64,000 nucleotides of DNA, taken from NCBI GenBank assembly GCA_018064365.1, contig JAGHVJ010000006.1, forward strand, positions 2,058 to 66,057. The letters are read 5' to 3'. The notes under the pieces are model-generated. The model did no database searches. It had not been told where the DNA came from and worked only from the letters and a program-made list of their open reading frames with translations. Made by a program: the position numbers and the translations under genes. Shown here piece after piece: positions 1-64,000 of the stretch. The DNA is from Candidatus Enterousia onthequi (GTDB lineage: Bacteria; Pseudomonadota; Alphaproteobacteria; Rs-D84). How positions within the stretch are numbered: position 1 is the first letter of the stretch; each line of letters opens with the position of its first letter.

Positions 1-19
1 ACTTTTAGCCGAAAAATCT

Positions 20-877
20 ATGTCTGAATATTGGAAAGCAAATTTCCCAAAATATAAAAAATATATTTATTCCAAATTTACAGATTCAGAACGCGCAGAA
101 CTCTCAAAATGTGTAAACACTGTGCATTTTACACTCAGTTGTGACGTAGATACAAATTATTATAAGACATTAGATAATATTTTATATGGGCCGTATTGGC
201 ATGAATTTATAGAATGTGCCACTGAACAAGTATCTGAGAAAACAATTAAAAAATACGAACATGTCCGTAAAGATGCAGAATGCAAATACCCGTATATTTT
301 TATAAGAAGTGTATTTTATGATGGTGGAAATATTACAACAACAAACCCATATTATGTAGCACCATATGAGCCAGAAAAAACACCACAAAAAAATGATAGT
401 ATAACTATTTACAACAAAGTGTTTACACAAGTTATCCAAGAATTTTGTGATTCTTTATCATATCAAAACACAAAAAAAGCACCATATATGAACGAATTTA
501 ACAAATTTCATAATGTATCGAAAGTATTTACGGCAAATCTTGACATGCTTATTGAAAACCCGTTTGTTTTTGATGGTGAATACATAGATTTGCAATCACC
601 GTTGTTTAAAAAATATGCGGACCAGATTTTACAAAAAATAAAACAAATTATGGCGATAACCCCAGAAATCAAAAAATTAGATAGGAAACACGAACAAGAT
701 ATGAACGGAATACAAACGCACTTTAAAGAATTAAAAGAAAAAAAGATACAAAACGCGAAACAGACTATCGAAAAATTGGGAAAAGAGTTGCAAGAATACG
801 ATCCTGACTTTGAATACGAACCGTATAATAAAGCAACTGGTACCATTTTTTGCCAATATACGCAAAAAAGCCGGTAA
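20..877 (+). CDS. Hypothetical protein with a Lys/Glu-rich, coiled-coil-like C-terminus. The reading frame is open to the window edge, so the N-terminus may be truncated.
   Basis: Long ORF with no upstream stop before position 1 in frame. No recognisable family motif. Confidence 0.45.
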   Translation: MSEYWKANFPKYKKYIYSKFTDSERAELSKCVNTVHFTLSCDVDTNYYKTLDNILYGPYWHEFIECATEQVSEKTIKKYEHVRKDAECKYPYIFIRSVFYDGGNITTTNPYYVAPYEPEKTPQKNDSITIYNKVFTQVIQEFCDSLSYQNTKKAPYMNEFNKFHNVSKVFTANLDMLIENPFVFDGEYIDLQSPLFKKYADQILQKIKQIMAITPEIKKLDRKHEQDMNGIQTHFKELKEKKIQNAKQTIEKLGKELQEYDPDFEYEPYNKATGTIFCQYTQKSR

Positions 878-1007
878 ATGCCGGTGCTTTTATACATATT
901 TGCCGGCAAAAAAACATCAAAAAACGCCGGGAAAATTTAGAATTATAAATGATTTCTAGAACGGATAGCCACGTATGTATAAACACTTTTATTGTGTATA
1001 TTATCAA

Positions 1008-1485
1008 TCAAATCTGCACGCCCAAGAACGTTTTTGCGCATTGACCAATTACAAATGCGATGACCGATACAATTGTGCAGATGGTCAGCATTTCTAAAAA
1101 CGGCTTTATAAATCCGTGTTTCCTGTAAAGACCAACATATAAATTAAATCCAAATAATGTTGCAATTGTTATCAGTATTGTGCCAATAAAAGCAAGTTTT
1201 ACATTTGTAAAAATCGTAAATGGTGCCAACAATATACGCGATACCTGTGATAAAACCTGCGGTTGCGGCGCGACGCATATTGTCTGTTTTTGTAGCAAGG
1301 TAATTTGCCGCCGTCATTGATAACGCATCAACAACCGACATAATAATACATGTCAGCAATATAAGTCGCCGATTAGTTAGTGTAAATGTCAGGCCTGCGA
1401 TTGTTCCTGTTATACTGACCACTGCATCGTGCATACCCAACACCGCAGAACCAAAAAAATCACATTTTTTTATTCTCGCCATATA
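1008..1485 (-). pseudogene. VIT1/CCC1-family (DUF125-like) membrane protein split across two overlapping reading frames. Probable frameshift, pseudogene or sequencing error.
   Basis: Frame A (1485->1144) starts MARIKK..GSAVLGMHDAVVSITGTIAGL..SMTAANYLA, typical of the first two VIT-family helices. Frame B (1298->1008) continues with C-terminal helices and overlaps frame A by ~150 nt. Confidence 0.4.
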
Positions 1486-1617
1486 AAAAATACTAACATT
1501 AAAAACTGAAATTTGCGCTGGGAAAGAAATCAAAAAAATCGCAAATTTTTACTTGCAAAAATACCGTTCGGCCAGCATAATGCCAAGGCTAAATGTTCAA
1601 CAAAAAAAGGAGTAAGT

Positions 1618-4278
1618 ATGAGTCAAAAATGGGTCTATACTTTCGGTAATGGTTCTGCCGAAGGTCGCGCCGATATGCGTAATTTGCTTGGTGGCAAAGG
1701 TGCAAATTTGGCTGAAATGAATTTGGTCGGTTTGCCTGTGCCTGCGGGATTTACTGTCACAACAGATGTTTGTACATATTATTATGAAAACGGTCAAACA
1801 TATCCGTCTGATTTAATGGACCAAGTTCGCAGCGGTGTTGCGCATATTGAAAATATTATGGGTAAAAAATTTGCAGATATGGAAAACCCATTGTTGGTTT
1901 CTGTGCGTTCTGGTGCACGTGTATCTATGCCGGGTATGATGGATACTGTTTTGAATCTGGGTTTGAATGATGAAACAGTAAAGGCATTGGCGAAACATTC
2001 TGGTAATGAAAGATTTGCGTATGATTCTTATCGTCGTTTTATCATGATGTTCTCTGACGTGGTGTTGGGTGCCGACATCAATTTGTTTGAACACAAATTA
2101 GAAGAAATGAAAGAATCCAAAGGATACAAAGTCGATACAGAATTGACTGCCGATGATTTGAAAGAATTAGTGGAACAATTTAAAACAATCGGTAACGAAA
2201 TTGGCAAAGTATTTCCACAAGACCCATGGGAACAATTGAAATTGGGAATTGGTGCTGTATTTGGTTCTTGGATGTCTAAAAAGGCAATTACATATCGTAA
2301 ATTGAATAATATCCCTGGTGATTGGGGAACGGCTGTGAATGTCCAGGCAATGGTGTTTGGAAATTCTGGCGATGATTCTGCCACAGGTGTTTGTTTCTCA
2401 CGCGATCCGGCAACTGGCGAAAATAAATACTATGGCGAATATTTAATCAATGCCCAAGGCGAAGACGTTGTTGCGGGTATTCGTACACCACAACCGATGA
2501 GTAAAGATGATTCTGGTCGTGTGTCTTTGGAAGAAGCAATGCCAAACGTTTATAAAGAATTGTGTGATGTTCGTGAAAAATTAGAAAAACATTACAAAGA
2601 TATGCAAGATATGGAATTCACAATCGAACATGGAAAATTGTGGATGTTGCAGTGCCGTAATGGTAAACGTACTGCGGCTGCGGCTGTGCGTATGGCTGTT
2701 GAAATGGTGAACGAAGGTTTGTTGACCAAAGAAGAGGCAATCTTGCGCGTTGGTGCCGACCAATTAAATCACTTGTTGCACCCAATGTTGGATCCAAAAG
2801 CAGACAAGAAAGTTATTGCAACAGGATTACCGGCATCCCCAGGGGCCGCAGTAGGCCAGGCCGTGTTTAATGCCGAAGATGCTGAAAAATGGGCATCCAA
2901 TGGTAAAAAGGTTATGTTGATTCGTGTTGAAACATCGCCCGAAGATATCGCCGGTATGAATGCCGCCCAAGGTGTAATTACGGCGCGTGGCGGTATGACA
3001 TCTCATGCAGCTGTGGTTGCGCGTGGTATGGGAACACCATGTGTATCTGGGTCTAATGATATTAAAATCGATTATGCAACAAAAACAATGTCCACAACAT
3101 CTGGTGTTGTGATACACGAAGGCGATTGGGTGTCTATTGATGGCGCACGTGGCGAAATTATCGCTGGGGCTGTACCAACAGTATCTGCATCATTGACAGG
3201 TAATTTTGGAACATTGATGGGCTGGGTTGATGAAATCAAAGTTTTGTCAGTCAAAGCAAACGCAGAAACGCCAAAAGACGCAAAACAAGCCCGTGATTTC
3301 GGTGCCCAAGGTATCGGATTGGCTCGTACAGAACATATGTTCTTTGACCCATCGCGTATCCAAGATATGCGTCAAATGATTTTGGCAGATGATGAGGCTG
3401 GACGTCGTGCGGCATTGGATAAATTGTTGCCATATCAACGTGCCGACTTTATAGAATTGTTCAAAATTATGGATGGTTTGCCGGTCACAGTTCGTTTGAT
3501 TGACCCACCTCTACATGAATTCTTGCCACATACAGAACCAGAAATGCAAGAATTGGCGAATCATATTGGCAAAACTTTGGAATTCGTAAAAACTCGTTCC
3601 GAAGCTTTGCGTGAATCCAATCCAATGTTGGGACATCGTGGTTGCAGATTGGCGATTACATACCCAGAAATCTGTGAAATGCAAACACGCGCAATCTTGT
3701 CTGCTGCAATAGAATGCAAAAAGGCCGGTATTCGTGTGTTCCCAGAAATCGAAGTTCCATTGGTTGGTTCTAAAAAAGAAGTCGATATTGTAAAAACGGT
3801 TATCGATGCAACGGCCCAGGCGTTATTTGCAGAAACTGGCGACAGTGTTGAATACACGGTTGGTTCAATGATTGAATTACCTCGTGCTGCTGTTTTGGCA
3901 AATGAAATCGCAGAAAGTTGTGAATTCTTTGAATTTGGAACAAACGATTTGACACAAACAACATTGGGTATGTCGCGTGATGATACTGGTAAAATCTTGG
4001 ATGAATACCGTGCGCGTGGCGTTTATGTTGCGGACCCATTTGCGTCTGTTGATCAATTGGGTGTTGGTCTATTGATACAAGATGCTGTGGAAAAAGCACG
4101 TAAAACCAAAGGCGACAAAATCCATTTGGGCGTTTGTGGTGAACATGGTGGCGATCCTGCATCTATTGAATTCTTCCATAAACTAGGGTTTAATTCTGTA
4201 TCATGCAGTCCATTCCGTGTGCCAATTGCACGCCTTGCGGCGGCCCAAGCGGCGGTTAAATTCCCACGCAAAAACTAA
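1618..4278 (+). CDS. ppdK: Pyruvate phosphate dikinase
   Basis: Starts MSQKWVYTFGNGSAEG. Contains GGMTSHAAVVARGMG (phospho-His region) and a PEP-utilising C-terminal domain. RBS AAAGGAG lies upstream. ~887 aa. Confidence 0.95.
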   Translation: MSQKWVYTFGNGSAEGRADMRNLLGGKGANLAEMNLVGLPVPAGFTVTTDVCTYYYENGQTYPSDLMDQVRSGVAHIENIMGKKFADMENPLLVSVRSGARVSMPGMMDTVLNLGLNDETVKALAKHSGNERFAYDSYRRFIMMFSDVVLGADINLFEHKLEEMKESKGYKVDTELTADDLKELVEQFKTIGNEIGKVFPQDPWEQLKLGIGAVFGSWMSKKAITYRKLNNIPGDWGTAVNVQAMVFGNSGDDSATGVCFSRDPATGENKYYGEYLINAQGEDVVAGIRTPQPMSKDDSGRVSLEEAMPNVYKELCDVREKLEKHYKDMQDMEFTIEHGKLWMLQCRNGKRTAAAAVRMAVEMVNEGLLTKEEAILRVGADQLNHLLHPMLDPKADKKVIATGLPASPGAAVGQAVFNAEDAEKWASNGKKVMLIRVETSPEDIAGMNAAQGVITARGGMTSHAAVVARGMGTPCVSGSNDIKIDYATKTMSTTSGVVIHEGDWVSIDGARGEIIAGAVPTVSASLTGNFGTLMGWVDEIKVLSVKANAETPKDAKQARDFGAQGIGLARTEHMFFDPSRIQDMRQMILADDEAGRRAALDKLLPYQRADFIELFKIMDGLPVTVRLIDPPLHEFLPHTEPEMQELANHIGKTLEFVKTRSEALRESNPMLGHRGCRLAITYPEICEMQTRAILSAAIECKKAGIRVFPEIEVPLVGSKKEVDIVKTVIDATAQALFAETGDSVEYTVGSMIELPRAAVLANEIAESCEFFEFGTNDLTQTTLGMSRDDTGKILDEYRARGVYVADPFASVDQLGVGLLIQDAVEKARKTKGDKIHLGVCGEHGGDPASIEFFHKLGFNSVSCSPFRVPIARLAAAQAAVKFPRKN

Positions 4279-4303
4279 TTGCACTGGAAGCAAAATAAAA
4301 ACC

Positions 4304-4327
4304 CTCCCGAACGGGAGAGTTTTTTAT
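4304..4327 (+). terminator. Rho-independent terminator after ppdK
   Basis: CTCCCG-AA-CGGGAG hairpin followed by TTTTTT. Confidence 0.8.
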
Positions 4328-4378
4328 TGTTATGAAATTTTGATTGTGATATAAATAAATCTGCGCAAAGGACGGAAA

Positions 4379-6154
4379 ATGACGACACAAAAATCGCAAA
4401 TATTGCCAAAATCATTATGGAAATTTTATTTGAAATACGGTTTTCGTGGGAATTATTGGTGCATTATTGCATGGGCGATATGTTGGTTGGTTGCCTCTTT
4501 TGACAATGTTTTGTTTCCGTTTTATCAGAAATGGCTAGTTGCCGCATTGGAATCACCGATTCCTGATGGGGTATCATGGTTGTCGTATATTTTGCCAACA
4601 ATACTTTTGATAATTGGTTTAGATGTTGTGTTGTTTGTATTTGTATTGTTGCGCAGTGTGTTTATATTTCGTTGGGGGCCCAGTGTGGATAAACAAATGT
4701 CTGTTATTCTGACGAATTATACACAATCTCAGAGTATGTCTTGGTGGGTATCTCGTTTGCCAGGCAAGGTAAATCAGCAAATGATATATATTCGCGATTT
4801 AGACAGTATTATGGAAAGTTTATGGTGGTGTATATGTACATTTTTGATGATATGCATAAATTCTGGAATGCTATTTCGTATAAATTCATATGTTGCAATA
4901 ATGTTTTTGTGCGCGTTTTCTTTTCGGGTTGTATTTGCATGGGGAATGCGTAAAAAAGTAAAAAATGCATCCGAAGAAAAAGCAAGTGCGCAAAGCACAT
5001 TGTCTGGCAAATTGGTTGATTCTTTGTCAAATTATGCGATTGTAAAATCTTTTGCTGGTGCAAAACGTGAAGAAGCATATCTGGAACCACATCGTAATCA
5101 AAAGATAAAGGCTGCGCGTCATTTTGGTTTTTTGAACAGATTGTTTTGGGGAATCCCTGGAACATTATGGAGTGTATTTTTTGGCGGAACATTATTCTTT
5201 TGTTCGATGCTGTATTATCGTGGCGAAATGACAATTGCAGATATTGTATTTACGATTGGTGTGTTTTTCTCTGTAATGGGTTCTATAAATGTATTGATAA
5301 ATCGTATTCCTGATATTATCGATAAAGTCAGCAGTGCATCGAAATCATATCGTGAATTGGTAAGTAATATTGATGTCGCAGACATTGATAATGCACCAGA
5401 TTTGCATGTCACGCGTGGCGCAATAGAATTTCAAAAAGTATCTTTTAAATACAGAAAGAAATATATTTTGCGTGATTTTAATTTGAAAATAAAACCCGGT
5501 GAACGTGTTGGAATTGTTGGGTTGTCAGGCGCAGGTAAAACAACATTGGTAAATTTGTTGATGCGTTTTTATGATCCAAACAGTGGTGCAGTTTTAATAG
5601 ATGGACAAAATATAGCAAAAGTTTCTCAGAGTTCCTTGCGTGAAAATATTTCTTATATTCCCCAAGAACCGACAATGTTTAACAGAACGATTGCGGAAAA
5701 TATTGAATATGGTCGTCCTGGTGCAACACTGAGTGAAATCAAGGCAGCGGCCCAAGAAGCGTCTGCCGATGAATTTATCAAAACAACCGATAAAAAATAT
5801 GATTCTTTGGTTGGTGACCGCGGGATAAAATTATCCGGTGGCCAGCGCCAGCGAATCGCGATTGCGCGTGCGTTTTTGAAAAATGCCCCGATATTGATTC
5901 TGGATGAAGCAACATCTGCATTAGACAGTGAAACAGAAATCGCAATTCAAAAATCATTTGATAAATTGTCTGTTGGACATACGACATTGGTTGTTGCGCA
6001 TCGTTTGTCCACTTTGCGTAATATGGACCGGATTATTGTGTTGGACAAAGGTTGCGTGATTGAATCAGAAACTCATAATTCTTTGATTCGTAAACACGGG
6101 TTATATTCCAAGTTGTGGAAAATGCAATCGGGTGGTTTTTTGCAAGAAAAATAA
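4379..6154 (+). CDS. ABC transporter with fused permease and ATPase (MsbA/exporter-type half transporter)
   Basis: N-terminal 6-TM domain. Walker A GLSGAGKTT, signature LSGGQRQR, Walker B ILILDEATS. Confidence 0.85.
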   Translation: MTTQKSQILPKSLWKFYLKYGFRGNYWCIIAWAICWLVASFDNVLFPFYQKWLVAALESPIPDGVSWLSYILPTILLIIGLDVVLFVFVLLRSVFIFRWGPSVDKQMSVILTNYTQSQSMSWWVSRLPGKVNQQMIYIRDLDSIMESLWWCICTFLMICINSGMLFRINSYVAIMFLCAFSFRVVFAWGMRKKVKNASEEKASAQSTLSGKLVDSLSNYAIVKSFAGAKREEAYLEPHRNQKIKAARHFGFLNRLFWGIPGTLWSVFFGGTLFFCSMLYYRGEMTIADIVFTIGVFFSVMGSINVLINRIPDIIDKVSSASKSYRELVSNIDVADIDNAPDLHVTRGAIEFQKVSFKYRKKYILRDFNLKIKPGERVGIVGLSGAGKTTLVNLLMRFYDPNSGAVLIDGQNIAKVSQSSLRENISYIPQEPTMFNRTIAENIEYGRPGATLSEIKAAAQEASADEFIKTTDKKYDSLVGDRGIKLSGGQRQRIAIARAFLKNAPILILDEATSALDSETEIAIQKSFDKLSVGHTTLVVAHRLSTLRNMDRIIVLDKGCVIESETHNSLIRKHGLYSKLWKMQSGGFLQEK

Positions 6155-6232
6155 AAATCATTGACCGTAACGCATAAAATTATTAATAATAACCACCGTA
6201 GGAATAAAATCTTTAAACAAAAGGACGGAAAA

Positions 6233-6733
6233 ATGAAAAAGATTGTTTTATTTGGTTTGGTATGTTCTGTGGTTGCGTCAAATGCAAATGCTGGCTGGTT
6301 TGGTAATTTGTTCACAAAAAATGCAGAACCACAAACTTTATCCGAGGCATGTAATGCAGACGAAATCACATCTGTTTGTCCAGAAATGGTGTTGGGCGAA
6401 AAAACATTGACAGAATGTTTGTCTGAAAATGTTAAATCTTTATCAAAAAAATGTTCAAAATATGTGAAAAAATCAATCAAAGAAAATAAAGAATTGGTTT
6501 TGGAAAGTAAAGACGCTGCTGCAACTGCTGCTGGTGCAAAGGTTGCTGATGTAAAAACTGCGATTGCCGAGAAAAAGGTCGCTGCCGCAGAAGCAAAAAC
6601 TGCATTAAAAAATAAAAAGGCTGCATTAAAATCAGATGCAAAAATCGCAGGGCAAGAAATTAAAGAAACCGTTCAGACAATAAAGGCAGATGCAATTGAA
6701 ACAGGTAAATCTGTAAAGGCGATTGCAAAATAA
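6233..6733 (+). CDS. Secreted small protein with four Cys in the N-terminal half and an Ala/Lys-rich repetitive C-terminus
   Basis: Signal peptide MKKIVLFGLVCSVVASNANA. RBS AAGGACGGAAAAATG. The C-terminus has KxAxAxxKxA-type repeats. Confidence 0.6.
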   Translation: MKKIVLFGLVCSVVASNANAGWFGNLFTKNAEPQTLSEACNADEITSVCPEMVLGEKTLTECLSENVKSLSKKCSKYVKKSIKENKELVLESKDAAATAAGAKVADVKTAIAEKKVAAAEAKTALKNKKAALKSDAKIAGQEIKETVQTIKADAIETGKSVKAIAK

Positions 6734-6802
6734 AAAATAAAATTTATTTGTCATAATGCCCTGCGAAATTTTTATAAATTTTCGTGGGGTGTTTTTTTAC
6801 TC

Positions 6803-6832
6803 TTTACAAGGTTAAATTAAAAATGCTAGAAT
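6803..6832 (+). promoter_or_regulatory. Putative sigma70 promoter for the large Cys-rich protein A
   Basis: TTTACA, 18 nt spacer, TAGAAT. Confidence 0.4.
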
Positions 6833-6894
6833 AATCTTAAGCGAAGGTTTACACATAAAAAAATGGCTATTTTCTGCTGTTTTAGGAGAGTCTT

Positions 6895-9102
6895 ATGAAA
6901 AATAAAAAAATGACAGAGGTTTATAAAAACGCAGTTGGCACTGTTGTTTTATTGGTCAGTGGCTTACTTATGTGGTCGGTGTTTTCTGATATGAAGGCGT
7001 ATGGCGACCCTGTTGCGCCAGTGACACCAACCGCGCCGCGGGCAAATTCTGTACGAACGAACGCAACAACGCGTGCAACTGCAACGTCACGTGGAACTGT
7101 GGCGCGAACAACAACCTCTCGAAATACAGCCAGTCGCGCAGTGTCGGGTAATGCAGTGTCTGGCGCGGAACGAGGTACAAGTTCTCGCAGTGTTAGGACT
7201 CGTAGTGTGAGTGTGCGTTCCGCAAACGGGACTGTGAAAAATGTTCCATCGTCAAATCGTTCGGTTGTGTCCCGTACAGTTTCAGGTAATACAACGATGC
7301 GTGGTGTGTCTGCGCGTAATACAGCACGCAATGTGGTCGCGCGGACAGGTACAACATCTGCGCGGGTCAGTCTTGTTGGAAATGGTTTGCGTGCTTCTAA
7401 TAGTTCAGGGATTACTACTTCGTATCTAACGAATAAATTGTACACAGGCAATTATTCAAACATTATCGATTCGACAACAGGATTGATTTCTGCTGATGCA
7501 TACAGTGCATGTTTGGAAAGTTATTATACTTGTATGGATGAAATTTGTACTGCACGTAGCGATACCAAAGGACGTTGTTCTTGCGCCGGTCGTGCAACTA
7601 ATTTTTTAGAGGCTGAAACAGCATTGGAAAAGGCAAATGAAGAACTGATTCAATTGTCTGGTCAATTGGCTTTGTTGGTTTCTACCAAGGGTAAAGATGT
7701 CAGCGAGGCATTTAAATTGACTGATGCTGAAAAAGTTATGAATTGCGTTTCTTGGAAAGATTTAACCGCACAATACGGTACAAATTATTCCACCCCAGAG
7801 GTTCAATCTTGGTGTAATTTGCATGGTATGTATAATTCGTCAGATTGCGCAGAACCATCTTATTGTAAATCTTCTGGTAATAGTTTTGGTTTTGATATCA
7901 GCACTATAAATGGCTCGTCTTCTGATATTTTGGCGTCATTAAAAACATGGGCGGATGCCAAAGATTTGGCAAAACAATATACATCCAGTGATACAGATGA
8001 ATTGTTGTCAAATTATACAACAATCGCTGGTGTTGTAAACGGGTTGTCTGGAATAAATGAAACGGCGGATGTGTCTGCGGCTGCGTTAGATACATTGGCG
8101 AATAAATGGGGATACGAATTATTTGAATATGCACATAATAATGTTTGTGGTCGTGTTCTGGATTCGTGCTTTAACGGAATATACGAGGCATGCGGCACAC
8201 CGCCATCCGGGTCAGATTCTGCGGGTAATAAAATCGGCAAATGTGCAAATGGTGCATCAACCAGTTGTCCGTACAATTATAACAGTGCAATTTCTGTCAA
8301 AACATCTGGGAACGGTTCTGGCGAGGTTGCATTAAACGAACGTGGCGCAACCGGTTCAACAACATCGACATCAGCAACTTGTTTTGGTTATACATCTGCA
8401 AACGGTGACCCATATGCTTCTTTGCGTGGGCCTGTTGCGGATGCGCGTCGCAGTATTATGCAGAAATATTTGTTGGATGCAAATGCGGCTTGCGATACAT
8501 ATGGTACTGCGTTAAAGAACACTGCGCAAAATATCAATTATCAAAAAATTGCCGCAGAACAGGCTTTGCGTCAGAAACGTATGGAATTTTACACCGAAGA
8601 AGAAACCAAAATTACAAATGATGCTATCGCTGCAATTACAAACTTTAATAATTGCATAGATGAAATTTGGGATTGTTATAATACAAATGCAGACGAAGAA
8701 AATTGGTCAACTGCGCGTATTAAAACATACTGTGCCCAGGTTTCCAATGTTCCGCATTGTTATGAAACAATGATTTGTAATCCGACGATTGTCCAGTTTA
8801 ACAAAATCATAGATGAACCGGATACAAAAGGAAATTGTGACTTGAGTGCAAACGTTGAAGAAAACAACTGTCGTAACGTTGTGACATTGCAAGAAATATT
8901 AAATGGTACCGGGGTCAGCGGTATTGGTTATGTCGGAAATGATAACTTGAACCAAATATTGGCTGGTTTATTAAAGGCAGAATCTGCCGTCGTGCGTGAG
9001 GCTTGTTTGTTAAAGGCTCTTGGATGTGACGGGCAAGACAAAGATGATCAAACTTGCTTGCGTAACTTTGATAAACAAAAATATAAAGATGAAAATAAAT
9101 AA
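6895..9102 (+). CDS. Large secreted or membrane-anchored protein (paralog A). Arg/Ser/Thr/Val-rich low-complexity N-terminal region followed by a Cys-rich domain.
   Basis: N-terminal hydrophobic segment. ~120 aa of degenerate SRxxVxxT-type repeats. More than 30 Cys. Motif C..Y..CMD.IC......RCSC is shared with 9972..12182. Confidence 0.75.
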   Translation: MKNKKMTEVYKNAVGTVVLLVSGLLMWSVFSDMKAYGDPVAPVTPTAPRANSVRTNATTRATATSRGTVARTTTSRNTASRAVSGNAVSGAERGTSSRSVRTRSVSVRSANGTVKNVPSSNRSVVSRTVSGNTTMRGVSARNTARNVVARTGTTSARVSLVGNGLRASNSSGITTSYLTNKLYTGNYSNIIDSTTGLISADAYSACLESYYTCMDEICTARSDTKGRCSCAGRATNFLEAETALEKANEELIQLSGQLALLVSTKGKDVSEAFKLTDAEKVMNCVSWKDLTAQYGTNYSTPEVQSWCNLHGMYNSSDCAEPSYCKSSGNSFGFDISTINGSSSDILASLKTWADAKDLAKQYTSSDTDELLSNYTTIAGVVNGLSGINETADVSAAALDTLANKWGYELFEYAHNNVCGRVLDSCFNGIYEACGTPPSGSDSAGNKIGKCANGASTSCPYNYNSAISVKTSGNGSGEVALNERGATGSTTSTSATCFGYTSANGDPYASLRGPVADARRSIMQKYLLDANAACDTYGTALKNTAQNINYQKIAAEQALRQKRMEFYTEEETKITNDAIAAITNFNNCIDEIWDCYNTNADEENWSTARIKTYCAQVSNVPHCYETMICNPTIVQFNKIIDEPDTKGNCDLSANVEENNCRNVVTLQEILNGTGVSGIGYVGNDNLNQILAGLLKAESAVVREACLLKALGCDGQDKDDQTCLRNFDKQKYKDENK

Positions 9103-9108
9103 TTTATT

Positions 9109-9131
9109 GCCCGGCATTTGCCGGGTTTTTC
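9109..9131 (+). terminator. Rho-independent terminator
   Basis: GCCCGGCA-TT-TGCCGGG followed by a T-tract. Confidence 0.75.
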
Positions 9132-9204
9132 TTAAAAACCTATGTCTGGTGGTTGTCAAAGTTCAAAATATTCTCGCTTTTGTATAAAATATTAGACAAA
9201 ACAC

Positions 9205-9232
9205 TTGACTTGTTGCTAAAAAATGGTATCTT
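9205..9232 (+). promoter_or_regulatory. Putative promoter of rplU-rpmA
   Basis: TTGACT, 16 nt spacer, TGgTATCTT (extended -10). Confidence 0.4.
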
Positions 9233-9296
9233 TTGCATAAAGTTTTAGACAAAAGTGTCAAAACAAAACAAGAACTAACAGCGTAAAGGTTAAAAA

Positions 9297-9596
9297 ATGG
9301 CAAATTTTGCAATCTTTCAAACCGGTGGTAAACAATACCGTGTGCGCGCAGGCGACACAATCAAGGTTGAAAAAATCAACGCAGAATCTGATGTTGAATT
9401 TGACAAGGTCTTGATGTTGGACAACAAAATCGGCACTCCTTATGTCGATGGTGCACGTGTTATTGCAACGGTTGTCGAACAAAAACGCGATGACAAGGTT
9501 TTGGTTTTCAAGAAAAAACGTCGTCAAAACTATCGTCGCACACGTGGGCATCGTCAATACATTACTGTATTGAAAATCAAAGAGATTAAAGGCTAA
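9297..9596 (+). CDS. rplU: 50S ribosomal protein L21
   Basis: MANFAIFQTGGKQYRVRAGDTIKVEK is a canonical L21 sequence. Confidence 0.95.
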   Translation: MANFAIFQTGGKQYRVRAGDTIKVEKINAESDVEFDKVLMLDNKIGTPYVDGARVIATVVEQKRDDKVLVFKKKRRQNYRRTRGHRQYITVLKIKEIKG

Positions 9597-9608
9597 GGAG
9601 TTTAGACT

Positions 9609-9875
9609 ATGGCACACAAGAAAGCAGGTTCCGCTACATCGAACGGACGCGATTCTGCAGGACGCAGATTAGGTATCAAAAAATCTGGTGGCGCGCGTGT
9701 TATTCCTGGCAATATCATTATTCGCCAACGTGGCACAGCGGTTCATCCTGGATTAAATGTCGGTATGGGCAAAGACCACACGATATTTGCAAAAATTGCG
9801 GGTGTTGTTAAATTCAAGCGTGGCTTGAAAGACCGCAAAACTGTTTCTGTCGTTCCTGATGAAGAAGCAAAATAA
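9609..9875 (+). CDS. rpmA: 50S ribosomal protein L27
   Basis: [24 protein letters not shown] is a canonical L27 sequence. Confidence 0.95.
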
Positions 9876-9880
9876 AAAAA

Positions 9881-9906
9881 ATCGCCCACACGGGCGATTT
9901 TTTTGT
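9881..9906 (+). terminator. Rho-independent terminator after rpmA
   Basis: ATCGCCC-ACA-CGGGCGAT followed by TTTTTTT. Confidence 0.8.
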
Positions 9907-9971
9907 GCGATATATTTACATACTTTCAACTTTTTTCTGTTCCGTTTTTGTGATATAATTAAATCACAGAA

Positions 9972-12182
9972 ATGAGAAACATTTTTTTATGTTTTTTTAC
10001 GATGCTATTGTTTGCGCCGTCGGGATTGTTTGCGGCGACGGCATCTCGTGCTACAAATCATACGGAATCTGCATCAAATTCAACCCGTGTTGCGACATCT
10101 GAACGCTCTGGTGGAATGACGCGTCCATCAACAAATACGAATAATGGTTCGCGAACAGACAAGGTTGTATCCAGAACTGGGGATAAAACACCAAGGACAT
10201 CGGAATCTTCCGCGCGGTCAACGGTTACGCGCGGTGGCGAAATATCGGTGCGGACCGGTATTGCGCCACGAACACTGGAATCTAATCGTGTTGGAATTAA
10301 ACAACGGGGGGCTGTATCAAACCGTGTTTTGAATTCTGGAAATAATACTCTGGAACGTAATATCTCTGGTCGTGCTACAATATTATCGTCATCTCAAACC
10401 CAAGGTAAAAAAGTATCTGCGGCTGATGTTGCTGCGGCCCAAGAATTATTGGAACAAACGGCCAGTTTGAATAAATCATGCCAAGAACAATATAACGAAT
10501 GTATGGACCAATTCTGCGCGGTTGTTGATGCAAATCAAAAAAGATGCAGTTGTTCGGCGAATTTATCTAAATATTCCAGTGTCCAAGATGCTGTGACAAA
10601 CGCAAACAACGAATTAAATAGTGTTGCACAAAGAATTCGTTATGTTGGTTTGTCTGCCGATGAAATTCGTGCCATTATGTCCGAGACCGAGGCCGAGGCT
10701 GAATTAGATAACAATCGTGATGTGTCTGAAACACGCAGTATGTTGTCCAAAATAGAAGAGTTAATCCAAGACCCAACCACTCGTGTCAGTACAACTGGTG
10801 GTGATTCTGATTTTGGTTTGGATATTGATTTGGATTTTTCCAATACCGATGCAGACATTTTCAGTCTTGATTTTTTAAATGGTAATAACGATTCGATTTC
10901 CAGTAAACGTGGAACGGCTTTATATAACGCTGCGAAAAAACGTTGCAAAGCAATTTTGGACAACTGTACAGATGTTGGGGCAACATCAAACCAAATTACT
11001 GGCAATTATGACCTGGCAATTGACAAAGATTGTATCGCATATGAACAAGGTTTAAAGAAAATGAACGAAACCTTGCAATCTAATGTGCGCAGTGCTGGAT
11101 TGATGTTGCAAAAGGCACGTTTGGCGGTGTTGCAAAACAAAAACCAATATGATGCCAAGGGGTGTATTGGCGCGCTGGAAACATGTATGACTGATGATAT
11201 GGTGTGTGGTTCCGATTATGCGAAATGTCTGGACCCAACCAAAAAATACATAGATGAAAATGGCAAGGTTGTATTGGGCCAAGATATTACAAATATCACA
11301 GATTTTATGTCTGGATTTAATAGTGCCAATATCGATTCTAACAAGTTGTCCACGGCAACCAGTATAACAATTAGTGACAGTACCTGCAAATCCAATGACA
11401 ATAATGACGGGACGTGTGTTGTAAAATATTTGTTGGATAAAATCGGCACTGGTGCAACTGTCAAAGATGGCGGATTGTGTCGTGCAGTTTTGGATAAATG
11501 CCAACAATATACATATAATTTATCAGGAAATAAATATAATCCGTACAATGATGTTGTTGTAAATTATATTCAACGCGCAATGGTGAATATTAAATCATCG
11601 CAACAACAAATTATTTCTGATTATGCATCAACCTGTATGACGGATGTTGCTGCATGCTATAATCAACAGGTAACCCAGGTAAATTCTTGGTCGTCCGTGG
11701 CGTCTGTATCCAGTATTCGTGGTGTGATGACGGGGGCGTGTCGTAATGTTGCATTGACATGTGCGTATGCAGTATTTGCAAATATGTGCACCACAGGTGA
11801 ACAAAATGCAATAAATTGGGTGCTGCAAGATAGCGATACCGCAGTCAATAGTAGTTCTTGCGTTCCATGTGATATTGAGCATCCATCACAATGCATAGAA
11901 GGCATTTCTGAAATATTCTACCAGTCTTTGTTATGTCCAGAAAATTCAACATATCAAACGACGGCTGGTGTGCCATCGAATCGTACAATCGAAGGTTATG
12001 TAAATACTCAATGCAAATGTAATTTGGGTTACACTTCATTTAATGGTGCATGCTTGACATCATGTGCAAATAATGAATATCGCAATGAATACGGCACATG
12101 CGCAAAATGTGACGGCTCTCTTGACAGTGTCAGTGATGGCAAAGAACATGCCACATGCACACCCGCATCCAGTGGTTCCTAA
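9972..12182 (+). CDS. Large secreted protein (paralog B of 6895..9102). Arg/Ser/Thr-rich low-complexity region followed by Cys-rich domains, including EGF-like Cys spacing at the C-terminus.
   Basis: Signal peptide MLLFAPSGLFAATASRA. C.EQYNECMDQFC......RCSC aligns with paralog A. C-terminal CKCNLGYTSFNGACLTSCANNEY...CAKCDG. Confidence 0.75.
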   Translation: MRNIFLCFFTMLLFAPSGLFAATASRATNHTESASNSTRVATSERSGGMTRPSTNTNNGSRTDKVVSRTGDKTPRTSESSARSTVTRGGEISVRTGIAPRTLESNRVGIKQRGAVSNRVLNSGNNTLERNISGRATILSSSQTQGKKVSAADVAAAQELLEQTASLNKSCQEQYNECMDQFCAVVDANQKRCSCSANLSKYSSVQDAVTNANNELNSVAQRIRYVGLSADEIRAIMSETEAEAELDNNRDVSETRSMLSKIEELIQDPTTRVSTTGGDSDFGLDIDLDFSNTDADIFSLDFLNGNNDSISSKRGTALYNAAKKRCKAILDNCTDVGATSNQITGNYDLAIDKDCIAYEQGLKKMNETLQSNVRSAGLMLQKARLAVLQNKNQYDAKGCIGALETCMTDDMVCGSDYAKCLDPTKKYIDENGKVVLGQDITNITDFMSGFNSANIDSNKLSTATSITISDSTCKSNDNNDGTCVVKYLLDKIGTGATVKDGGLCRAVLDKCQQYTYNLSGNKYNPYNDVVVNYIQRAMVNIKSSQQQIISDYASTCMTDVAACYNQQVTQVNSWSSVASVSSIRGVMTGACRNVALTCAYAVFANMCTTGEQNAINWVLQDSDTAVNSSSCVPCDIEHPSQCIEGISEIFYQSLLCPENSTYQTTAGVPSNRTIEGYVNTQCKCNLGYTSFNGACLTSCANNEYRNEYGTCAKCDGSLDSVSDGKEHATCTPASSGS

Positions 12183-12186
12183 GTAT

Positions 12187-12867
12187 TTATTCTGCGGTAA
12201 TTTTACTCATAAATTCATTATGATTTTTTAATTCATCATCGTGCGCAGGAAAATGGCGATGTGGGAAATTTTCACCAATCTTTGGATGCTTTAACATGGC
12301 CTCGTGTTGCTGGGCGATAACATCGTTTATATCTGGTGCCGGTGCCGTGTTTTCTAATTCTAAATATACTTTTGCCAAAATTTCCGCGTCAATCAAAGCA
12401 CCGTGTGCATCTGCGCGTGCGGTCAGTGATACGCCAAACCATTTGGCCAATGCGTCCAAAGTATATGCCTTTGGACCGAATACACGATTGCGTGCGATAA
12501 CAATAGAATCGCGTTGCTGGTCGCGTGAAATTTGTGGCAACCCCAATTTTGCTAATTCAAAATTTATAAACGGAAAGTCAAAGTCAAACCCATTGTGCGC
12601 AACAATCGGTGCATCGCCAATAAATTCTAAAAATTTTGGTGCAATCTCACTCATCTTTGGTTTGTCTTCCAAAAAAGCATTTGAAATTTTATGAACCATA
12701 TATGTTTCAGGTGGAATAATTTTACCCTCGGGGTTTATGTATTCGTGAAAAGTATTTTCAGTAAGCACACCATCAACCAATTCAACCGCGCCGATTTCAA
12801 TACAACGGTCGCCACGAGTCCATTCAAACCCTGTTGTTTCAATATCAAAACATATAATTCTTGCCAT
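12187..12867 (-). CDS. dnaQ: DNA polymerase III epsilon subunit (3'-5' exonuclease)
   Basis: MARIICFDIETTGF (Exo I), HNGFDFDFPF (Exo II) and HGALIDAEILAKVY (Exo III). Confidence 0.9.
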   Translation of the reverse strand: MARIICFDIETTGFEWTRGDRCIEIGAVELVDGVLTENTFHEYINPEGKIIPPETYMVHKISNAFLEDKPKMSEIAPKFLEFIGDAPIVAHNGFDFDFPFINFELAKLGLPQISRDQQRDSIVIARNRVFGPKAYTLDALAKWFGVSLTARADAHGALIDAEILAKVYLELENTAPAPDINDVIAQQHEAMLKHPKIGENFPHRHFPAHDDELKNHNEFMSKITAE

Positions 12868-12908
12868 AATTTCACCTTAAAAAATGTGATTGAGATAATC
12901 TATTTTTT

Positions 12909-15011
12909 TTGTATTATAATAAAGCCGTGAAATTAAATCTAGAAAATCTTAATCCTGAACAATTACGTGCCGTCCAAAAAACAGATGGCCCTGTTTTGGT
13001 GTTGGCGGGTGCGGGAACTGGAAAAACACGTGTTTTGACTACGCGCATTGGTTATATTTTAGAACAAAAATTGGCGTTTCCGTGGCAAATTTTGGCACTG
13101 ACTTTTACTAACAAGGCCGCAAATGAAATGAAATCCAGAATTGATTCAATGTCTGACGGTGAATTTATTGCCCGTGACATTTGGTGTGGCACATTTCACT
13201 CTATATGTTTGCGGATATTGCGTTCGAATTACGCAACTGTTGGATTGCGACCAGATTTTTTGATTTATGGCGAAGACGACCAAAAATCTGTTGTTAAAAA
13301 GGTTTTGAACGACCTGAATATTACAACTACAAAAAAGCCATCAGAATACATCGAAGATTTTTCCAGGATAAAGGACCGTGGTTTAACCCAAACACCGTCC
13401 ACAGACCGAATTTTTAACACGTATAACGATGAATTGCGTCGTCTAGGTGCGGTTGATTTCGGCGATATAATTTTATGTGTTTTGAATTTGTTTGAACAAA
13501 ATCCTGCGATTTTAGAGCGTTATCAAAAACAATTCAAATATATCTTGGTCGATGAATTCCAAGATACCAATGTCGCCCAGATGCAGTTGTTAAAATATTT
13601 AACACGTGGTAATGACTGTCCGAATATTTGTTGTGTTGGTGATGACGACCAATCTATTTACTCTTGGCGTGGTGCAGAAATAAAAAATATTCTAGATTTT
13701 GAAAAAACATATCCTGGCACTACTGTGATTCGTTTGGAAACAAATTATCGCAGTACAGGAAATATCTTGGGGGCTGCAAATTCATTGATACATCATAATG
13801 ATGATAGGTTGGGCAAAGATTTACACACGGTTGCAAACGGTGATGACGGTGAAAAAATATATGTGTTCACTTTATCAACCGATTTAGACGAGGCGAAGTT
13901 TATCGCCGACGCAATTATTAAAAATGGCCCGACATATAATGATAAAACAATTTTAATTCGTTCTGGGGCGTTATCTCGTTTGTTCGAAGAAGAATTTGCG
14001 CGTCGTCAAATTCCATATCGTTTAATTGGCGCAACCAAATTCTATGACCGTATGGAAATTCGTGATGTGATTGCGTATATTCGATTACTGGTGCATCCGT
14101 TTGATGATATGTCTTTTTTGCGTGTTATTGGAAAACCTCGGCGTGGTTTTGGGCCATCTGCAATTGAAAAAATGCGTGCGGCAGGCGATAATTTAATGGC
14201 TGGATTGCGTGCGTATTCGTTCCGTGGCAAACAACAAGATACCGCAAACGAGTTTTTATCAGTATTTGATTTTGATTGGGAAAATATGCCACCCCAGGAT
14301 GCTGTTAAAAAATTATTAGATTCATCTGGATACATAAAAATGTGGCAAGAATCCAAAGATGTTGATGCGCATGACCGTATAAACAATATTCACGAATTGG
14401 TAAATTCTGTTGTTGCAAAATACGATTCTTTGCATGATTTTCTGGAACAGGCGGCATTAATGATGACGGATGATAATGATGACCCAGATATATTAAACAA
14501 TAATGCCGTGAACATTATGACGATACACGCGGCCAAAGGATTAGAATTTGATAACGTATTCCTACCCGCTGTCGAAGAGGGTGTTTTTCCAAATGAAAAA
14601 TCAATCCAAGAAGGTTCTATCCAAGAAGAACGCAGACTTGCCTATGTCGCAATAACGCGTGCACGAAAATTTGTTGTTATAACTAATGCGATATCGCGCG
14701 TTATGTATGGCGAACGAAAATATAATGCTCCCAGCCGTTTTATCAGTGAAATAGATTCTTCATTTTTGGTGTTTGGTGATGATGTCGCACGTCCCACCAC
14801 ACGCCCGCAACCACATCACTATACGAATCAAACTTATGAACATAAAAAAAAGTTTGTTGCAGCGCCTCGTAAAACATTGGTTGGCCGTATGGCGCGTCAC
14901 AGTGAATACGGCACAGGTGTTATTATCGAAGAAGGAACCGGAATTTTAACAATCGCATTTGGGACGCGTGGAATTAAAAAAATTGCGCGTGATTTTGTGA
15001 CGGTTTTATAA
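12909..15011 (+). CDS. uvrD: UvrD/Rep/PcrA-family ATP-dependent DNA helicase
   Basis: LNPEQLRAV..AGAGTGKT (Walker A), DEFQDTN, TNYRS and TIHAAKGLEF motifs. TTG or GTG start. Confidence 0.9.
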   Translation: MYYNKAVKLNLENLNPEQLRAVQKTDGPVLVLAGAGTGKTRVLTTRIGYILEQKLAFPWQILALTFTNKAANEMKSRIDSMSDGEFIARDIWCGTFHSICLRILRSNYATVGLRPDFLIYGEDDQKSVVKKVLNDLNITTTKKPSEYIEDFSRIKDRGLTQTPSTDRIFNTYNDELRRLGAVDFGDIILCVLNLFEQNPAILERYQKQFKYILVDEFQDTNVAQMQLLKYLTRGNDCPNICCVGDDDQSIYSWRGAEIKNILDFEKTYPGTTVIRLETNYRSTGNILGAANSLIHHNDDRLGKDLHTVANGDDGEKIYVFTLSTDLDEAKFIADAIIKNGPTYNDKTILIRSGALSRLFEEEFARRQIPYRLIGATKFYDRMEIRDVIAYIRLLVHPFDDMSFLRVIGKPRRGFGPSAIEKMRAAGDNLMAGLRAYSFRGKQQDTANEFLSVFDFDWENMPPQDAVKKLLDSSGYIKMWQESKDVDAHDRINNIHELVNSVVAKYDSLHDFLEQAALMMTDDNDDPDILNNNAVNIMTIHAAKGLEFDNVFLPAVEEGVFPNEKSIQEGSIQEERRLAYVAITRARKFVVITNAISRVMYGERKYNAPSRFISEIDSSFLVFGDDVARPTTRPQPHHYTNQTYEHKKKFVAAPRKTLVGRMARHSEYGTGVIIEEGTGILTIAFGTRGIKKIARDFVTVL

Positions 15012-16292
15012 ATTGTTTTTTACAATATCGCGTGCTTGTTTCCAACGTTTTTTTGTAAGTTCCCACAATTTTTCTGTGTCTTTCTTTACTTTATCGCCCA
15101 GCCCAGATTCGATTTTTCCACCCCAATCAGAAGCCAATTTTTGTGATTTTTCCGCCATATAGCAAACCAACAACAGCGATAAAATCAACAATATTGCGCC
15201 GTCAAATCCGAACCCCGTCAACAGTTGTCCTGTATTTGGATTTACAACAAAAGTCAATAAAGATACAGATACACCTGTTGCCACCGCCAGACATACAAAA
15301 TAAATTGCTGCTTTGACAATGCGTGTAATTTGGGTTTCTAATTTTTCTGCTTTGAATATATCTAAAAAAGAATTAAATATATCCCCAGCAACACCCTTGT
15401 ACTGTGTTTTTGCGGTTGTTTCTGCAATCGCAGTAAACGGCAGCAATAACAAACTTAAAAATATATCTGCGATAACACCCAAGGAAATAAACAAATATTT
15501 CCAAATGTTTTTCAATGCCAAATATGTTATGTATAATCCAATAGCAGACGTGAATAAACTTGCGCCCACACCGGCAACAACCCATTTCCAACCAATTCCA
15601 ATAATCGTTGTAAAAAATGCAGACATTTGTGTTGGTATGCACAATAACCCAGCCGCAGAATCTGCGGTGATTTGCAGGTTTTCTGGTGCGCTGGTTGCGG
15701 CATATTGACGTATTGCTTCGCACGTGTCTGGCAGTTTATATCCCACAACACCAGTGATAGCATCCCATATTGTTGTAGCGATATATGTCCCTGCCGATAT
15801 AATTGGAACCATAATCGTAGTAAAAGCATGGGCAATTCCGAACTTTAATACAATCAACCACGCAGAAATAATCAAACCTTTTTTTAATATGTCTTCTACG
15901 GCTTTTTTTGCATCTCCACCAGAACCGATTAAATGATACGCTTCAAAAGCAATCAAAAACGCGTATGCAATCAACATAAACATAATTGCAAATGTTGCCA
16001 ATGAATTGTCCAATGCTACACCGACACGCGCCATACCGCCCATAAACGCCAGCCCTAATTTTGCCTCTATCGGAACATAACTGTGGGCAACAGTTGTGGC
16101 GGTTGGACCAAAGTTATTTAATTCGTCTACGATTCGACCGGTAACCAAAGAACGATTTTCTTCTGTTGCCCAAGTCCCATAATCACCAATATCCCCAGAC
16201 CCGTATGTTGTATCTGCAAACCCAGGCACTGCGATAAATATTGCAAATATCACAATTAAAATTTTTCGTAAAAAATCACGTGTTTTCATCAT
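15006..16292 (-). CDS. Polytopic membrane protein, member 1 of a 5-gene paralogous family, VirB6/TrbL-like by architecture (putative)
   Basis: Signal or TM at the N-terminus, 6 or more TM helices and a Gly-rich sequence. Similar to the neighbouring ORFs (..IVKAAIYFV.. vs ..VIKAAISVV..). Confidence 0.45.
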   Translation of the reverse strand: MMKTRDFLRKILIVIFAIFIAVPGFADTTYGSGDIGDYGTWATEENRSLVTGRIVDELNNFGPTATTVAHSYVPIEAKLGLAFMGGMARVGVALDNSLATFAIMFMLIAYAFLIAFEAYHLIGSGGDAKKAVEDILKKGLIISAWLIVLKFGIAHAFTTIMVPIISAGTYIATTIWDAITGVVGYKLPDTCEAIRQYAATSAPENLQITADSAAGLLCIPTQMSAFFTTIIGIGWKWVVAGVGASLFTSAIGLYITYLALKNIWKYLFISLGVIADIFLSLLLLPFTAIAETTAKTQYKGVAGDIFNSFLDIFKAEKLETQITRIVKAAIYFVCLAVATGVSVSLLTFVVNPNTGQLLTGFGFDGAILLILSLLLVCYMAEKSQKLASDWGGKIESGLGDKVKKDTEKLWELTKKRWKQARDIVKNNL

Positions 16293-17785
16293 GATATAAA
16301 TCCATTGTCATGCAATCTTTTTACCGCACCATCAAACCATTTGCGTGGTGCATGCCATGCCTTTTGCCCTAAATCGTGGGCCCATTTTCCGATGTCAAAT
16401 TGTTCGCCCGTTCCAACATCTGATTCTTCGCCTGGGATTGGCAATTTAACTTTGCCCGCAGGTAACAAAGCATCAACTTTTGGACTTAATACATAATAAT
16501 ATAACAAGAATAATCCAGCCATCAAAATCAAGAAAGACCACCCATCAGCCAAGAAATCAAATGCGCCTGGGTGTTCGGCTTCGATAATTTGTTTTTGTTG
16601 TTCAAAACAAGGTTTAAATAAATCTGCATCGACCAAACCGTCCGCATCTTTGGATTGTGCCTCGCATACAGAAAATGCGTTCATCACGGATTCTGCCGCC
16701 GGTGTTGTGTTTTGTGTGATTTGTGTTCCGAATAATGGTGGTAACACAGATGTATAACCGTCCACAGGACCTGGGAATGTCGCGTCCGCAGCATAGAAAA
16801 TAATCGCAAATAATAATGCAATTTTTAACGAAATAGATACAACTGAAATTGCGGCCTTGATAACCGTTTCTAATGATTTGCGGAATAATCCTGATGCTGC
16901 TTTCCATACTTTTTCATATGCCAACGCAGCAATTAAAATGGGCAAGAATATAATAACGAAAACGACTTTGAACAAAATCGAGAAAATTTGAAAGAATAAA
17001 TCAAATCCAATAACTAAAAATGCCAGAACCAAGAACAGCCCCGCAATCCATGTCAGCATACCGCCACCCAATCCCAGCCAAGCATAATTCATCAGTGCGA
17101 ATCCACCGGCGGCGCCTGCCAGCATAACAGAATATAAATTTCCAATAACGCACATAAATGAACCAGATACCGCGGCCATTGCACCAGATAATTGGGTCGC
17201 ACCCAAAATAACATTACAATCAGTTGCAGAATTTACACCCGTTGCTACCATTGATAGTGTAGAACCAATATATAAAATTGGCGAAATTAAAATTTCAGAA
17301 ATTACTTTCAAAGATGCAGTGCTATCCAAACTCAATACACCAATCGCAACACCTGCAATCATAATGCGCAACCCCAATTTCCATACTGGTTCAAACCAAG
17401 TTTGAAAATCTATATTATTTGCATTTGCGGTATATTCTGCATTTTTCTTTGATTTTTCCCAAACATATTTTATCGCAGAAATAAACATAAAAATCGCAAA
17501 TCCGGCACCCATTAAAATCCACAAATTGTTCACAATCCCAGACCAAAACATTTCAGATGCCACACCCAACATATCTAATAATTCAACGACATATTTTCCC
17601 AAAAATACAGTGCCGATATTTTCAATCCCGTTATCTGCGCCGATTGCGTGTATAAATCCGTCAACAGATGTATAGGTCAACGCAGAACCACCAATAGATG
17701 AAGATAAATACCAAATGCCCAACCCCAAGGCAACCACTATACCCAGTACTTTTAATCCCAAAGAAATCAATTTAAATTTCAGCAT
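16289..17785 (-). CDS. Polytopic membrane protein, paralog 2 (VirB6/TrbL-like, putative)
   Basis: Multi-TM. 4-nt overlap with the downstream paralog (operon). Confidence 0.45.
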   Translation of the reverse strand: MLKFKLISLGLKVLGIVVALGLGIWYLSSSIGGSALTYTSVDGFIHAIGADNGIENIGTVFLGKYVVELLDMLGVASEMFWSGIVNNLWILMGAGFAIFMFISAIKYVWEKSKKNAEYTANANNIDFQTWFEPVWKLGLRIMIAGVAIGVLSLDSTASLKVISEILISPILYIGSTLSMVATGVNSATDCNVILGATQLSGAMAAVSGSFMCVIGNLYSVMLAGAAGGFALMNYAWLGLGGGMLTWIAGLFLVLAFLVIGFDLFFQIFSILFKVVFVIIFLPILIAALAYEKVWKAASGLFRKSLETVIKAAISVVSISLKIALLFAIIFYAADATFPGPVDGYTSVLPPLFGTQITQNTTPAAESVMNAFSVCEAQSKDADGLVDADLFKPCFEQQKQIIEAEHPGAFDFLADGWSFLILMAGLFLLYYYVLSPKVDALLPAGKVKLPIPGEESDVGTGEQFDIGKWAHDLGQKAWHAPRKWFDGAVKRLHDNGFIS

Positions 17786-17798
17786 AATGATTTACCTT

Positions 17799-19004
17799 TT
17801 ACGACCTCATTTTCTCGATAATAATTTTAGCGGGTTTTTTGATATAGTTATTAGCAAATCCTTTTGTTAAATTCATTAAACTATCGCCAAATTCTTTGCC
17901 AACCGCATTGTCGCTGGCTTGGACTTGGAACATGCCCAAAACAGTCTTTGTAATATTTGGAATATTACTATAAATAAATCCTAGTACATAAACCAAGACC
18001 ACAACACTAATCAGTGTTAAATCGTTTATGCCCGTTTGATTTAAATCTGTTTCAAATACAGTCCCATCCATAATTGCAGCCAACAAAGTATCAAAGTTAT
18101 TTAGATTGCCGTCTGGGTCTGCAAAGAATTTCACAATAATCACCAAAATCACAGTGTATGTAATTATCGCCACCCCCAAAGATATTATAGCACCAACCAT
18201 ATTTTTTATCTGTTCAACACCGACCCCTTTGCCCAGGGATTTTATCCAACTCAACCAATATGGAACATCTGCTGATTCCTTAAATGCAGTGGTAACCAAA
18301 GATAACGGAAAGAAAAATGCAAACATCGCCATGGCGATAATAACATCTATGAAATAACACAAAAATTGGAAAAACATTTTGAAAAACGCCCAAAACAAAT
18401 ACACCCCGATAAATGCCAATAATAAATGTTTTATAAATGCCCCAATCCCCATAAACATAGCCCATGAAAACCCAGTGTCTAACATTGCGACGCCCAGTTT
18501 CATAAACGATTGAAACAAAGTAAGTGTGACTTTTGCGGTATTGATAATAGAATCACGTAATTCTTGTCTGAATATCCCACCAGAATCATCCATCGGTTGT
18601 GGGGTGTATTCAATGTGTTCTTCAATTTGTTCTGGGGTCAATTGTATCATAGCAGATGCATAGTTTTGTGTCACAATAGCCACCGGTTCAAAAGCCACCT
18701 GGGTTATAAAACGTGGCAACATAACCCCCATGCCCAAAAAAGTCAAAGCAAACAAAGAATTTATAAAAACAGGCCGTATAGATTTGTTAAACCAACCATC
18801 TTGAAAGCCTTCCTTCATGTTTTTCCAAACCGCACCAAAAATATAAAACGCAAATATTGCACAGAATAAAATTGTGCAAATAAGAACGAATTTAGGATAT
18901 GCCGCTGCAGCCGCATCTGACACAATTTGAAACATGCGGTCAAATATCGGACAAGACCAACATTGCGCAGTATTATCGATAAAGGATTGTGCCAAATTAT
19001 TCAT
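17799..19004 (-). CDS. Polytopic membrane protein, paralog 3 (VirB6/TrbL-like, putative)
   Basis: The N-terminal motif CWSCPIF before the first TM is shared with 20347..21669 (CWSCQIF). Confidence 0.45.
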   Translation of the reverse strand: MNNLAQSFIDNTAQCWSCPIFDRMFQIVSDAAAAAYPKFVLICTILFCAIFAFYIFGAVWKNMKEGFQDGWFNKSIRPVFINSLFALTFLGMGVMLPRFITQVAFEPVAIVTQNYASAMIQLTPEQIEEHIEYTPQPMDDSGGIFRQELRDSIINTAKVTLTLFQSFMKLGVAMLDTGFSWAMFMGIGAFIKHLLLAFIGVYLFWAFFKMFFQFLCYFIDVIIAMAMFAFFFPLSLVTTAFKESADVPYWLSWIKSLGKGVGVEQIKNMVGAIISLGVAIITYTVILVIIVKFFADPDGNLNNFDTLLAAIMDGTVFETDLNQTGINDLTLISVVVLVYVLGFIYSNIPNITKTVLGMFQVQASDNAVGKEFGDSLMNLTKGFANNYIKKPAKIIIEKMRS

Positions 19005-19006
19005 AA

Positions 19007-20284
19007 TTATCCCTTAAAAAATTTAACAACATTTTTCACCTTGCCAGGCACAGCCTTGGCCATGCCCCATGTTGTTTTTGCATCGCCTTTGACCTGGTTA
19101 TACAATGCGGTTGCGTCTTTGCCGACATATCCTGTCAATTTTTCGCGTGTGATTTCAAATATTTTATTCATTAAAAAGAAAGTCAATAAACAAGATAACC
19201 ATAAAACAGAATGCCCGCCAAATCCACTGGATAAAGAATCCATGCTTGGTAAATTAGAATACGCAACGCCACCCGCTGCTGTGACGAACATACGACTGTT
19301 CCATTGGAACAAAGCGCGCACCAATGCCAAATTTACACACAATATAAATGCACATGCAATCATTGTCACAACCATTTGTTTTAATGCAGTTATAATGCCA
19401 GAAAAAGCAGGCCATATATCAAACCAACTGTCGCTTTTTTTTGCAACCCATGCGGCCACACCAAAAGGATATAAAATCAAAGCCATACCAAAATTAAATA
19501 TCGTTTGAATAATCAACAAAGCCATAAATAAATTGCACCCCGTAAATGTTATAATCAACAAAATACCAGAAATAATATTCATAAAACCTTGACCGCTGTT
19601 GTGCGACATTAATGTGGTTAAAGTACGCAGTCCATTAGACAAATAAGTAAGCCCACGTTTTATTACAGTATTGTTTGCATGAGACAAAACATGCACAGGT
19701 TGAATTAAATATTCACAAGATTCTGTGTCCAACCAACCCTGTGCCATTAAATTTGATGGACATTGCACCGCGCGCATATCTTCTAAATTTACATCAGATG
19801 CAGCCTTCATAATTTCGGTAGTAAACAAAGAACCAAAACTTAAAAAAGGATTAATCAAATGTTTGGTCATAAAATCTGGCCGTAATGGCAACAAAAGTAT
19901 GGCCGCAACCAATACGCGTATTGCAGGTTTTGCAACATTGTTTGCGATTTTCATTCCGTCAGTATTCTCGATAGAATCCCCAGATTTGAATCCAAATGTG
20001 GACATCCAATATTTAGGAACAAATAATTTAATCAAATACAACGCGACATAAAATACAAAAAATCCCCATACTAATAAATAAATTATACCGTCGTGATTTT
20101 GCCCAACGAAATAAGCATAAGTCCCATTTGCAACAAACATAAATGCATCCAGTACAATAGGCACTAATTTTGAAATGTCCAAAGAATCAACATCAATCAG
20201 ACCCCATCCTGCCAACGCCACACTGGGCACGAATGAGCAGAACAATAAAGTGCATCCAATTAAAAATTTTTTAATACAATTCAT
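19007..20284 (-). CDS. Polytopic membrane protein, paralog 4 (VirB6/TrbL-like, putative)
   Basis: Signal peptide. Motif IRVLVAAILLLPLRP matches IRVLFVGALLLVPLPR in 20347..21669. Confidence 0.45.
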   Translation of the reverse strand: MNCIKKFLIGCTLLFCSFVPSVALAGWGLIDVDSLDISKLVPIVLDAFMFVANGTYAYFVGQNHDGIIYLLVWGFFVFYVALYLIKLFVPKYWMSTFGFKSGDSIENTDGMKIANNVAKPAIRVLVAAILLLPLRPDFMTKHLINPFLSFGSLFTTEIMKAASDVNLEDMRAVQCPSNLMAQGWLDTESCEYLIQPVHVLSHANNTVIKRGLTYLSNGLRTLTTLMSHNSGQGFMNIISGILLIITFTGCNLFMALLIIQTIFNFGMALILYPFGVAAWVAKKSDSWFDIWPAFSGIITALKQMVVTMIACAFILCVNLALVRALFQWNSRMFVTAAGGVAYSNLPSMDSLSSGFGGHSVLWLSCLLTFFLMNKIFEITREKLTGYVGKDATALYNQVKGDAKTTWGMAKAVPGKVKNVVKFFKG

Positions 20285-20346
20285 CTCTTATAATATTATT
20301 ATTGTAATTATAACATAAATCGATAAAATTATGTTATAATTAAAAT

Positions 20347-21669
20347 ATGAATTGGCTAAAAAAATTTTGGATAGTTTTTACATCTTTCTTGCCGTTTTCA
20401 GCAGGGGCTTTTTCGCCACTTTTAATTGGTGGAATTGCGTTTGGCGGTGGAATAATTGGGGTTTCTATTTGGCGCAATGTGTCCCCTGTAAATATGTCTG
20501 ACGCATTATCTTTTTTTTCCAGTTGTTGGTCATGTCAAATTTTTTCAGATGTTGTCGCAACAATGTCAAATATTATTCCTGTGACCTATAAATCTTTGGG
20601 TGGTATAATAATACCATTTGCAATTGTTTTGACAGCAGTATGGTTTGCGTGGCAATTATTGACATTGTTTATCACGCCCGGTCAAGATAAACAGATAAAT
20701 AATTTAGGGTGGAGTCTTGCAGGACAATGGGGAACTCATGTTATTCGTGTTTTATTTGTAGGGGCATTGTTGCTTGTTCCATTACCGCGAATGATTTCAT
20801 CTGTTGTACTGGAACCTGTGTTTAATATTGGTTTGTCTATGAATTATACAATGTCTGTGGCTGATGCTCGCCAGAACTATGCAAATTGCATAATTGCAAC
20901 TGCGGTCTCGGATGTGTCTGCAACCCGGACAGATACTGCAAATCCTGGTATAAATGCATTTTCACCGCGATTTCGTCATAACTTAACATGTCAAATTGCA
21001 AATATACATCAAATGACAGGTTTGGGAATGACAATTGGTTGGACAATGTTAAATATGGCGTTTAACTATGATTATATGCATAAATTGATGTGGGGAATAC
21101 CGATTTTTCCCAATGTGCCATTGATATTGACGGGGCTTTTGATATTGGCGCTGTATTTATCTGCATTATTGCCGATACCATTATATTTCTTGGAAATATT
21201 TATCAAATTATCTATTGATTTTGTTTTGTTGCCATTGACACTGTTATCGTGGATATTCAAAGGTTGGAAAATATTTCCGTCTGGCAAGGGAAATATAAAA
21301 CAAATCATAGATGATGTTATTTCTGGTGTTTTAGGTTTGGCAATGACGGGCATATTTATAACATTTTCAATAATGTTGTTAAATGCGGCTTTTGGTAATT
21401 GGAAAGGTGCATCTGCATTACAAACTGCGATTACCCAAAACGATTCGAAAATTTTAATAGATTCGTTAATGTCCACCACAGGCAGTAAATCTCTGATAAC
21501 CATAATATTGATGGGGATATTTATGACTATGTTTATGGTGATGATACCTGCATTGATAAAGTCGTTATTTAACATAACAGTATCTGATAAATACTATCAA
21601 ACCGCAAAAAAAGATATAAATTTATTGTGGAATGGCGCGAAAAAGTGGTGGTCTGCCGCAAAAAAATAA
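20347..21669 (+). CDS. Polytopic membrane protein, paralog 5, divergently transcribed (VirB6/TrbL-like, putative)
   Basis: Shares the CWSCQIF and IRVLF..LLLVPLPR motifs with the paralogs on the opposite strand. Confidence 0.45.
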   Translation: MNWLKKFWIVFTSFLPFSAGAFSPLLIGGIAFGGGIIGVSIWRNVSPVNMSDALSFFSSCWSCQIFSDVVATMSNIIPVTYKSLGGIIIPFAIVLTAVWFAWQLLTLFITPGQDKQINNLGWSLAGQWGTHVIRVLFVGALLLVPLPRMISSVVLEPVFNIGLSMNYTMSVADARQNYANCIIATAVSDVSATRTDTANPGINAFSPRFRHNLTCQIANIHQMTGLGMTIGWTMLNMAFNYDYMHKLMWGIPIFPNVPLILTGLLILALYLSALLPIPLYFLEIFIKLSIDFVLLPLTLLSWIFKGWKIFPSGKGNIKQIIDDVISGVLGLAMTGIFITFSIMLLNAAFGNWKGASALQTAITQNDSKILIDSLMSTTGSKSLITIILMGIFMTMFMVMIPALIKSLFNITVSDKYYQTAKKDINLLWNGAKKWWSAAKK

Positions 21670-21735
21670 AAATCAAGTGCTTTATTTGCATTCACCCCCT
21701 TTTTTATAACATCCGAATCTGATATACTGTATATC

Positions 21736-22248
21736 GTGATGAAAAAGTTTCCGATTCTTTATTGGCCACGCAAAACGACAGACGATGCAGAATATCAATT
21801 GTCGCGCAAGGTTATAAATAATGCGACTGGCACAATGCCTGATGTAATATCAGATAATCTGGATTTAGACGCGATAATGAACGAAAACCCAGATTCTGTG
21901 GTTTATTATCCGGTATTTTGTGGCTCGACCGGTTGGTGGGGCGAATTATTGGGCGCGAACGCGGTTGTGGTTGATAAAATGATAATTTCTCCGGAATGCC
22001 AACTGATGGTGATTCAGTCTGATAAAAACGCGAATTCATCTGGTTCAAACCAGTTATTGGCGGCGGAAATATACCCCAGCAGTGGTTTTTTCAAGAAAAT
22101 GAATTCATCTATTGCAACTGTGGCGGATATGTTGGCCACGGATGCTGGTACAATTTTGGCATTGTTTTCTGGTCGTAATCCAAATAAATTTGTAAATATC
22201 TTGGAATCGACTGGAAATTCATACCTGGGTTGTATCGGTCGATATTAA
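21736..22248 (+). CDS. Hypothetical protein
   Basis: ORF only. No recognisable motifs. Confidence 0.35.
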   Translation: MMKKFPILYWPRKTTDDAEYQLSRKVINNATGTMPDVISDNLDLDAIMNENPDSVVYYPVFCGSTGWWGELLGANAVVVDKMIISPECQLMVIQSDKNANSSGSNQLLAAEIYPSSGFFKKMNSSIATVADMLATDAGTILALFSGRNPNKFVNILESTGNSYLGCIGRY

Positions 22249-22338
22249 AAAATAACAGTAAACGGCGAATAGCCGATTTTTTAATTTTATATTGCCTGCA
22301 AATCATAAAATTCGTATTATCCAAAAAAAGGATGATTT

Positions 22339-22935
22339 GTGTTAAAAAAAGAAAATGTTGTTGTGTTTGATTTTGATGGAACATTGTCTGCATCTGATTC
22401 GCATTTAGAATTTGGACGTTATTGTTTTCAGCACTCGATTCGTCCGTGGGTGTTTTTACCTGTATTTTTAGTTGGGTGTGTGGGGTATGTGTGTAATAAA
22501 AATCGTATTTGGCCTCGTGAAATGATGCGACTGTTCGTAACAGCGAAAATGGTGAAAAAATTTGCGCCAAATGTTATCCGTGAACACCGCACGCGCAGAT
22601 TTGGTTGGTCTGCGACCCAGGTTGCGCGTGAACGCGCGGCGGGAAATATTTGTATTTTAATATCGGCGGGCCCAGATTATTTAATACCAAAATTAGTAAA
22701 AGATATGAAATTTGACGTTGTTTTAACATCGCAAATGGACAAACAAAAACCATGGAAATATAAATTTATGTGCTGGGGTCCAAACAAGGTGGTTGCGTTG
22801 GACACATGGGCAAAACAAAACAATATTATTCCAAATGTGGTTAAAAGTTATGGCGACAGTCCATCTGATAAATACATAATGAGCCTTGCACAAACACAGG
22901 TTTGGATAAATCGTAAAACAGGTTTACCAAAATAA
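22339..22935 (+). CDS. HAD-superfamily hydrolase (HAD-IB-like) with a hydrophobic segment
   Basis: VVFDFDGTLS is HAD motif I (DxDGT). Confidence 0.65.
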   Translation: MLKKENVVVFDFDGTLSASDSHLEFGRYCFQHSIRPWVFLPVFLVGCVGYVCNKNRIWPREMMRLFVTAKMVKKFAPNVIREHRTRRFGWSATQVARERAAGNICILISAGPDYLIPKLVKDMKFDVVLTSQMDKQKPWKYKFMCWGPNKVVALDTWAKQNNIIPNVVKSYGDSPSDKYIMSLAQTQVWINRKTGLPK

Positions 22936-22961
22936 TAAAAACCGCCCAGATGGGCGGTTTT

Positions 22962-23840
22962 TTAATCTTCTCCGAAATTCATTGCTCGTAATTTTTCTGC
23001 CCTGGGGCTAATTTTTGATACAGATGTTTGTAATTGTTCTATATCTGTCTGGGCGGCGGCAAAATGTTGTGCAACCTTGGCAGAACGTTCCGATAGCCGG
23101 CCTAAATCTGTCAATAATAAATCCAATTCGCGTTTAATTTGACTTGCCACGCGTTTTATTTTTATGTCTGATAACACAGCGCGAATCGTGTTTAATGTCG
23201 CCCACAATGTCGCCGGTGATACGATAAAGATCTTTTTTCGTGCGGCATAATCAATAGTGTTTGGAAATTCAGTGTGAATTTCTTGGAATATAGATTCCGA
23301 TGCAATAAACATCATTGCGCTTTCTGCTGTAACACCCGGAATAATGTATTTTTCTGCGATTGCATCAATATGTTTGCGCACATCCAGTTCAAATTGCTTT
23401 TTTGCACCAATATCATTTTTATCGTTCAAAATTCGATTATAACTTTCCAGTGGAAATTTACTGTCGATAATCATATCACCCGGCGGATAAGGTAATCGAA
23501 TAATACAGTCCGGCCGTACCCCTGTTGATAATACCGTTTGAAAAGAATATGTTTCTGGTGGCATAATATCTGCAACCAAATCAGCCAGTTGGCGTTCGCC
23601 AAATGTCCCGCGGGCCTGTTTGTTGCCCATTAAAATATCTTTGAAATTTGCGATGTCTGCACTGATACTTTTCAATTCCATGGCGTTTTGCGACAAAGTC
23701 CCCAACCGTTCCGCTAACCGCTCGCGCAGTCGAACATTATCTTCACGCAGTGGCGACAAATCAATCGTGTTTTTGCGAAAAATCAACACCAATAACAAAA
23801 AAATCACAACTGCCAACAAAGCAAAAATATAGATTGTCAT
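22962..23840 (-). CDS. rmuC: DNA recombination protein RmuC
   Basis: N-terminal TM followed by a coiled-coil. RGTFGERQLADLV is typical of RmuC. The start was moved to MTIYIF (23840). Confidence 0.8.
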   Translation of the reverse strand: MTIYIFALLAVVIFLLLVLIFRKNTIDLSPLREDNVRLRERLAERLGTLSQNAMELKSISADIANFKDILMGNKQARGTFGERQLADLVADIMPPETYSFQTVLSTGVRPDCIIRLPYPPGDMIIDSKFPLESYNRILNDKNDIGAKKQFELDVRKHIDAIAEKYIIPGVTAESAMMFIASESIFQEIHTEFPNTIDYAARKKIFIVSPATLWATLNTIRAVLSDIKIKRVASQIKRELDLLLTDLGRLSERSAKVAQHFAAAQTDIEQLQTSVSKISPRAEKLRAMNFGED

Positions 23841-23887
23841 TTGAAAATCCTTTGCTAAAATCAATACATAACAGATTATAAAGGATT

Positions 23888-24397
23888 TTGTATATGTTGC
23901 AAATGAAACTTTGTGGTGACCCAGTTTTACGCACAGAATGTTCGCCTGTGACCAGAATCGACGGCGAATTGTTGAAAACCATGGATACAATGGTTGAAAT
24001 GATGCGTGAACAAAGTGGCGTTGGACTTGCCGCACCCCAGGTTGGCATTACAGAACGTTTTTTGGTTATGATGACACCGGACGATGAACGGATTTTCAAA
24101 ATGATAAATCCTCGGATTATATCGCACAGTGATAAAAACTGTGTGATGGAGGAGGGCTGTTTATCTGTTTTGGGTGGCGATAATTTACCTGTTTATGCAA
24201 ATGTGACGCGTCCTGAATCTGTGATTGTGGAATGGACTGATGAAAATGGTAAACAACAAAGTGCGGAAATGTCCGGTGTGCCGGCACGCATCGTGCAACA
24301 CGAAACAGACCATTTGGACGGAAAATTGTTTGTCGATTATTTGTCTGGCGCGCGCCGTGAAATGGTTATGCGCAAGGTGCGGAGGCATAAAAAATGA
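23888..24397 (+). CDS. def: Peptide deformylase
   Basis: GVGLAAPQVG, EGCLSV and HETDHLDG motifs. Confidence 0.9.
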   Translation: MYMLQMKLCGDPVLRTECSPVTRIDGELLKTMDTMVEMMREQSGVGLAAPQVGITERFLVMMTPDDERIFKMINPRIISHSDKNCVMEEGCLSVLGGDNLPVYANVTRPESVIVEWTDENGKQQSAEMSGVPARIVQHETDHLDGKLFVDYLSGARREMVMRKVRRHKK

Positions 24398-25200
24398 AAT
24401 TAATTTTAATGGGAACAAATGATTTTGTTGTGCCTGTATTTGAATCTTTGCGAAAAAAACACGACATTTTGTCTGTGTTCACGCGCGCACCAAAACCGAC
24501 TGGTCGTAAACAGATTTTGACCCCGTCGCCTGTGCATGTTTGGGCAGAATCACATAATATCCCTGTGCATACATCTATTCGTGATTTTGATGGAATGGTG
24601 GCTGATTGTGTGTTTGTAATGTCGTATGGCGTGATTATACCTGATGATATTTTATCTCAATCCAGGTTTATAAATATTCACCCCAGTAATTTACCAAAAT
24701 ATCGTGGTCCATCACCAATCAGAACTGCAATAAAAAATGGCGATAAAACCAGTGCTGTTTGTTTAATGCAAATGAATCACGATTTAGATGCGGGCGATAT
24801 TTATATGTGTCGCGAATTTGATATAGATTTAAATGACACAAATGAAATTGTGGAAAATCGTGTTGCAAATATTTCAATCGAAATGTTGGACGAATATTTT
24901 TCTAATCCAAACGCGTTTTTGCCTAAAAAACAAATTGGCATGCCGACATTTACACATAAATTTACAGGTGCTGATGAAATCATAGATTGGAAAAAAACTC
25001 CAATTGAAATTCATAATTTAGTGCGCGCATTGGGGGCTGGACGGACAAAAATAAATGGCATAGATGTCAAAATATTAAAAACAACACTGGAAAATGGAAA
25101 TTTACAAATATTGGAATTACAACCGGCGGGCAAACGCTCAATGGATTGGAAAAGTTTTGTAAATGGTCTGCAAGGTGCAGACATAAAATACGGAGAATAA
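24394..25200 (+). CDS. fmt: Methionyl-tRNA formyltransferase (short form, 268 aa)
   Basis: MKLILMGTNDF..HPSNLPKYRGPSPI. 4-nt overlap with def. Confidence 0.85.
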   Translation: MKLILMGTNDFVVPVFESLRKKHDILSVFTRAPKPTGRKQILTPSPVHVWAESHNIPVHTSIRDFDGMVADCVFVMSYGVIIPDDILSQSRFINIHPSNLPKYRGPSPIRTAIKNGDKTSAVCLMQMNHDLDAGDIYMCREFDIDLNDTNEIVENRVANISIEMLDEYFSNPNAFLPKKQIGMPTFTHKFTGADEIIDWKKTPIEIHNLVRALGAGRTKINGIDVKILKTTLENGNLQILELQPAGKRSMDWKSFVNGLQGADIKYGE

Positions 25201-25237
25201 TTGTATGCGTAAAAAAATACGGGGAGTAAAGAAAAAA

Positions 25238-25444
25238 ATGAGTAATAATATTCAATTTGCAAAATGTGGTGTGTCTGGCGAATTTGTTATTATATCAAAA
25301 TACAATGCAAAATGTCCATGCTTGAATTGTTCTGGGTGTGATAATCAACCATGTGGGTGGCGATATGTGTTGCAAACAGACCCATGTACAAACGACGATA
25401 TCCGCGAAGTATTATGTGCAAATTGTATGGCAAAACAAAGATAA
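25238..25444 (+). CDS. Small Cys-rich protein, tandem paralog 1
   Basis: RBS GGGGAG. Motif CG..x..VIISKYN..CPCLNC...C...C and a C-terminal CMAKQR. Confidence 0.55.
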   Translation: MSNNIQFAKCGVSGEFVIISKYNAKCPCLNCSGCDNQPCGWRYVLQTDPCTNDDIREVLCANCMAKQR

Positions 25445-25463
25445 AACCAAAAAGGATACAAAA

Positions 25464-25724
25464 ATGGCAGAAGAAAAAATTTGTGGATATTATAAACATT
25501 CTGTTAGAATATCTGAGTATAACAAACACGGAAGTTGCCCTTGTTTAAATTGTGATAAAGATACATGCGATGACGAATGTCACGCCAGTTTGCATCCTGT
25601 ACTTATATCTGCCAAGTGTCTTTCGGGCAGAATATGTTGGCGACATGATAGATGTAAGGATTGTCTGGATTTTTCAGAACAATATTCTGCACCTATTAGT
25701 ATAATAACACGGAAACAAAGATAA
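25464..25724 (+). CDS. Small Cys-rich protein, tandem paralog 2
   Basis: RBS AAAGGA. ICGYYKHSVRISEYNKHGSCPCLNC. C-terminal ..RKQR. Confidence 0.55.
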   Translation: MAEEKICGYYKHSVRISEYNKHGSCPCLNCDKDTCDDECHASLHPVLISAKCLSGRICWRHDRCKDCLDFSEQYSAPISIITRKQR

Positions 25725-25728
25725 TAAG

Positions 25729-25935
25729 ATGCAAAAATTTTTAAATACATTATGCGGATTACACGCATCTAATGTTGTTATATCAGAACACAACAATAAC
25801 GGCTCGTGCCGGTGTTTGGGGTGTGTGGGGATTTCTTGTCAGAATTGTCAACAATATCAGAATTTATTAGACGAGGCAGATAAAAACGATCAAATAAAAT
25901 TGGAACGCTGTATTGCATGCATGAGACAAAGATAA
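25729..25935 (+). CDS. Small Cys-rich protein, tandem paralog 3
   Basis: LCGLHASNVVISEHNNNGSCRCLGC. C-terminal CIACMRQR. Confidence 0.55.
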   Translation: MQKFLNTLCGLHASNVVISEHNNNGSCRCLGCVGISCQNCQQYQNLLDEADKNDQIKLERCIACMRQR

Positions 25936-25951
25936 AAATTTAGGATAAAAA

Positions 25952-26695
25952 ATGACACGCTATAAAATTGCATTAGAATACGATGGAACGAATTTAATTG
26001 GCTGGCAAGAAAACTTGGACGGCCCGTCTGTTCAATCTATTCTGATGGATGCATGCGAACAATTTTGCGGCTTGCGTCCAACTATATTTGGCGCAGGGCG
26101 GACAGATTCTGGTGTTCATGCAATATCTATGACTGCGCATTTTGATTTGGAACGTGATTATGATGCTGATACAGTTATGCGTGCATTAAATTTTTATTTG
26201 TTAAAACAGCCCGTATCGGTTTTGTCTTGCGAAATTGTTGATGAAGATTTTCATGCTCGCTTTTCTTGTGTTGCGCGTCATTATAAATATGTCGTGTTAA
26301 ATCGCGCTTCTGCGCCCGTTCTTGAAAAAAACAGGGTATATTGGTTTCCTCAAAAATTAGATGTTGAATCAATGCGTGTCGCTGCCAAAAAATTATTAGG
26401 CCAGCATGATTTTACATCTTTTCGTGCCGCCCAATGCCAAGCCAAAAGTCCGATAAAAACACTCGATAAGTTAGATATTACTGTTGATGGCAATCATATA
26501 ATTTTTGAATTGTCTGCACGTTCGTTTTTGCACCATATGGTTCGCAACATTGTTGGCACATTGTTAGAAATCGGTGTTGGTAAACCATATGATATTGATG
26601 AAATATTATCGGCAAAAAATCGCAGTACCGCCGGTCCCACCGCACCGGCATCTGGATTATATTTTATTCGTGCGGATTATCCCACCAACGACTAG
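25952..26695 (+). CDS. truA: tRNA pseudouridine(38-40) synthase
   Basis: YDGTNLIGWQ..GAGRTDSGVHA (catalytic Asp region)...HHMVRNIVG. Confidence 0.9.
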   Translation: MTRYKIALEYDGTNLIGWQENLDGPSVQSILMDACEQFCGLRPTIFGAGRTDSGVHAISMTAHFDLERDYDADTVMRALNFYLLKQPVSVLSCEIVDEDFHARFSCVARHYKYVVLNRASAPVLEKNRVYWFPQKLDVESMRVAAKKLLGQHDFTSFRAAQCQAKSPIKTLDKLDITVDGNHIIFELSARSFLHHMVRNIVGTLLEIGVGKPYDIDEILSAKNRSTAGPTAPASGLYFIRADYPTND

Positions 26696-28709
26696 TCGGT
26701 GTGTATTCTATTTTTCCAGATTTATAAATTACGAAACCATTACGCAAAATTTTGTGATTGCATTTTGGTCCAGATATATCAAAATACGATACGATAAAAT
26801 CAATGTCATCATCACGACATAATTTCACAATATTTTTATGCAATGGAACAAATTTTTGGATATACGCCACAGTGAAATTTTCGGATTTATAAATACAAAT
26901 GCCGTCTGGACATTTGCGCCGAACATTTTTATCAGATGGCGGTTCATTGTTTAATTGTCTAAATGTGTTAAAAGCAAAATAATGATTAGAAGCACGCGCT
27001 TTATTAAATTCTAGTTTACCGTCATACACCATGCCAACCAATTCGTGGTCGCTTGTTGCATAAAATACAGGCGTTTGTCGGGTCGCAATAATTATGACAC
27101 CAATTATAATACATACGCCAAACAATAAATAATTTGCACGACGATAAATCCAAAGTTTTGCTTTCATCAGTGGTTTTACCAAAATTAAAAACATCAAACC
27201 CAATACGAATATAACAAATGCACTTGTTGGAATATGCGGTATGATAATATTAGATGCAGGCCAATCAGCAATTTTCTGCGCGATTCCCAATGCAAAATTA
27301 TAAACAACCATTGCGTAATCTAATAACATATGAAAACCAAATCCAGAGCATAATGTTCCAATCAAAACCATGGGCATAATTGCAAACGAAAATATCGGCA
27401 GTAATATTAAATTGCCAACCAAACTATACAGTGGCACAGAATTAAAATGTGTTGCGATAAATGGCAATGTGAATATTGTTGCAATAACAGAGGTCATAAT
27501 TGCTGCATAAAATCCATTTTTTATTTTTTCTAAACGACTTTTGTTTTCAAAAGTTTGCCCGTCAAAAAACCAAATCAAACCAAATATAGCGGCAAAAGAT
27601 AATTGAAATCCTACCTGGGTTACGAAATGAGGATTTACAAAAAACAAAATTAAAAACGCGATTGAAATATTTCGCATAGACACAGCGTTTCGTCCCAATA
27701 ACAAAGCCAAAAATAACACAGTTGTCATCAAAAACGCGCGCCATGTCGCGACCCCGAATCCAGAAATGCAAACATATAAAAATAATATCAGCCACGCACA
27801 AATTGTTGCTGTATATCGCGCAGGAATTCGTCGTGTTAAAAATCCGCATGCGCGTAGAATAAAATAGAAAATTGCAAACAACCACCCACCAATCAAAGTC
27901 ATATGAAAACCACTGATTGACCAAATATGCCCAACACCTGCGGTTGTCCAAATATTGCTATCTGGGATTGGAACGGCATTTTTATAGCCCAACACCAAAC
28001 CGTCGGTTAAAAAAGAATTTGCCGCATTGTGAATTTTATTACGAAACCCGTTTACATTAAATGCATCGTCGTGCGACAAAATTTGATAATCTGTCATAAA
28101 TCCATTTGCAGTTAAATTATTAAAATATGCCCACCGTGCATAATCAAATGTTTCTGGTGCTTCGATTTTAGCAGGCGCAAACAAGAAAGCACGGCCAGAA
28201 ATTATATCTCCGATTTCAGGACGGTTTGTATCATCTGAAATTGTGACCCGAACATTAGCATTTTTTGCTAAATTTAAATCAGATGCATTGACTTGCAATA
28301 CCAACCTTGTTTTGTTATCTGATTCATCTATATCTATAACCGTAGCGGTAATGTTTTTATCGCGTACATCATATTTTAACACAGGTGTCCCAACTATAAA
28401 ATGCGTATAAAATATTGCATACGAAAACCCGAATATAAACAGCATAATGGCACGCAGAATCAAATTCTGTTTGTTAAATAGTAAAAGTATGATACTGACA
28501 ATAAACGCCAATCCGATAAATTTAATGTTTGGTTCAAATGGTAATATGAAATATAAACCTGCGCCCAATGCTAATAACATTGGCGACCATAAAAATTTAT
28601 TTTTTAATTGTTCTGATAAAAAATCACGCATGTATGAATTATAGGAACGAAAGTTCTGTGCGCAACCATTATTTTCCAAATATAAAATCAGGGTCAGCAG
28701 CCAAGGCAA
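26664..28709 (-). CDS. comEC: ComEC/Rec2-family DNA internalisation membrane protein (no beta-lactamase domain)
   Basis: N-terminal TMs, then a periplasmic OB-like segment, then a multi-TM competence domain (..GFQLSFAAIFGLI..). The start is uncertain. Confidence 0.75.
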   Translation of the reverse strand: MPWLLTLILYLENNGCAQNFRSYNSYMRDFLSEQLKNKFLWSPMLLALGAGLYFILPFEPNIKFIGLAFIVSIILLLFNKQNLILRAIMLFIFGFSYAIFYTHFIVGTPVLKYDVRDKNITATVIDIDESDNKTRLVLQVNASDLNLAKNANVRVTISDDTNRPEIGDIISGRAFLFAPAKIEAPETFDYARWAYFNNLTANGFMTDYQILSHDDAFNVNGFRNKIHNAANSFLTDGLVLGYKNAVPIPDSNIWTTAGVGHIWSISGFHMTLIGGWLFAIFYFILRACGFLTRRIPARYTATICAWLILFLYVCISGFGVATWRAFLMTTVLFLALLLGRNAVSMRNISIAFLILFFVNPHFVTQVGFQLSFAAIFGLIWFFDGQTFENKSRLEKIKNGFYAAIMTSVIATIFTLPFIATHFNSVPLYSLVGNLILLPIFSFAIMPMVLIGTLCSGFGFHMLLDYAMVVYNFALGIAQKIADWPASNIIIPHIPTSAFVIFVLGLMFLILVKPLMKAKLWIYRRANYLLFGVCIIIGVIIIATRQTPVFYATSDHELVGMVYDGKLEFNKARASNHYFAFNTFRQLNNEPPSDKNVRRKCPDGICIYKSENFTVAYIQKFVPLHKNIVKLCRDDDIDFIVSYFDISGPKCNHKILRNGFVIYKSGKIEYTPTSRWWDNPHE

Positions 28710-28983
28710 TTATTGTATCCATATCGTCAGAGTCAGACGCTTTTTGCCGAATTGTCTTGCCACATTTTTCGCATTTATGGGTAATAACAAAATGGCCGGC
28801 CGATTGTTCTACACAAACAGGTGCCATCATACCGCCACAATCACTTTGTCTGTCCCCAGGATTGTTATCAACATGTCGCGACCATAGGCATTTTGGACAA
28901 TGGTTTGTATAACCATTTCCATGCACAACTGCGCCACAATGGGCGCAGTTAAAATCTTCTATACGTTTTATGAATTGTTTCAT
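28669..28983 (-). CDS. RNHCP-domain Cys-rich protein
   Basis: FNCAHCGAVVHGNGYTNHCPKCLWSRHVDNNPGDRQSDCGGMM. Confidence 0.6.
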   Translation of the reverse strand: MKQFIKRIEDFNCAHCGAVVHGNGYTNHCPKCLWSRHVDNNPGDRQSDCGGMMAPVCVEQSAGHFVITHKCEKCGKTIRQKASDSDDMDTIIALAADPDFIFGK

Positions 28984-28986
28984 ATA

Positions 28987-29235
28987 TTAAATACCTAATG
29001 CATCACGATACATTTTGGTCAATTCGTCCGCCTCGTCCAGTTCATCAGGGTCCAATTTACGCAACCGTATCATTTGACGAATGTATTTCGGGTCATATCC
29101 CGCAGATTTAGCCTCGGAATAAACTTCTTTGATATCCGCAGCAATGTTCGCAGTATCTTCGTTTAATTTTTCAATTCTTTCAATAATAGACAATAATTGT
29201 TGATTATCAAAAGCACCATGATTTGCATTTTTCAT
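28987..29235 (-). CDS. gapR: GapR-like (DUF2312) nucleoid-associated protein
   Basis: QLLSIIERIEKLNEDTANIAADIKEVYSEAKSAGYDPKYIRQMIRLRKLDPDE. The start was moved to MKNANHG (29235). Confidence 0.8.
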   Translation of the reverse strand: MKNANHGAFDNQQLLSIIERIEKLNEDTANIAADIKEVYSEAKSAGYDPKYIRQMIRLRKLDPDELDEADELTKMYRDALGI

Positions 29236-29323
29236 GTTTGTTTTCCCCTTGTTAAATTTACAATAATATAATATATTATTTACGACAAAAATCAAGAAAA
29301 AGCAAATCCAGGGGGAATGTTTT

Positions 29324-30694
29324 ATGATAAAATTTACAAAAATCACTGCATCTATTGGGCCAAAATCTGACGCTCGTGCTGTTTTAACAAAAATGATACA
29401 ATCTGGGACAAATTTGTTTCGCATAAATTTCAGTCATGATACCGGTGATGTCCAAGGGAAAAAAATCGATACGATTCGAACTGTGTCGCGCGAATTAAAA
29501 ACACCTGTGGCTGTTGTTGTAGATTTACAGGGCCCCAAACACCGTATTGGGAATTTTGCAACCGAAGATAAATACAAACTTACCATCGGACAAAGGTTTA
29601 TATTTGATTCAGACGAAACACCGGGCGACAATACGCGTGTATGTTTGCCACATCCTGATGTTATTGCGTCATTGCATGTCGGCGACAGAATTTTATTAAA
29701 TGATGGAAAAATAGAAATGCGTGTTGATAGAACAGAACCAACAAAGATTATTGCTACGGTTGTGCGTGGCAACGAAATCTGGTCGCGTCGTGGTTTTAAT
29801 TTGCCGGACACTTTTGTTGACTGCAATGTTTTAACGGAAAAAGACCGTGCTGATTTAGAATATGCAATCACAAAAAATCCAGATTATGTTGCTGTGTCTT
29901 TTGTTCAAACAGCGGATGATATTGCGTATGTTCGTGATTTTATAACTGCGCGCACGGCGCATAAAATAAAAATCATTGCAAAAATAGAACGCCCGCACGC
30001 GGTACATAACATAGAAGATATTGTTTCTGCATCTGATGGCATAATGATTGCGCGTGGTGATTTGGCGGTTGAAATGCCGTTTGAACAAGTTCCTGCGATT
30101 TCGCGTCATATAATTCGTGTATGTCGTCAAATGAATAAACCTGTAATTGTTGCAACGCAAATGTTGGCATCGCTTGTTGATGGAGAATTTCCAACACGTG
30201 CAGAAATTAGTGATGTTGCAAATGCGGCATATTTGCGTGCAGATTCTTGTATGACATCCGAAGAAACTACGATTGGTATAAATCCTGTGAATACAATTCA
30301 AACGATGTCGCGTATTTTGTCTTATGCAGATATGGATTCAATCGCAAATCCAAACGATTGGTTGCGTACAGAAAATGTTCCAGAAAACAATTGGTCGCGT
30401 TCTGTTGCGTCTATGGCATATTTGAATAACGCGTCTGCGATTGTTGTCTTTGATAGGGACGGTATTGCCACAACTGAAATTTCGTGCCGTCGCCCAGATA
30501 TGCCGATTATTGCGGTGTGTGATGATGAAACAATTGCAAATCATTTGTGTTTGAACCGTGGTGTGTTTCCGATTTTTGCCCCCGAAATATTTGGCCGTCG
30601 TGATACAGACGCGGCTGTGAAAACGTTAAAAATAAAAATTGGTAATGTTGTAATTGTTGACGAAGGAACAATCAGTTTGCGTGAATTGAATTAA
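29324..30694 (+). CDS. pyk: Pyruvate kinase
   Basis: KITASIGPKS..FRINFSHDTGD..MIARGDLAVE. Confidence 0.9.
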   Translation: MIKFTKITASIGPKSDARAVLTKMIQSGTNLFRINFSHDTGDVQGKKIDTIRTVSRELKTPVAVVVDLQGPKHRIGNFATEDKYKLTIGQRFIFDSDETPGDNTRVCLPHPDVIASLHVGDRILLNDGKIEMRVDRTEPTKIIATVVRGNEIWSRRGFNLPDTFVDCNVLTEKDRADLEYAITKNPDYVAVSFVQTADDIAYVRDFITARTAHKIKIIAKIERPHAVHNIEDIVSASDGIMIARGDLAVEMPFEQVPAISRHIIRVCRQMNKPVIVATQMLASLVDGEFPTRAEISDVANAAYLRADSCMTSEETTIGINPVNTIQTMSRILSYADMDSIANPNDWLRTENVPENNWSRSVASMAYLNNASAIVVFDRDGIATTEISCRRPDMPIIAVCDDETIANHLCLNRGVFPIFAPEIFGRRDTDAAVKTLKIKIGNVVIVDEGTISLRELN

Positions 30695-30728
30695 AAAAAT
30701 AAAAGGTCGAAATTTTTCGACCTTTTTA

Positions 30729-39918: not shown

Positions 39919-41331
39919 ATGCTAGAATATTTACGTAATGCTGCGGAACGTCCATTGGCTAAATTTTTGATTGCCGTATTGGCGTTTTCGTTTGTTGGAT
40001 GGGGCGTTGCCGAATGGATTTTTGGCGGCGGTGCAAATGATATGACATTGGCTCGGGTTGGGGATTCTAAAATCACTGTGAATCAGTTTTCTAACCAAAA
40101 ATCTCAATTAATGGCAAATATGTCGCGCGACCAACAACGTGCGATTTATACAGATGCAAACGCAACAAAATCTTTTAATAATTATATAATGGGTGAATTG
40201 ACCAGCCAGCAAATGGTTCAAAACCGTGCGCACGATTTGGGCTTTATTGTATCTGACCATCGTATTGCGCGCGCCATACGTGATGTCCCTGCATTCCAAG
40301 AAAATGGTAAATTTTCTACGGCCAGATTCGACAGTGCACTGTATGCAAACGGCTTGACCGAGGATAAATTGGCGACCGTATTGCGCAGTGATATTATGCG
40401 TTCAATGGTTTTGGGCCCAATGGGGGAAAAGGTACCTGTTCCACAATTTGCTGTGGATGCGGCATATAATGCACGTTATGCAACGCGTGAAATAGAATAT
40501 AAAATTGTAAAGTTTGATGAATTCAAAACTGCAAAACCATCAGACGACGCGTTAAAAACATATTACGCATCACATCCAAAAACATTGCCAGAAACACGTT
40601 CTGCGTCTTATGTCTTTGTGTCTGCAGATATGGCGAAACCAGATGAATATGATGCAGGTATGGCGCGTATGACCCGTGTCGAAGACGAAATTATCGCCGG
40701 CGACAGTTTGGAATCTGCGGCAAAAAAGCACGGTGCAAAATATGTGAAATTGTCGGCGTTTGCGCGTAATGGTGCGGTAAACGATGCAAATATCACACCA
40801 CAAATTGTGGCGCAAATATTTGATATGGCGACGGGTTCCGATACAGAAATTATAGAGGCCAAGAAAGGTTTTATGATAATTCATCTGGATACGGTAAATC
40901 CTGCGAAGACTGCAGAATTTGAATCTGTAAAATCTGAATTGTTGCTACAATGGACACGCGCAGAAAAACGTAAACAGGCATACGAACGCGCAAACGAAAT
41001 TTTAATAGATTTGAATAAAGATAATAAATGGACTGGGGCGACAAATAAAAATGTCACACGCACAGATGGCGCACCAATGGCGGTGTTGAGTGATGTGTTT
41101 AACAACGCGGTTGGCACAAATAAAATTGTTGAAACCCCAGATGCGTTTTACATTGTGTCTGTAAAGTCTGTAAAAACACCATCGGTTGATGCAAAAAAAC
41201 GCGAATCTTTGGTGCGAGAAATGGATAATATGATGATGTATCAAATCCAATCAGATTATAATAAATTCTTGCAACGGAAATATCCGGTAAAAATAAACAG
41301 CAAGGTCTATAATCGTTACATAGAAAAGTAA
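39919..41331 (+). CDS. ppiD: Periplasmic chaperone, PpiD/SurA-like (N-terminal anchor, chaperone domains)
   Basis: N-terminal TM. Length and position downstream of tpiA are typical for PpiD. No strict motif check was done. Confidence 0.6.
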   Translation: MLEYLRNAAERPLAKFLIAVLAFSFVGWGVAEWIFGGGANDMTLARVGDSKITVNQFSNQKSQLMANMSRDQQRAIYTDANATKSFNNYIMGELTSQQMVQNRAHDLGFIVSDHRIARAIRDVPAFQENGKFSTARFDSALYANGLTEDKLATVLRSDIMRSMVLGPMGEKVPVPQFAVDAAYNARYATREIEYKIVKFDEFKTAKPSDDALKTYYASHPKTLPETRSASYVFVSADMAKPDEYDAGMARMTRVEDEIIAGDSLESAAKKHGAKYVKLSAFARNGAVNDANITPQIVAQIFDMATGSDTEIIEAKKGFMIIHLDTVNPAKTAEFESVKSELLLQWTRAEKRKQAYERANEILIDLNKDNKWTGATNKNVTRTDGAPMAVLSDVFNNAVGTNKIVETPDAFYIVSVKSVKTPSVDAKKRESLVREMDNMMMYQIQSDYNKFLQRKYPVKINSKVYNRYIEK

Positions 41332-41338
41332 TCCATAA

Positions 41339-41362
41339 CCGGTGCAAAGCACCGGTTTTTTA
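41339..41362 (+). terminator. Rho-independent terminator
   Basis: CCGGTGC-AAA-GCACCGG followed by TTTTTT. Confidence 0.8.
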
Positions 41363-41411
41363 TTGTCGCATCGGTAGTATGACGGGGCAAAATAGTGTAA
41401 AAAAGTGTCGG

Positions 41412-41429
41412 AAAAAACCTAGGTTTTTT
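41412..41429. promoter_or_regulatory. Perfect palindrome AAAAAACCTAGGTTTTTT (copy 1), preceded by GTGTCGG
   Basis: Read directly from the sequence. The same unit recurs at 41530..41547. Confidence 0.5.
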
Positions 41430-41529
41430 GACAAGTGTTTTTTTTAGTTTTTTTCAATTTTTTTATTTTTTAGTTTTCTCGCAAAATCAACCACTTATAA
41501 AATCCGGGCTTCGCGCGGTGTGGTGTCGC

Positions 41530-41555
41530 AAAAAAACCTAGGTTTTTGGTATACT
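41530..41555 (+). promoter_or_regulatory. Palindrome copy 2 (AAAAAAACCTAGGTTTTT) overlapping an extended -10 promoter TGgTATACT
   Basis: TG at 41547-48 and TATACT at 41550-55. The palindrome spans -36..-19, consistent with an operator. Confidence 0.45.
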
Positions 41556-41618
41556 GTTTGCAAAGGGAAAAAACTAAGGAAATCCAAGGAAAAATTAAAA
41601 TGCTGAGAGAGTAAAAAA

Positions 41619-42581
41619 TTGTCTAAAAAACACATTTTTTTAAGAGTTTTTTCGAGAATCACAATTTTGGTGTGTGTTTTTTGTGCATTTTTCATCTCGC
41701 CTGTGTTCGCCACTTTGCCGGCCGGTTATACCGAGTTGGAATATATCGAATCCACCGGTACACAGTATATTGATACGGGACAAATGTTTTTGTTTGGTGA
41801 TGAGTTTTATTTTGAGTATATGCAAATTAAAAGTGTATCAACGGAAAACAAAGGTTATGGTGCGGGTGTTGATCTTTCTAGTAACATTACTTGTGGAGGT
41901 CGTAAAAAGGGTGACATTGTAGGGATGTATACGTTAGCTAGCAATACTTATTACAGTCCAACATTGAGTTATCAAGATTCTTTAAACAAACATTATACCG
42001 AACAATGGAAAATATCAGAAGGAACTTTAGTTTCTGTTTTAACAGAGGTTGGTACAGATAATATATATACTTTTTCTGCTGCCAGAACTGGTTTTAATTC
42101 AAGTTATACATCTGGTAATACTGTTTATTTGTTTAGAGATCATAGTTCGCTATATGATTACTATAGCGCGACAAGATTGTATCACACGTGGTTACGTCGT
42201 CAAAATGGTACGTATGTCTTTGATTTTATCCCTGCTAAACGTGATTCCGATAATGAAATTGGTATGTATGATACTGTGACTAATACTTTCTTTACTAATA
42301 AGGGGACTGGTGATTTTATTGCTGGGCCGGTGGCAGAAATCAAAATTGCAACAACAAAAATGGTTGATGAAGAATTTAAGGCGGCGGAGGACCAGTTGGC
42401 GGCGACGGTTCAAACAATTGAAAGTGTTGTATCTCGCACGATTGCCCAAACCGAACAAATCCAGATATTACAAGACACCAAACAAACGCGCCCCGACGAA
42501 TCATGTCCTGCAAACACGAAATGCTTACTGGTTCAAGACGAAGACGGCACCCCACATTGGTACCCAATCATCGAACCATAA
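41619..42581 (+). CDS. Secreted hypothetical protein (TTG start). Tyr/Thr/Ser-rich with a C-terminal coiled coil.
   Basis: Signal peptide ..ISPVFA. N-terminal LPAGYTELEYIESTGTQYIDTG motif. Confidence 0.55.
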   Translation: MSKKHIFLRVFSRITILVCVFCAFFISPVFATLPAGYTELEYIESTGTQYIDTGQMFLFGDEFYFEYMQIKSVSTENKGYGAGVDLSSNITCGGRKKGDIVGMYTLASNTYYSPTLSYQDSLNKHYTEQWKISEGTLVSVLTEVGTDNIYTFSAARTGFNSSYTSGNTVYLFRDHSSLYDYYSATRLYHTWLRRQNGTYVFDFIPAKRDSDNEIGMYDTVTNTFFTNKGTGDFIAGPVAEIKIATTKMVDEEFKAAEDQLAATVQTIESVVSRTIAQTEQIQILQDTKQTRPDESCPANTKCLLVQDEDGTPHWYPIIEP

Positions 42582-42672
42582 AATTCTTTTGGTCGGGAAT
42601 ATTTCCGGCTTTTTTATTTGCTTTTGTTATGTGTTATTGCTATATTTTTTGCGTTATGACAAAGGGGAAAAT

Positions 42673-43179
42673 ATGAAAACCGCAATTAAATATTTATCTG
42701 TGATTTTGGGCGTTGTAATTCTGGATCAAATCGCTAAATCATTGTTATTATACTTGATAACTGGGACTGTCCCAATTTCTGGTGATGCGTGGGGAATTGT
42801 TGGATATCCTTATTTAATGTCGCATGTGTTTAATTGGTTTAATGTGGTATTTACTTGGAATCCTGGGACTTCGTTTTCTTTGTTTCGCACCCTGGGCGAG
42901 GGCGCACCATGGATAATCGTTGGTGCCACTGGGGTGATTTGCGCAATGCTGATTTATTATATGTTGCGTCGGGCTGGCAAAAACGAACGTTTGCCATTGG
43001 CTTTTATCATTGGGGGCGCACTTGGAAACTTAATCGACCGTGTGCGTTTTGGCGCCGTCATAGATTTTATAGATTGGCACATTGGCAATTGGCATTGGCC
43101 TGCATTTAATGTTGCTGATATATTTATTGTAATTGGTGTGGCTTTGTATATAATAAACATAACTTTTCGCAAAAAATAA
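42673..43179 (+). CDS. lspA: Lipoprotein signal peptidase (signal peptidase II)
   Basis: NPGTSFS and FNVADI motifs. The ORF-track N-terminal extension was rejected. Confidence 0.9.
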   Translation: MKTAIKYLSVILGVVILDQIAKSLLLYLITGTVPISGDAWGIVGYPYLMSHVFNWFNVVFTWNPGTSFSLFRTLGEGAPWIIVGATGVICAMLIYYMLRRAGKNERLPLAFIIGGALGNLIDRVRFGAVIDFIDWHIGNWHWPAFNVADIFIVIGVALYIINITFRKK

Positions 43180-43189
43180 AGGGTGAACG

Positions 43190-44755
43190 ATGGTTGAATA
43201 TTTGAATAATAATTCTGGATTTGCAGCATGGAACGCGGCTCAAAATAAAAATTCTGGGCGGTCGCGTTTTGGTAATTTTTTATGGTGGACATTTTTGTTC
43301 TTGGTTGCTTGGTGGATTGTCGGACTGTTTATGAACCCGAAACAAAACGCAAATAATACTGTTGCCCCAGAACCAATTGTCACGGTTGATGTGTCAAATG
43401 TGCCGGTTGACAATGTTTCATCTGATATGATTTCTGCGGACGTTCGTGGTTTACGTATATCGAACATAGATTTGAAAAATTTTGCACGCAGTGCCGATGA
43501 TAAAACACCTGTGCGATTGATTGACGGTAATGGATTTATGGAAATCGGTCTGAATCCAAATGGTACAACCGCGCCAACTGCAACAACAGTATGGAAAAAA
43601 TCTGGCGATAAAATGGTTTGGCGCAATCCAGATGGTGTGGAATTTACGCGTGAAATAACTGTGGATGGATATTTAATTCGTGTAAATGATACAATTAAAA
43701 ATAATACAAAACGCGATTATGCTTTTGCTCCATATACGCGTGTGTTACGTAATGCTGACGCGACCAGTTCTGGTGGTGTTTATACTGGCGCATTGGCATA
43801 TGTAAATAATGATTTGGAACATAATGATTGGCGTAAATTAGATAAAAAATCTTATGCATACACAACAACAAATGGTTTCGTTGGATTCGCAGACCAATAT
43901 TGGGAAACAGTTGTGAGCATAGATGCCCCAGATCAAACTATGCGTATGAAAAAACAGGGCGATTTATATGAATCTGGTGCGGTGTCTGCGGCGATAAATG
44001 TTGCATCTGGTGATACAAAAACAATCACAACAAATGTGTTCGTAGGTCCACGTGATTCAAATGTGTTAAATTCAATTGATACGACAATCAACGGCATTTC
44101 CGAAACGGTGGATTATGGATGGTTCTGGTTTTTGGCTCAACCGATGTTGTGGTCAATAAATATGTTGCATAAATTCGTAATGAATTATGGTTTGGCGATT
44201 ATAATCTTTACAATTTTAATCAGATTTTTAATGTGGCCTCTGACTCGCAAATCATATACTTCGATGATTGCGATGCAGAAAATGCAACCAGAATTACAAC
44301 GTGTTCAAAAATTATACGCAAACGATAAACAACGTATGCAGATTGAAATGATGCGCATTTACCAAACACATAAAACATCGCCGATGTCTGGGTGTTTGCC
44401 AATGCTGATTCAAATTCCAATTTTCTTTGCGTTGTATAAAGCATTGTTGATTTCGGTGCAAATGCGTAATGCGAACTTTTTATGGATAAATGATTTGGCA
44501 ACAATGGACACATATTTTATTCTGCCGGTTTTGATGGGGGCGACAATGTGGTTGCAACAATACTTGCAACAGAATAAAACAGATTCAAAAAATCAAAATG
44601 ACATTGCGGCCCAGACCACCCAAGTTATGAAATGGATGCCAATATTATTTACAATAATGTTTGCGTGGATGCCGGCGGGTTTGGTATTGTATTGGACGGT
44701 GTCTAATATATTTGGCATTGGTCAAATGATGTGGTTAAAACATAAAGCAAAATAA
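43190..44755 (+). CDS. yidC: Membrane protein insertase YidC
   Basis: Large periplasmic domain followed by conserved C-terminal TMs (..MQPELQRVQKLY..GCLPMLIQIPIFFALY..). Confidence 0.9.
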   Translation: MVEYLNNNSGFAAWNAAQNKNSGRSRFGNFLWWTFLFLVAWWIVGLFMNPKQNANNTVAPEPIVTVDVSNVPVDNVSSDMISADVRGLRISNIDLKNFARSADDKTPVRLIDGNGFMEIGLNPNGTTAPTATTVWKKSGDKMVWRNPDGVEFTREITVDGYLIRVNDTIKNNTKRDYAFAPYTRVLRNADATSSGGVYTGALAYVNNDLEHNDWRKLDKKSYAYTTTNGFVGFADQYWETVVSIDAPDQTMRMKKQGDLYESGAVSAAINVASGDTKTITTNVFVGPRDSNVLNSIDTTINGISETVDYGWFWFLAQPMLWSINMLHKFVMNYGLAIIIFTILIRFLMWPLTRKSYTSMIAMQKMQPELQRVQKLYANDKQRMQIEMMRIYQTHKTSPMSGCLPMLIQIPIFFALYKALLISVQMRNANFLWINDLATMDTYFILPVLMGATMWLQQYLQQNKTDSKNQNDIAAQTTQVMKWMPILFTIMFAWMPAGLVLYWTVSNIFGIGQMMWLKHKAK

Positions 44756-44768
44756 TAAAGGAATAAAA

Positions 44769-45815
44769 ATGTTTAATTTTATAAAAACTTTGTTCGGACC
44801 GCGCGGAATAAAAATTACTGCGGGTGAATTGGCAACAATGTTCGGTCTGGAATTGCGTGGCGACAAAGACGCAATTGTTCGTGGGGTTGCCCCAATCGCA
44901 GATGCTCGCCCTGGCCAGTTGGCTTTTTATTCCACAGAACAAAACAGTGCGGCTTTCAAAATTTTACCAATTGATGTTTTGCGTAAAACACGTGCCACGG
45001 TTATATTGTTGCAACCTGCACAAATTGACGATGCGCCTGATGGGGCAACACTTTTAATCACTGATTCACCACGTGGAAATATTGTAAAAATATTGGGTGA
45101 AATATATCGTGAAAAACCACGTTTCGGGGTCAGTGCCGATGCCCATGTGGAACGTGGTGTGTTTTTCCGTTCTCGCAAGACGAATTATGTCGGACAATTT
45201 GCAACGATTGAACGCGGCGCAGTAATTGAACCAGGGGTAAAAATTTATGCGGGTGCGTATATTGGTCGTAATGTCACATTGGGGCGGGGCACAATCGTAT
45301 ACAGTGGTGCACATATCGAAAACACAACAACTGGCGCAGATTGTGTTATAAATGCAAATGCAGTAATTGGCAAAAATGGTTTTGGTTATACGCGCCAAGA
45401 CGGTCATAATATATTTATTCCGCATGTTGGACGTGTTGTCTTGGGCGACAGAGTGTCTGTTGGTTCGAATACTTGTATTGACCGCGGTGCGATGACAGAT
45501 ACCATCGTGGGCGATGGAACCAAGATTGACAATTTGTGCCAAATTGCGCATGGTGTGGTGATTGGGCGTGAATGTTTCTTGGCATCTGGTGTTGGATTGG
45601 CGGGTGGCACAGTTATTGGCGACCGTGTTTTGTTGGCGGGCCAGGTTGGCATTGCAAACGGAATTCATATTGGCGACGATGCCGAGGTCGGGGCAAAAAG
45701 TGGAGTATTCAAAAATATTGCGGCTGGAACGCGTGTAATGGGATATCCGGCGGCTGTGGGAATGGAATTTTTCCGCAACTATGCGTGGGTTCGCAAAAAT
45801 GCGTCCAAGAATTAA
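44769..45815 (+). CDS. lpxD: UDP-3-O-acylglucosamine N-acyltransferase
   Basis: N-terminal LpxD domain followed by left-handed beta-helix hexapeptide repeats. ~348 aa. Confidence 0.85.
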   Translation: MFNFIKTLFGPRGIKITAGELATMFGLELRGDKDAIVRGVAPIADARPGQLAFYSTEQNSAAFKILPIDVLRKTRATVILLQPAQIDDAPDGATLLITDSPRGNIVKILGEIYREKPRFGVSADAHVERGVFFRSRKTNYVGQFATIERGAVIEPGVKIYAGAYIGRNVTLGRGTIVYSGAHIENTTTGADCVINANAVIGKNGFGYTRQDGHNIFIPHVGRVVLGDRVSVGSNTCIDRGAMTDTIVGDGTKIDNLCQIAHGVVIGRECFLASGVGLAGGTVIGDRVLLAGQVGIANGIHIGDDAEVGAKSGVFKNIAAGTRVMGYPAAVGMEFFRNYAWVRKNASKN

Positions 45816-45844
45816 AATAAACACAACGATTTTGTTGTAAAATT

Positions 45845-45868
45845 TATCCCGCAGTTTTCTGCGGGATA
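45845..45868. terminator. Hairpin terminator after lpxD
   Basis: TATCCCGCAG-TTTTC-TGCGGGATA. Confidence 0.6.
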
Positions 45869-45873
45869 AAATT

Positions 45874-46038
45874 TTATAAAAACCAAGTCCACGGTAATAA
45901 TATTTGCGTTTCTGTTTGGGTATCATAAATAGGATCGCCAGTTGTTTCTATTTCCGGCATTTTACTGGAAGTAAAATCTGCAACTTTGGCACAGCCAGAA
46001 AACAAAAATAAACAAGAAAAACATAATATAAATTTCAT
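45874..46038 (-). CDS. Small lipoprotein (54 aa)
   Basis: MKFILCFSCLFLFSGC lipobox. RBS GGTGGA. Confidence 0.45.
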   Translation of the reverse strand: MKFILCFSCLFLFSGCAKVADFTSSKMPEIETTGDPIYDTQTETQILLPWTWFL

Positions 46039-46180
46039 AAAATCCACCCCGTCTTTGCTGTTTATTATACTATTTTTAGACATATAATGCAACAAATGTA
46101 AACTCTTTTGTTTGCATAATGAAATAAAAAGTTGTATATTTACAAGACTGTTTTTTTTTTGATAATCCAAGGCACGAATA

Positions 46181-46750
46181 ATGAATGAAAACAAATTTAT
46201 GAAAAATCCGAATCCAGATACTGTTAAAAAATATTTTAATTTTTATATGCAAAAAATTTTGCCACTTGTTAAACAATATGCCACACAAAACCCAAACGGA
46301 TGTCATGCATTAGATAAACATACTTCTGCGGTTGTTTTTCGTGGCATAGATTATGCATTATCATTAAATGAAAATCCGTTGCCGGTTGTGTTTGCTGGGG
46401 CATTTCATGATATGGCGCGTATACATGATGGTTTTGATTGTGAACATGGAAAAAATGCGGTGCCATACGCGAAAAAAATAATGCAGTTATTTTCAGATAT
46501 TTTAAACCCCACCCAACAATCAAACATAATATATGCAATAGAAAATCATACCACCGGAACGAACGCAATAGATTATGTATCCAAATGTTTATGGGATGCA
46601 GATAGAACCAGATTGTCATGGATATATGGCTTTGAATCAAAATTTTTTAATACAGAACGCGCAAAATATGTTGCGTCGCACCCATACTGTGATTATATAA
46701 AATTCCAACAGAAATGTTTTCCAGAACTATTCTGGTCATATGAGTATTAA
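46181..46750 (+). CDS. HD-domain phosphohydrolase-family protein
   Basis: H..H...FHDMARIHDG (an HD motif). Confidence 0.6.
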   Translation: MNENKFMKNPNPDTVKKYFNFYMQKILPLVKQYATQNPNGCHALDKHTSAVVFRGIDYALSLNENPLPVVFAGAFHDMARIHDGFDCEHGKNAVPYAKKIMQLFSDILNPTQQSNIIYAIENHTTGTNAIDYVSKCLWDADRTRLSWIYGFESKFFNTERAKYVASHPYCDYIKFQQKCFPELFWSYEY

Positions 46751-46754
46751 AAAA

Positions 46755-46778
46755 GCCGGCATTTGCCGGCATTTTTTT
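46755..46778. terminator. Bidirectional terminator GCCGGC-ATTT-GCCGGC followed by a T-tract
   Basis: Perfect 6-bp GC stem. A/T tracts on both sides. Confidence 0.8.
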
Positions 46779-47796
46779 AAAACGCAACCTTTAACGCGGT
46801 GGACAAGAACGGTGTTTTTGTTGTTAAACCAACCGAAGTCCACAATTCCATATTTTCACTATATTTATACCGGAAAGAGCCAATCACAGTATGGTCATAA
46901 TATTGTGGCAAATCACGATGCCAAATCCCAGTTTTTGAATACAGATATGACAGAGATAAAGAATAGTTCAAAATATCATAACTGACACCACTGCCCACAG
47001 ATATTCCATCACTTGGCGCGCCAACTGGATTTTTATCATATATCGCAACGGCCGAAGTTCCAAAAATCCAACTGTTATATTGTATATTAAACCCAACCGA
47101 ACCTTGTGCGCGCCAATCTGCGGTAACTTCATCTAAATAAGACGCAGGACTAAATCCGTCTAAATTATTCATAAAAGACGCGCCCAACGATAACGCGGAT
47201 TTTATTTTGCCATTTGGAAATCTAAATTTCACACCGCCGTCAACAGCATAATCATAATCTTCACCAAATGCCGCCACAGACACACCATATTGTCCGACAT
47301 TTGTTGGAACACTAACCAAATTTACACGTGGCGCATCATGCCCAGAATTCGCATGTGTATTTGGAATAACATTTCCGTCTGGCGAAATTCTTTTATAAAA
47401 CAAAGGATTGTGATTCACGCGCAATCCACCGACATCTGGAATTCCAACACTCAACTTGTGTGTCACAGAATGAGTTAAACCAATTTCCACACGCCCTAAA
47501 TCTTGAACTTCATACAAAGCAAATGCATCATGCGCCCAATCATGTTCGGATAACGCTTCTTCGTCCCATTCGTACACCAAACCAAACGTTTGACCACGTG
47601 CCACAGCATAGTTGTATTGTGCGCGCAATTCAAAATCACCTAAGAATAGAGTGTCGTGAAAATCCGGTTCTATAACACCGGCTTGGCCAGATACATTAAA
47701 TTTTAACGCGCTGCGTCCATAGTTATATTGCAAAGCATAACCAGACTCAACAAAAACCAAACCAAATATCAATCCCCGTAACAAGTGTTTTTTCAT
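46777..47796 (-). CDS. Outer-membrane beta-barrel protein (porin/OmpA-like)
   Basis: Signal peptide, alternating amphipathic strands and a C-terminal ..LKVAF (terminal Phe). Confidence 0.6.
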   Translation of the reverse strand: MKKHLLRGLIFGLVFVESGYALQYNYGRSALKFNVSGQAGVIEPDFHDTLFLGDFELRAQYNYAVARGQTFGLVYEWDEEALSEHDWAHDAFALYEVQDLGRVEIGLTHSVTHKLSVGIPDVGGLRVNHNPLFYKRISPDGNVIPNTHANSGHDAPRVNLVSVPTNVGQYGVSVAAFGEDYDYAVDGGVKFRFPNGKIKSALSLGASFMNNLDGFSPASYLDEVTADWRAQGSVGFNIQYNSWIFGTSAVAIYDKNPVGAPSDGISVGSGVSYDILNYSLSLSYLYSKTGIWHRDLPQYYDHTVIGSFRYKYSENMELWTSVGLTTKTPFLSTALKVAF

Positions 47797-48710
47797 GCGT
47801 TTCCCCCATTTGTATCATGTAATATCGCATCGCGCAGTTTTTGATATGCGCGTTCTTCAATTTGTCGCACGCGTTCGCGTGAAATAGAATATTTTTGTGA
47901 CAAAGATTCTAATGTTTCAACCGGTTCACTCAATCGCCGTGCGCGCAGAATTTCACGGTCGCGTTCAGGCAATTCTGCCAAATGTTTGCGCAACAATTCA
48001 TACCCACGTTTTTTGAATTCCAGTTGTTCAATGCTGTCTTCGATTCCGATTTTATCGTCAGAAAGATTAGATAAAATATCATGCGCATCTGGGTCATTAT
48101 GTGCGGGGGAATTCAAAGAAACATCACGCGCGCCAACACGAGTCGCCATACGTGATACATCGTTTTCAGAAACATTTAAAAAATCTGCGATTTGTTTTGT
48201 TTGTTCTGAATTCAAATTATTGTCCATAATTCCCAAAGCCCGCTTTGCGCGTGCCAAATTAAAAAATACGCGTTTTTGGTTTGCAGATGTTCCAATTTTC
48301 ACAATAGACCAATTATTCAAAATTGTTTCGTAAATTTCTGCCTTGATCCAAAACATTGCGTATGTAGAAAAACGAAAACCGCGTTCTGGGTCAAATTTTT
48401 GTAATGCCTGCATCAAACCCATATTACCAGACGCAATTAAATCCGCCACTGGCACGCCATAGTTTTTGAAATCATACGCCACCGACACAACCAAACGCAG
48501 GTGTGACGCAACCAATTTTTCCGCCGCACTTGCATCATGATTTTGTGTCCAACGCGATGCATATTCATATTCTTGTTCAGCCGATAAAACAGGGTATTTT
48601 TGAATACTTTGAATATATTGAGCCAAACCCGATTCATCACTGACCCCACGGGCGGCGACAATACTGGTATTATTTACTGTTGGTAAAGTATTCTTGATTT
48701 GCTTTTTCAT
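47793..48710 (-). CDS. rpoH: RNA polymerase sigma-32 heat-shock factor
   Basis: RpoH box QKRVFFNLARAKR and sigma-70 regions 2 to 4. Confidence 0.9.
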   Translation of the reverse strand: MKKQIKNTLPTVNNTSIVAARGVSDESGLAQYIQSIQKYPVLSAEQEYEYASRWTQNHDASAAEKLVASHLRLVVSVAYDFKNYGVPVADLIASGNMGLMQALQKFDPERGFRFSTYAMFWIKAEIYETILNNWSIVKIGTSANQKRVFFNLARAKRALGIMDNNLNSEQTKQIADFLNVSENDVSRMATRVGARDVSLNSPAHNDPDAHDILSNLSDDKIGIEDSIEQLEFKKRGYELLRKHLAELPERDREILRARRLSEPVETLESLSQKYSISRERVRQIEERAYQKLRDAILHDTNGGNA

Positions 48711-48762
48711 AACTTTTATAGTATATCATAAAATATCAATTATCAAGACCCAGGAGTATAAA

Positions 48763-49425
48763 ATGGCTAGTATTTTAGACCGGAAAAAAAACCTAAAACC
48801 CGCAACCCCGAAAAAGACACGCGAAGATTATGCCCAAGACGCCCTATATCGCGAGGTATGGGAAGATGTGAATAACGAAAAAACAATCGCTTTTTTCAAA
48901 AAATATGCAAAGCCAATGATTGGCGGGGCGCTGGCAATAATGATTATTGTGGCTGGATATCAAATTGGTGTGCGTGCATATCGTTCTAAACAAATAGCAA
49001 CGGCACAAATTTACGAAACAGCATTGGAAAATACAGATGTTAATGCATTGGCAAAATTGGGTGCAGATGCTCGTGGTGCAAATGCAGATTTGGCATTGTT
49101 TCAATCTTATGTGTTGGATAAAAACAAAGATATTACAAAATTGGAAAAATTGGCTGAACACGGCAATACTCGTGATTTTCGTGATTTGGCACGTTTGCAT
49201 GTTATTGGTGTTCGTGGGGATGAAATGTCTGCGCCCCAGGTGGAAAAATACCTATCTGAATTAAATACAAAATCGTCACCATTTTATTATACTGCGATGT
49301 TGACGATTGCCCAGAAATATTTGGCGTCTGGCGATACAGAATCTGCGAACAAATGGTTGGATAAATTATCATCTGACCCTGATTGTCCCGCAGAAATTTC
49401 TGGTATGGCCCAAAGTCTGAGATAA
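48763..49425 (+). CDS. YfgM-like membrane-anchored TPR-like protein
   Basis: TM at ~aa 45-65. Sits next to a BamB-like gene (the yfgM-bamB synteny). Confidence 0.5.
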   Translation: MASILDRKKNLKPATPKKTREDYAQDALYREVWEDVNNEKTIAFFKKYAKPMIGGALAIMIIVAGYQIGVRAYRSKQIATAQIYETALENTDVNALAKLGADARGANADLALFQSYVLDKNKDITKLEKLAEHGNTRDFRDLARLHVIGVRGDEMSAPQVEKYLSELNTKSSPFYYTAMLTIAQKYLASGDTESANKWLDKLSSDPDCPAEISGMAQSLR

Positions 49426-49444
49426 AAAATTCAGGGGGGATTTT

Positions 49445-50182
49445 ATGCGTAAATATGCATTGATGATTTTGTGTGGTTTGTGTGTTGTGGCATGTGCTAA
49501 ACACGACCCAATTTTACCTGGGGTTCGCACAGACATATTTAATAACACAGATACGAAAAAAATATTAAACGAATCTGTCAATGATTTACCTGATACTGCC
49601 CCGACACGCGAAAGCCCGGAATGTAAATACACAATCGATTCGACAAATACGATTCGTGACGATGGTGGTCGTAAAATATTTGTGGGATTTGCATCTCCGA
49701 ATTCCATAGATATTGAAACAAAACCGATTTGCAATGGTGGTTATGTTTATGCTGGATTAAATACAGGAAATGTTGTAAAAATTGCACCAAAAAAACGCGA
49801 CATTGTTTGGATGACTGATGTATTCACAGAATCTAATATGATGGGCGGTGCTACAACCGTTGATATTGTTGCACCATTAGTTATGGATGGCGGATATATC
49901 TATGTTGGCGGTATGGGTGATGCATTTTGTAAAATCAATGTGAATAACGGTGATAAAAAATGGTGCACCCAGATTGGTACGCGTTTCCCGTTTATTGTGT
50001 TGAAAAATGTTGCGTATGTAATGGGGGTGGACGATATGTTATACGCGGTTCGAACATCTGATGGCGCAATATATTGGCATACAGATGTCATATCAAAACC
50101 CACAACCCCAATATATGAAAATAAAATAATTCAAATTGGGAAAAAACGATTTGATGCGCAATCTGGTTCTGAAACAAAATAA
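49445..50182 (+). CDS. bamB: BamB-like PQQ-repeat beta-propeller lipoprotein (short)
   Basis: Lipobox LCVVAC. Repeated GGYVYAG / GGYIYVGG / GAIYW beta-propeller-type motifs. Confidence 0.5.
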   Translation: MRKYALMILCGLCVVACAKHDPILPGVRTDIFNNTDTKKILNESVNDLPDTAPTRESPECKYTIDSTNTIRDDGGRKIFVGFASPNSIDIETKPICNGGYVYAGLNTGNVVKIAPKKRDIVWMTDVFTESNMMGGATTVDIVAPLVMDGGYIYVGGMGDAFCKINVNNGDKKWCTQIGTRFPFIVLKNVAYVMGVDDMLYAVRTSDGAIYWHTDVISKPTTPIYENKIIQIGKKRFDAQSGSETK

Positions 50183-50539
50183 AAAAAATCTGACATTTTT
50201 GTCAGATTTTTTTAAATATCGAAATAGGGCGTCCGGTGTTTGTATCCAAAACTTTTTTATCCCAATGGCATGTTTTACATAATTCACACATGTTTTTGCA
50301 TTCTTGTTAAAACATATTCGTTGTGGCGATTTTATACAAATAAAAACCCAACCCAGTGCGCGTAATCGTTTGATTCCTTGGGCAGAGATTGTTATATATG
50401 CAACATTGCCACAATGCGCAAATTGATGCAGAACGAATCTGTTTTTATATCGAACAATAACAGCACAATGCTTAAAATGTCGGCATACCAAACGCACAAT
50501 CGGTAAATGTGTTTTACAAGAAAAGCCAATAATAATCAT
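50093..50539 (-). CDS. Hypothetical ORF (Cys/His/Phe-rich, low confidence)
   Basis: Open for 193 codons in AT-rich DNA with no competing plus-strand ORF, but the composition is unconvincing. The start was placed after the upstream ORF. Confidence 0.25.
   Translation of the reverse strand: MIIIGFSCKTHLPIVRLVCRHFKHCAVIVRYKNRFVLHQFAHCGNVAYITISAQGIKRLRALGWVFICIKSPQRICFNKNAKTCVNYVKHAIGIKKFWIQTPDALFRYLKKSDKNVRFFLFCFRTRLRIKSFFPNLNYFIFIYWGCGF
50189..50213. terminator. Bidirectional terminator
   Basis: A-tract, then TCTGACA-TTTT-TGTCAGA, then TTTTTTT. Confidence 0.75.
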
Positions 50540-50552
50540 GAAAAAACCTTTT

Positions 50553-50897
50553 TTAATCAATCCAACCATTTTTGCGCGCAGCATTTTCAATAACTTGCAT
50601 GGCGCCGTTCCATAAATAAGCATCGTGATTTTCAGCCCAAATATATTGATGAGGTGCACGACGTTTGTCGCCAAATTTTTTCATCACTGCCAGTTGTTCT
50701 TCACTTAATCGGCCAGATAAATACAATTTTGTAATCATGGTTTCTACATCTAATAATTCGCAAATTCGACGAGTGCCCGGACGATGATGTTGCACCAATC
50801 CAGATTGAACAGATTTTGAATAAACAAACCAAAAGCACATCTGTTCCGCATTGTGAAATTTTTCCATATTGTCATGAGTATTTTGTAATGTATTCAT
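50553..50897 (-). CDS. Hypothetical small cytoplasmic protein (114 aa)
   Basis: Balanced composition, no motif recognised. Lies just downstream of virB10. Confidence 0.45.
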   Translation of the reverse strand: MNTLQNTHDNMEKFHNAEQMCFWFVYSKSVQSGLVQHHRPGTRRICELLDVETMITKLYLSGRLSEEQLAVMKKFGDKRRAPHQYIWAENHDAYLWNGAMQVIENAARKNGWID

Positions 50898-51069
50898 TTT
50901 TTTCTCCTTTGCTGGTATTTGTTTTATAAAGCAAAACAGGTGTGATTGCCAAATATTACAACCCGGGGTTGAAGTTCGAATCGAAAAATATATTGTTTAG
51001 CAATATTTTCCTAATCGTATTCGAATCGACGCACACTTTTGTTTTGCTTGTGCTTTATTTAATAAAAAA

Positions 51070-51097
51070 ACACACATCTTGCGATGTGTGTTTTTTT
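51070..51097. terminator. Bidirectional terminator after virB10
   Basis: ACACACATC-TTGC-GATGTGTGT with flanking A- and T-tracts. Confidence 0.75.
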
Positions 51098-51115
51098 ACA
51101 CTTGATTTCCACATA

Positions 51116-53596
51116 TCAATATACTTCGATTGGTGGAAAACAATCTCCGCTGCCGGCGGGGCAACATGCATACGGCGACTCAGAACCAGGTCCCATTTCC
51201 GTATAAACTTCGCCTGTGCAACAACCGTTCGCATCAGGTGACGTCCCATCTTCGCATAACAGAGTCCCAACCGTATCTGCCGCCGGTGCCGCCGGTTTTT
51301 CAAAAGGATTGACGATATTGCTGTTATCATCGTATTGCAATCCCAGAACCTGTTCGTTGTACTCTTGGGTTCCTTGGTTCAATGTTATGGCTTGTCCCTC
51401 ACTATCAACACCTTGGATACCTTGTGTTACTTTATTCTGATAATACGCATCATATTTTGCCTGGTTCACAGCCTGATAATTTTGTGCCTGGCAATACGCC
51501 AACACTGTTTTGTAATCATACCCAGATTTGCGTATCTCTTCTAATTTCCCATCATCCACGGTCCATACATCATTATCTTTCCGGGTGCAAAATTTTGATA
51601 AATTAAATCCACGTGATTGCCCCGTCCACGAAGAGTCGTCGGGGTTAACGGTTATCTCACCTTGCACATCTGACCATTTACGACGTTGTGCCTTGCCAAA
51701 TGCGTGAAATGCACATTTCTTACCCGCATTGGCACCAGCCTCGTCGTCTTCGCCACACGTCGCAACCAAATCAACCGGTGAATAAACCGTAATACGTGTT
51801 CCTGCGGCAATTGAAAATGGTGGAACGGTATTATCCAATGCATCAACTATCAATTTTTGTGCAACTTGATTCCATGCAGTAATAACCTCGTTTTTTGCCA
51901 ATTCTGATGAACGCACTTTTCCAGATTGCACAACTGTATTATTATCTAAATCAATTTGATTTACAAAAGTATCTGCAATTGGCGCAATCATATTTACCGC
52001 CGCCGGTATAACCGCCGTCAATAATGGCATAACCATTTGTTCTATGTAATCGGTACTACCATACCCCGGCACACCAACACGTCCTTGGGAATCCGCGGAA
52101 TATGGGTCTTGTTCTTTTGCGAAATTAAATTCCACACCGTCCGGACGAATAAATTGATACCAGTTTATCTCCATACGTCCAATAGACTTATATGGCCCTG
52201 GCAATTCGCCTGTCAAATACCCCATCAACAAAGTTCCTGTTGGAATAATAACTGTGCGCCCGTTATCAGAATAAACATTTCTATCTACCGTTGCACGCAC
52301 AGGAATACCTTTGCCACCCGTGCATGTTCCTCCGGCGTTTAAATTACATCCATATACAGACGGATCTGCACGAACATCAGATACAATTGTTGCCGGAATT
52401 GGTTTGAATTGACGTAATATAAATGTTCTATCATACGGCATACTGGAATACACAGATTCGTCATCCAAAGATGAACCTATCAATGCCTCTTTTTTTAATT
52501 CGTTTTTTGCAAAATTCAAAACCCCAGAACCTTCTTGTGGTTGCATTGTTTTTCTCAAATTTCCCATACCCTTTGGTACATAATTTCCCGATGTCGCAGG
52601 TGCGGCTACGCGTGTAGATTTTGAACGTAATTGAGGAACCGTATTAGTATTCACTGTTCCACTACGATGGTCGGCATCTGTCCCAATCTTTTTACGACCT
52701 TCGATACTGGTTATAATCCCTGTATCAGGATTATAAATACCGGTTGGACTATTACATTCTACGTCTGAAAAAGGATGAAATTCATAACGTCCAGCCTTTG
52801 GTTTTATCCAACCAATTTGTTCGCCCGACATATCATATCCCGGCATTGCAAAATCAGAACATTTTTCTGGTGCTTTACGACGTGGTGTTATTTCTTCTGT
52901 TGCGCCAAATATATTTCTATTACCACCAACAATCGGTTCAGGTTCTTCAAAATCATCTTCTTCATCAATCAAAAAATCATCTTCTGGAACGATTGGTTCT
53001 GGTTCCGAAATTGGTGCCGAAACCGGCTCTGGCTTTACAACTGGTTTTTGTTCTGGTTCTGGTTCTGGTTCTGCAACGCCACCTGTTGCACTAACAGGAA
53101 TAACGATTTTTGATGTTTTTAAATTAGTATTTTCCGTATCGTTTTTATCGTGCCATTCAACCAATAATGTTACGTTCCCAGAAACATTGCTATCGCCCGG
53201 AATAAATGTCACATCCACAGAACAAGGAATGTCTTTATTCACTGGTTTATTTGCACATCCAAATGTATTCGCAGAAAAACCAGATACAGAATCTTGTACA
53301 CTGACAGAATCAACAATCGCGTCATGTGTAGCATTGATTTTGAATTTTTGTGTTTGTTTTTGTCCAATCTTGGTATTAGAAAAATCAACATTTTCTGGCG
53401 ATATCACCAAATCAATATCGTAATCAGTTCCAACAACAGGCGCAGCCTTTTTTTTAGGTTGTCCAATCAACAAGAACAACAATATCAAAACGACAACAAA
53501 CGCCGCCACCAACAACAACCAACGAACTACGGGTGGCGTCGTATTAAATGCTTCTTGTATTTTTGTTTTTATTTTATCTTTCAGTGTATTTGCCAT
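51116..53596 (-). CDS. virB10: Type IV secretion system VirB10 (826 aa), with an N-terminal extra domain, a Pro-rich linker and a ~200-aa Cys-rich C-terminal extension
   Basis: N-terminal TM, PEPEPEQKPVVKPEP, and a TrbI/VirB10 barrel region (..RTFILRQFKPIPATIVSDV..VIIPTGTLLMGY..RMEINWYQFIRPDGVEF..GYGSTDYIE..). Confidence 0.8.
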   Translation of the reverse strand: MANTLKDKIKTKIQEAFNTTPPVVRWLLLVAAFVVVLILLFLLIGQPKKKAAPVVGTDYDIDLVISPENVDFSNTKIGQKQTQKFKINATHDAIVDSVSVQDSVSGFSANTFGCANKPVNKDIPCSVDVTFIPGDSNVSGNVTLLVEWHDKNDTENTNLKTSKIVIPVSATGGVAEPEPEPEQKPVVKPEPVSAPISEPEPIVPEDDFLIDEEDDFEEPEPIVGGNRNIFGATEEITPRRKAPEKCSDFAMPGYDMSGEQIGWIKPKAGRYEFHPFSDVECNSPTGIYNPDTGIITSIEGRKKIGTDADHRSGTVNTNTVPQLRSKSTRVAAPATSGNYVPKGMGNLRKTMQPQEGSGVLNFAKNELKKEALIGSSLDDESVYSSMPYDRTFILRQFKPIPATIVSDVRADPSVYGCNLNAGGTCTGGKGIPVRATVDRNVYSDNGRTVIIPTGTLLMGYLTGELPGPYKSIGRMEINWYQFIRPDGVEFNFAKEQDPYSADSQGRVGVPGYGSTDYIEQMVMPLLTAVIPAAVNMIAPIADTFVNQIDLDNNTVVQSGKVRSSELAKNEVITAWNQVAQKLIVDALDNTVPPFSIAAGTRITVYSPVDLVATCGEDDEAGANAGKKCAFHAFGKAQRRKWSDVQGEITVNPDDSSWTGQSRGFNLSKFCTRKDNDVWTVDDGKLEEIRKSGYDYKTVLAYCQAQNYQAVNQAKYDAYYQNKVTQGIQGVDSEGQAITLNQGTQEYNEQVLGLQYDDNSNIVNPFEKPAAPAADTVGTLLCEDGTSPDANGCCTGEVYTEMGPGSESPYACCPAGSGDCFPPIEVY

Positions 53597-53631
53597 AATT
53601 ATCTATCCATTTGTTATAACAAATTGCAATA

Positions 53632-55149
53632 TTATTGAATTCTAACCACGCGACATCCTGATACTTGGAATTTCATCAGTTTATCGCACAGTGTTTGAGC
53701 AGTGTCAATATCTTCCAATGGGCCAATGCGCAAGCGATACATCGTTGCACTGGATACACCAGAACCCAAATCACCAACGCCTTCGGTATCAATTGCAAAG
53801 AATACTTTATTTTGATATGGGGTTAAAATTCCAGCACCACCATCACCGCTGAATTTTACCAATAAATCGTTCCAATATTCTTCCAAAGCCTTGGGCGATT
53901 TATCAGAAGCAAACTCAACTGCAACACCAGATACACTAGATTTTATCAAAGGAATGTTTGATTGCGGTAAATATGCCCCCGCGGTTTCACGTGCTGTTGG
54001 AATCATTGTCGCACCCCCAGATACAGCCCCAGTCATCGCCGGCACATTATTGTATCCAGATTGCATATATGTCTCTGCACCCATCGGGGATACAGCGTTT
54101 GGCATATACATTGGTGTTGCGTTGTAATCCATTGGCGCACCATACATTGCAGCACTATTTGCGTCATATGCAATATTATTCAAAGATTGCCCAGACATCA
54201 TGCTTTGTGCAACATTTGCCTCGGCTAATGCCATAACAGAAGCCGTGTCTGCAATCAAGAACGGTTTTTCACGTTTTTTGATACAAACAATTCTTTGACC
54301 ACTGCGCAACACCATATCGCCAACCGCCTCGACAATCAACAGTCTCCCGTCTTGACCATCTGTCCGGAATCCAACTGGGGATTCGCCGCCTTCTATCAAT
54401 AATGATACAACAGGACGTTGAGTCATAGCGATAACCTTGTCCCCAAAATCAATGTATGTAAATATTTTATCGCGCCACACACGTTCTGGTGCAATAACAT
54501 AGTCATCTGGGTTTGGAACAAAAATATCCAAATCAAATCTGAATTCAGACGGGTCGATTTTCATAGATTTAATCCACGCATAATCTTCGCCATCTACACC
54601 AATAGTATTGGCTGTGGATGCAGGCTTTCTGAATATAGAATTCATACCACCAGATGTGTGCTGTGTTGTTGCCCCATTGGTTGCAATAGATGTCCCGTCA
54701 TCTAAAACAACATCTACTTGGGAATAAGAAATTTCGTCTGTATCAATCCCTTGGGGATTAGATAAATAGAATATATATTTGTTCCCTGATTGCCCCGTCA
54801 CAATCATATTTGTATCACTGGCGGCCCCATTTTCAGACATTGGTGTGACATAAAAAGTGCGATCGCCTTGGGTTGCCTCTATTTGATATAAAGACTGATC
54901 ACCAACCACCGCGTCGGCAATTTGTTCGCCGTTTGGCAGTGTGACCATCGTGACCATACCCATACGCAATTTTAATGGTAATACAGTTCCTTTGGACCAT
55001 GCCAATTGTGCGTACCCAGGTTTGGTACTGCCCACCGCCATATTCGCAGACGGATTTTCCCATGCTTTCTGTACTTCTGCATATGTAGTGCCAATCGACA
55101 TTAAAACCAACAAAGACACCAAACAGTTGATTTTCAAAAATTTTAACAT
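53632..55149 (-). CDS. virB9: Type IV secretion system VirB9 (505 aa), with a C-terminal low-complexity linker and a SPOR-like domain
   Basis: Signal peptide. VirB9/TrbG N- and C-domains (..IFTYIDFGDKV..RLLIVEAVGDMVLRSGQ). Tail ..YRLRIGPLEDIDTAQTLCDKLMKFQVSGCRVVRI. Confidence 0.75.
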   Translation of the reverse strand: MLKFLKINCLVSLLVLMSIGTTYAEVQKAWENPSANMAVGSTKPGYAQLAWSKGTVLPLKLRMGMVTMVTLPNGEQIADAVVGDQSLYQIEATQGDRTFYVTPMSENGAASDTNMIVTGQSGNKYIFYLSNPQGIDTDEISYSQVDVVLDDGTSIATNGATTQHTSGGMNSIFRKPASTANTIGVDGEDYAWIKSMKIDPSEFRFDLDIFVPNPDDYVIAPERVWRDKIFTYIDFGDKVIAMTQRPVVSLLIEGGESPVGFRTDGQDGRLLIVEAVGDMVLRSGQRIVCIKKREKPFLIADTASVMALAEANVAQSMMSGQSLNNIAYDANSAAMYGAPMDYNATPMYMPNAVSPMGAETYMQSGYNNVPAMTGAVSGGATMIPTARETAGAYLPQSNIPLIKSSVSGVAVEFASDKSPKALEEYWNDLLVKFSGDGGAGILTPYQNKVFFAIDTEGVGDLGSGVSSATMYRLRIGPLEDIDTAQTLCDKLMKFQVSGCRVVRIQ

Positions 55150-55173
55150 TGCATCCTTCCTTTTTTTACTTTT

Positions 55174-55947
55174 TTAATTTTCTTCTGCTTGACGAGTCCA
55201 ATTTAACGGGTCGTTTTGCTCTAAATCTAAAATATTGCCACCAGAATCGATAACATTATAATCACTGATTCGGAATCCCAATGGGTTTTCCATGCTTTCT
55301 GCCCATCGAACCGCATTTTTGGCATTAGATTCTAATTTTACACGCAATTTGTACGGCTTGCGATATTCCATATCGCCCAATGGCCCATATACGCAAATAT
55401 AAGTAAATGTCACATCGTAAGTGTCTGTGCTGTTCGTGACCGGGACCACAGAAAGTGTGGACGGATATTCAACAGAACACCGGATATCAAACGCTTCGTC
55501 TAAATCTTGACGAATAATATTTACCATATCTGTCATAACAAATTTTCCAAAAACCGAATCTGTTGAACGGGTTTTTACAACGCCAGTATCGTTATGCGCC
55601 CATTTTGCCCGCATTACCGCTAAATCAGGTACAATTTCATTCCGCGCAAGCACATATTCACGAATAAATTGCTTTTTATAGACATCTAAATCCATATCTG
55701 TCGGCATTTCGGTCAGTGTTAATTCTTTATCGCGTATATTTGTTGTGGTCAAGAAAAACACCTGGGGACGATTAAGAGGGAACATTTTTGCCAATGTAAA
55801 AACCAAAACCCCCAGCACAACCACAGCCGTTGCCAAAACAAAGGTCATCAGTCTGGATATTAAAATTGGCGGTTCTACGCGGTCTTGCAAAGGTTTTCTC
55901 CTCCCTTTTATTAAATGATTGTAGACAAAAGAATAACACATACGCAA
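55174..55947 (-). CDS. virB8: Type IV secretion system VirB8
   Basis: Cytoplasmic N-terminus, TM, NTF2-like domain. FIREYVLARNE and C-terminal NPLGFRISDYNV match VirB8 ..YVTARESY.. / NPLGFQVTSY. Confidence 0.8.
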   Translation of the reverse strand: MRMCYSFVYNHLIKGRRKPLQDRVEPPILISRLMTFVLATAVVVLGVLVFTLAKMFPLNRPQVFFLTTTNIRDKELTLTEMPTDMDLDVYKKQFIREYVLARNEIVPDLAVMRAKWAHNDTGVVKTRSTDSVFGKFVMTDMVNIIRQDLDEAFDIRCSVEYPSTLSVVPVTNSTDTYDVTFTYICVYGPLGDMEYRKPYKLRVKLESNAKNAVRWAESMENPLGFRISDYNVIDSGGNILDLEQNDPLNWTRQAEEN

Positions 55948-56112
55948 GCAAAAAATACATGAGCAAACGGTAAAAAATTACAAATGTCTTTTATGTTTTT
56001 CGCTTGCGTTAAAATAATTAAAATTATATAATATTTTCACTTGATTTTTGCTTTGTGTGTGCTAGCCTAAGCAAGAATATCGGTTATATCGTGCGCAACA
56101 GGTTGAATCCAA

Positions 56113-56186
56113 AGGGGCTTAGTTCAACGGTAGAATATCGGTCTCCAAAACCGCGGATGAGGGTTCGATTCCTTCAGCCCCTGCCA
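56113..56186 (+). tRNA. trnW: tRNA-Trp (anticodon CCA)
   Basis: AGGGGCT..CT-CCA-AA anticodon loop..GGTTCGATTCC..AGCCCCTGCCA cloverleaf. Canonical position upstream of secE. Confidence 0.85.
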
Positions 56187-56252
56187 CAGTTTCTGGTGCT
56201 TGACCTGATGATATATCTGATAAAGTCTGGACAAAAAACAAGTGGATGCTTT

Positions 56253-56432
56253 ATGAAAAAAGTATTTGATTATATAAAATCTGTACGCGCAGAGTGGTTT
56301 AAAATTGTATGGCCGTCGCGTGATACTGTTGTTCGTTCAACCATAATGATTTTGATTTTTTCAGGATTGGCGGCGCTGTTTTTCTTTGTTGTCGATACTA
56401 TTCTGAATGCACTTGTAAACTGGATTTTCTAA
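56253..56432 (+). CDS. secE: Preprotein translocase subunit SecE
   Basis: 59 aa with a single C-terminal TM, upstream of nusG. Confidence 0.85.
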   Translation: MKKVFDYIKSVRAEWFKIVWPSRDTVVRSTIMILIFSGLAALFFFVVDTILNALVNWIF

Positions 56433-56459
56433 AATTAAAACACCAAAGGGGTATATAAA

Positions 56460-56993
56460 ATGGAAGAAAAAATGCAGTGGTTTGTTGTAAATGTTCATAC
56501 TGGATGCGAAGACAAGGTTGCTCGCCAATTGCGTGAACAAATTGATAAACGTCGCTTGAATGCATATTTTGGTGAAATTTTGGTCCCCGTGCGCGAGGTT
56601 GCGGAAATCAAGGGTGGAAAACGCGTTGTTTCCGAGAAAAAGTTTTTCCCAGGATATATTGTTGTTCAAATGGTTTTGAATAACGAAACTTTTTCATTGA
56701 TTAAATTGATGCCGTTGGTTGTTATGTTCTTGGGCGCAAAAAACAAACCAATCCCGGTCAGCGAAGAAGAAGCGCGTCGTTTGTTGAAACAGGTCGAAGA
56801 AGGTTCACAAGTTCCAGAAGATATTGTTTATGAAATAGGCCAAGAGGTTCATGTTATTGATGGTCCGTTCGCTGGTTTCAATGGTGTTATTTCTGATGTT
56901 GATAATGTGAAACAGAAAATGAATGTGACTGTATTGGTATTTGGTCGTGAAACTGGTATGGAATTAGATTTTAACCAGGTCGAAAGAGTTTAG
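56460..56993 (+). CDS. nusG: Transcription termination/antitermination factor NusG
   Basis: WFVVNVHTGCE (NGN domain) and C-terminal KOW GQEVHVIDGPFAGFNGVI. Confidence 0.95.
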   Translation: MEEKMQWFVVNVHTGCEDKVARQLREQIDKRRLNAYFGEILVPVREVAEIKGGKRVVSEKKFFPGYIVVQMVLNNETFSLIKLMPLVVMFLGAKNKPIPVSEEEARRLLKQVEEGSQVPEDIVYEIGQEVHVIDGPFAGFNGVISDVDNVKQKMNVTVLVFGRETGMELDFNQVERV

Positions 56994-57095
56994 TTTGGGT
57001 GTTCCAAACTGAAAAACGCGGGAAACCGCAATAAAACTGTGGCAGATAGCCATATCGTACCACAGAGATTACTTAACAAAAAGAGGTAAAATAAA

Positions 57096-57527
57096 ATGGC
57101 AAAAAAAGAAGTCAAAGGGATAGTTAAACTGGTTGTCCCTGCAAAACAAGCGAATCCAGCGCCTCCGATTGGACCGGCATTGGGTGCGGCGGGTGTGAAT
57201 ATCGCCGAATTCTGTAAACAATTTAATGACAAAACAGCAGATAAAAAACCTGGAATGCCAATTCCATGTATAATTACTGTTTATACAGACCGCAGTTTCG
57301 AATTCATTATGAAATTGCCACCTGTGTCATATTTGATAAAAGAGGCTTTAAAGGCAAAAATTGGTTCTCATAAACCAGGTCGTGAATTTATCGGTACATT
57401 GAATAAATCACAAATCAAAGAAATTGCTGAATTTAAAATGCCTGATTTGAATTGCTCTACCATTGAATCTGCTATGAATATTGTTGCGGGTCAATGCCGT
57501 TCTATGGGCGTCAAGGTGGAGGATTAA
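57096..57527 (+). CDS. rplK: 50S ribosomal protein L11
   Basis: VKLVVPAKQANPAPPIGPALG. Confidence 0.95.
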   Translation: MAKKEVKGIVKLVVPAKQANPAPPIGPALGAAGVNIAEFCKQFNDKTADKKPGMPIPCIITVYTDRSFEFIMKLPPVSYLIKEALKAKIGSHKPGREFIGTLNKSQIKEIAEFKMPDLNCSTIESAMNIVAGQCRSMGVKVED

Positions 57528-57529
57528 TC

Positions 57530-58204
57530 ATGAAACAGACAAAAAGACAAAAAGTATTATCCGCATTGGATAAAGAAAAAATTTATGCAATTGCTGATGC
57601 GATTGACGCTTTGCGTCCATATTGTTCATCTAAATTTGATGAAACATTGGAAATCGCTGTGCGTTTGGGTGTCGATGTAACCAAAAACGATCAAAATATC
57701 CGTGGTATGTTGTCTTTGCCAAATGGTACTGGTAAAACTGTCCGTGTTGCTGTGTTCACAGAAAACAGCCAAGACGAGGCAAAAAAAGCCGGTGCTGATG
57801 TTATTGGTGGCGAAGATTTGATTGCACGCGTTGCCGAAGGTAATGTGGATTTTGATCGTGTTATTGCAACACCTGATATGATGCCAAAAATGTCGCGCGT
57901 TGCACGTGTTTTGGGACCAAAAGGTTTGATGCCGAATCCAAAATTGGGTACGGTCACAACCAATGTAGCCGAGGCTGTGAAAGTTGCCAAGGCTGGTCAG
58001 ATTGAATACCGTGCAGATAAAAGTGGTATTATCCACGCGGGCATTGGTAAAATGTCTTTTGCAACAGATAAATTGGTTGAAAATGCAAATGCATTGATTG
58101 ATCAATTGAAAAAAGTTAAACCTGCATCGTCCAAGGGGCAATACATCTTGGGATGCAGTGTCGCAACAACCCAAGGCGCAGGCTTAAAGGTTGAAGCAAA
58201 ATAA
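57530..58204 (+). CDS. rplA: 50S ribosomal protein L1
   Basis: MKQTKRQK..; the start was moved to the in-frame M after the rplK stop. Confidence 0.95.
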   Translation: MKQTKRQKVLSALDKEKIYAIADAIDALRPYCSSKFDETLEIAVRLGVDVTKNDQNIRGMLSLPNGTGKTVRVAVFTENSQDEAKKAGADVIGGEDLIARVAEGNVDFDRVIATPDMMPKMSRVARVLGPKGLMPNPKLGTVTTNVAEAVKVAKAGQIEYRADKSGIIHAGIGKMSFATDKLVENANALIDQLKKVKPASSKGQYILGCSVATTQGAGLKVEAK

Positions 58205-58400
58205 AAATTCGGGTTCGTGTGTGCGAAATCTAAACTTTGCACATACGGACTTTGAAAAAGATTTCTGTCCAAGACTGATGGTGTGCAATCGCACTTAATT
58301 CCCATCATAGACAAAGAAAATTCTTTGGGGCAGAAAATATAGGCCCCACCCATGCGTGCATGGATGGAAATGTTAAACAAAATGAAGTAAGGGTATATAG

Positions 58401-58880
58401 ATGAGACGCGAAGAAAAATCAGATTTGATTTCAGCGTTGCAGTCGTCCTTGAAATCTGCAAACGGTGTTTTCGTTGTTGAAAACCATGGTTTGACAGTAC
58501 GCGAAATGGAAACATTGCGCAGTGAATTGCGCCCATTGGTGTCATTGTTCAAAGTTGTTAAAAACCGTTTGATGAAGTTGGCTTTGGCCGACACAGATTT
58601 CGCACCTGTATCCGACATGATGAAACGCCCAACTGCGGTTGCGATTGCAACAGATGCGTTGGCGGTTACCAAAGTTTTGGCCAAATTTGCTGATGAACAT
58701 CCGAATTTGACAATCGTTGGTGGAAAAATGGATGCGGATGTATTGGGTGTGAACGACATTGTGCAATTATCCAAGCTTCCTTCCCTGTTGGAAATCCGCG
58801 GCACTATTGCGCGTATTTTGGTCGAACCTGCATCGCGCTTGGCACGTGTTTCCGCAGAGTATGGAAAAAAAGAAAATTAA
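58401..58880 (+). CDS. rplJ: 50S ribosomal protein L10
   Basis: Position and length; the conserved N-terminus is typical. Confidence 0.9.
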   Translation: MRREEKSDLISALQSSLKSANGVFVVENHGLTVREMETLRSELRPLVSLFKVVKNRLMKLALADTDFAPVSDMMKRPTAVAIATDALAVTKVLAKFADEHPNLTIVGGKMDADVLGVNDIVQLSKLPSLLEIRGTIARILVEPASRLARVSAEYGKKEN

Positions 58881-58907
58881 ATTAAAACTCAAGTAAGGAG
58901 TAAAAAA

Positions 58908-59273
58908 ATGGCAGACATTCAAAAATTAGTTGAAGAATTGTCAAAATTGACTGTTTTGGAAGCTGTTGAACTGTCCAAAGCATTAGAAGAAACATGGGGC
59001 GTCAGTGCTGCTGCTGCTGTTGCAGTTGCTGCTGGTCCTGCAGCCGCTGCGGTTGAAGAAAAAACAGAATTTGATGTTGTATTGGCCGAAGCCGGTGCAA
59101 ACAAATTGGCTGTTATCAAGGCTGTAAAAGACATCACAGGTTTGGGTTTGGGCGAAGCCAAAGCATTGGTCGAATCTGCACCAAAAGCTGTGAAAGAAGC
59201 AGTTGCCAAAGATGAAGCTGAAAAAATCAAAGCTACTTTGGAAGCCGCTGGCGCAAAAGTAGAAATGAAATAA
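58908..59273 (+). CDS. rplL: 50S ribosomal protein L7/L12
   Basis: Ala-rich hinge followed by the C-terminal domain. Confidence 0.95.
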
Positions 59274-59413
59274 TTTTTACAAAAAACTGCTAATCGCACA
59301 GACTTGCGATTCGTGCCCATACCCGCCGAAAAAAACTCGGCGGGCGTTGGGTGAAAAAATATATTACAAACAGTTTCGTTTGCAAAACGCATAGAAAAAA
59401 AGGATTTAAACCC

Positions 59414-62400
59414 ATGGCAGTCATCCAGAAATTTAGAAAATCTTTTGGTAAAAGTTTTTTGCAAACTCCACTTCCCGATTTAGTCGAAATTCAATATAAC
59501 TCGTACAAGGACTTTTTACAGGCCGATGTTGAACCGCAAAACCGCGAAAACAAAGGTTTGCAAAGTGTTTTCTTGTCGATGTTTCCAATCAAAGATTATT
59601 CTGGTATCGCGGATTTGGAATTTGTCGAATATACACTGGAAAAACCTGTATACAACGTAAAAGAATGTATGTTGCGTAACATGACATATTCACGCAGATT
59701 AAAGGTAAAATTACGTCTTATTCTGTGGGATGTTGCCGAAGATGGCAAAAAAACATTGCGCGATATCAAAGATCAAGAAATATTTATGGGCGAAGTCCCA
59801 TTGATGACTGAACGTGGCAGTTTTATTGCGGCAGGTGTGGAACGCGTTATCGTTTCCCAGATGCACCGTGCCCAAGGTGTCGTTTTTGCAACCACAAAAG
59901 AGGCTAAAATTGCCGGTAATCCGACAACATATACTGCGCGTATTATTCCAGAACACGGGTCTTGGATTGATTTCGAAGAATCCAAGGGTGTTATTTATGT
60001 GCGTATTGACCGTCGTCGTAAAATCCCAGCAACCGTGTTGTTGCGTTGCTTGCCATGTGCCGAAGATGAAAAGAAATGGGCGGCGGACCCACGCAAAGCG
60101 GGTATCCGTGGTATGTCTGATACAGAAATTTTGGGCGCATTTTACAAATCAATTCAATTGTCATTTGATGGCAAGGTTTGGGTTGGTGACACCGCATGTT
60201 TCGAAGGTCTGGATAAATACCGTTTGAATTACGATTTGTTATCCGTCAAGGGCGACAAAGAGTTGGCAAACAAAGGCGACAGATTGTCTGCAAAACGTTT
60301 GTCTAAATTGATGTCGTCTGCGAAACAATTTGGTATTGCCACTGAATCATTGGTTGGCGAATATTTGTTTGAACCAATCACATCTGCTGGCGAAGTTGTG
60401 TACCCATCTGGTACAGAAATTACCGAAGAAATTTTGTCTGATTTGGACAAAATGGGTATTAAAAATATTTCTATTATCGCGATTGATAATGCAACAGTTA
60501 CCGCACATATGCGCAATACTTTGGCGGCCGATAAAATCACAAATCGTGATGATGCATTGATTGAAATTTATAATGTTATCCGCCCGGGTGAACGTCCTAC
60601 GGTCGAAGCCGCGTTGAATTTATTCTTGCGCCAAGGTTTCGATGCTGCATATTATGATTTGTCTGCGGTTGGTCGTTTCAAAATGAATAAACGTTTGAAA
60701 ATAGATTCTGGCAAACGTCCCGAAGATGAACGTTTGTTGACCAAATCTGATTTTCTGGCGGTGTTAAAGACATTGACAAACATTATCGACCACAAAGACA
60801 CAATCGACGATATTGATAACTTGTCTAATCGTCGTGTTCGTGCAGTTGGTGAATTATTAGAACAAACTTTCCGCACAGGTATGTTGCGTATTGAACGTTT
60901 GGTTCGCGAAAGTTTGTCATCTCCAAACATTGCAAATATGCAACCCCAAGATGTTATCAATGTTAAACCATTGATGTCTTTGATTGCAGAATTTTTGGGA
61001 ACATCTCAATTATCACAATTTATGGATGCGTATAACCCGTTGGCAGAATTGGAACACAAACGTCGTATTTCTGCATTGGGGCCTGGCGGATTAAACCGTG
61101 ATCGTGCCGGCATTGATGTCCGCGACGTGCATCCAACACATTATGGTCGTTTATGCCCAATTCATACACCCGAAGGTGCGAACATTGGTTTGATAAACCA
61201 CTTGTCATCTTATGCGCGCGTCAATGAATACGGATTTATCACAACCCCATATTACGAGGTCAAAGACGGCAAAGTCACAAATAAAATTGTGTATTTGACG
61301 GCTGACGAAGAAGTGGGGCATAAAATTGCCCAGGGTAATACACCAACAAACACACGTGGCGAATTGGCAACAGATGTTGTGACTGCTCGTGTTGATGGCG
61401 AATTTACAATGGTGCCCAAGTCCGAGGTTGACTTAATCGACGTTGAACCGCGCCAGGTGGTGTCAATTGCCACAGGTTTGATACCGTTCGTTGAAAATGA
61501 CGACGCTAACCGTGCATTGATGGGTTCGAACATGCAACGCCAAGGCGTTCCATTATTGCGTGTCCAGGCACCATTGGTCGGTACCGGTATCGAACGCGAG
61601 GTTGCACGTGATTCCAGAACAGGTAAGGTTGCAAAACACAGTGGTGTCGTAGAATCTGTGGATGCAAACCGTATCGTGGTTAAATGTATGAATTCTCGCA
61701 ATGTGGTGACTGGTGTAGATATTTATAATTTGGAAAAATTTGAACGTTCTAACAGTGAAACACTTATCCACCAAAAACCATTGGTCAAGGTCGGAAATCG
61801 TATTTCTGCCGGTGATATCATTGCCGACGGTTCTTCGATGAATTACGGTGAATTGGCTTTGGGACGCAATGTCTTGGTTGCATTTGTGCCATGGCGCGGA
61901 TATAACTACGAAGACGCTATTGTGATTTCCGAACGTATTTCCCGTGAAGATGCGTTTACATCTGTTAAAATCGTAGAAAAAGAATTCAAGGTTCGTGATA
62001 CCCAATTAGGACCAGAAAGTTTCACACGCGACATTCCAAATGTCAGTGAAGAAGCGGTTAAAAATCTGGACGAATCTGGTATTATTTATGTTGGTGCCCG
62101 CGTGAAACAGGGTGATATTTTGGTTGGTCGTGTGTCGCCAAAATCTGAAACATTATTGACCCCCGAAGAAGCGTTGCTGCGTAATATCTTTGGTGAAAAG
62201 GCATTAAATGTTAAAGATACATCTTTGCGCGTTGGACCAAACGAAGAAGGAACTGTTATTGGTGTGAACGTTTTGACACGTCATGGTGTTAAAAAAGACG
62301 AACGCACCCAGATGATTGAATTGGAAAAAATCGCAAAAATCAACAAAGACCGCAGCGAAGAAATCGCAATTATTGAAAAAGGCTTTGCTGACCAGATTTT

Positions 62401-63550
62401 CCAAATGGCTGAAAATGAAACAATCGAAAATGGCACAGGTTCTTTGAAACCGTTTGTTGGTAAAAAGTTGACCGCCGAAGTTTTCGAAGGCATTGTTGCG
62501 TCTGATGTCAAAAAATTGGTTATTAAAAATAAAGAAATCCAGGCAAAAATTTCTGAATTGTGCGAACAACACAACATTAAATTGGCTGCTTTGAACGAAA
62601 AAGCGGATGCCGAGGTTGCCAAAGTGACCGAAAGCAATTCTCTGAGTGCTGGCGTTTTGAAAGAAGTCAAAGTGTATATTGCACATAAAATGAAATTGCA
62701 ACCAGGTGATAAAATGGCCGGTCGTCACGGAAACAAAGGTATCGTGTCCAAGGTTGTTCCAATCGAAGATATGCCATATATGGAAGACGGAACCCCTGTG
62801 GATATCGTTTTGAATCCTTTGGGCGTGCCATCACGTATGAACATTGGTCAGATTTTGGAAACTCACTTGGGTATGGCTGCACGTTCTTTGGGACAACAAA
62901 TTGGTGCTGTTCTGGAAGAAGTTAAACAAAAACGCGCCGTAACAGACGATTTGCGCAATATTATGGGTAAAATCTATGGCAAAGAAGTATCTGAAAAATT
63001 AGAAAAAATGACAGATACTGATGTCCGTGCCGAGGCTGCATTACTGTGCGATGGTGTTCCAATGGCAACTCCAACATTTGACGGTGCGAACCCAGACGAT
63101 ATTCGTTCTATGTTGAAATTGGCGAATTTACCAGAATCAGGTCAGTTCACATTGTACGATGGTATGACTGGTGAAAAATTTGCACGTCCTGTGACGGTTG
63201 GTGTTATGTACATGATGAAATTGCACCACTTTGTGGATGAAAAGATTCACGCACGTTCTGTGGGCAGTTATTCATTGGTCACACAACAACCATTGTCAGG
63301 TAAGGCACACATGGGTGGTCAGCGTCTTGGAGAAATGGAAGTGTGGGCATTAGAGGCCCACGGTGCTGCACACTTGTTGCGCGAAATGTTGACGGTTAAA
63401 TCCGACGACATTACTGGCCGTAACAAGATGTACGAATCCATCATTTCCGGCAATAATGACATCCAAACCGGCACGCCCGAGGCTTTCAACGTGTTCGTTC
63501 GCGAATTGCGTGGATTGGGTCTGGCGATGACACCTAAAAAGGTAGACTAA
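59414..63550 (+). CDS. rpoB: DNA-directed RNA polymerase subunit beta
   Basis: MAVIQKFRKSFGK.. plus the conserved beta-subunit regions. ~1378 aa. Confidence 0.95.
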   Translation: MAVIQKFRKSFGKSFLQTPLPDLVEIQYNSYKDFLQADVEPQNRENKGLQSVFLSMFPIKDYSGIADLEFVEYTLEKPVYNVKECMLRNMTYSRRLKVKLRLILWDVAEDGKKTLRDIKDQEIFMGEVPLMTERGSFIAAGVERVIVSQMHRAQGVVFATTKEAKIAGNPTTYTARIIPEHGSWIDFEESKGVIYVRIDRRRKIPATVLLRCLPCAEDEKKWAADPRKAGIRGMSDTEILGAFYKSIQLSFDGKVWVGDTACFEGLDKYRLNYDLLSVKGDKELANKGDRLSAKRLSKLMSSAKQFGIATESLVGEYLFEPITSAGEVVYPSGTEITEEILSDLDKMGIKNISIIAIDNATVTAHMRNTLAADKITNRDDALIEIYNVIRPGERPTVEAALNLFLRQGFDAAYYDLSAVGRFKMNKRLKIDSGKRPEDERLLTKSDFLAVLKTLTNIIDHKDTIDDIDNLSNRRVRAVGELLEQTFRTGMLRIERLVRESLSSPNIANMQPQDVINVKPLMSLIAEFLGTSQLSQFMDAYNPLAELEHKRRISALGPGGLNRDRAGIDVRDVHPTHYGRLCPIHTPEGANIGLINHLSSYARVNEYGFITTPYYEVKDGKVTNKIVYLTADEEVGHKIAQGNTPTNTRGELATDVVTARVDGEFTMVPKSEVDLIDVEPRQVVSIATGLIPFVENDDANRALMGSNMQRQGVPLLRVQAPLVGTGIEREVARDSRTGKVAKHSGVVESVDANRIVVKCMNSRNVVTGVDIYNLEKFERSNSETLIHQKPLVKVGNRISAGDIIADGSSMNYGELALGRNVLVAFVPWRGYNYEDAIVISERISREDAFTSVKIVEKEFKVRDTQLGPESFTRDIPNVSEEAVKNLDESGIIYVGARVKQGDILVGRVSPKSETLLTPEEALLRNIFGEKALNVKDTSLRVGPNEEGTVIGVNVLTRHGVKKDERTQMIELEKIAKINKDRSEEIAIIEKGFADQIFQMAENETIENGTGSLKPFVGKKLTAEVFEGIVASDVKKLVIKNKEIQAKISELCEQHNIKLAALNEKADAEVAKVTESNSLSAGVLKEVKVYIAHKMKLQPGDKMAGRHGNKGIVSKVVPIEDMPYMEDGTPVDIVLNPLGVPSRMNIGQILETHLGMAARSLGQQIGAVLEEVKQKRAVTDDLRNIMGKIYGKEVSEKLEKMTDTDVRAEAALLCDGVPMATPTFDGANPDDIRSMLKLANLPESGQFTLYDGMTGEKFARPVTVGVMYMMKLHHFVDEKIHARSVGSYSLVTQQPLSGKAHMGGQRLGEMEVWALEAHGAAHLLREMLTVKSDDITGRNKMYESIISGNNDIQTGTPEAFNVFVRELRGLGLAMTPKKVD

Positions 63551-63577
63551 AATAATTGGGAATTGGTGCGGTGGTAA

Positions 63578-64000
<423 letters not shown>

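Follow-up and report, generated by a model that had tools for sequence, protein, structure and literature searches.

The minus strand of the window, the 64-kb stretch of DNA analysed here, carries virB8 and virB9 directly upstream of virB10 (Table 1). The virB10 gene is a single uninterrupted ORF, as the sequence-only reading had claimed for 51116-53596, and both peptides quoted in that reading were recovered from its translation, NATHDAIV...LLVEW at residues 88-148 and ...CFPPIEVY at the C-terminal end. The hairpin past the virB10 stop codon is likely the operon terminator.

Table 1. Genes, hairpin and protein segments of the virB8-virB9-virB10 locus (positions are those of the window)
Feature	Residues	Position	Strand	Evidence and remarks
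virB8, first operon gene	257 aa	55174..55947	-	Pfam VirB8, 27.4 bits vs 23.2
virB9	505 aa	53632..55149	-	CagX/VirB9 domain aa 48-292; C-terminal extension of ~210 aa
virB10 ORF	826 aa plus stop codon	51116..53596	-	ATG start, no internal stop
Single TM helix	22-44	53465..53533	-	hydrophobic stretch VVRWLLLVAAFVVVLILLFLLIG; AF2 helix 22-44
ASH/PapD-like Ig beta-sandwich (predicted)	58-172	53081..53425	-	AF2 pLDDT ~80-85; Foldseek
Pro/Glu-rich region	174-225	52922..53077	-	canonical VirB10 Pro-rich region; disordered in AF2
Small beta module	241-312	52661..52876	-	~70% column identity; pLDDT 70-77, all-beta
Linker	313-380	52457..52660	-	column identity 0.18-0.27; pLDDT <50
Divergent TrbI/VirB10 barrel	381-610	51767..52456	-	Pfam 56.2 bits; Foldseek
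Candidate two-helix antenna	516-587	51836..52051	-	AF2 helices 517-536, 541-544, 564-587
VirB10-specific tail part	611-770	51287..51766	-	alpha/beta core; pLDDT ~90 at 665-705
Terminal six-Cys module	778-826	51119..51265	-	C781-x10-C792C793-x17-C811C812-x6-C819-FPPIEVY-end
Perfect 16-bp hairpin with T-run		51063..51098	-	18 nt past virB10 stop

A database search with the virB10 product yielded 887 homologues. Nearly all of the best 120 are full-length, with approximately 770-850 residues and 96-100% coverage of the query, and full-length orthologues with identities of 46-92% occur in 291 GTDB species representatives, from whose matches 80 loci were retained. The carriers are gut and rumen MAGs assigned to 'Ca. 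Enterousia' (order Rs-D84) and Alphaproteobacteria. An ORF of 826 codons in DNA of 39% GC, together with the 887 homologues and the 291 species-level matches, excludes a chance origin. An assembly or annotation artefact that fused separate genes, a concern raised in the sequence-only reading, was likewise ruled out. The ORF contains no internal stop, and the same architecture recurs at 770-850 residues in hundreds of independent assemblies, which stem from different hosts and different sequencing projects and include one circular 958-kb genome; the probability that the long ORF joins separate genes is therefore negligible. The extensions, which had been regarded as unusual, are carried universally by the orthologues, the very outcome for which the earlier reading had foreseen that they would be typical rather than novel. 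Judged from the sequences compared, the extra domains of this VirB10 are lineage-typical across small-genome gut Alphaproteobacteria.

The chromosomal synteny of the loci with flanks is conserved, with rplJ-rplA-nusG on one side and virB8-virB9-virB10-orf114 on the other. virB9 was found at all 80 loci and virB8 at 75 of them. No small ORF with a signal sequence or lipobox that might encode a VirB7-like protein is present between virB8 and secE/nusG; a gene for VirB7 may lie at another genomic site. The C-terminus of VirB9 scores 20 against Pfam SPOR, just under the cut-off of 21, and exhibits no BLAST similarity to the SPOR domain of the D-Ala-D-Ala carboxypeptidase encoded in the window, such that a putative SPOR domain at this site is a weak lead. 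Five polytopic membrane proteins encoded at 15006-21669 were considered as putative VirB6 paralogues and revealed neither a Pfam or NCBIfam match nor BLAST similarity to Ensifer VirB6. They have 639 homologues in the lineage, without a name or a Pfam domain. The window also encodes other large Cys-rich exported proteins.

Genes for VirB2, VirB3, VirB4, VirB5, VirB6, VirB11 and VirD4 were found neither in the window, using Pfam, nor in 85 loci of the lineage (1.66 Mb, about 20 kb per genome), against which Ensifer VirB2, VirB3, VirB4, VirB5, VirB6, VirB8, VirB11 and VirD4 served as tblastn probes. The Ensifer VirB8 probe misses the VirB8 of the lineage, which is too divergent, whereas Pfam and tblastn with the VirB8 of the window detect it. 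Given these absences, virB8-virB9-virB10 might be a retained envelope-spanning scaffold that has been repurposed with lineage-specific proteins, rather than part of a complete T4SS. Consistent with this possibility, the hairpin that is likely a strong terminator follows directly after virB10, at the point where virB11 and virD4 come next in the canonical Ensifer operon, and the barrel reaches 58 bits compared with an NCBIfam VirB10 equivalog cut-off of 220. Arguing against it are the narrow stretch of each genome covered by the search and the example of the Rickettsiales, whose T4SS genes are spread over several islands, which makes unlinked ATPase genes plausible. In addition, the antenna and the barrel contain the most conserved residues of the VirB10, as expected of a working channel. 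A repurposed scaffold is considered unlikely; a canonical T4SS function of the complex is putative.

Domain architecture of the VirB10 protein

Among T4SS subunits, VirB10 alone spans both membranes, and the chain normally terminates with the barrel. The protein described here has the same order of N-terminal stub, TM helix, Pro-rich region and barrel with candidate antenna as the canonical VirB10 proteins (A. tumefaciens VirB10, pKM101 TraF, R388 TrwE, Ensifer VirB10) and is likewise encoded directly after virB8 and virB9. It differs in being approximately twice as long and in a barrel identity of only about 28%. The TrbI/VirB10 domain lies in the middle of the protein, where it had been placed by the sequence-only reading: Pfam PF03743 matches residues 400-608 (56.2 bits vs a gathering cut-off of 35, profile positions 8-184 of 188), and the NCBIfam VirB10 match covers residues 433-610. 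The score for the VirB10 equivalog domain NF038091 is 58.3 bits, far under the cut-off of 220, and that for NF038092 (ComB10) is 45.6 bits, with a cut-off of 300. According to these profiles, the protein is a divergent member of the TrbI/VirB10 family and an equivalog of neither VirB10 nor ComB10. The fold of the modelled barrel, at a pLDDT of 30-60, matches in Foldseek those of TrwE, CagY, TraF, ComB10 and X. citri VirB10 (E 1.7e-6 to 1.7e-5). In a set of 358 plasmid VirB10 genes, similarity is confined to residues ~377-618.

The candidate antenna, which falls on the antenna region when aligned with Ensifer VirB10, consists of a hydrophobic helix, MVMPLLTAVIPAAVNMIAPIA, a strongly conserved inter-helix loop, VNQIDLDNNTVVQSG, and a second helix, with column identities of 0.83-0.91. 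The antenna had been taken for the C-terminal region of the protein, but the candidate helices (517-544 and 564-587) are situated inside the barrel domain; the tail would thus start after the chain is back at the periplasmic barrel. The full-length AF2 model (pLDDT 55.8) is too poor to place the tail against the barrel. AF2 confidence in the barrel is low, and the domain orientation is undefined (pTM 0.28 and 0.35).

The canonical Ensifer VirB10 (403 aa) has 216 residues before the aligned barrel and 24 after it, compared with 432 and 216, respectively, in the query, which amounts to an excess of about 210 residues at the N-terminal and about 190 at the C-terminal side. Genuine domains have hence been added on both sides of the barrel, as proposed earlier, with about 216 residues after it, but the N-terminal extension of ~330 residues had been overestimated. 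Neither the TM helix nor the Pro-rich region is an addition; both belong to canonical VirB10. The layout of the N-terminal half is bitopic: a short cytoplasmic N-terminus of 21 residues, one TM helix with 73% column identity across the family, and then the Pro-rich spacer. Residues 176-204 of the latter align with residues 79-111 of the Ensifer Pro-rich region, and the linker recognised in the sequence-only reading corresponds to this Pro/Glu-rich stretch.

The beta-rich, possibly Ig-like segment that had been noticed upstream of the linker was confirmed as an additional domain between the TM helix and the Pro-rich region. Residues 58-172 are predicted to form a PapD/ASH-type beta-sandwich of seven to eight strands. 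Foldseek retrieved 6fvi, 2e6j, 7ptb and 9fh8, among them ASH/PapD-like domains of CEP192 and HYDIN, with E-values of 1.8e-5 to 1e-4 and target TM scores of 0.60-0.69. The fold is like that of the Ig domains of CEP192, HYDIN and choice-of-anchor D proteins, whereas the sequence scores are under the cut-offs, both for NF012200 (choice-of-anchor D; 25.3 bits, E 1.7e-5, cut-off 45) and for Pfam Cep192_D4 (15.4 bits, E 0.021, cut-off 35.5). No report of an ASH/PapD-like Ig domain in any VirB10 was found in a limited literature search, and the 358 plasmid genes match the barrel only. A further difference from canonical VirB10 is the small two-Cys beta module added after the Pro-rich region, for which no NCBIfam match was obtained when residues 236-320 were scanned alone and no Pfam match in scans of the whole protein and of residues 51-310.

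Cysteine conservation was measured on 120 aligned full-length sequences, comprising the query and 119 homologues. Thirteen of the 16 cysteines in the protein are invariant and another is present in 99% of the sequences, such that 14 of the 16 are conserved in at least 99%. Cys114 (99%) and Cys125 (invariant) belong to the Ig domain, and Cys246 and Cys281, both invariant, to the small beta module.

The tail and the six-cysteine module

The 216 residues that follow the barrel (aa 611-826), where canonical VirB10 has approximately 24, form a two-part tail. The tail is Cys-rich and extracytoplasmic, as had been stated, but it holds 10 cysteines rather than about 14. Four of them, Cys614, Cys628, Cys670 and Cys702, are invariant in the VirB10-specific portion; the other six, likewise invariant, lie in the terminal module, which AF2 models as a compact beta-hairpin (pLDDT ~85). 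The tail is composite, and its terminal six-Cys module, which was missed in the earlier reading, is a separate domain common to other protein families. Neither the tail nor the module has a match in Pfam or NCBIfam; a profile search against PDB sequences returned nothing significant (best E 0.36), and the best Foldseek E-values were 1.3 against PDB and 0.08 against BFVD.

The modularity of the tail emerged from a search with the tail profile against 1.84 billion representatives, which resulted in 269 matches. Profile positions 1-165, which represent the VirB10-specific part, were matched only in barrel-matching proteins or short C-terminal pieces. By contrast, the module, with the general form C-x10-CC-x14/17-CC-x6-C-FPP[ILM]-end and about 45 residues, also occurs in one to three copies at the extreme C-terminus of proteins of 160-280 residues, the inspected examples of which start with a signal peptide, and it ends bitopic single-pass membrane proteins of 680-850 residues. 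The pattern C-x10-CC-x14-CC-x6-C-[FY]PP[ILM] is present in 261 of 268 proteins. The bitopic family (P0164, P0172, P0184, P0188) consists of a cytoplasmic domain, one TM helix, a Pro/Glu-rich spacer of about 200 residues and a small C-terminal domain. Its layout is similar to that of TolA and TonB, the latter a protein to which VirB10 has often been likened, but with the six-Cys module as the C-terminal domain; at the sequence level, no relationship to either protein was detected. A tailed VirB10 and a tandem-module protein (P0149) are encoded in the same genome, MAG assembly JAIDWS01 (loci L026 and L084). In the vicinity of virB10, an HMM search of all window ORFs and the 80 loci detected no copy of the module other than that of VirB10 itself. 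From this distribution, the module behaves as an independent, reusable domain within the lineage, and its presence on Sec-signal proteins supports an extracytoplasmic location.

The position of the module at the end of unrelated protein families raises the question of whether it is a C-terminal recognition or sorting tag that is read by dedicated machinery. In nearly all carriers, no more than about 8 residues separate the last copy from the C-terminus, and 238 of the 261 proteins terminate 4-7 residues after the final Cys, where FPP[ILM] is the usual sequence. A candidate for the machinery would be a MacB/FtsX-type ABC system, since tandem-module genes (L081, L084, L085) are found in a conserved operon that also encodes an ABC ATPase and a MacB_PCD/FtsX permease. 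However, P0136 contains three copies, of which the internal tandem ones are not C-terminal. Known C-terminal sorting signals (PEP-CTERM, LPXTG, GlyGly-CTERM) comprise a TM segment or a basic tail, which the module lacks; the compact hairpin predicted by AF2 does not suggest a tag, and in VirB10 the TM helix and the barrel already fix the position of the protein. A sorting function is judged very unlikely.

The conserved cysteines could bind metal ions or serve as a redox switch instead of forming structural disulfides. The gut in which the bacteria live is anoxic, and they have no respiratory chains (PMC12306168). A scan of 53 window ORFs revealed no Dsb-type oxidoreductase, and the vicinal CC pairs, combined with six invariant Cys in a span of 40 residues, might make up a cluster. 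The strictly anaerobic gut habitat and the lack of Dsb among these ORFs also count against the assumed formation of disulfides. Against metal binding or a redox switch stand the absence of CxxC motifs and His partners and the extracytoplasmic location of every carrier, as well as an even number of cysteines in each module, with two in the Ig domain, two in the beta module, two plus two in the first tail part and six in the terminal module, which is the pattern expected for disulfide pairs. These alternatives to disulfides are regarded as quite improbable.

Location and possible role of the tail

The sequence-only reading had left the tail either surface- or periplasm-exposed and had derived surface exposure from an antenna at the C-terminus. 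That premise does not hold, and of the two locations the periplasm is the more likely because the chain, according to the published VirB10 topology, re-enters the periplasm before the tail (PMC9371333). The pKM101 core complex was purified via a C-terminal Strep-tag on TraF/VirB10, which indicates that this end of VirB10 can be reached once the complex has assembled (PMC3630358); the position of the C-terminus in solved core complexes is not stated in PMC3630358 or PMC9371333.

If the tail or its terminal module were surface-exposed, it might make contact with a partner cell, either as an adhesin or as a recognition element. Such a role would be in line with the partner-dependent lifestyle proposed for Rs-D84, whose genomes are <1 Mb with many pathways missing (PMC12306168). 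Small disulfide-rich domains are frequent in extracellular proteins, the module is found on Sec-exported proteins, and the window encodes the other large Cys-rich exported proteins mentioned above. However, the tail follows the final strand of the barrel, where the chain is at the periplasmic side of the antenna hairpin (topology in PMC9371333), and there is no evident route by which a folded domain of about 200 residues would be translocated across the outer membrane. Moreover, the ~200-residue Pro/Glu-rich linker of the bitopic family suits a span of the periplasm and not a crossing of the outer membrane. Surface exposure is considered improbable.

In the favoured model, to which we give a little more credence than doubt, the protein is the standard VirB10 of the reduced-genome gut lineage Rs-D84/'Ca. 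Enterousia', encoded in a chromosomal virB8-virB9-virB10 operon that is inherited vertically, and has three Cys-conserved extracytoplasmic add-ons. The cytoplasmic stub, the single TM helix, the Pro-rich spacer and the barrel with its hydrophobic candidate two-helix antenna are retained as canonical parts. The ASH/PapD-like Ig domain is grafted directly after the TM helix, the small two-Cys beta module follows the Pro-rich spacer, and the post-barrel tail constitutes the third addition. The tail would stay in the periplasm around the edge of the O-layer, each VirB10 protomer contributing one copy, and its module may bind a shared envelope partner or itself and thereby anchor and stabilise the outer-membrane complex. 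Our best reading, by inference as to location, disulfides and role, is that the tail decorates or anchors the outer-membrane core complex within the periplasm and is probably stabilised by disulfides. The fixed extreme C-terminal end, FPP[ILM]-x, would also fit a recognition tag instead of a structural anchor.

The proposed role resembles that of subunits and domains added in other systems, such as the VirB7 N0 ring of X. citri, Cag3 and CagT, and DotK. CagY of H. pylori and DotG of L. pneumophila also combine the barrel with large lineage-specific additions. Their additions consist of repeat regions on the N-terminal side and leave the barrel at the C-terminal end. By contrast, the VirB10 described here has no repeats but discrete globular Cys-containing modules, and its barrel ends at residue 610 of 826 and is followed by a folded domain. 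The CagY repeats are described in PMC9371333, where the gain of domains by the core-complex subunits VirB7, VirB9 and VirB10 is recognised as a route of T4SS diversification. In X. citri, the C-terminal N0 domain of VirB7 and an AQGP-rich C-terminal extension of VirB8 decorate the O-layer (PMC6536674). These are likewise lineage-specific C-terminal extensions of core-complex subunits, but on a subunit other than VirB10, with another fold and no common sequence. A conserved folded domain after the VirB10 barrel was not found described as a mode of decoration, and the Ig domain beside the inner membrane comes on top of it.

A more far-reaching proposal, which at present appears rather unlikely, is that the six-Cys module is a docking domain of the lineage that ties the VirB10 ring, the TolA-like bitopic protein and the Sec-exported proteins to one envelope structure. 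The decorated VirB8-VirB9-VirB10 core would then be the centre of a new cell-envelope organelle, which might run without VirB4, VirB11 and VirD4 and serve attachment to, or exchange of material with, a partner cell.

With one set of add-ons per VirB10 protomer, an unusually shaped core complex would be expected from the favoured model of a decorated and anchored VirB10. The six-Cys module itself represents a compact, well-defined domain family that is absent from all libraries searched and is present in 269 representative proteins. Rs-D84/'Ca. Enterousia' bacteria are common in the guts of humans, ruminants, pigs, horses and birds, and their genomes are smaller than 1 Mb, with many pathways missing and a partner-dependent lifestyle suspected (PMC12306168). 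No discussion of a T4SS in Rs-D84/'Ca. Enterousia' was found in the literature searched. The strictly conserved chromosomal virB8-virB9-virB10 operon in such bacteria provides a concrete candidate for cell-cell interaction.

Gene, operon and lineage of VirB10

The virB10 gene is a single unbroken ORF with an ATG start, and both peptides quoted in the sequence-only reading are found in its 826-aa translation. Pfam places the TrbI/VirB10 domain at aa 400-608 (56.2 bits versus a gathering threshold of 35); the VirB10 match of NCBIfam covers aa 433-610 and scores 58 bits versus an equivalog cut-off of 220, and the ComB10 match of the barrel (E 5e-12) likewise remains below its cut-off. The NCBIfam cut-offs thus rule out a VirB10 or ComB10 equivalog. 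The CagY/DotG type is ruled out as well, since the barrel is not terminal and repeats are lacking. A Pfam score above threshold, the topology, the Pro-rich region and its operon setting place the protein in the TrbI/VirB10 family, of which it is a genuine yet divergent member.

A terminator hairpin follows the virB10 stop codon after 18 nt, and virB10 therefore probably closes a three-gene operon with virB8 and virB9 (see the table). Among 80 loci retained from the matches in relatives, the order rplJ-rplA-nusG beside virB8-virB9-virB10-orf114 is conserved, with VirB9 in all 80, VirB8 in 75 and orf114, after virB10, in 78. Genes with housekeeping roles (rpoB, ribosomal proteins, secE, tRNA-Trp, a sigma factor, yidC, lpxD) make up the neighbourhood. 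Given this conserved synteny amid housekeeping genes, the operon is chromosomal and vertically inherited. The orf114 product, which displays no TM segment, signal peptide or family match, is possibly a partner or regulator that has been conserved.

Among 5.8 billion proteins searched, 887 were homologues of VirB10, of which the best 120 are nearly all 770-850 aa long, with 96-100% query coverage and 46-92% identity. When each GTDB species was scanned through a single genome, relatives were encoded in 291 species, the source of the 80 loci. These loci belong to MAGs of gut and rumen origin, recorded as Alphaproteobacteria, 'uncultured Rickettsiales' or 'Candidatus Enterousia'; one sits in a circular 958-kb genome. 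Widespread full-length orthologues (770-850 aa) and the unbroken ORF dispel the earlier worry about a gene fusion or artefact. The orthologues carry the same architecture, which the sequence-only reading had itself named as the sign of a lineage-typical rather than a novel protein; virB10 is a lineage-typical structural gene and in that respect ordinary. Members of 'Ca. Enterousia', a group within the uncultured order Rs-D84, carry genomes of about 0.75-1.0 Mb, possess neither a TCA cycle nor respiration, and are suspected of relying on a partner organism (PMC12306168).

Features of the window, of VirB10 (aa) and of a related locus
Feature	Position	Strand	Description
Cys-rich exported pair	6895-9102 and 9972-12182	+	~735 aa each, signal peptide, Ser/Thr/Arg-rich N-terminal region
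Five adjacent polytopic membrane proteins	15006-21669	four -, one +	401-498 aa, ~3-5 predicted TM segments each
ComEC-type competence channel	26664-28709	-	Pfam Competence + DUF4131
Putative outer-membrane beta-barrel protein	46777-47796	-	339 aa, signal peptide, aromatic C-terminal residue, beta-rich composition
orf114	50553-50897	-	114 aa; past virB10, beyond the strong hairpin terminator
Perfect 16-bp hairpin + T-run	51063-51098	-	past virB10 stop codon
virB10	51116-53596	-	826 aa
virB9/CagX	53632-55149	-	505 aa; directly upstream of virB10, same strand
virB8	55174-55947	-	upstream of virB10 and virB9, same strand
Beta-sandwich	aa 58-172		between TM helix and Pro-rich region; AF2 pLDDT 80-85
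All-beta module	aa 241-312		highly conserved; invariant Cys246, Cys281
Module cluster	L084 6000-10555 (also L081, L085)		order: 450-aa protein, MacB_PCD/FtsX permease, ABC ATPase, 195-aa protein, Sec-exported two-copy module protein

Additions to the canonical scaffold

Canonical VirB10 was represented by an annotated 403-aa protein of an Ensifer adhaerens plasmid. In a pairwise alignment, aa 433-610 of the query correspond to Ensifer 217-379 and the Pro-rich residues 176-204 to Ensifer 79-111; past the aligned barrel, the Ensifer protein has 24 residues versus 216 in the window protein. All 358 matching plasmid VirB10 genes align only to query aa ~377-618. Based on these comparisons, the excess amounts to about 210 aa before and about 190 aa after the barrel, so that extra sequence on both sides, as proposed from sequence, is upheld, at sizes other than the 330 and 200 aa then given. 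All canonical elements are present, among them a TM helix at aa 22-44 and the Pro-rich region at aa 174-225, and they are the best-conserved parts of the protein.

The N-terminal excess consists of two insertions, a beta-sandwich and an all-beta module. The former resembles the ASH/PapD-like domains of CEP192 and HYDIN in Foldseek (E 1.8e-5 to 1e-4, target TM 0.60-0.69), in agreement with the initial description of this segment as possibly Ig-like, and gives sub-threshold matches to NCBIfam choice-of-anchor D and Pfam Cep192_D4. The all-beta module matched no known family in Pfam or NCBIfam. In 120 aligned full-length sequences (the query and 119 homologues), 13 of the 16 cysteines of VirB10 are invariant, including Cys125 of the beta-sandwich, and Cys114 of the same domain is present in 99%. 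Counted in the alignment, the tail (aa 611-826) holds 10 cysteines instead of the roughly 14 first reported. Each of the three added modules contains conserved cysteines in even numbers; their disulfide bonding is assumed. No Dsb protein occurs among the ORFs scanned, and the hosts are anaerobes.

For the barrel (aa 381-610), Foldseek gives matches to VirB10 C-terminal domains, those of TrwE, CagY, TraF, ComB10 and X. citri VirB10 (E 1.7e-6 to 1.7e-5), a fold match that is supportive of TrbI/VirB10 membership, the AF2 model being of low confidence there. Within the barrel, AF2 predicts a candidate antenna (window 51836-52051, minus strand, aa 516-587) of two helices (517-544 and 564-587) with the hydrophobic stretch MVMPLLTAVIPAAVNMIAPIA. 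The loop that joins the two candidate helices, VNQIDLDNNTVVQSG, is almost invariant (~0.91 column identity) and ranks with the best-conserved stretches of the whole chain. Since this loop forms the extracellular channel tip in canonical VirB10, such strong conservation hints at a specific contact.

VirB9 is lengthened too. Its CagX/VirB9 domain ends at about aa 292 of 505; beyond it come a low-complexity region enriched in Ala, Met, Tyr and Pro and then a C-terminal domain that scores just short of the SPOR cut-off (aa 468-499, 20 bits versus 21). The length is retained in 80 of 80 loci, and the C-terminal extension, about 210 aa, is conserved. Extra C-terminal sequence is thus present on both outer-membrane core subunits, and the VirB9 extension fits a generally elaborated core complex.

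The six-cysteine module and its carriers

The tail modelled by itself with AF2, using 118 sequences (mean pLDDT 72), contains an alpha/beta core (aa ~665-750, pLDDT ~90 at 665-705), a disordered stretch and a terminal beta-hairpin unit (aa ~780-820, pLDDT ~85). When a tail profile was run against 1.84 billion representative proteins (E <= 1e-3), 269 matches were obtained. Among the 150 listed, those to the whole tail (profile positions 1-216) are confined to barrel-bearing proteins or short pieces resembling C-terminal fragments; the final ~45 residues match many further proteins too. The tail is composite. Its terminal module (aa 778-826) follows the pattern C-x10-CC-x14-CC-x6-C-[FY]PP[ILM], seen in 261 of 268 proteins; the exact 10/14/6 spacing occurs in 178 of 263 module instances, the window copy being 10/17/6. 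Past the final cysteine, 4-7 residues in all remain in 238 of the 261 proteins, and a module so constantly placed at the very end of the chain would be compatible with a recognition tag too. Neither tail nor module is matched in Pfam, NCBIfam or PDB sequences, and Foldseek comparison gave best E values of 1.3 against PDB folds and 0.08 against BFVD.

Local HMM sorting of the 150 listed matches, together with sequence inspection, revealed three kinds of carrier: VirB10, proteins of 160-280 aa and proteins of 680-850 aa. The 160-280-aa carriers have one to three module copies, and all inspected full-length members (P0136, P0148, P0149, P0153, P0157, P0160) start with a signal peptide. In the 680-850-aa carriers (P0164, P0172, P0184, P0188), a coiled-coil N-terminal region precedes a single TM helix, and a spacer of about 200 aa, rich in Pro, Glu and Val, leads to the module at the C-terminus. 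The terminal six-Cys module is an autonomous domain that recurs on exported proteins and on proteins facing the periplasm. In MAG assembly JAIDWS01, a tailed VirB10 (locus L026) and the tandem-module protein P0149 (locus L084) are encoded together, so that at least one genome contains both families. The tandem-module genes share a conserved cluster with genes for a MacB_PCD/FtsX permease and an ABC ATPase; this cluster may be an export or sorting system tied to the module proteins. The cluster adjoins ftsQ and ftsA.

A bitopic family of about 700 aa, found at relatives' loci L083 (8653-10812) and L082 (133-2373), shows the layout of the 680-850-aa carriers (coiled coil, single TM helix, long Pro/Glu/Val-rich spacer), has a conserved ASKPAYNVSQNEKMFVA motif besides the six-Cys module at its very end, and matched no family. 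The L083 gene adjoins gcrA and is near a prepilin-peptidase gene.

No description of an architecture that joins an inner-membrane-side Ig domain, a two-Cys module and, past the barrel, a tail with the six-Cys module at its end was found in the literature on Enterousia, Rs-D84, RF32 T4SS or VirB10 C-terminal extension. The terminal module is novel, undescribed and reusable.

Placement of the tail and scope of the machine

Published work describes the VirB10 antenna as a helix-loop-helix with an extracellular loop (PMC9371333); both antenna ends are therefore periplasmic, and the chain is back in the barrel before the tail begins. On this topology the tail should be periplasmic, just under the outer membrane; exposure on the cell surface is less likely. 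The pKM101 core complex was purified via a C-terminal Strep-tag on TraF/VirB10 (PMC3630358). Assembly thus leaves the C-terminus of VirB10 accessible, and a domain appended there would be sterically plausible. One periplasmic tail per protomer would create an extra ring or crown on the O-layer. Because a TolA-like bitopic protein and exported proteins carry the module as well, its binding partner is most likely a shared envelope component or the module itself. Such a role would resemble that of the X. citri VirB7 N0 ring (PMC6536674) and of the Cag3/CagT and DotK additions in their systems (PMC9371333). As no virB7-like ORF precedes virB8 in the window, the tail could replace or supplement VirB7; a virB7 gene may also lie at a distance.

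No homologue of VirB4, VirB11, VirD4, VirB2, VirB3, VirB5 or VirB6 was found in the window, the flanks of the complete-genome locus or 1.66 Mb of lineage DNA (~20 kb per genome). Scattered T4SS genes are normal in Rickettsiales, and the remaining genes may be encoded elsewhere in the genome to form a complete machine; alternatively, the operon may have been repurposed as a scaffold. The array of five polytopic proteins recalls the VirB6 paralogue arrays of Rickettsiales, but similarity to VirB6 was not found. The products of 17799-19004 and 20347-21669 are clear paralogues (E 2e-11) with a common CWSCxIF motif near the N-terminus, and those of 15006-16292 and 19007-20284 are merely weakly similar (E 5e-4). 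None of the five matches Pfam or NCBIfam; one has 639 lineage homologues, none of them named. The Cys-rich exported pair, with 26 or 33 cysteines, matched no family, nor did the 339-aa protein, possibly an outer-membrane beta-barrel to judge from its sequence, the gene of which is kept beside the sigma-factor gene in the 12 closest loci. The ComEC-type channel becomes relevant if the VirB-like core serves DNA uptake, as in the ComB system of H. pylori. The virB8-10 operon offers a tangible way into the cell-cell biology of a gut lineage that is abundant and uncultured and has reduced genomes.

Follow-up and report, generated by a model that had tools for sequence, protein, structure and literature searches.

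Whether the outer-membrane core subunit of a type IV secretion system (T4SS) can carry a wall-binding module of its own, and what such a module would recognize, is the question raised by the virB9 gene of Candidatus Enterousia onthequi. A preliminary description of the window, the whole stretch of 64,000 nucleotides analyzed here, had proposed that this VirB9 ends in a SPOR-like, peptidoglycan-binding domain. The region in question, 53632..54240 (-), encodes residues 304-505 and the stop codon of the 505-aa VirB9 ORF 53632..55149 (-), in which the peptide strings quoted for the tail are present at the positions assigned to them. The protein, referred to as VirB9-SPOR, is 99% identical to NCBI MCQ2580744.1 and to one Candidatus Enterousia onthequi protein. 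The host lineage, Candidatus Enterousia, consists of uncultured gut bacteria with reduced genomes of <1 Mb. The features of the gene and its neighbors are summarized in Table 1.

Table 1. Coordinates of the virB9-SPOR gene, of the domains and residues it encodes, and of neighboring genes in the window.
Feature	Position	Strand	Details
virB9-SPOR gene	53632..55149	-	single ORF, 505 aa + stop codon; Pfam CagX + SPOR
Sec-type signal peptide, aa 1-24, MLKFLKINCLVSLLVLMSIGTTYA, no lipobox	55078..55149	-	read from sequence
VirB9 N-terminal beta domain, aa 41-149	54703..55029	-	AF2 all-beta, pLDDT ~85; inside CagX match
VirB9 C-terminal beta domain, aa 207-292	54274..54531	-	AF2 beta-sandwich, pLDDT ~70
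Conserved post-domain segment, aa 293-320, REKPFLIADTASVMALAEANVAQSMMSG	54190..54273	-	short predicted helix 307-315, low AF2 confidence
Disordered low-complexity tether, aa 295-404	53938..54267	-	AF2 pLDDT 30-40
Conserved linear motif just before SPOR domain, aa 385-402, TARETAGAYLPQSNIPLI	53944..53997	-	
SPOR-fold domain, aa 406-505	53635..53934	-	beta1 408-416, alpha1 419-434, beta2 449-458, beta3 466-478, alpha2 481-493, beta4 500-504
Glu412 codon, at conserved SPOR Gln position	53914..53916	-	hhalign + BLASTP alignment
Arg472-Leu-Arg474 in beta3 (YRLRIGP)	53728..53736	-	register from Gly-Pro anchor in alignment + hhalign
Cys488 (alpha2) + Cys499 (start of beta4), putative disulfide staple	53653..53688	-	alignment
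virB8, operon gene upstream of virB9	55174..55947	-	Pfam VirB8, 27.4 bits
virB10 homolog (TrbI/VirB10), 826 aa	51116..53596	-	Pfam TrbI E 5e-15
Conserved 114-aa ORF (orf114), directly 3' of virB10	50553..50897	-	tblastn match, same position, 70 loci

The genes virB8, virB9 and virB10 are contiguous on the minus strand in the canonical order, within a conserved layout that places nusG next to virB8-virB9-virB10; virB8 is kept beside virB9 in 83 of 83 loci and the virB10 homolog in 82 of them. This homolog is enlarged at both ends, its TrbI domain being confined to residues 400-608, and neither its C-terminal 219 aa nor the product of orf114 matches a Pfam family, even at E <= 1. The same search for hidden T4SS parts gave no Pfam match at E <= 1 for the orphan ORFs 15006..21669 and 6895..12182 either. 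VirB1, VirB4, VirB6, VirB7, VirB11, VirD4 and the VirB2/3/5 pilus parts are not detected by Pfam within the 64-kb window; scattered T4SS loci are usual for Rickettsiales-type systems. Neither a VirB7 lipoprotein nor a VirB1 lytic transglycosylase is seen at the virB8-virB9-virB10 locus, and the interval upstream of virB8, searched for a VirB7-like lipoprotein, holds only a tRNA-Trp and secE and no small lipoprotein ORF; unlike in canonical T4SSs, no virB7 gene is seen beside virB8.

The N-terminal 292 aa of the protein are a VirB9. Pfam CagX (PF03524) matches residues 48-292 with 77 bits (cutoff 34.2; E 2.2e-21), spanning profile positions 5-197 of 198 and thereby covering both VirB9 domains, and the AF2 model places an N-terminal helix at residues 2-17 of the signal peptide region, for which the cleavage site is a putative one. 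By profile, cluster and export alike, VirB9-SPOR is a member of the VirB9/TrbG/CagX family. It shares its N- and C-domains, signal peptide and virB8-virB9-virB10 gene order with the canonical VirB9/TrbG/TraO/CagX proteins (PF03524) of minimized P-type T4SSs; its best plasmid VirB9 relatives are 24-36% identical over residues ~18-296, and the C-terminal beta domain displays 94-100% column identity among homologs. In canonical systems, the VirB9 N-domain forms the I-layer and the C-domain the O-layer, and VirB9 is present in the OMCC ring in at least 14 copies (PMC12857230). Whereas canonical VirB9 ends right at the C-domain, VirB9-SPOR runs ~210 residues further; the matches to 18 plasmid VirB9s extend, without exception, no further than query residue 290-296, short of the tail. 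The sequence, examined together with the AF2 model, gives no sign of an outer-membrane-spanning segment after residue 292. VirB9-SPOR is established on sequence grounds as a protein predicted to be exported to the periplasm, in which normal N- and C-domains are followed by a disordered tether of ~110 residues and a SPOR-homologous domain with a Cys pair, an architecture that is non-canonical for a T4SS.

The tether had been described as a Gly/Ala/Met/Tyr/Pro-rich linker of ~100 aa. Its length (~110 aa) is close to this and Ala (18%), Met (10%), Pro (8%) and Tyr (6%) are indeed enriched, together with Asn (8%), but Gly is not (7.3% versus 9.4% in the rest of the protein); 9 of the 110 residues are charged. 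The middle of the tether (aa 321-380) is the least conserved stretch of VirB9-SPOR. The segment at aa 293-320 displays 97-99% column identity within Enterousia, a conservation that is lost in divergent clades, while the motif at aa 385-402, with the core G-x-[YFI]-LP-x3-[IV]P-[LV]-[IV], is still recognizable in clades at 32-45% identity; within the homolog alignment, nine of its residues (R, T, A, G, L, P, Q, P and I) do not vary.

The tail that follows is a genuine SPOR-homologous domain, and concordant profile, profile-profile, pairwise and fold evidence bears out the SPOR-like C-terminus proposed for this VirB9. Pfam SPOR (PF05036) scores 20.0 bits against the whole protein, just below the 21-bit gathering cutoff, and 23.3-23.9 bits, above that cutoff, against the tail alone; all 25 orthologous tails match at E <= 0.01 (best 3.8e-7), and 5 of the 120 listed VirB9-SPOR homologs have a precomputed PF05036 match. 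Alignment of the tail with eight bona fide SPORs by hhalign gives 97.7% probability (E 2.4e-12), and a tail profile searched against 1.84 billion representatives reaches the bona fide SPOR proteins P0153 and P0157, which themselves score 74 and 109 bits against Pfam SPOR. LRR and other repeat proteins found in the same search (P0133, P0135, P0141, P0144) were rejected as spurious low-complexity matches. A sequence-profile search of the PDB with the tail gave only chance matches, to antibody chains and designed trefoils, and none to a SPOR chain; the tail is too divergent for sequence alone, but a fold search with the tail model does resolve SPOR. The predicted structure has the beta-alpha-beta-beta-alpha-beta order of the SPOR fold, an RNP-like fold in which two helices back an antiparallel sheet of four strands, at moderate AF2 confidence (mean pLDDT 66 in the tail, 62 over the whole protein and 75-82 in the core). 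The domain, previously placed in the last ~75 aa, is SPOR-homologous as stated but, owing to insertions that follow alpha1 and separate beta2 from beta3, extends over ~100 aa (406-505); these two loops hold ~25 residues more than SPORs of the FtsN/DamX/RlpA type.

The closest sequence relatives of the tail belong to an alphaproteobacterial SPOR subtype (P0153, BON+2xSPOR; P0157, 3xSPOR), with 34% identity over the whole domain. This subtype is marked by an alpha1 W and by two Cys residues in the pattern LC..L....C.VV, and the VirB9 tail shares with it the Trp, a long beta2 region, the YRL[RK]xGP motif and both Cys residues. DacA-SPOR carboxypeptidases, including A. tumefaciens Atu1505 and the product of 31100..32239 in the window, count among these relatives too; the SPOR domain attributed earlier to the latter PBP5-like enzyme is confirmed (Peptidase_S11, E 4.5e-58; SPOR at residues 309-377, 27.9 bits). 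None of the subtype and DacA SPORs is linked to VirB9, and all of them retain Gln (VQLAS, LQLGS, VQFGA) at a position discussed below. The module fused to VirB9 probably derives from this alphaproteobacterial subtype.

A frameshift or assembly error joining separate virB9 and SPOR genes would produce such an architecture artificially, an explanation of negligible probability that was rejected. The ortholog survey covered 80 GTDB species loci of Candidatus Enterousia (order Rs-D84), which represent independent species-level genomes; in all 80, a single frame stays open from the motif of the VirB9 C-domain up to the stop that follows ...VVR[IM]Q. The tail is kept in 120 database homologs of 438-518 aa, themselves 120 protein clusters, and the Enterousia lineage holds >580 matching loci. 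Other alphaproteobacterial MAGs carry the fusion at 32-45% identity inside virB8-virB9-virB10(-virB11) clusters, one divergent relative having virB11 after virB10. The junction has neither start codon context nor a gap and falls in the highly conserved segment at aa 293-320. Nothing found for VirB9-SPOR itself points to an artefact; P0154, an unrelated, 450-aa non-VirB9 protein with an E-type tail (see below), does resemble a chimeric scaffold end. Since it lies at a scaffold end, has Gram-positive/CPR-like neighbors and undergoes a GC jump exactly over the tail (from 0.33-0.39 to 0.45-0.47), P0154 is probably a chimera, and it was rejected as independent evidence of a role in the wall. VirB9-SPOR shows strong purifying selection and vertical inheritance. 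A literature search yielded no paper on a VirB9-SPOR fusion and no text containing both 'VirB9' and 'SPOR domain'; the Enterousia/Rs-D84 genome paper does not mention a T4SS with a tailed VirB9, and a 2025 T4SS review never mentions SPOR (PMC12857230).

The putative glycan-binding site differs from that of classical SPOR domains in a key residue. Of the side chains with which SPOR domains contact glycan, a single one is highly conserved, that of a beta1 Gln (RlpA Q270, FtsN Q251, DamX Q351), which forms hydrogen bonds with the lactyl group of MurNAc and the N-acetyl group of GlcNAc (PMC6895207). This Gln is the hallmark of SPORs from division proteins and lytic enzymes (E. coli FtsN, DamX and DedD, P. 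aeruginosa RlpA, B. subtilis CwlC), whereas the VirB9 tail has Glu412 in its place, without exception across the 121 aligned sequences and the 80 species loci; divergent clades also have Glu, and Asp once. The DacA-type SPOR of the same genome retains Gln (GVQFGAF), and the change is therefore specific to the VirB9 module. FtsN Q251E is reported to have reduced septal localization and denuded-glycan binding (bioRxiv 10.1101/2024.05.13.594014), so binding of peptidoglycan by the VirB9 module may be poor or absent. Among the glycan-contact positions defined in PMC6895207, Ser415 and the Arg pair are retained. The SPOR basic patch receives the MurNAc carboxylate (RlpA R302/R309/R311, FtsN R285; PMC6895207), and R472 and R474, kept in 120/121 and 121/121 sequences, would by alignment be the equivalents of RlpA R309/R311 and FtsN R285. 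Cys488 and Cys499 are invariant in 121/121 sequences and in all related SPORs found; Cys499 aligns with FtsN C312, the disulfide of which has been linked to peptidoglycan binding (PMC6895207). Both the Cys488-Cys499 disulfide and the Glu412-Arg geometry are putative. The proposal of a non-canonical wall anchoring of the T4SS holds for the fusion of SPOR to VirB9, which is non-canonical, but canonical SPOR-type peptidoglycan binding is doubtful, given Glu412 for Gln; canonical cell-wall anchoring by the tail is only partly supported.

We lean towards the reading that VirB9-SPOR is a vertically inherited VirB9 of the Enterousia T4SS whose tethered, SPOR-derived tails bind glycan multivalently, with an altered ligand or affinity. 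In this reading it serves a VirB-type T4SS encoded on the chromosome of Candidatus Enterousia (Alphaproteobacteria, Rs-D84) as the core subunit at the outer membrane. Since the ring would hold at least 14 copies of VirB9 under the outer membrane, an equal number of SPOR-derived modules would dangle from it, each able to reach the peptidoglycan layer on its tether. SPORs of the FtsN/DamX/DedD/RlpA/CwlC kind are found on division proteins or wall enzymes, whereas this one is part of a secretion-system ring subunit and, unlike FtsN/RlpA-type SPORs, would be presented in that copy number. The modules most likely bind peptidoglycan glycan strands multivalently, and such binding would fasten the outer-membrane complex to the wall or set its position there, for instance where septal or polar wall is remodelled. 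With the conserved Gln replaced by an invariant Glu and the Arg pair kept, ligand or affinity probably differs from classical denuded-glycan recognition: binding per module could be weak and compensated by avidity, or the preferred glycan feature could carry a positive or hydrogen-bond-donating group, as a de-N-acetylated sugar would. It is possible, though doubtful, that the tail represents a new 'E-type' SPOR specificity class, with an invariant carboxylate at the position held by Gln in all characterized SPORs, that reads a different peptidoglycan mark, such as a glycan edited by de-N-acetylation or in another way or, if exposed, the wall of a partner cell. If so, an E-type SPOR would couple the place and time of T4SS placement to cell-wall editing.

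Glu412 might instead be tolerated in an otherwise canonical SPOR that binds denuded glycan strands, which lack stem peptides, like FtsN, DamX and RlpA and so holds the T4SS at, or directs it to, the peptidoglycan of the septum or new pole. The full SPOR fold and homology, the retained Arg pair and Ser415, the resemblance of the Cys pair to the binding-linked FtsN disulfide and the mostly main-chain nature of the RlpA glycan contacts (PMC6895207) are all in keeping with such binding, yet the single highly conserved side chain is altered, and the same exchange is reported to reduce both binding and localization of FtsN. A merely tolerated Glu should moreover allow Gln to reappear somewhere; it never does among the VirB9 tails (Glu in 121/121; Glu, and Asp once, in divergent clades), while Gln persists in the nearest SPOR relatives outside VirB9 and in the DacA SPOR of this genome. 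We consider canonical binding unlikely for these reasons.

Loss of the canonical Gln and strict conservation of its replacement would also follow if the SPOR fold had been repurposed for protein docking on a T4SS part, such as the enlarged VirB10 or orf114, with Glu412 pairing with a basic residue and no binding to peptidoglycan. The conserved linear motifs of the tether (aa 293-320 and 385-402) and the oversized VirB10 homologs of tailed lineages (826, 733 and 2274 aa) speak for docking, but no partner is directly indicated, the tail has kept the basic patch through which SPORs contact MurNAc carboxylates, and a long flexible tether fits a distant layer better than a fixed subunit contact; we regard this as quite improbable. 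A tail displayed outside the cell, as an adhesin on the wall or glycans of a partner or host serving a contact-dependent T4SS, would suit a partner-dependent bacterium: an obligately symbiotic or parasitic life on metabolites drawn from other cells has been proposed for Rs-D84/Enterousia (PMC12306168), and in Gram-positive T4SSs a role as adhesins that bind the wall has been suggested for inactive VirB1 homologs (PMC12857230). In solved canonical OMCCs, however, the VirB9 C-domain lies on the periplasmic side of the O-layer (PMC12857230). With no outer-membrane-spanning segment indicated after residue 292, surface display is very improbable, even though a long tether and a putatively disulfide-stapled domain would suit an exposed site.

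If the tethered tails bind glycan multivalently, as we prefer to read them, VirB9-SPOR shares the principle of an appended wall-binding domain with other wall-anchored envelope machines, namely the T6SS TagL/TssL extensions (OmpA-like), T2SS GspA/ExeA, TsaP and FimV of type IV pili (LysM), and flagellar MotB, from which it differs in fold, ligand and machine. Within T4SSs, the lytic transglycosylase VirB1 cleaves peptidoglycan, and VirB7, a lipoprotein of the outer membrane, stabilizes VirB9; neither is a wall anchor. The preliminary description was accordingly imprecise in assigning wall anchoring to VirB7 and VirB1 as their normal role, the actual precedent being DotK of Legionella (PMC10266036). 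DotK, a peptidoglycan-binding module in the outer-membrane complex of the Dot/Icm T4SS, offers the best functional analogy to VirB9-SPOR: it binds sacculi in a manner dependent on the acetylation state of GlcNAc and promotes polar localization of the machine, and T2SSs, T6SSs and type IV pili likewise depend on peptidoglycan-binding proteins (PMC10266036). DotK is a separate lipoprotein of a type IVB system, with an OmpA-like fold and stem-peptide meso-DAP as ligand, whereas VirB9-SPOR has a fused SPOR fold and is type IVA-like.

Little is understood of what holds T4SS outer-membrane complexes in place and sets their position with respect to the wall, DotK being the one worked example found, and VirB9-SPOR is a candidate wall anchor that is covalently part of VirB9. 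Its conservation in 80 species-level genomes and its recurrence in related lineages argue that it is important for the machine. For the SPOR family, the VirB9 tail constitutes a natural experiment, in which the state used to disable FtsN binding in the laboratory (Q251E) is the fixed and selected one. For Enterousia/Rs-D84, proposed to be partner-dependent, the conserved and unusual T4SS with its tailed VirB9 and oversized VirB10 is a candidate interaction apparatus.

The virB9 gene is a single open reading frame lying between homologs of virB8 and virB10 (Table), and its product matches the Pfam VirB9/TrbG/CagX family over residues 48-292 (77 bits, E 2.2e-21). The cluster is oriented divergently from tRNA-Trp, secE, nusG and rplK, and the surrounding 64 kb is filled with housekeeping genes (ppdK, uvrD, pyk, yidC, lpxD, tpiA, rpoB and others); the locus is therefore chromosomal, neither a plasmid nor an island fragment. 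The GC content of the window is ~39%. The gene order rplK-nusG / virB8-virB9-virB10-orf114 is syntenic across Enterousia, and no VirB7-like gene lies beside virB8 at this locus. The 114-aa orf114, found directly 3' of virB10 in 70 related loci, occupies the place of virB11 in classical operons, has no family match and may represent a hitherto uncharacterised accessory gene of the T4SS.

Table. Features of the window and of the VirB9 protein.
Feature	Position	Strand	Remarks
virB9-SPOR	53632..55149	-	one 505-aa ORF
3' part of virB9	53632..54240	-	residues 304-505 and stop codon
VirB9 signal-peptide helix	N-terminus		AF2 model
VirB9 N-terminal beta domain	aa 41-149		AF2, confident, pLDDT about 85
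VirB9 disordered stretch	aa 157-199		AF2 model
VirB9 C-terminal beta domain	aa 207-292		AF2 model
VirB9 long low-confidence segment (linker)	aa 295-404		AF2 pLDDT 30-40
VirB9 compact C-terminal domain	aa 408-504		AF2 core pLDDT about 80
VirB8 homolog	55174..55947	-	flanks virB9
TrbI/VirB10 homolog	51116..53596	-	enlarged, 826 aa; flanks virB9 on other side
orf114	50553..50897	-	
PBP5/DacA-type D,D-carboxypeptidase	31100..32239	+	canonical C-terminal SPOR; as in A. tumefaciens DacA Atu1505
ComEC-type competence channel	26664..28709	-	Pfam Competence, E 4e-51
Five adjacent, weakly paralogous ORFs	15006..21669	four -, one +	400-500 aa; hydrophobic N-termini
Weak paralog, ~735 aa	6895..9102	+	
Weak paralog, ~735 aa	9972..12182	+	

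The full-length AlphaFold2 (AF2) model of VirB9, built on 50 aligned sequences, is of moderate confidence. The linker is high in Ala, Met, Pro, Asn and Tyr and almost devoid of charge; residue counts reveal no enrichment of the Gly named in the preliminary description. It carries two conserved linear motifs, at aa 293-320 and at aa 385-402, the latter immediately ahead of the terminal domain.

The SPOR-like C-terminal domain that the preliminary description proposed for VirB9 is borne out by family profiles, profile-profile comparison, BLASTP and predicted fold alike. Pfam SPOR (PF05036) scores 20.0 bits on whole VirB9 against a cutoff of 21, and 23.3-23.9 bits on the tail alone; it matches 25/25 diverse orthologous tails at E <= 0.01 (best 3.8e-7). 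An exhaustive search of 1.84 billion representative proteins with a tail profile returned only 39 matches, mostly VirB9 proteins or their fragments, and, at a whole-library E of about 1e-4, also reached two bona fide multi-SPOR proteins, P0153 and P0157, to which Pfam SPOR assigns 74 and 109 bits. Aligned with eight bona fide SPOR domains (FtsN, its sequence verified against 1UTA; CwlC; the window's own carboxypeptidase SPOR; and five from P0153 and P0157), the tail alignment matched over the entire domain with 97.7% probability (E 2.4e-12), and BLASTP against P0153 gave 34% identity over 93 residues (E 2e-9). The AF2 tail has the SPOR element order, beta-alpha-(short alpha)-beta-beta-alpha-beta, with about 25 more residues than an ordinary SPOR placed in two loops, and its only near-significant Foldseek matches were two RlpA SPOR entries (E 8.6e-4 and 1.6e-3, target TM 0.74-0.75). 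A sequence-profile search of the PDB returned nothing, which is unsurprising because SPOR domains share <20% identity with one another. The tail is thus a SPOR-homologous domain.

The same fusion recurs in related genomes. The window VirB9 is 99% identical to an annotated Candidatus Enterousia onthequi protein, and the best 120 database homologs (66-99% identical, 438-518 aa) all keep the tail. Precomputed annotation records PF05036 in only 5/120, so that automated annotation catches the combination only sporadically. In GTDB, with one genome per species, >580 loci encode a relative; the best 80 all belong to gut or rumen MAGs under the labels Candidatus Enterousia or unclassified Alphaproteobacteria, and each has a frame free of interruptions between the VirB9 C-domain motif and the ...VVR[IM]Q stop. 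CagX-plus-tail proteins only 32-45% identical occur in other alphaproteobacterial MAGs (one labelled Rickettsiales), in virB8-virB9-virB10(-virB11) clusters adjoining ribosomal genes, and every VirB9 match among 72,556 plasmids stops at query residue 290-296. On these grounds the fusion is genuine, old and maintained by selection, and it is confined to one group of host-associated Alphaproteobacteria; a separate ORF joined by sequencing error, or another fusion artefact, is ruled out by the single frame in 80/80 loci and the tail's presence in the best 120 homologs and in divergent MAGs. One apparent non-VirB9 carrier, the 450-aa ENA protein P0154 (locus L084, 8001..9353), is probably an assembly chimera: its gene lies at the edge of a scaffold, next to genes of Gram-positive/CPR-like character, and GC jumps to 0.45-0.47, from 0.33-0.39, precisely where the Glu-type tail is encoded.

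In crystal structures of RlpA-SPOR with glycans, main-chain contacts dominate, and the direct side-chain contacts are limited to Gln270, Arg302 and Arg309, with Arg311 completing the basic patch; the authors describe only the Gln as highly conserved. The equivalent residues are Q251 and R285 in FtsN and Q351 in DamX (PMC6895207). In VirB9 this Gln aligns to Glu412 (VEFAS vs VQLAS, by hhalign and pairwise BLASTP), present in 121/121 aligned sequences and 80/80 species loci; divergent members with an alignable beta1 also have Glu, save one Asp. The nearest non-VirB9 SPOR relatives keep Gln in 5/5 domains, as does the window's carboxypeptidase (GVQFGAF). This SPOR, correctly identified in the preliminary description, is unremarkable, being found in the same arrangement on A. 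tumefaciens DacA (PMC10838918), and offers a convenient internal control against which to judge the Glu variant. The Gln-to-Glu change is therefore peculiar to the module attached to VirB9 and strictly conserved there, and the binding site is not canonical. Other features of the site persist: Arg472 and Arg474 (YRLRIGP) match the FtsN R285 / RlpA R309-R311 register, and Ser415 matches FtsN S254. A disulfide probably joins two invariant cysteines, Cys488 (alpha2) and Cys499 (beta4 start); the latter aligns with FtsN C312, which takes part in a disulfide that has been linked to binding (PMC6895207).

In VirB10, the TrbI domain is limited to residues 400-608, and the C-terminal extension of ~220 aa, kept across Enterousia, has no family match and a Cys-rich end (...CEDGTSPDANGCCTGEVY...ACCPAGSGDCFPPIEVY); in divergent lineages with the VirB9 tail, the VirB10 homologs measure 733 and 2274 aa. 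One such locus, L081, has at 658..2269 two VirB8 paralogs on either side of a 58-aa ORF, a candidate VirB7-like gene; its giant virB10 is followed by virB11, in a Rickettsiales-like arrangement. The five ORFs at 15006..21669, matched by no Pfam family even at E <= 1, recall in layout the tandem VirB6-like arrays of Rickettsiales. The two ~735-aa proteins are only weakly paralogous, with 27% identity over ~200 aa; each begins like a signal peptide, is Ser/Thr/Asn-rich in its N-terminal region and matches no family. The ComEC-type channel is present alongside the T4SS genes in a strongly reduced genome. Enterousia belongs to order Rs-D84, with genomes <1 Mb that lack most biosynthesis and a proposed partner-dependence; secretion systems go unmentioned in that genome paper (PMC12306168).

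Fully canonical binding of denuded glycan, with which the retained arginines are compatible, is unlikely given the invariant Glu412. Repurposing of the SPOR fold for protein docking is a still weaker candidate, and an exposed adhesin is highly improbable. A carboxylate so strictly conserved points to a chemical function that is needed, not to decay, and we consider it fairly probable that the tail binds peptidoglycan glycan through its modified site. That site may be tuned to some other feature of the glycan, for instance the amine of a de-N-acetylated sugar, which Glu could engage; canonical SPOR rejects de-N-acetylated glycan, as RlpA-SPOR simulations indicate (PMC6895207). Alternatively, per-domain affinity may be deliberately low, with avidity compensating.

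Wall anchoring had been attributed to VirB7/VirB1, which is inaccurate: VirB7 is a lipoprotein of the outer membrane, and VirB1 an enzyme that cleaves peptidoglycan. A precedent is Legionella DotK, an OmpA-like subunit of the Dot/Icm outer-membrane complex whose sacculus binding is acetylation-dependent and which promotes polar localisation (PMC10266036). No paper found in our literature search contained 'VirB9' and 'SPOR domain' together, no title or abstract on T4SS, SPOR domains and peptidoglycan described the fusion, and the word SPOR is absent from a comprehensive 2025 T4SS review (PMC12857230). The novelty is twofold: a SPOR-derived module fused to VirB9, and a SPOR site that naturally carries Glu. 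The exported VirB9, encoded in a chromosomal T4SS operon, is conserved together with its ~110-residue disordered tether and SPOR-derived end domain. In the O-layer, the outer ring beneath the outer membrane consists of 14 or more copies of the VirB9 C-domain (PMC12857230); the T4SS would then be fringed by at least 14 SPOR-type modules on tethers, able to reach the thin peptidoglycan layer, and by binding glycan strands multivalently these would hold the complex in place or position it.
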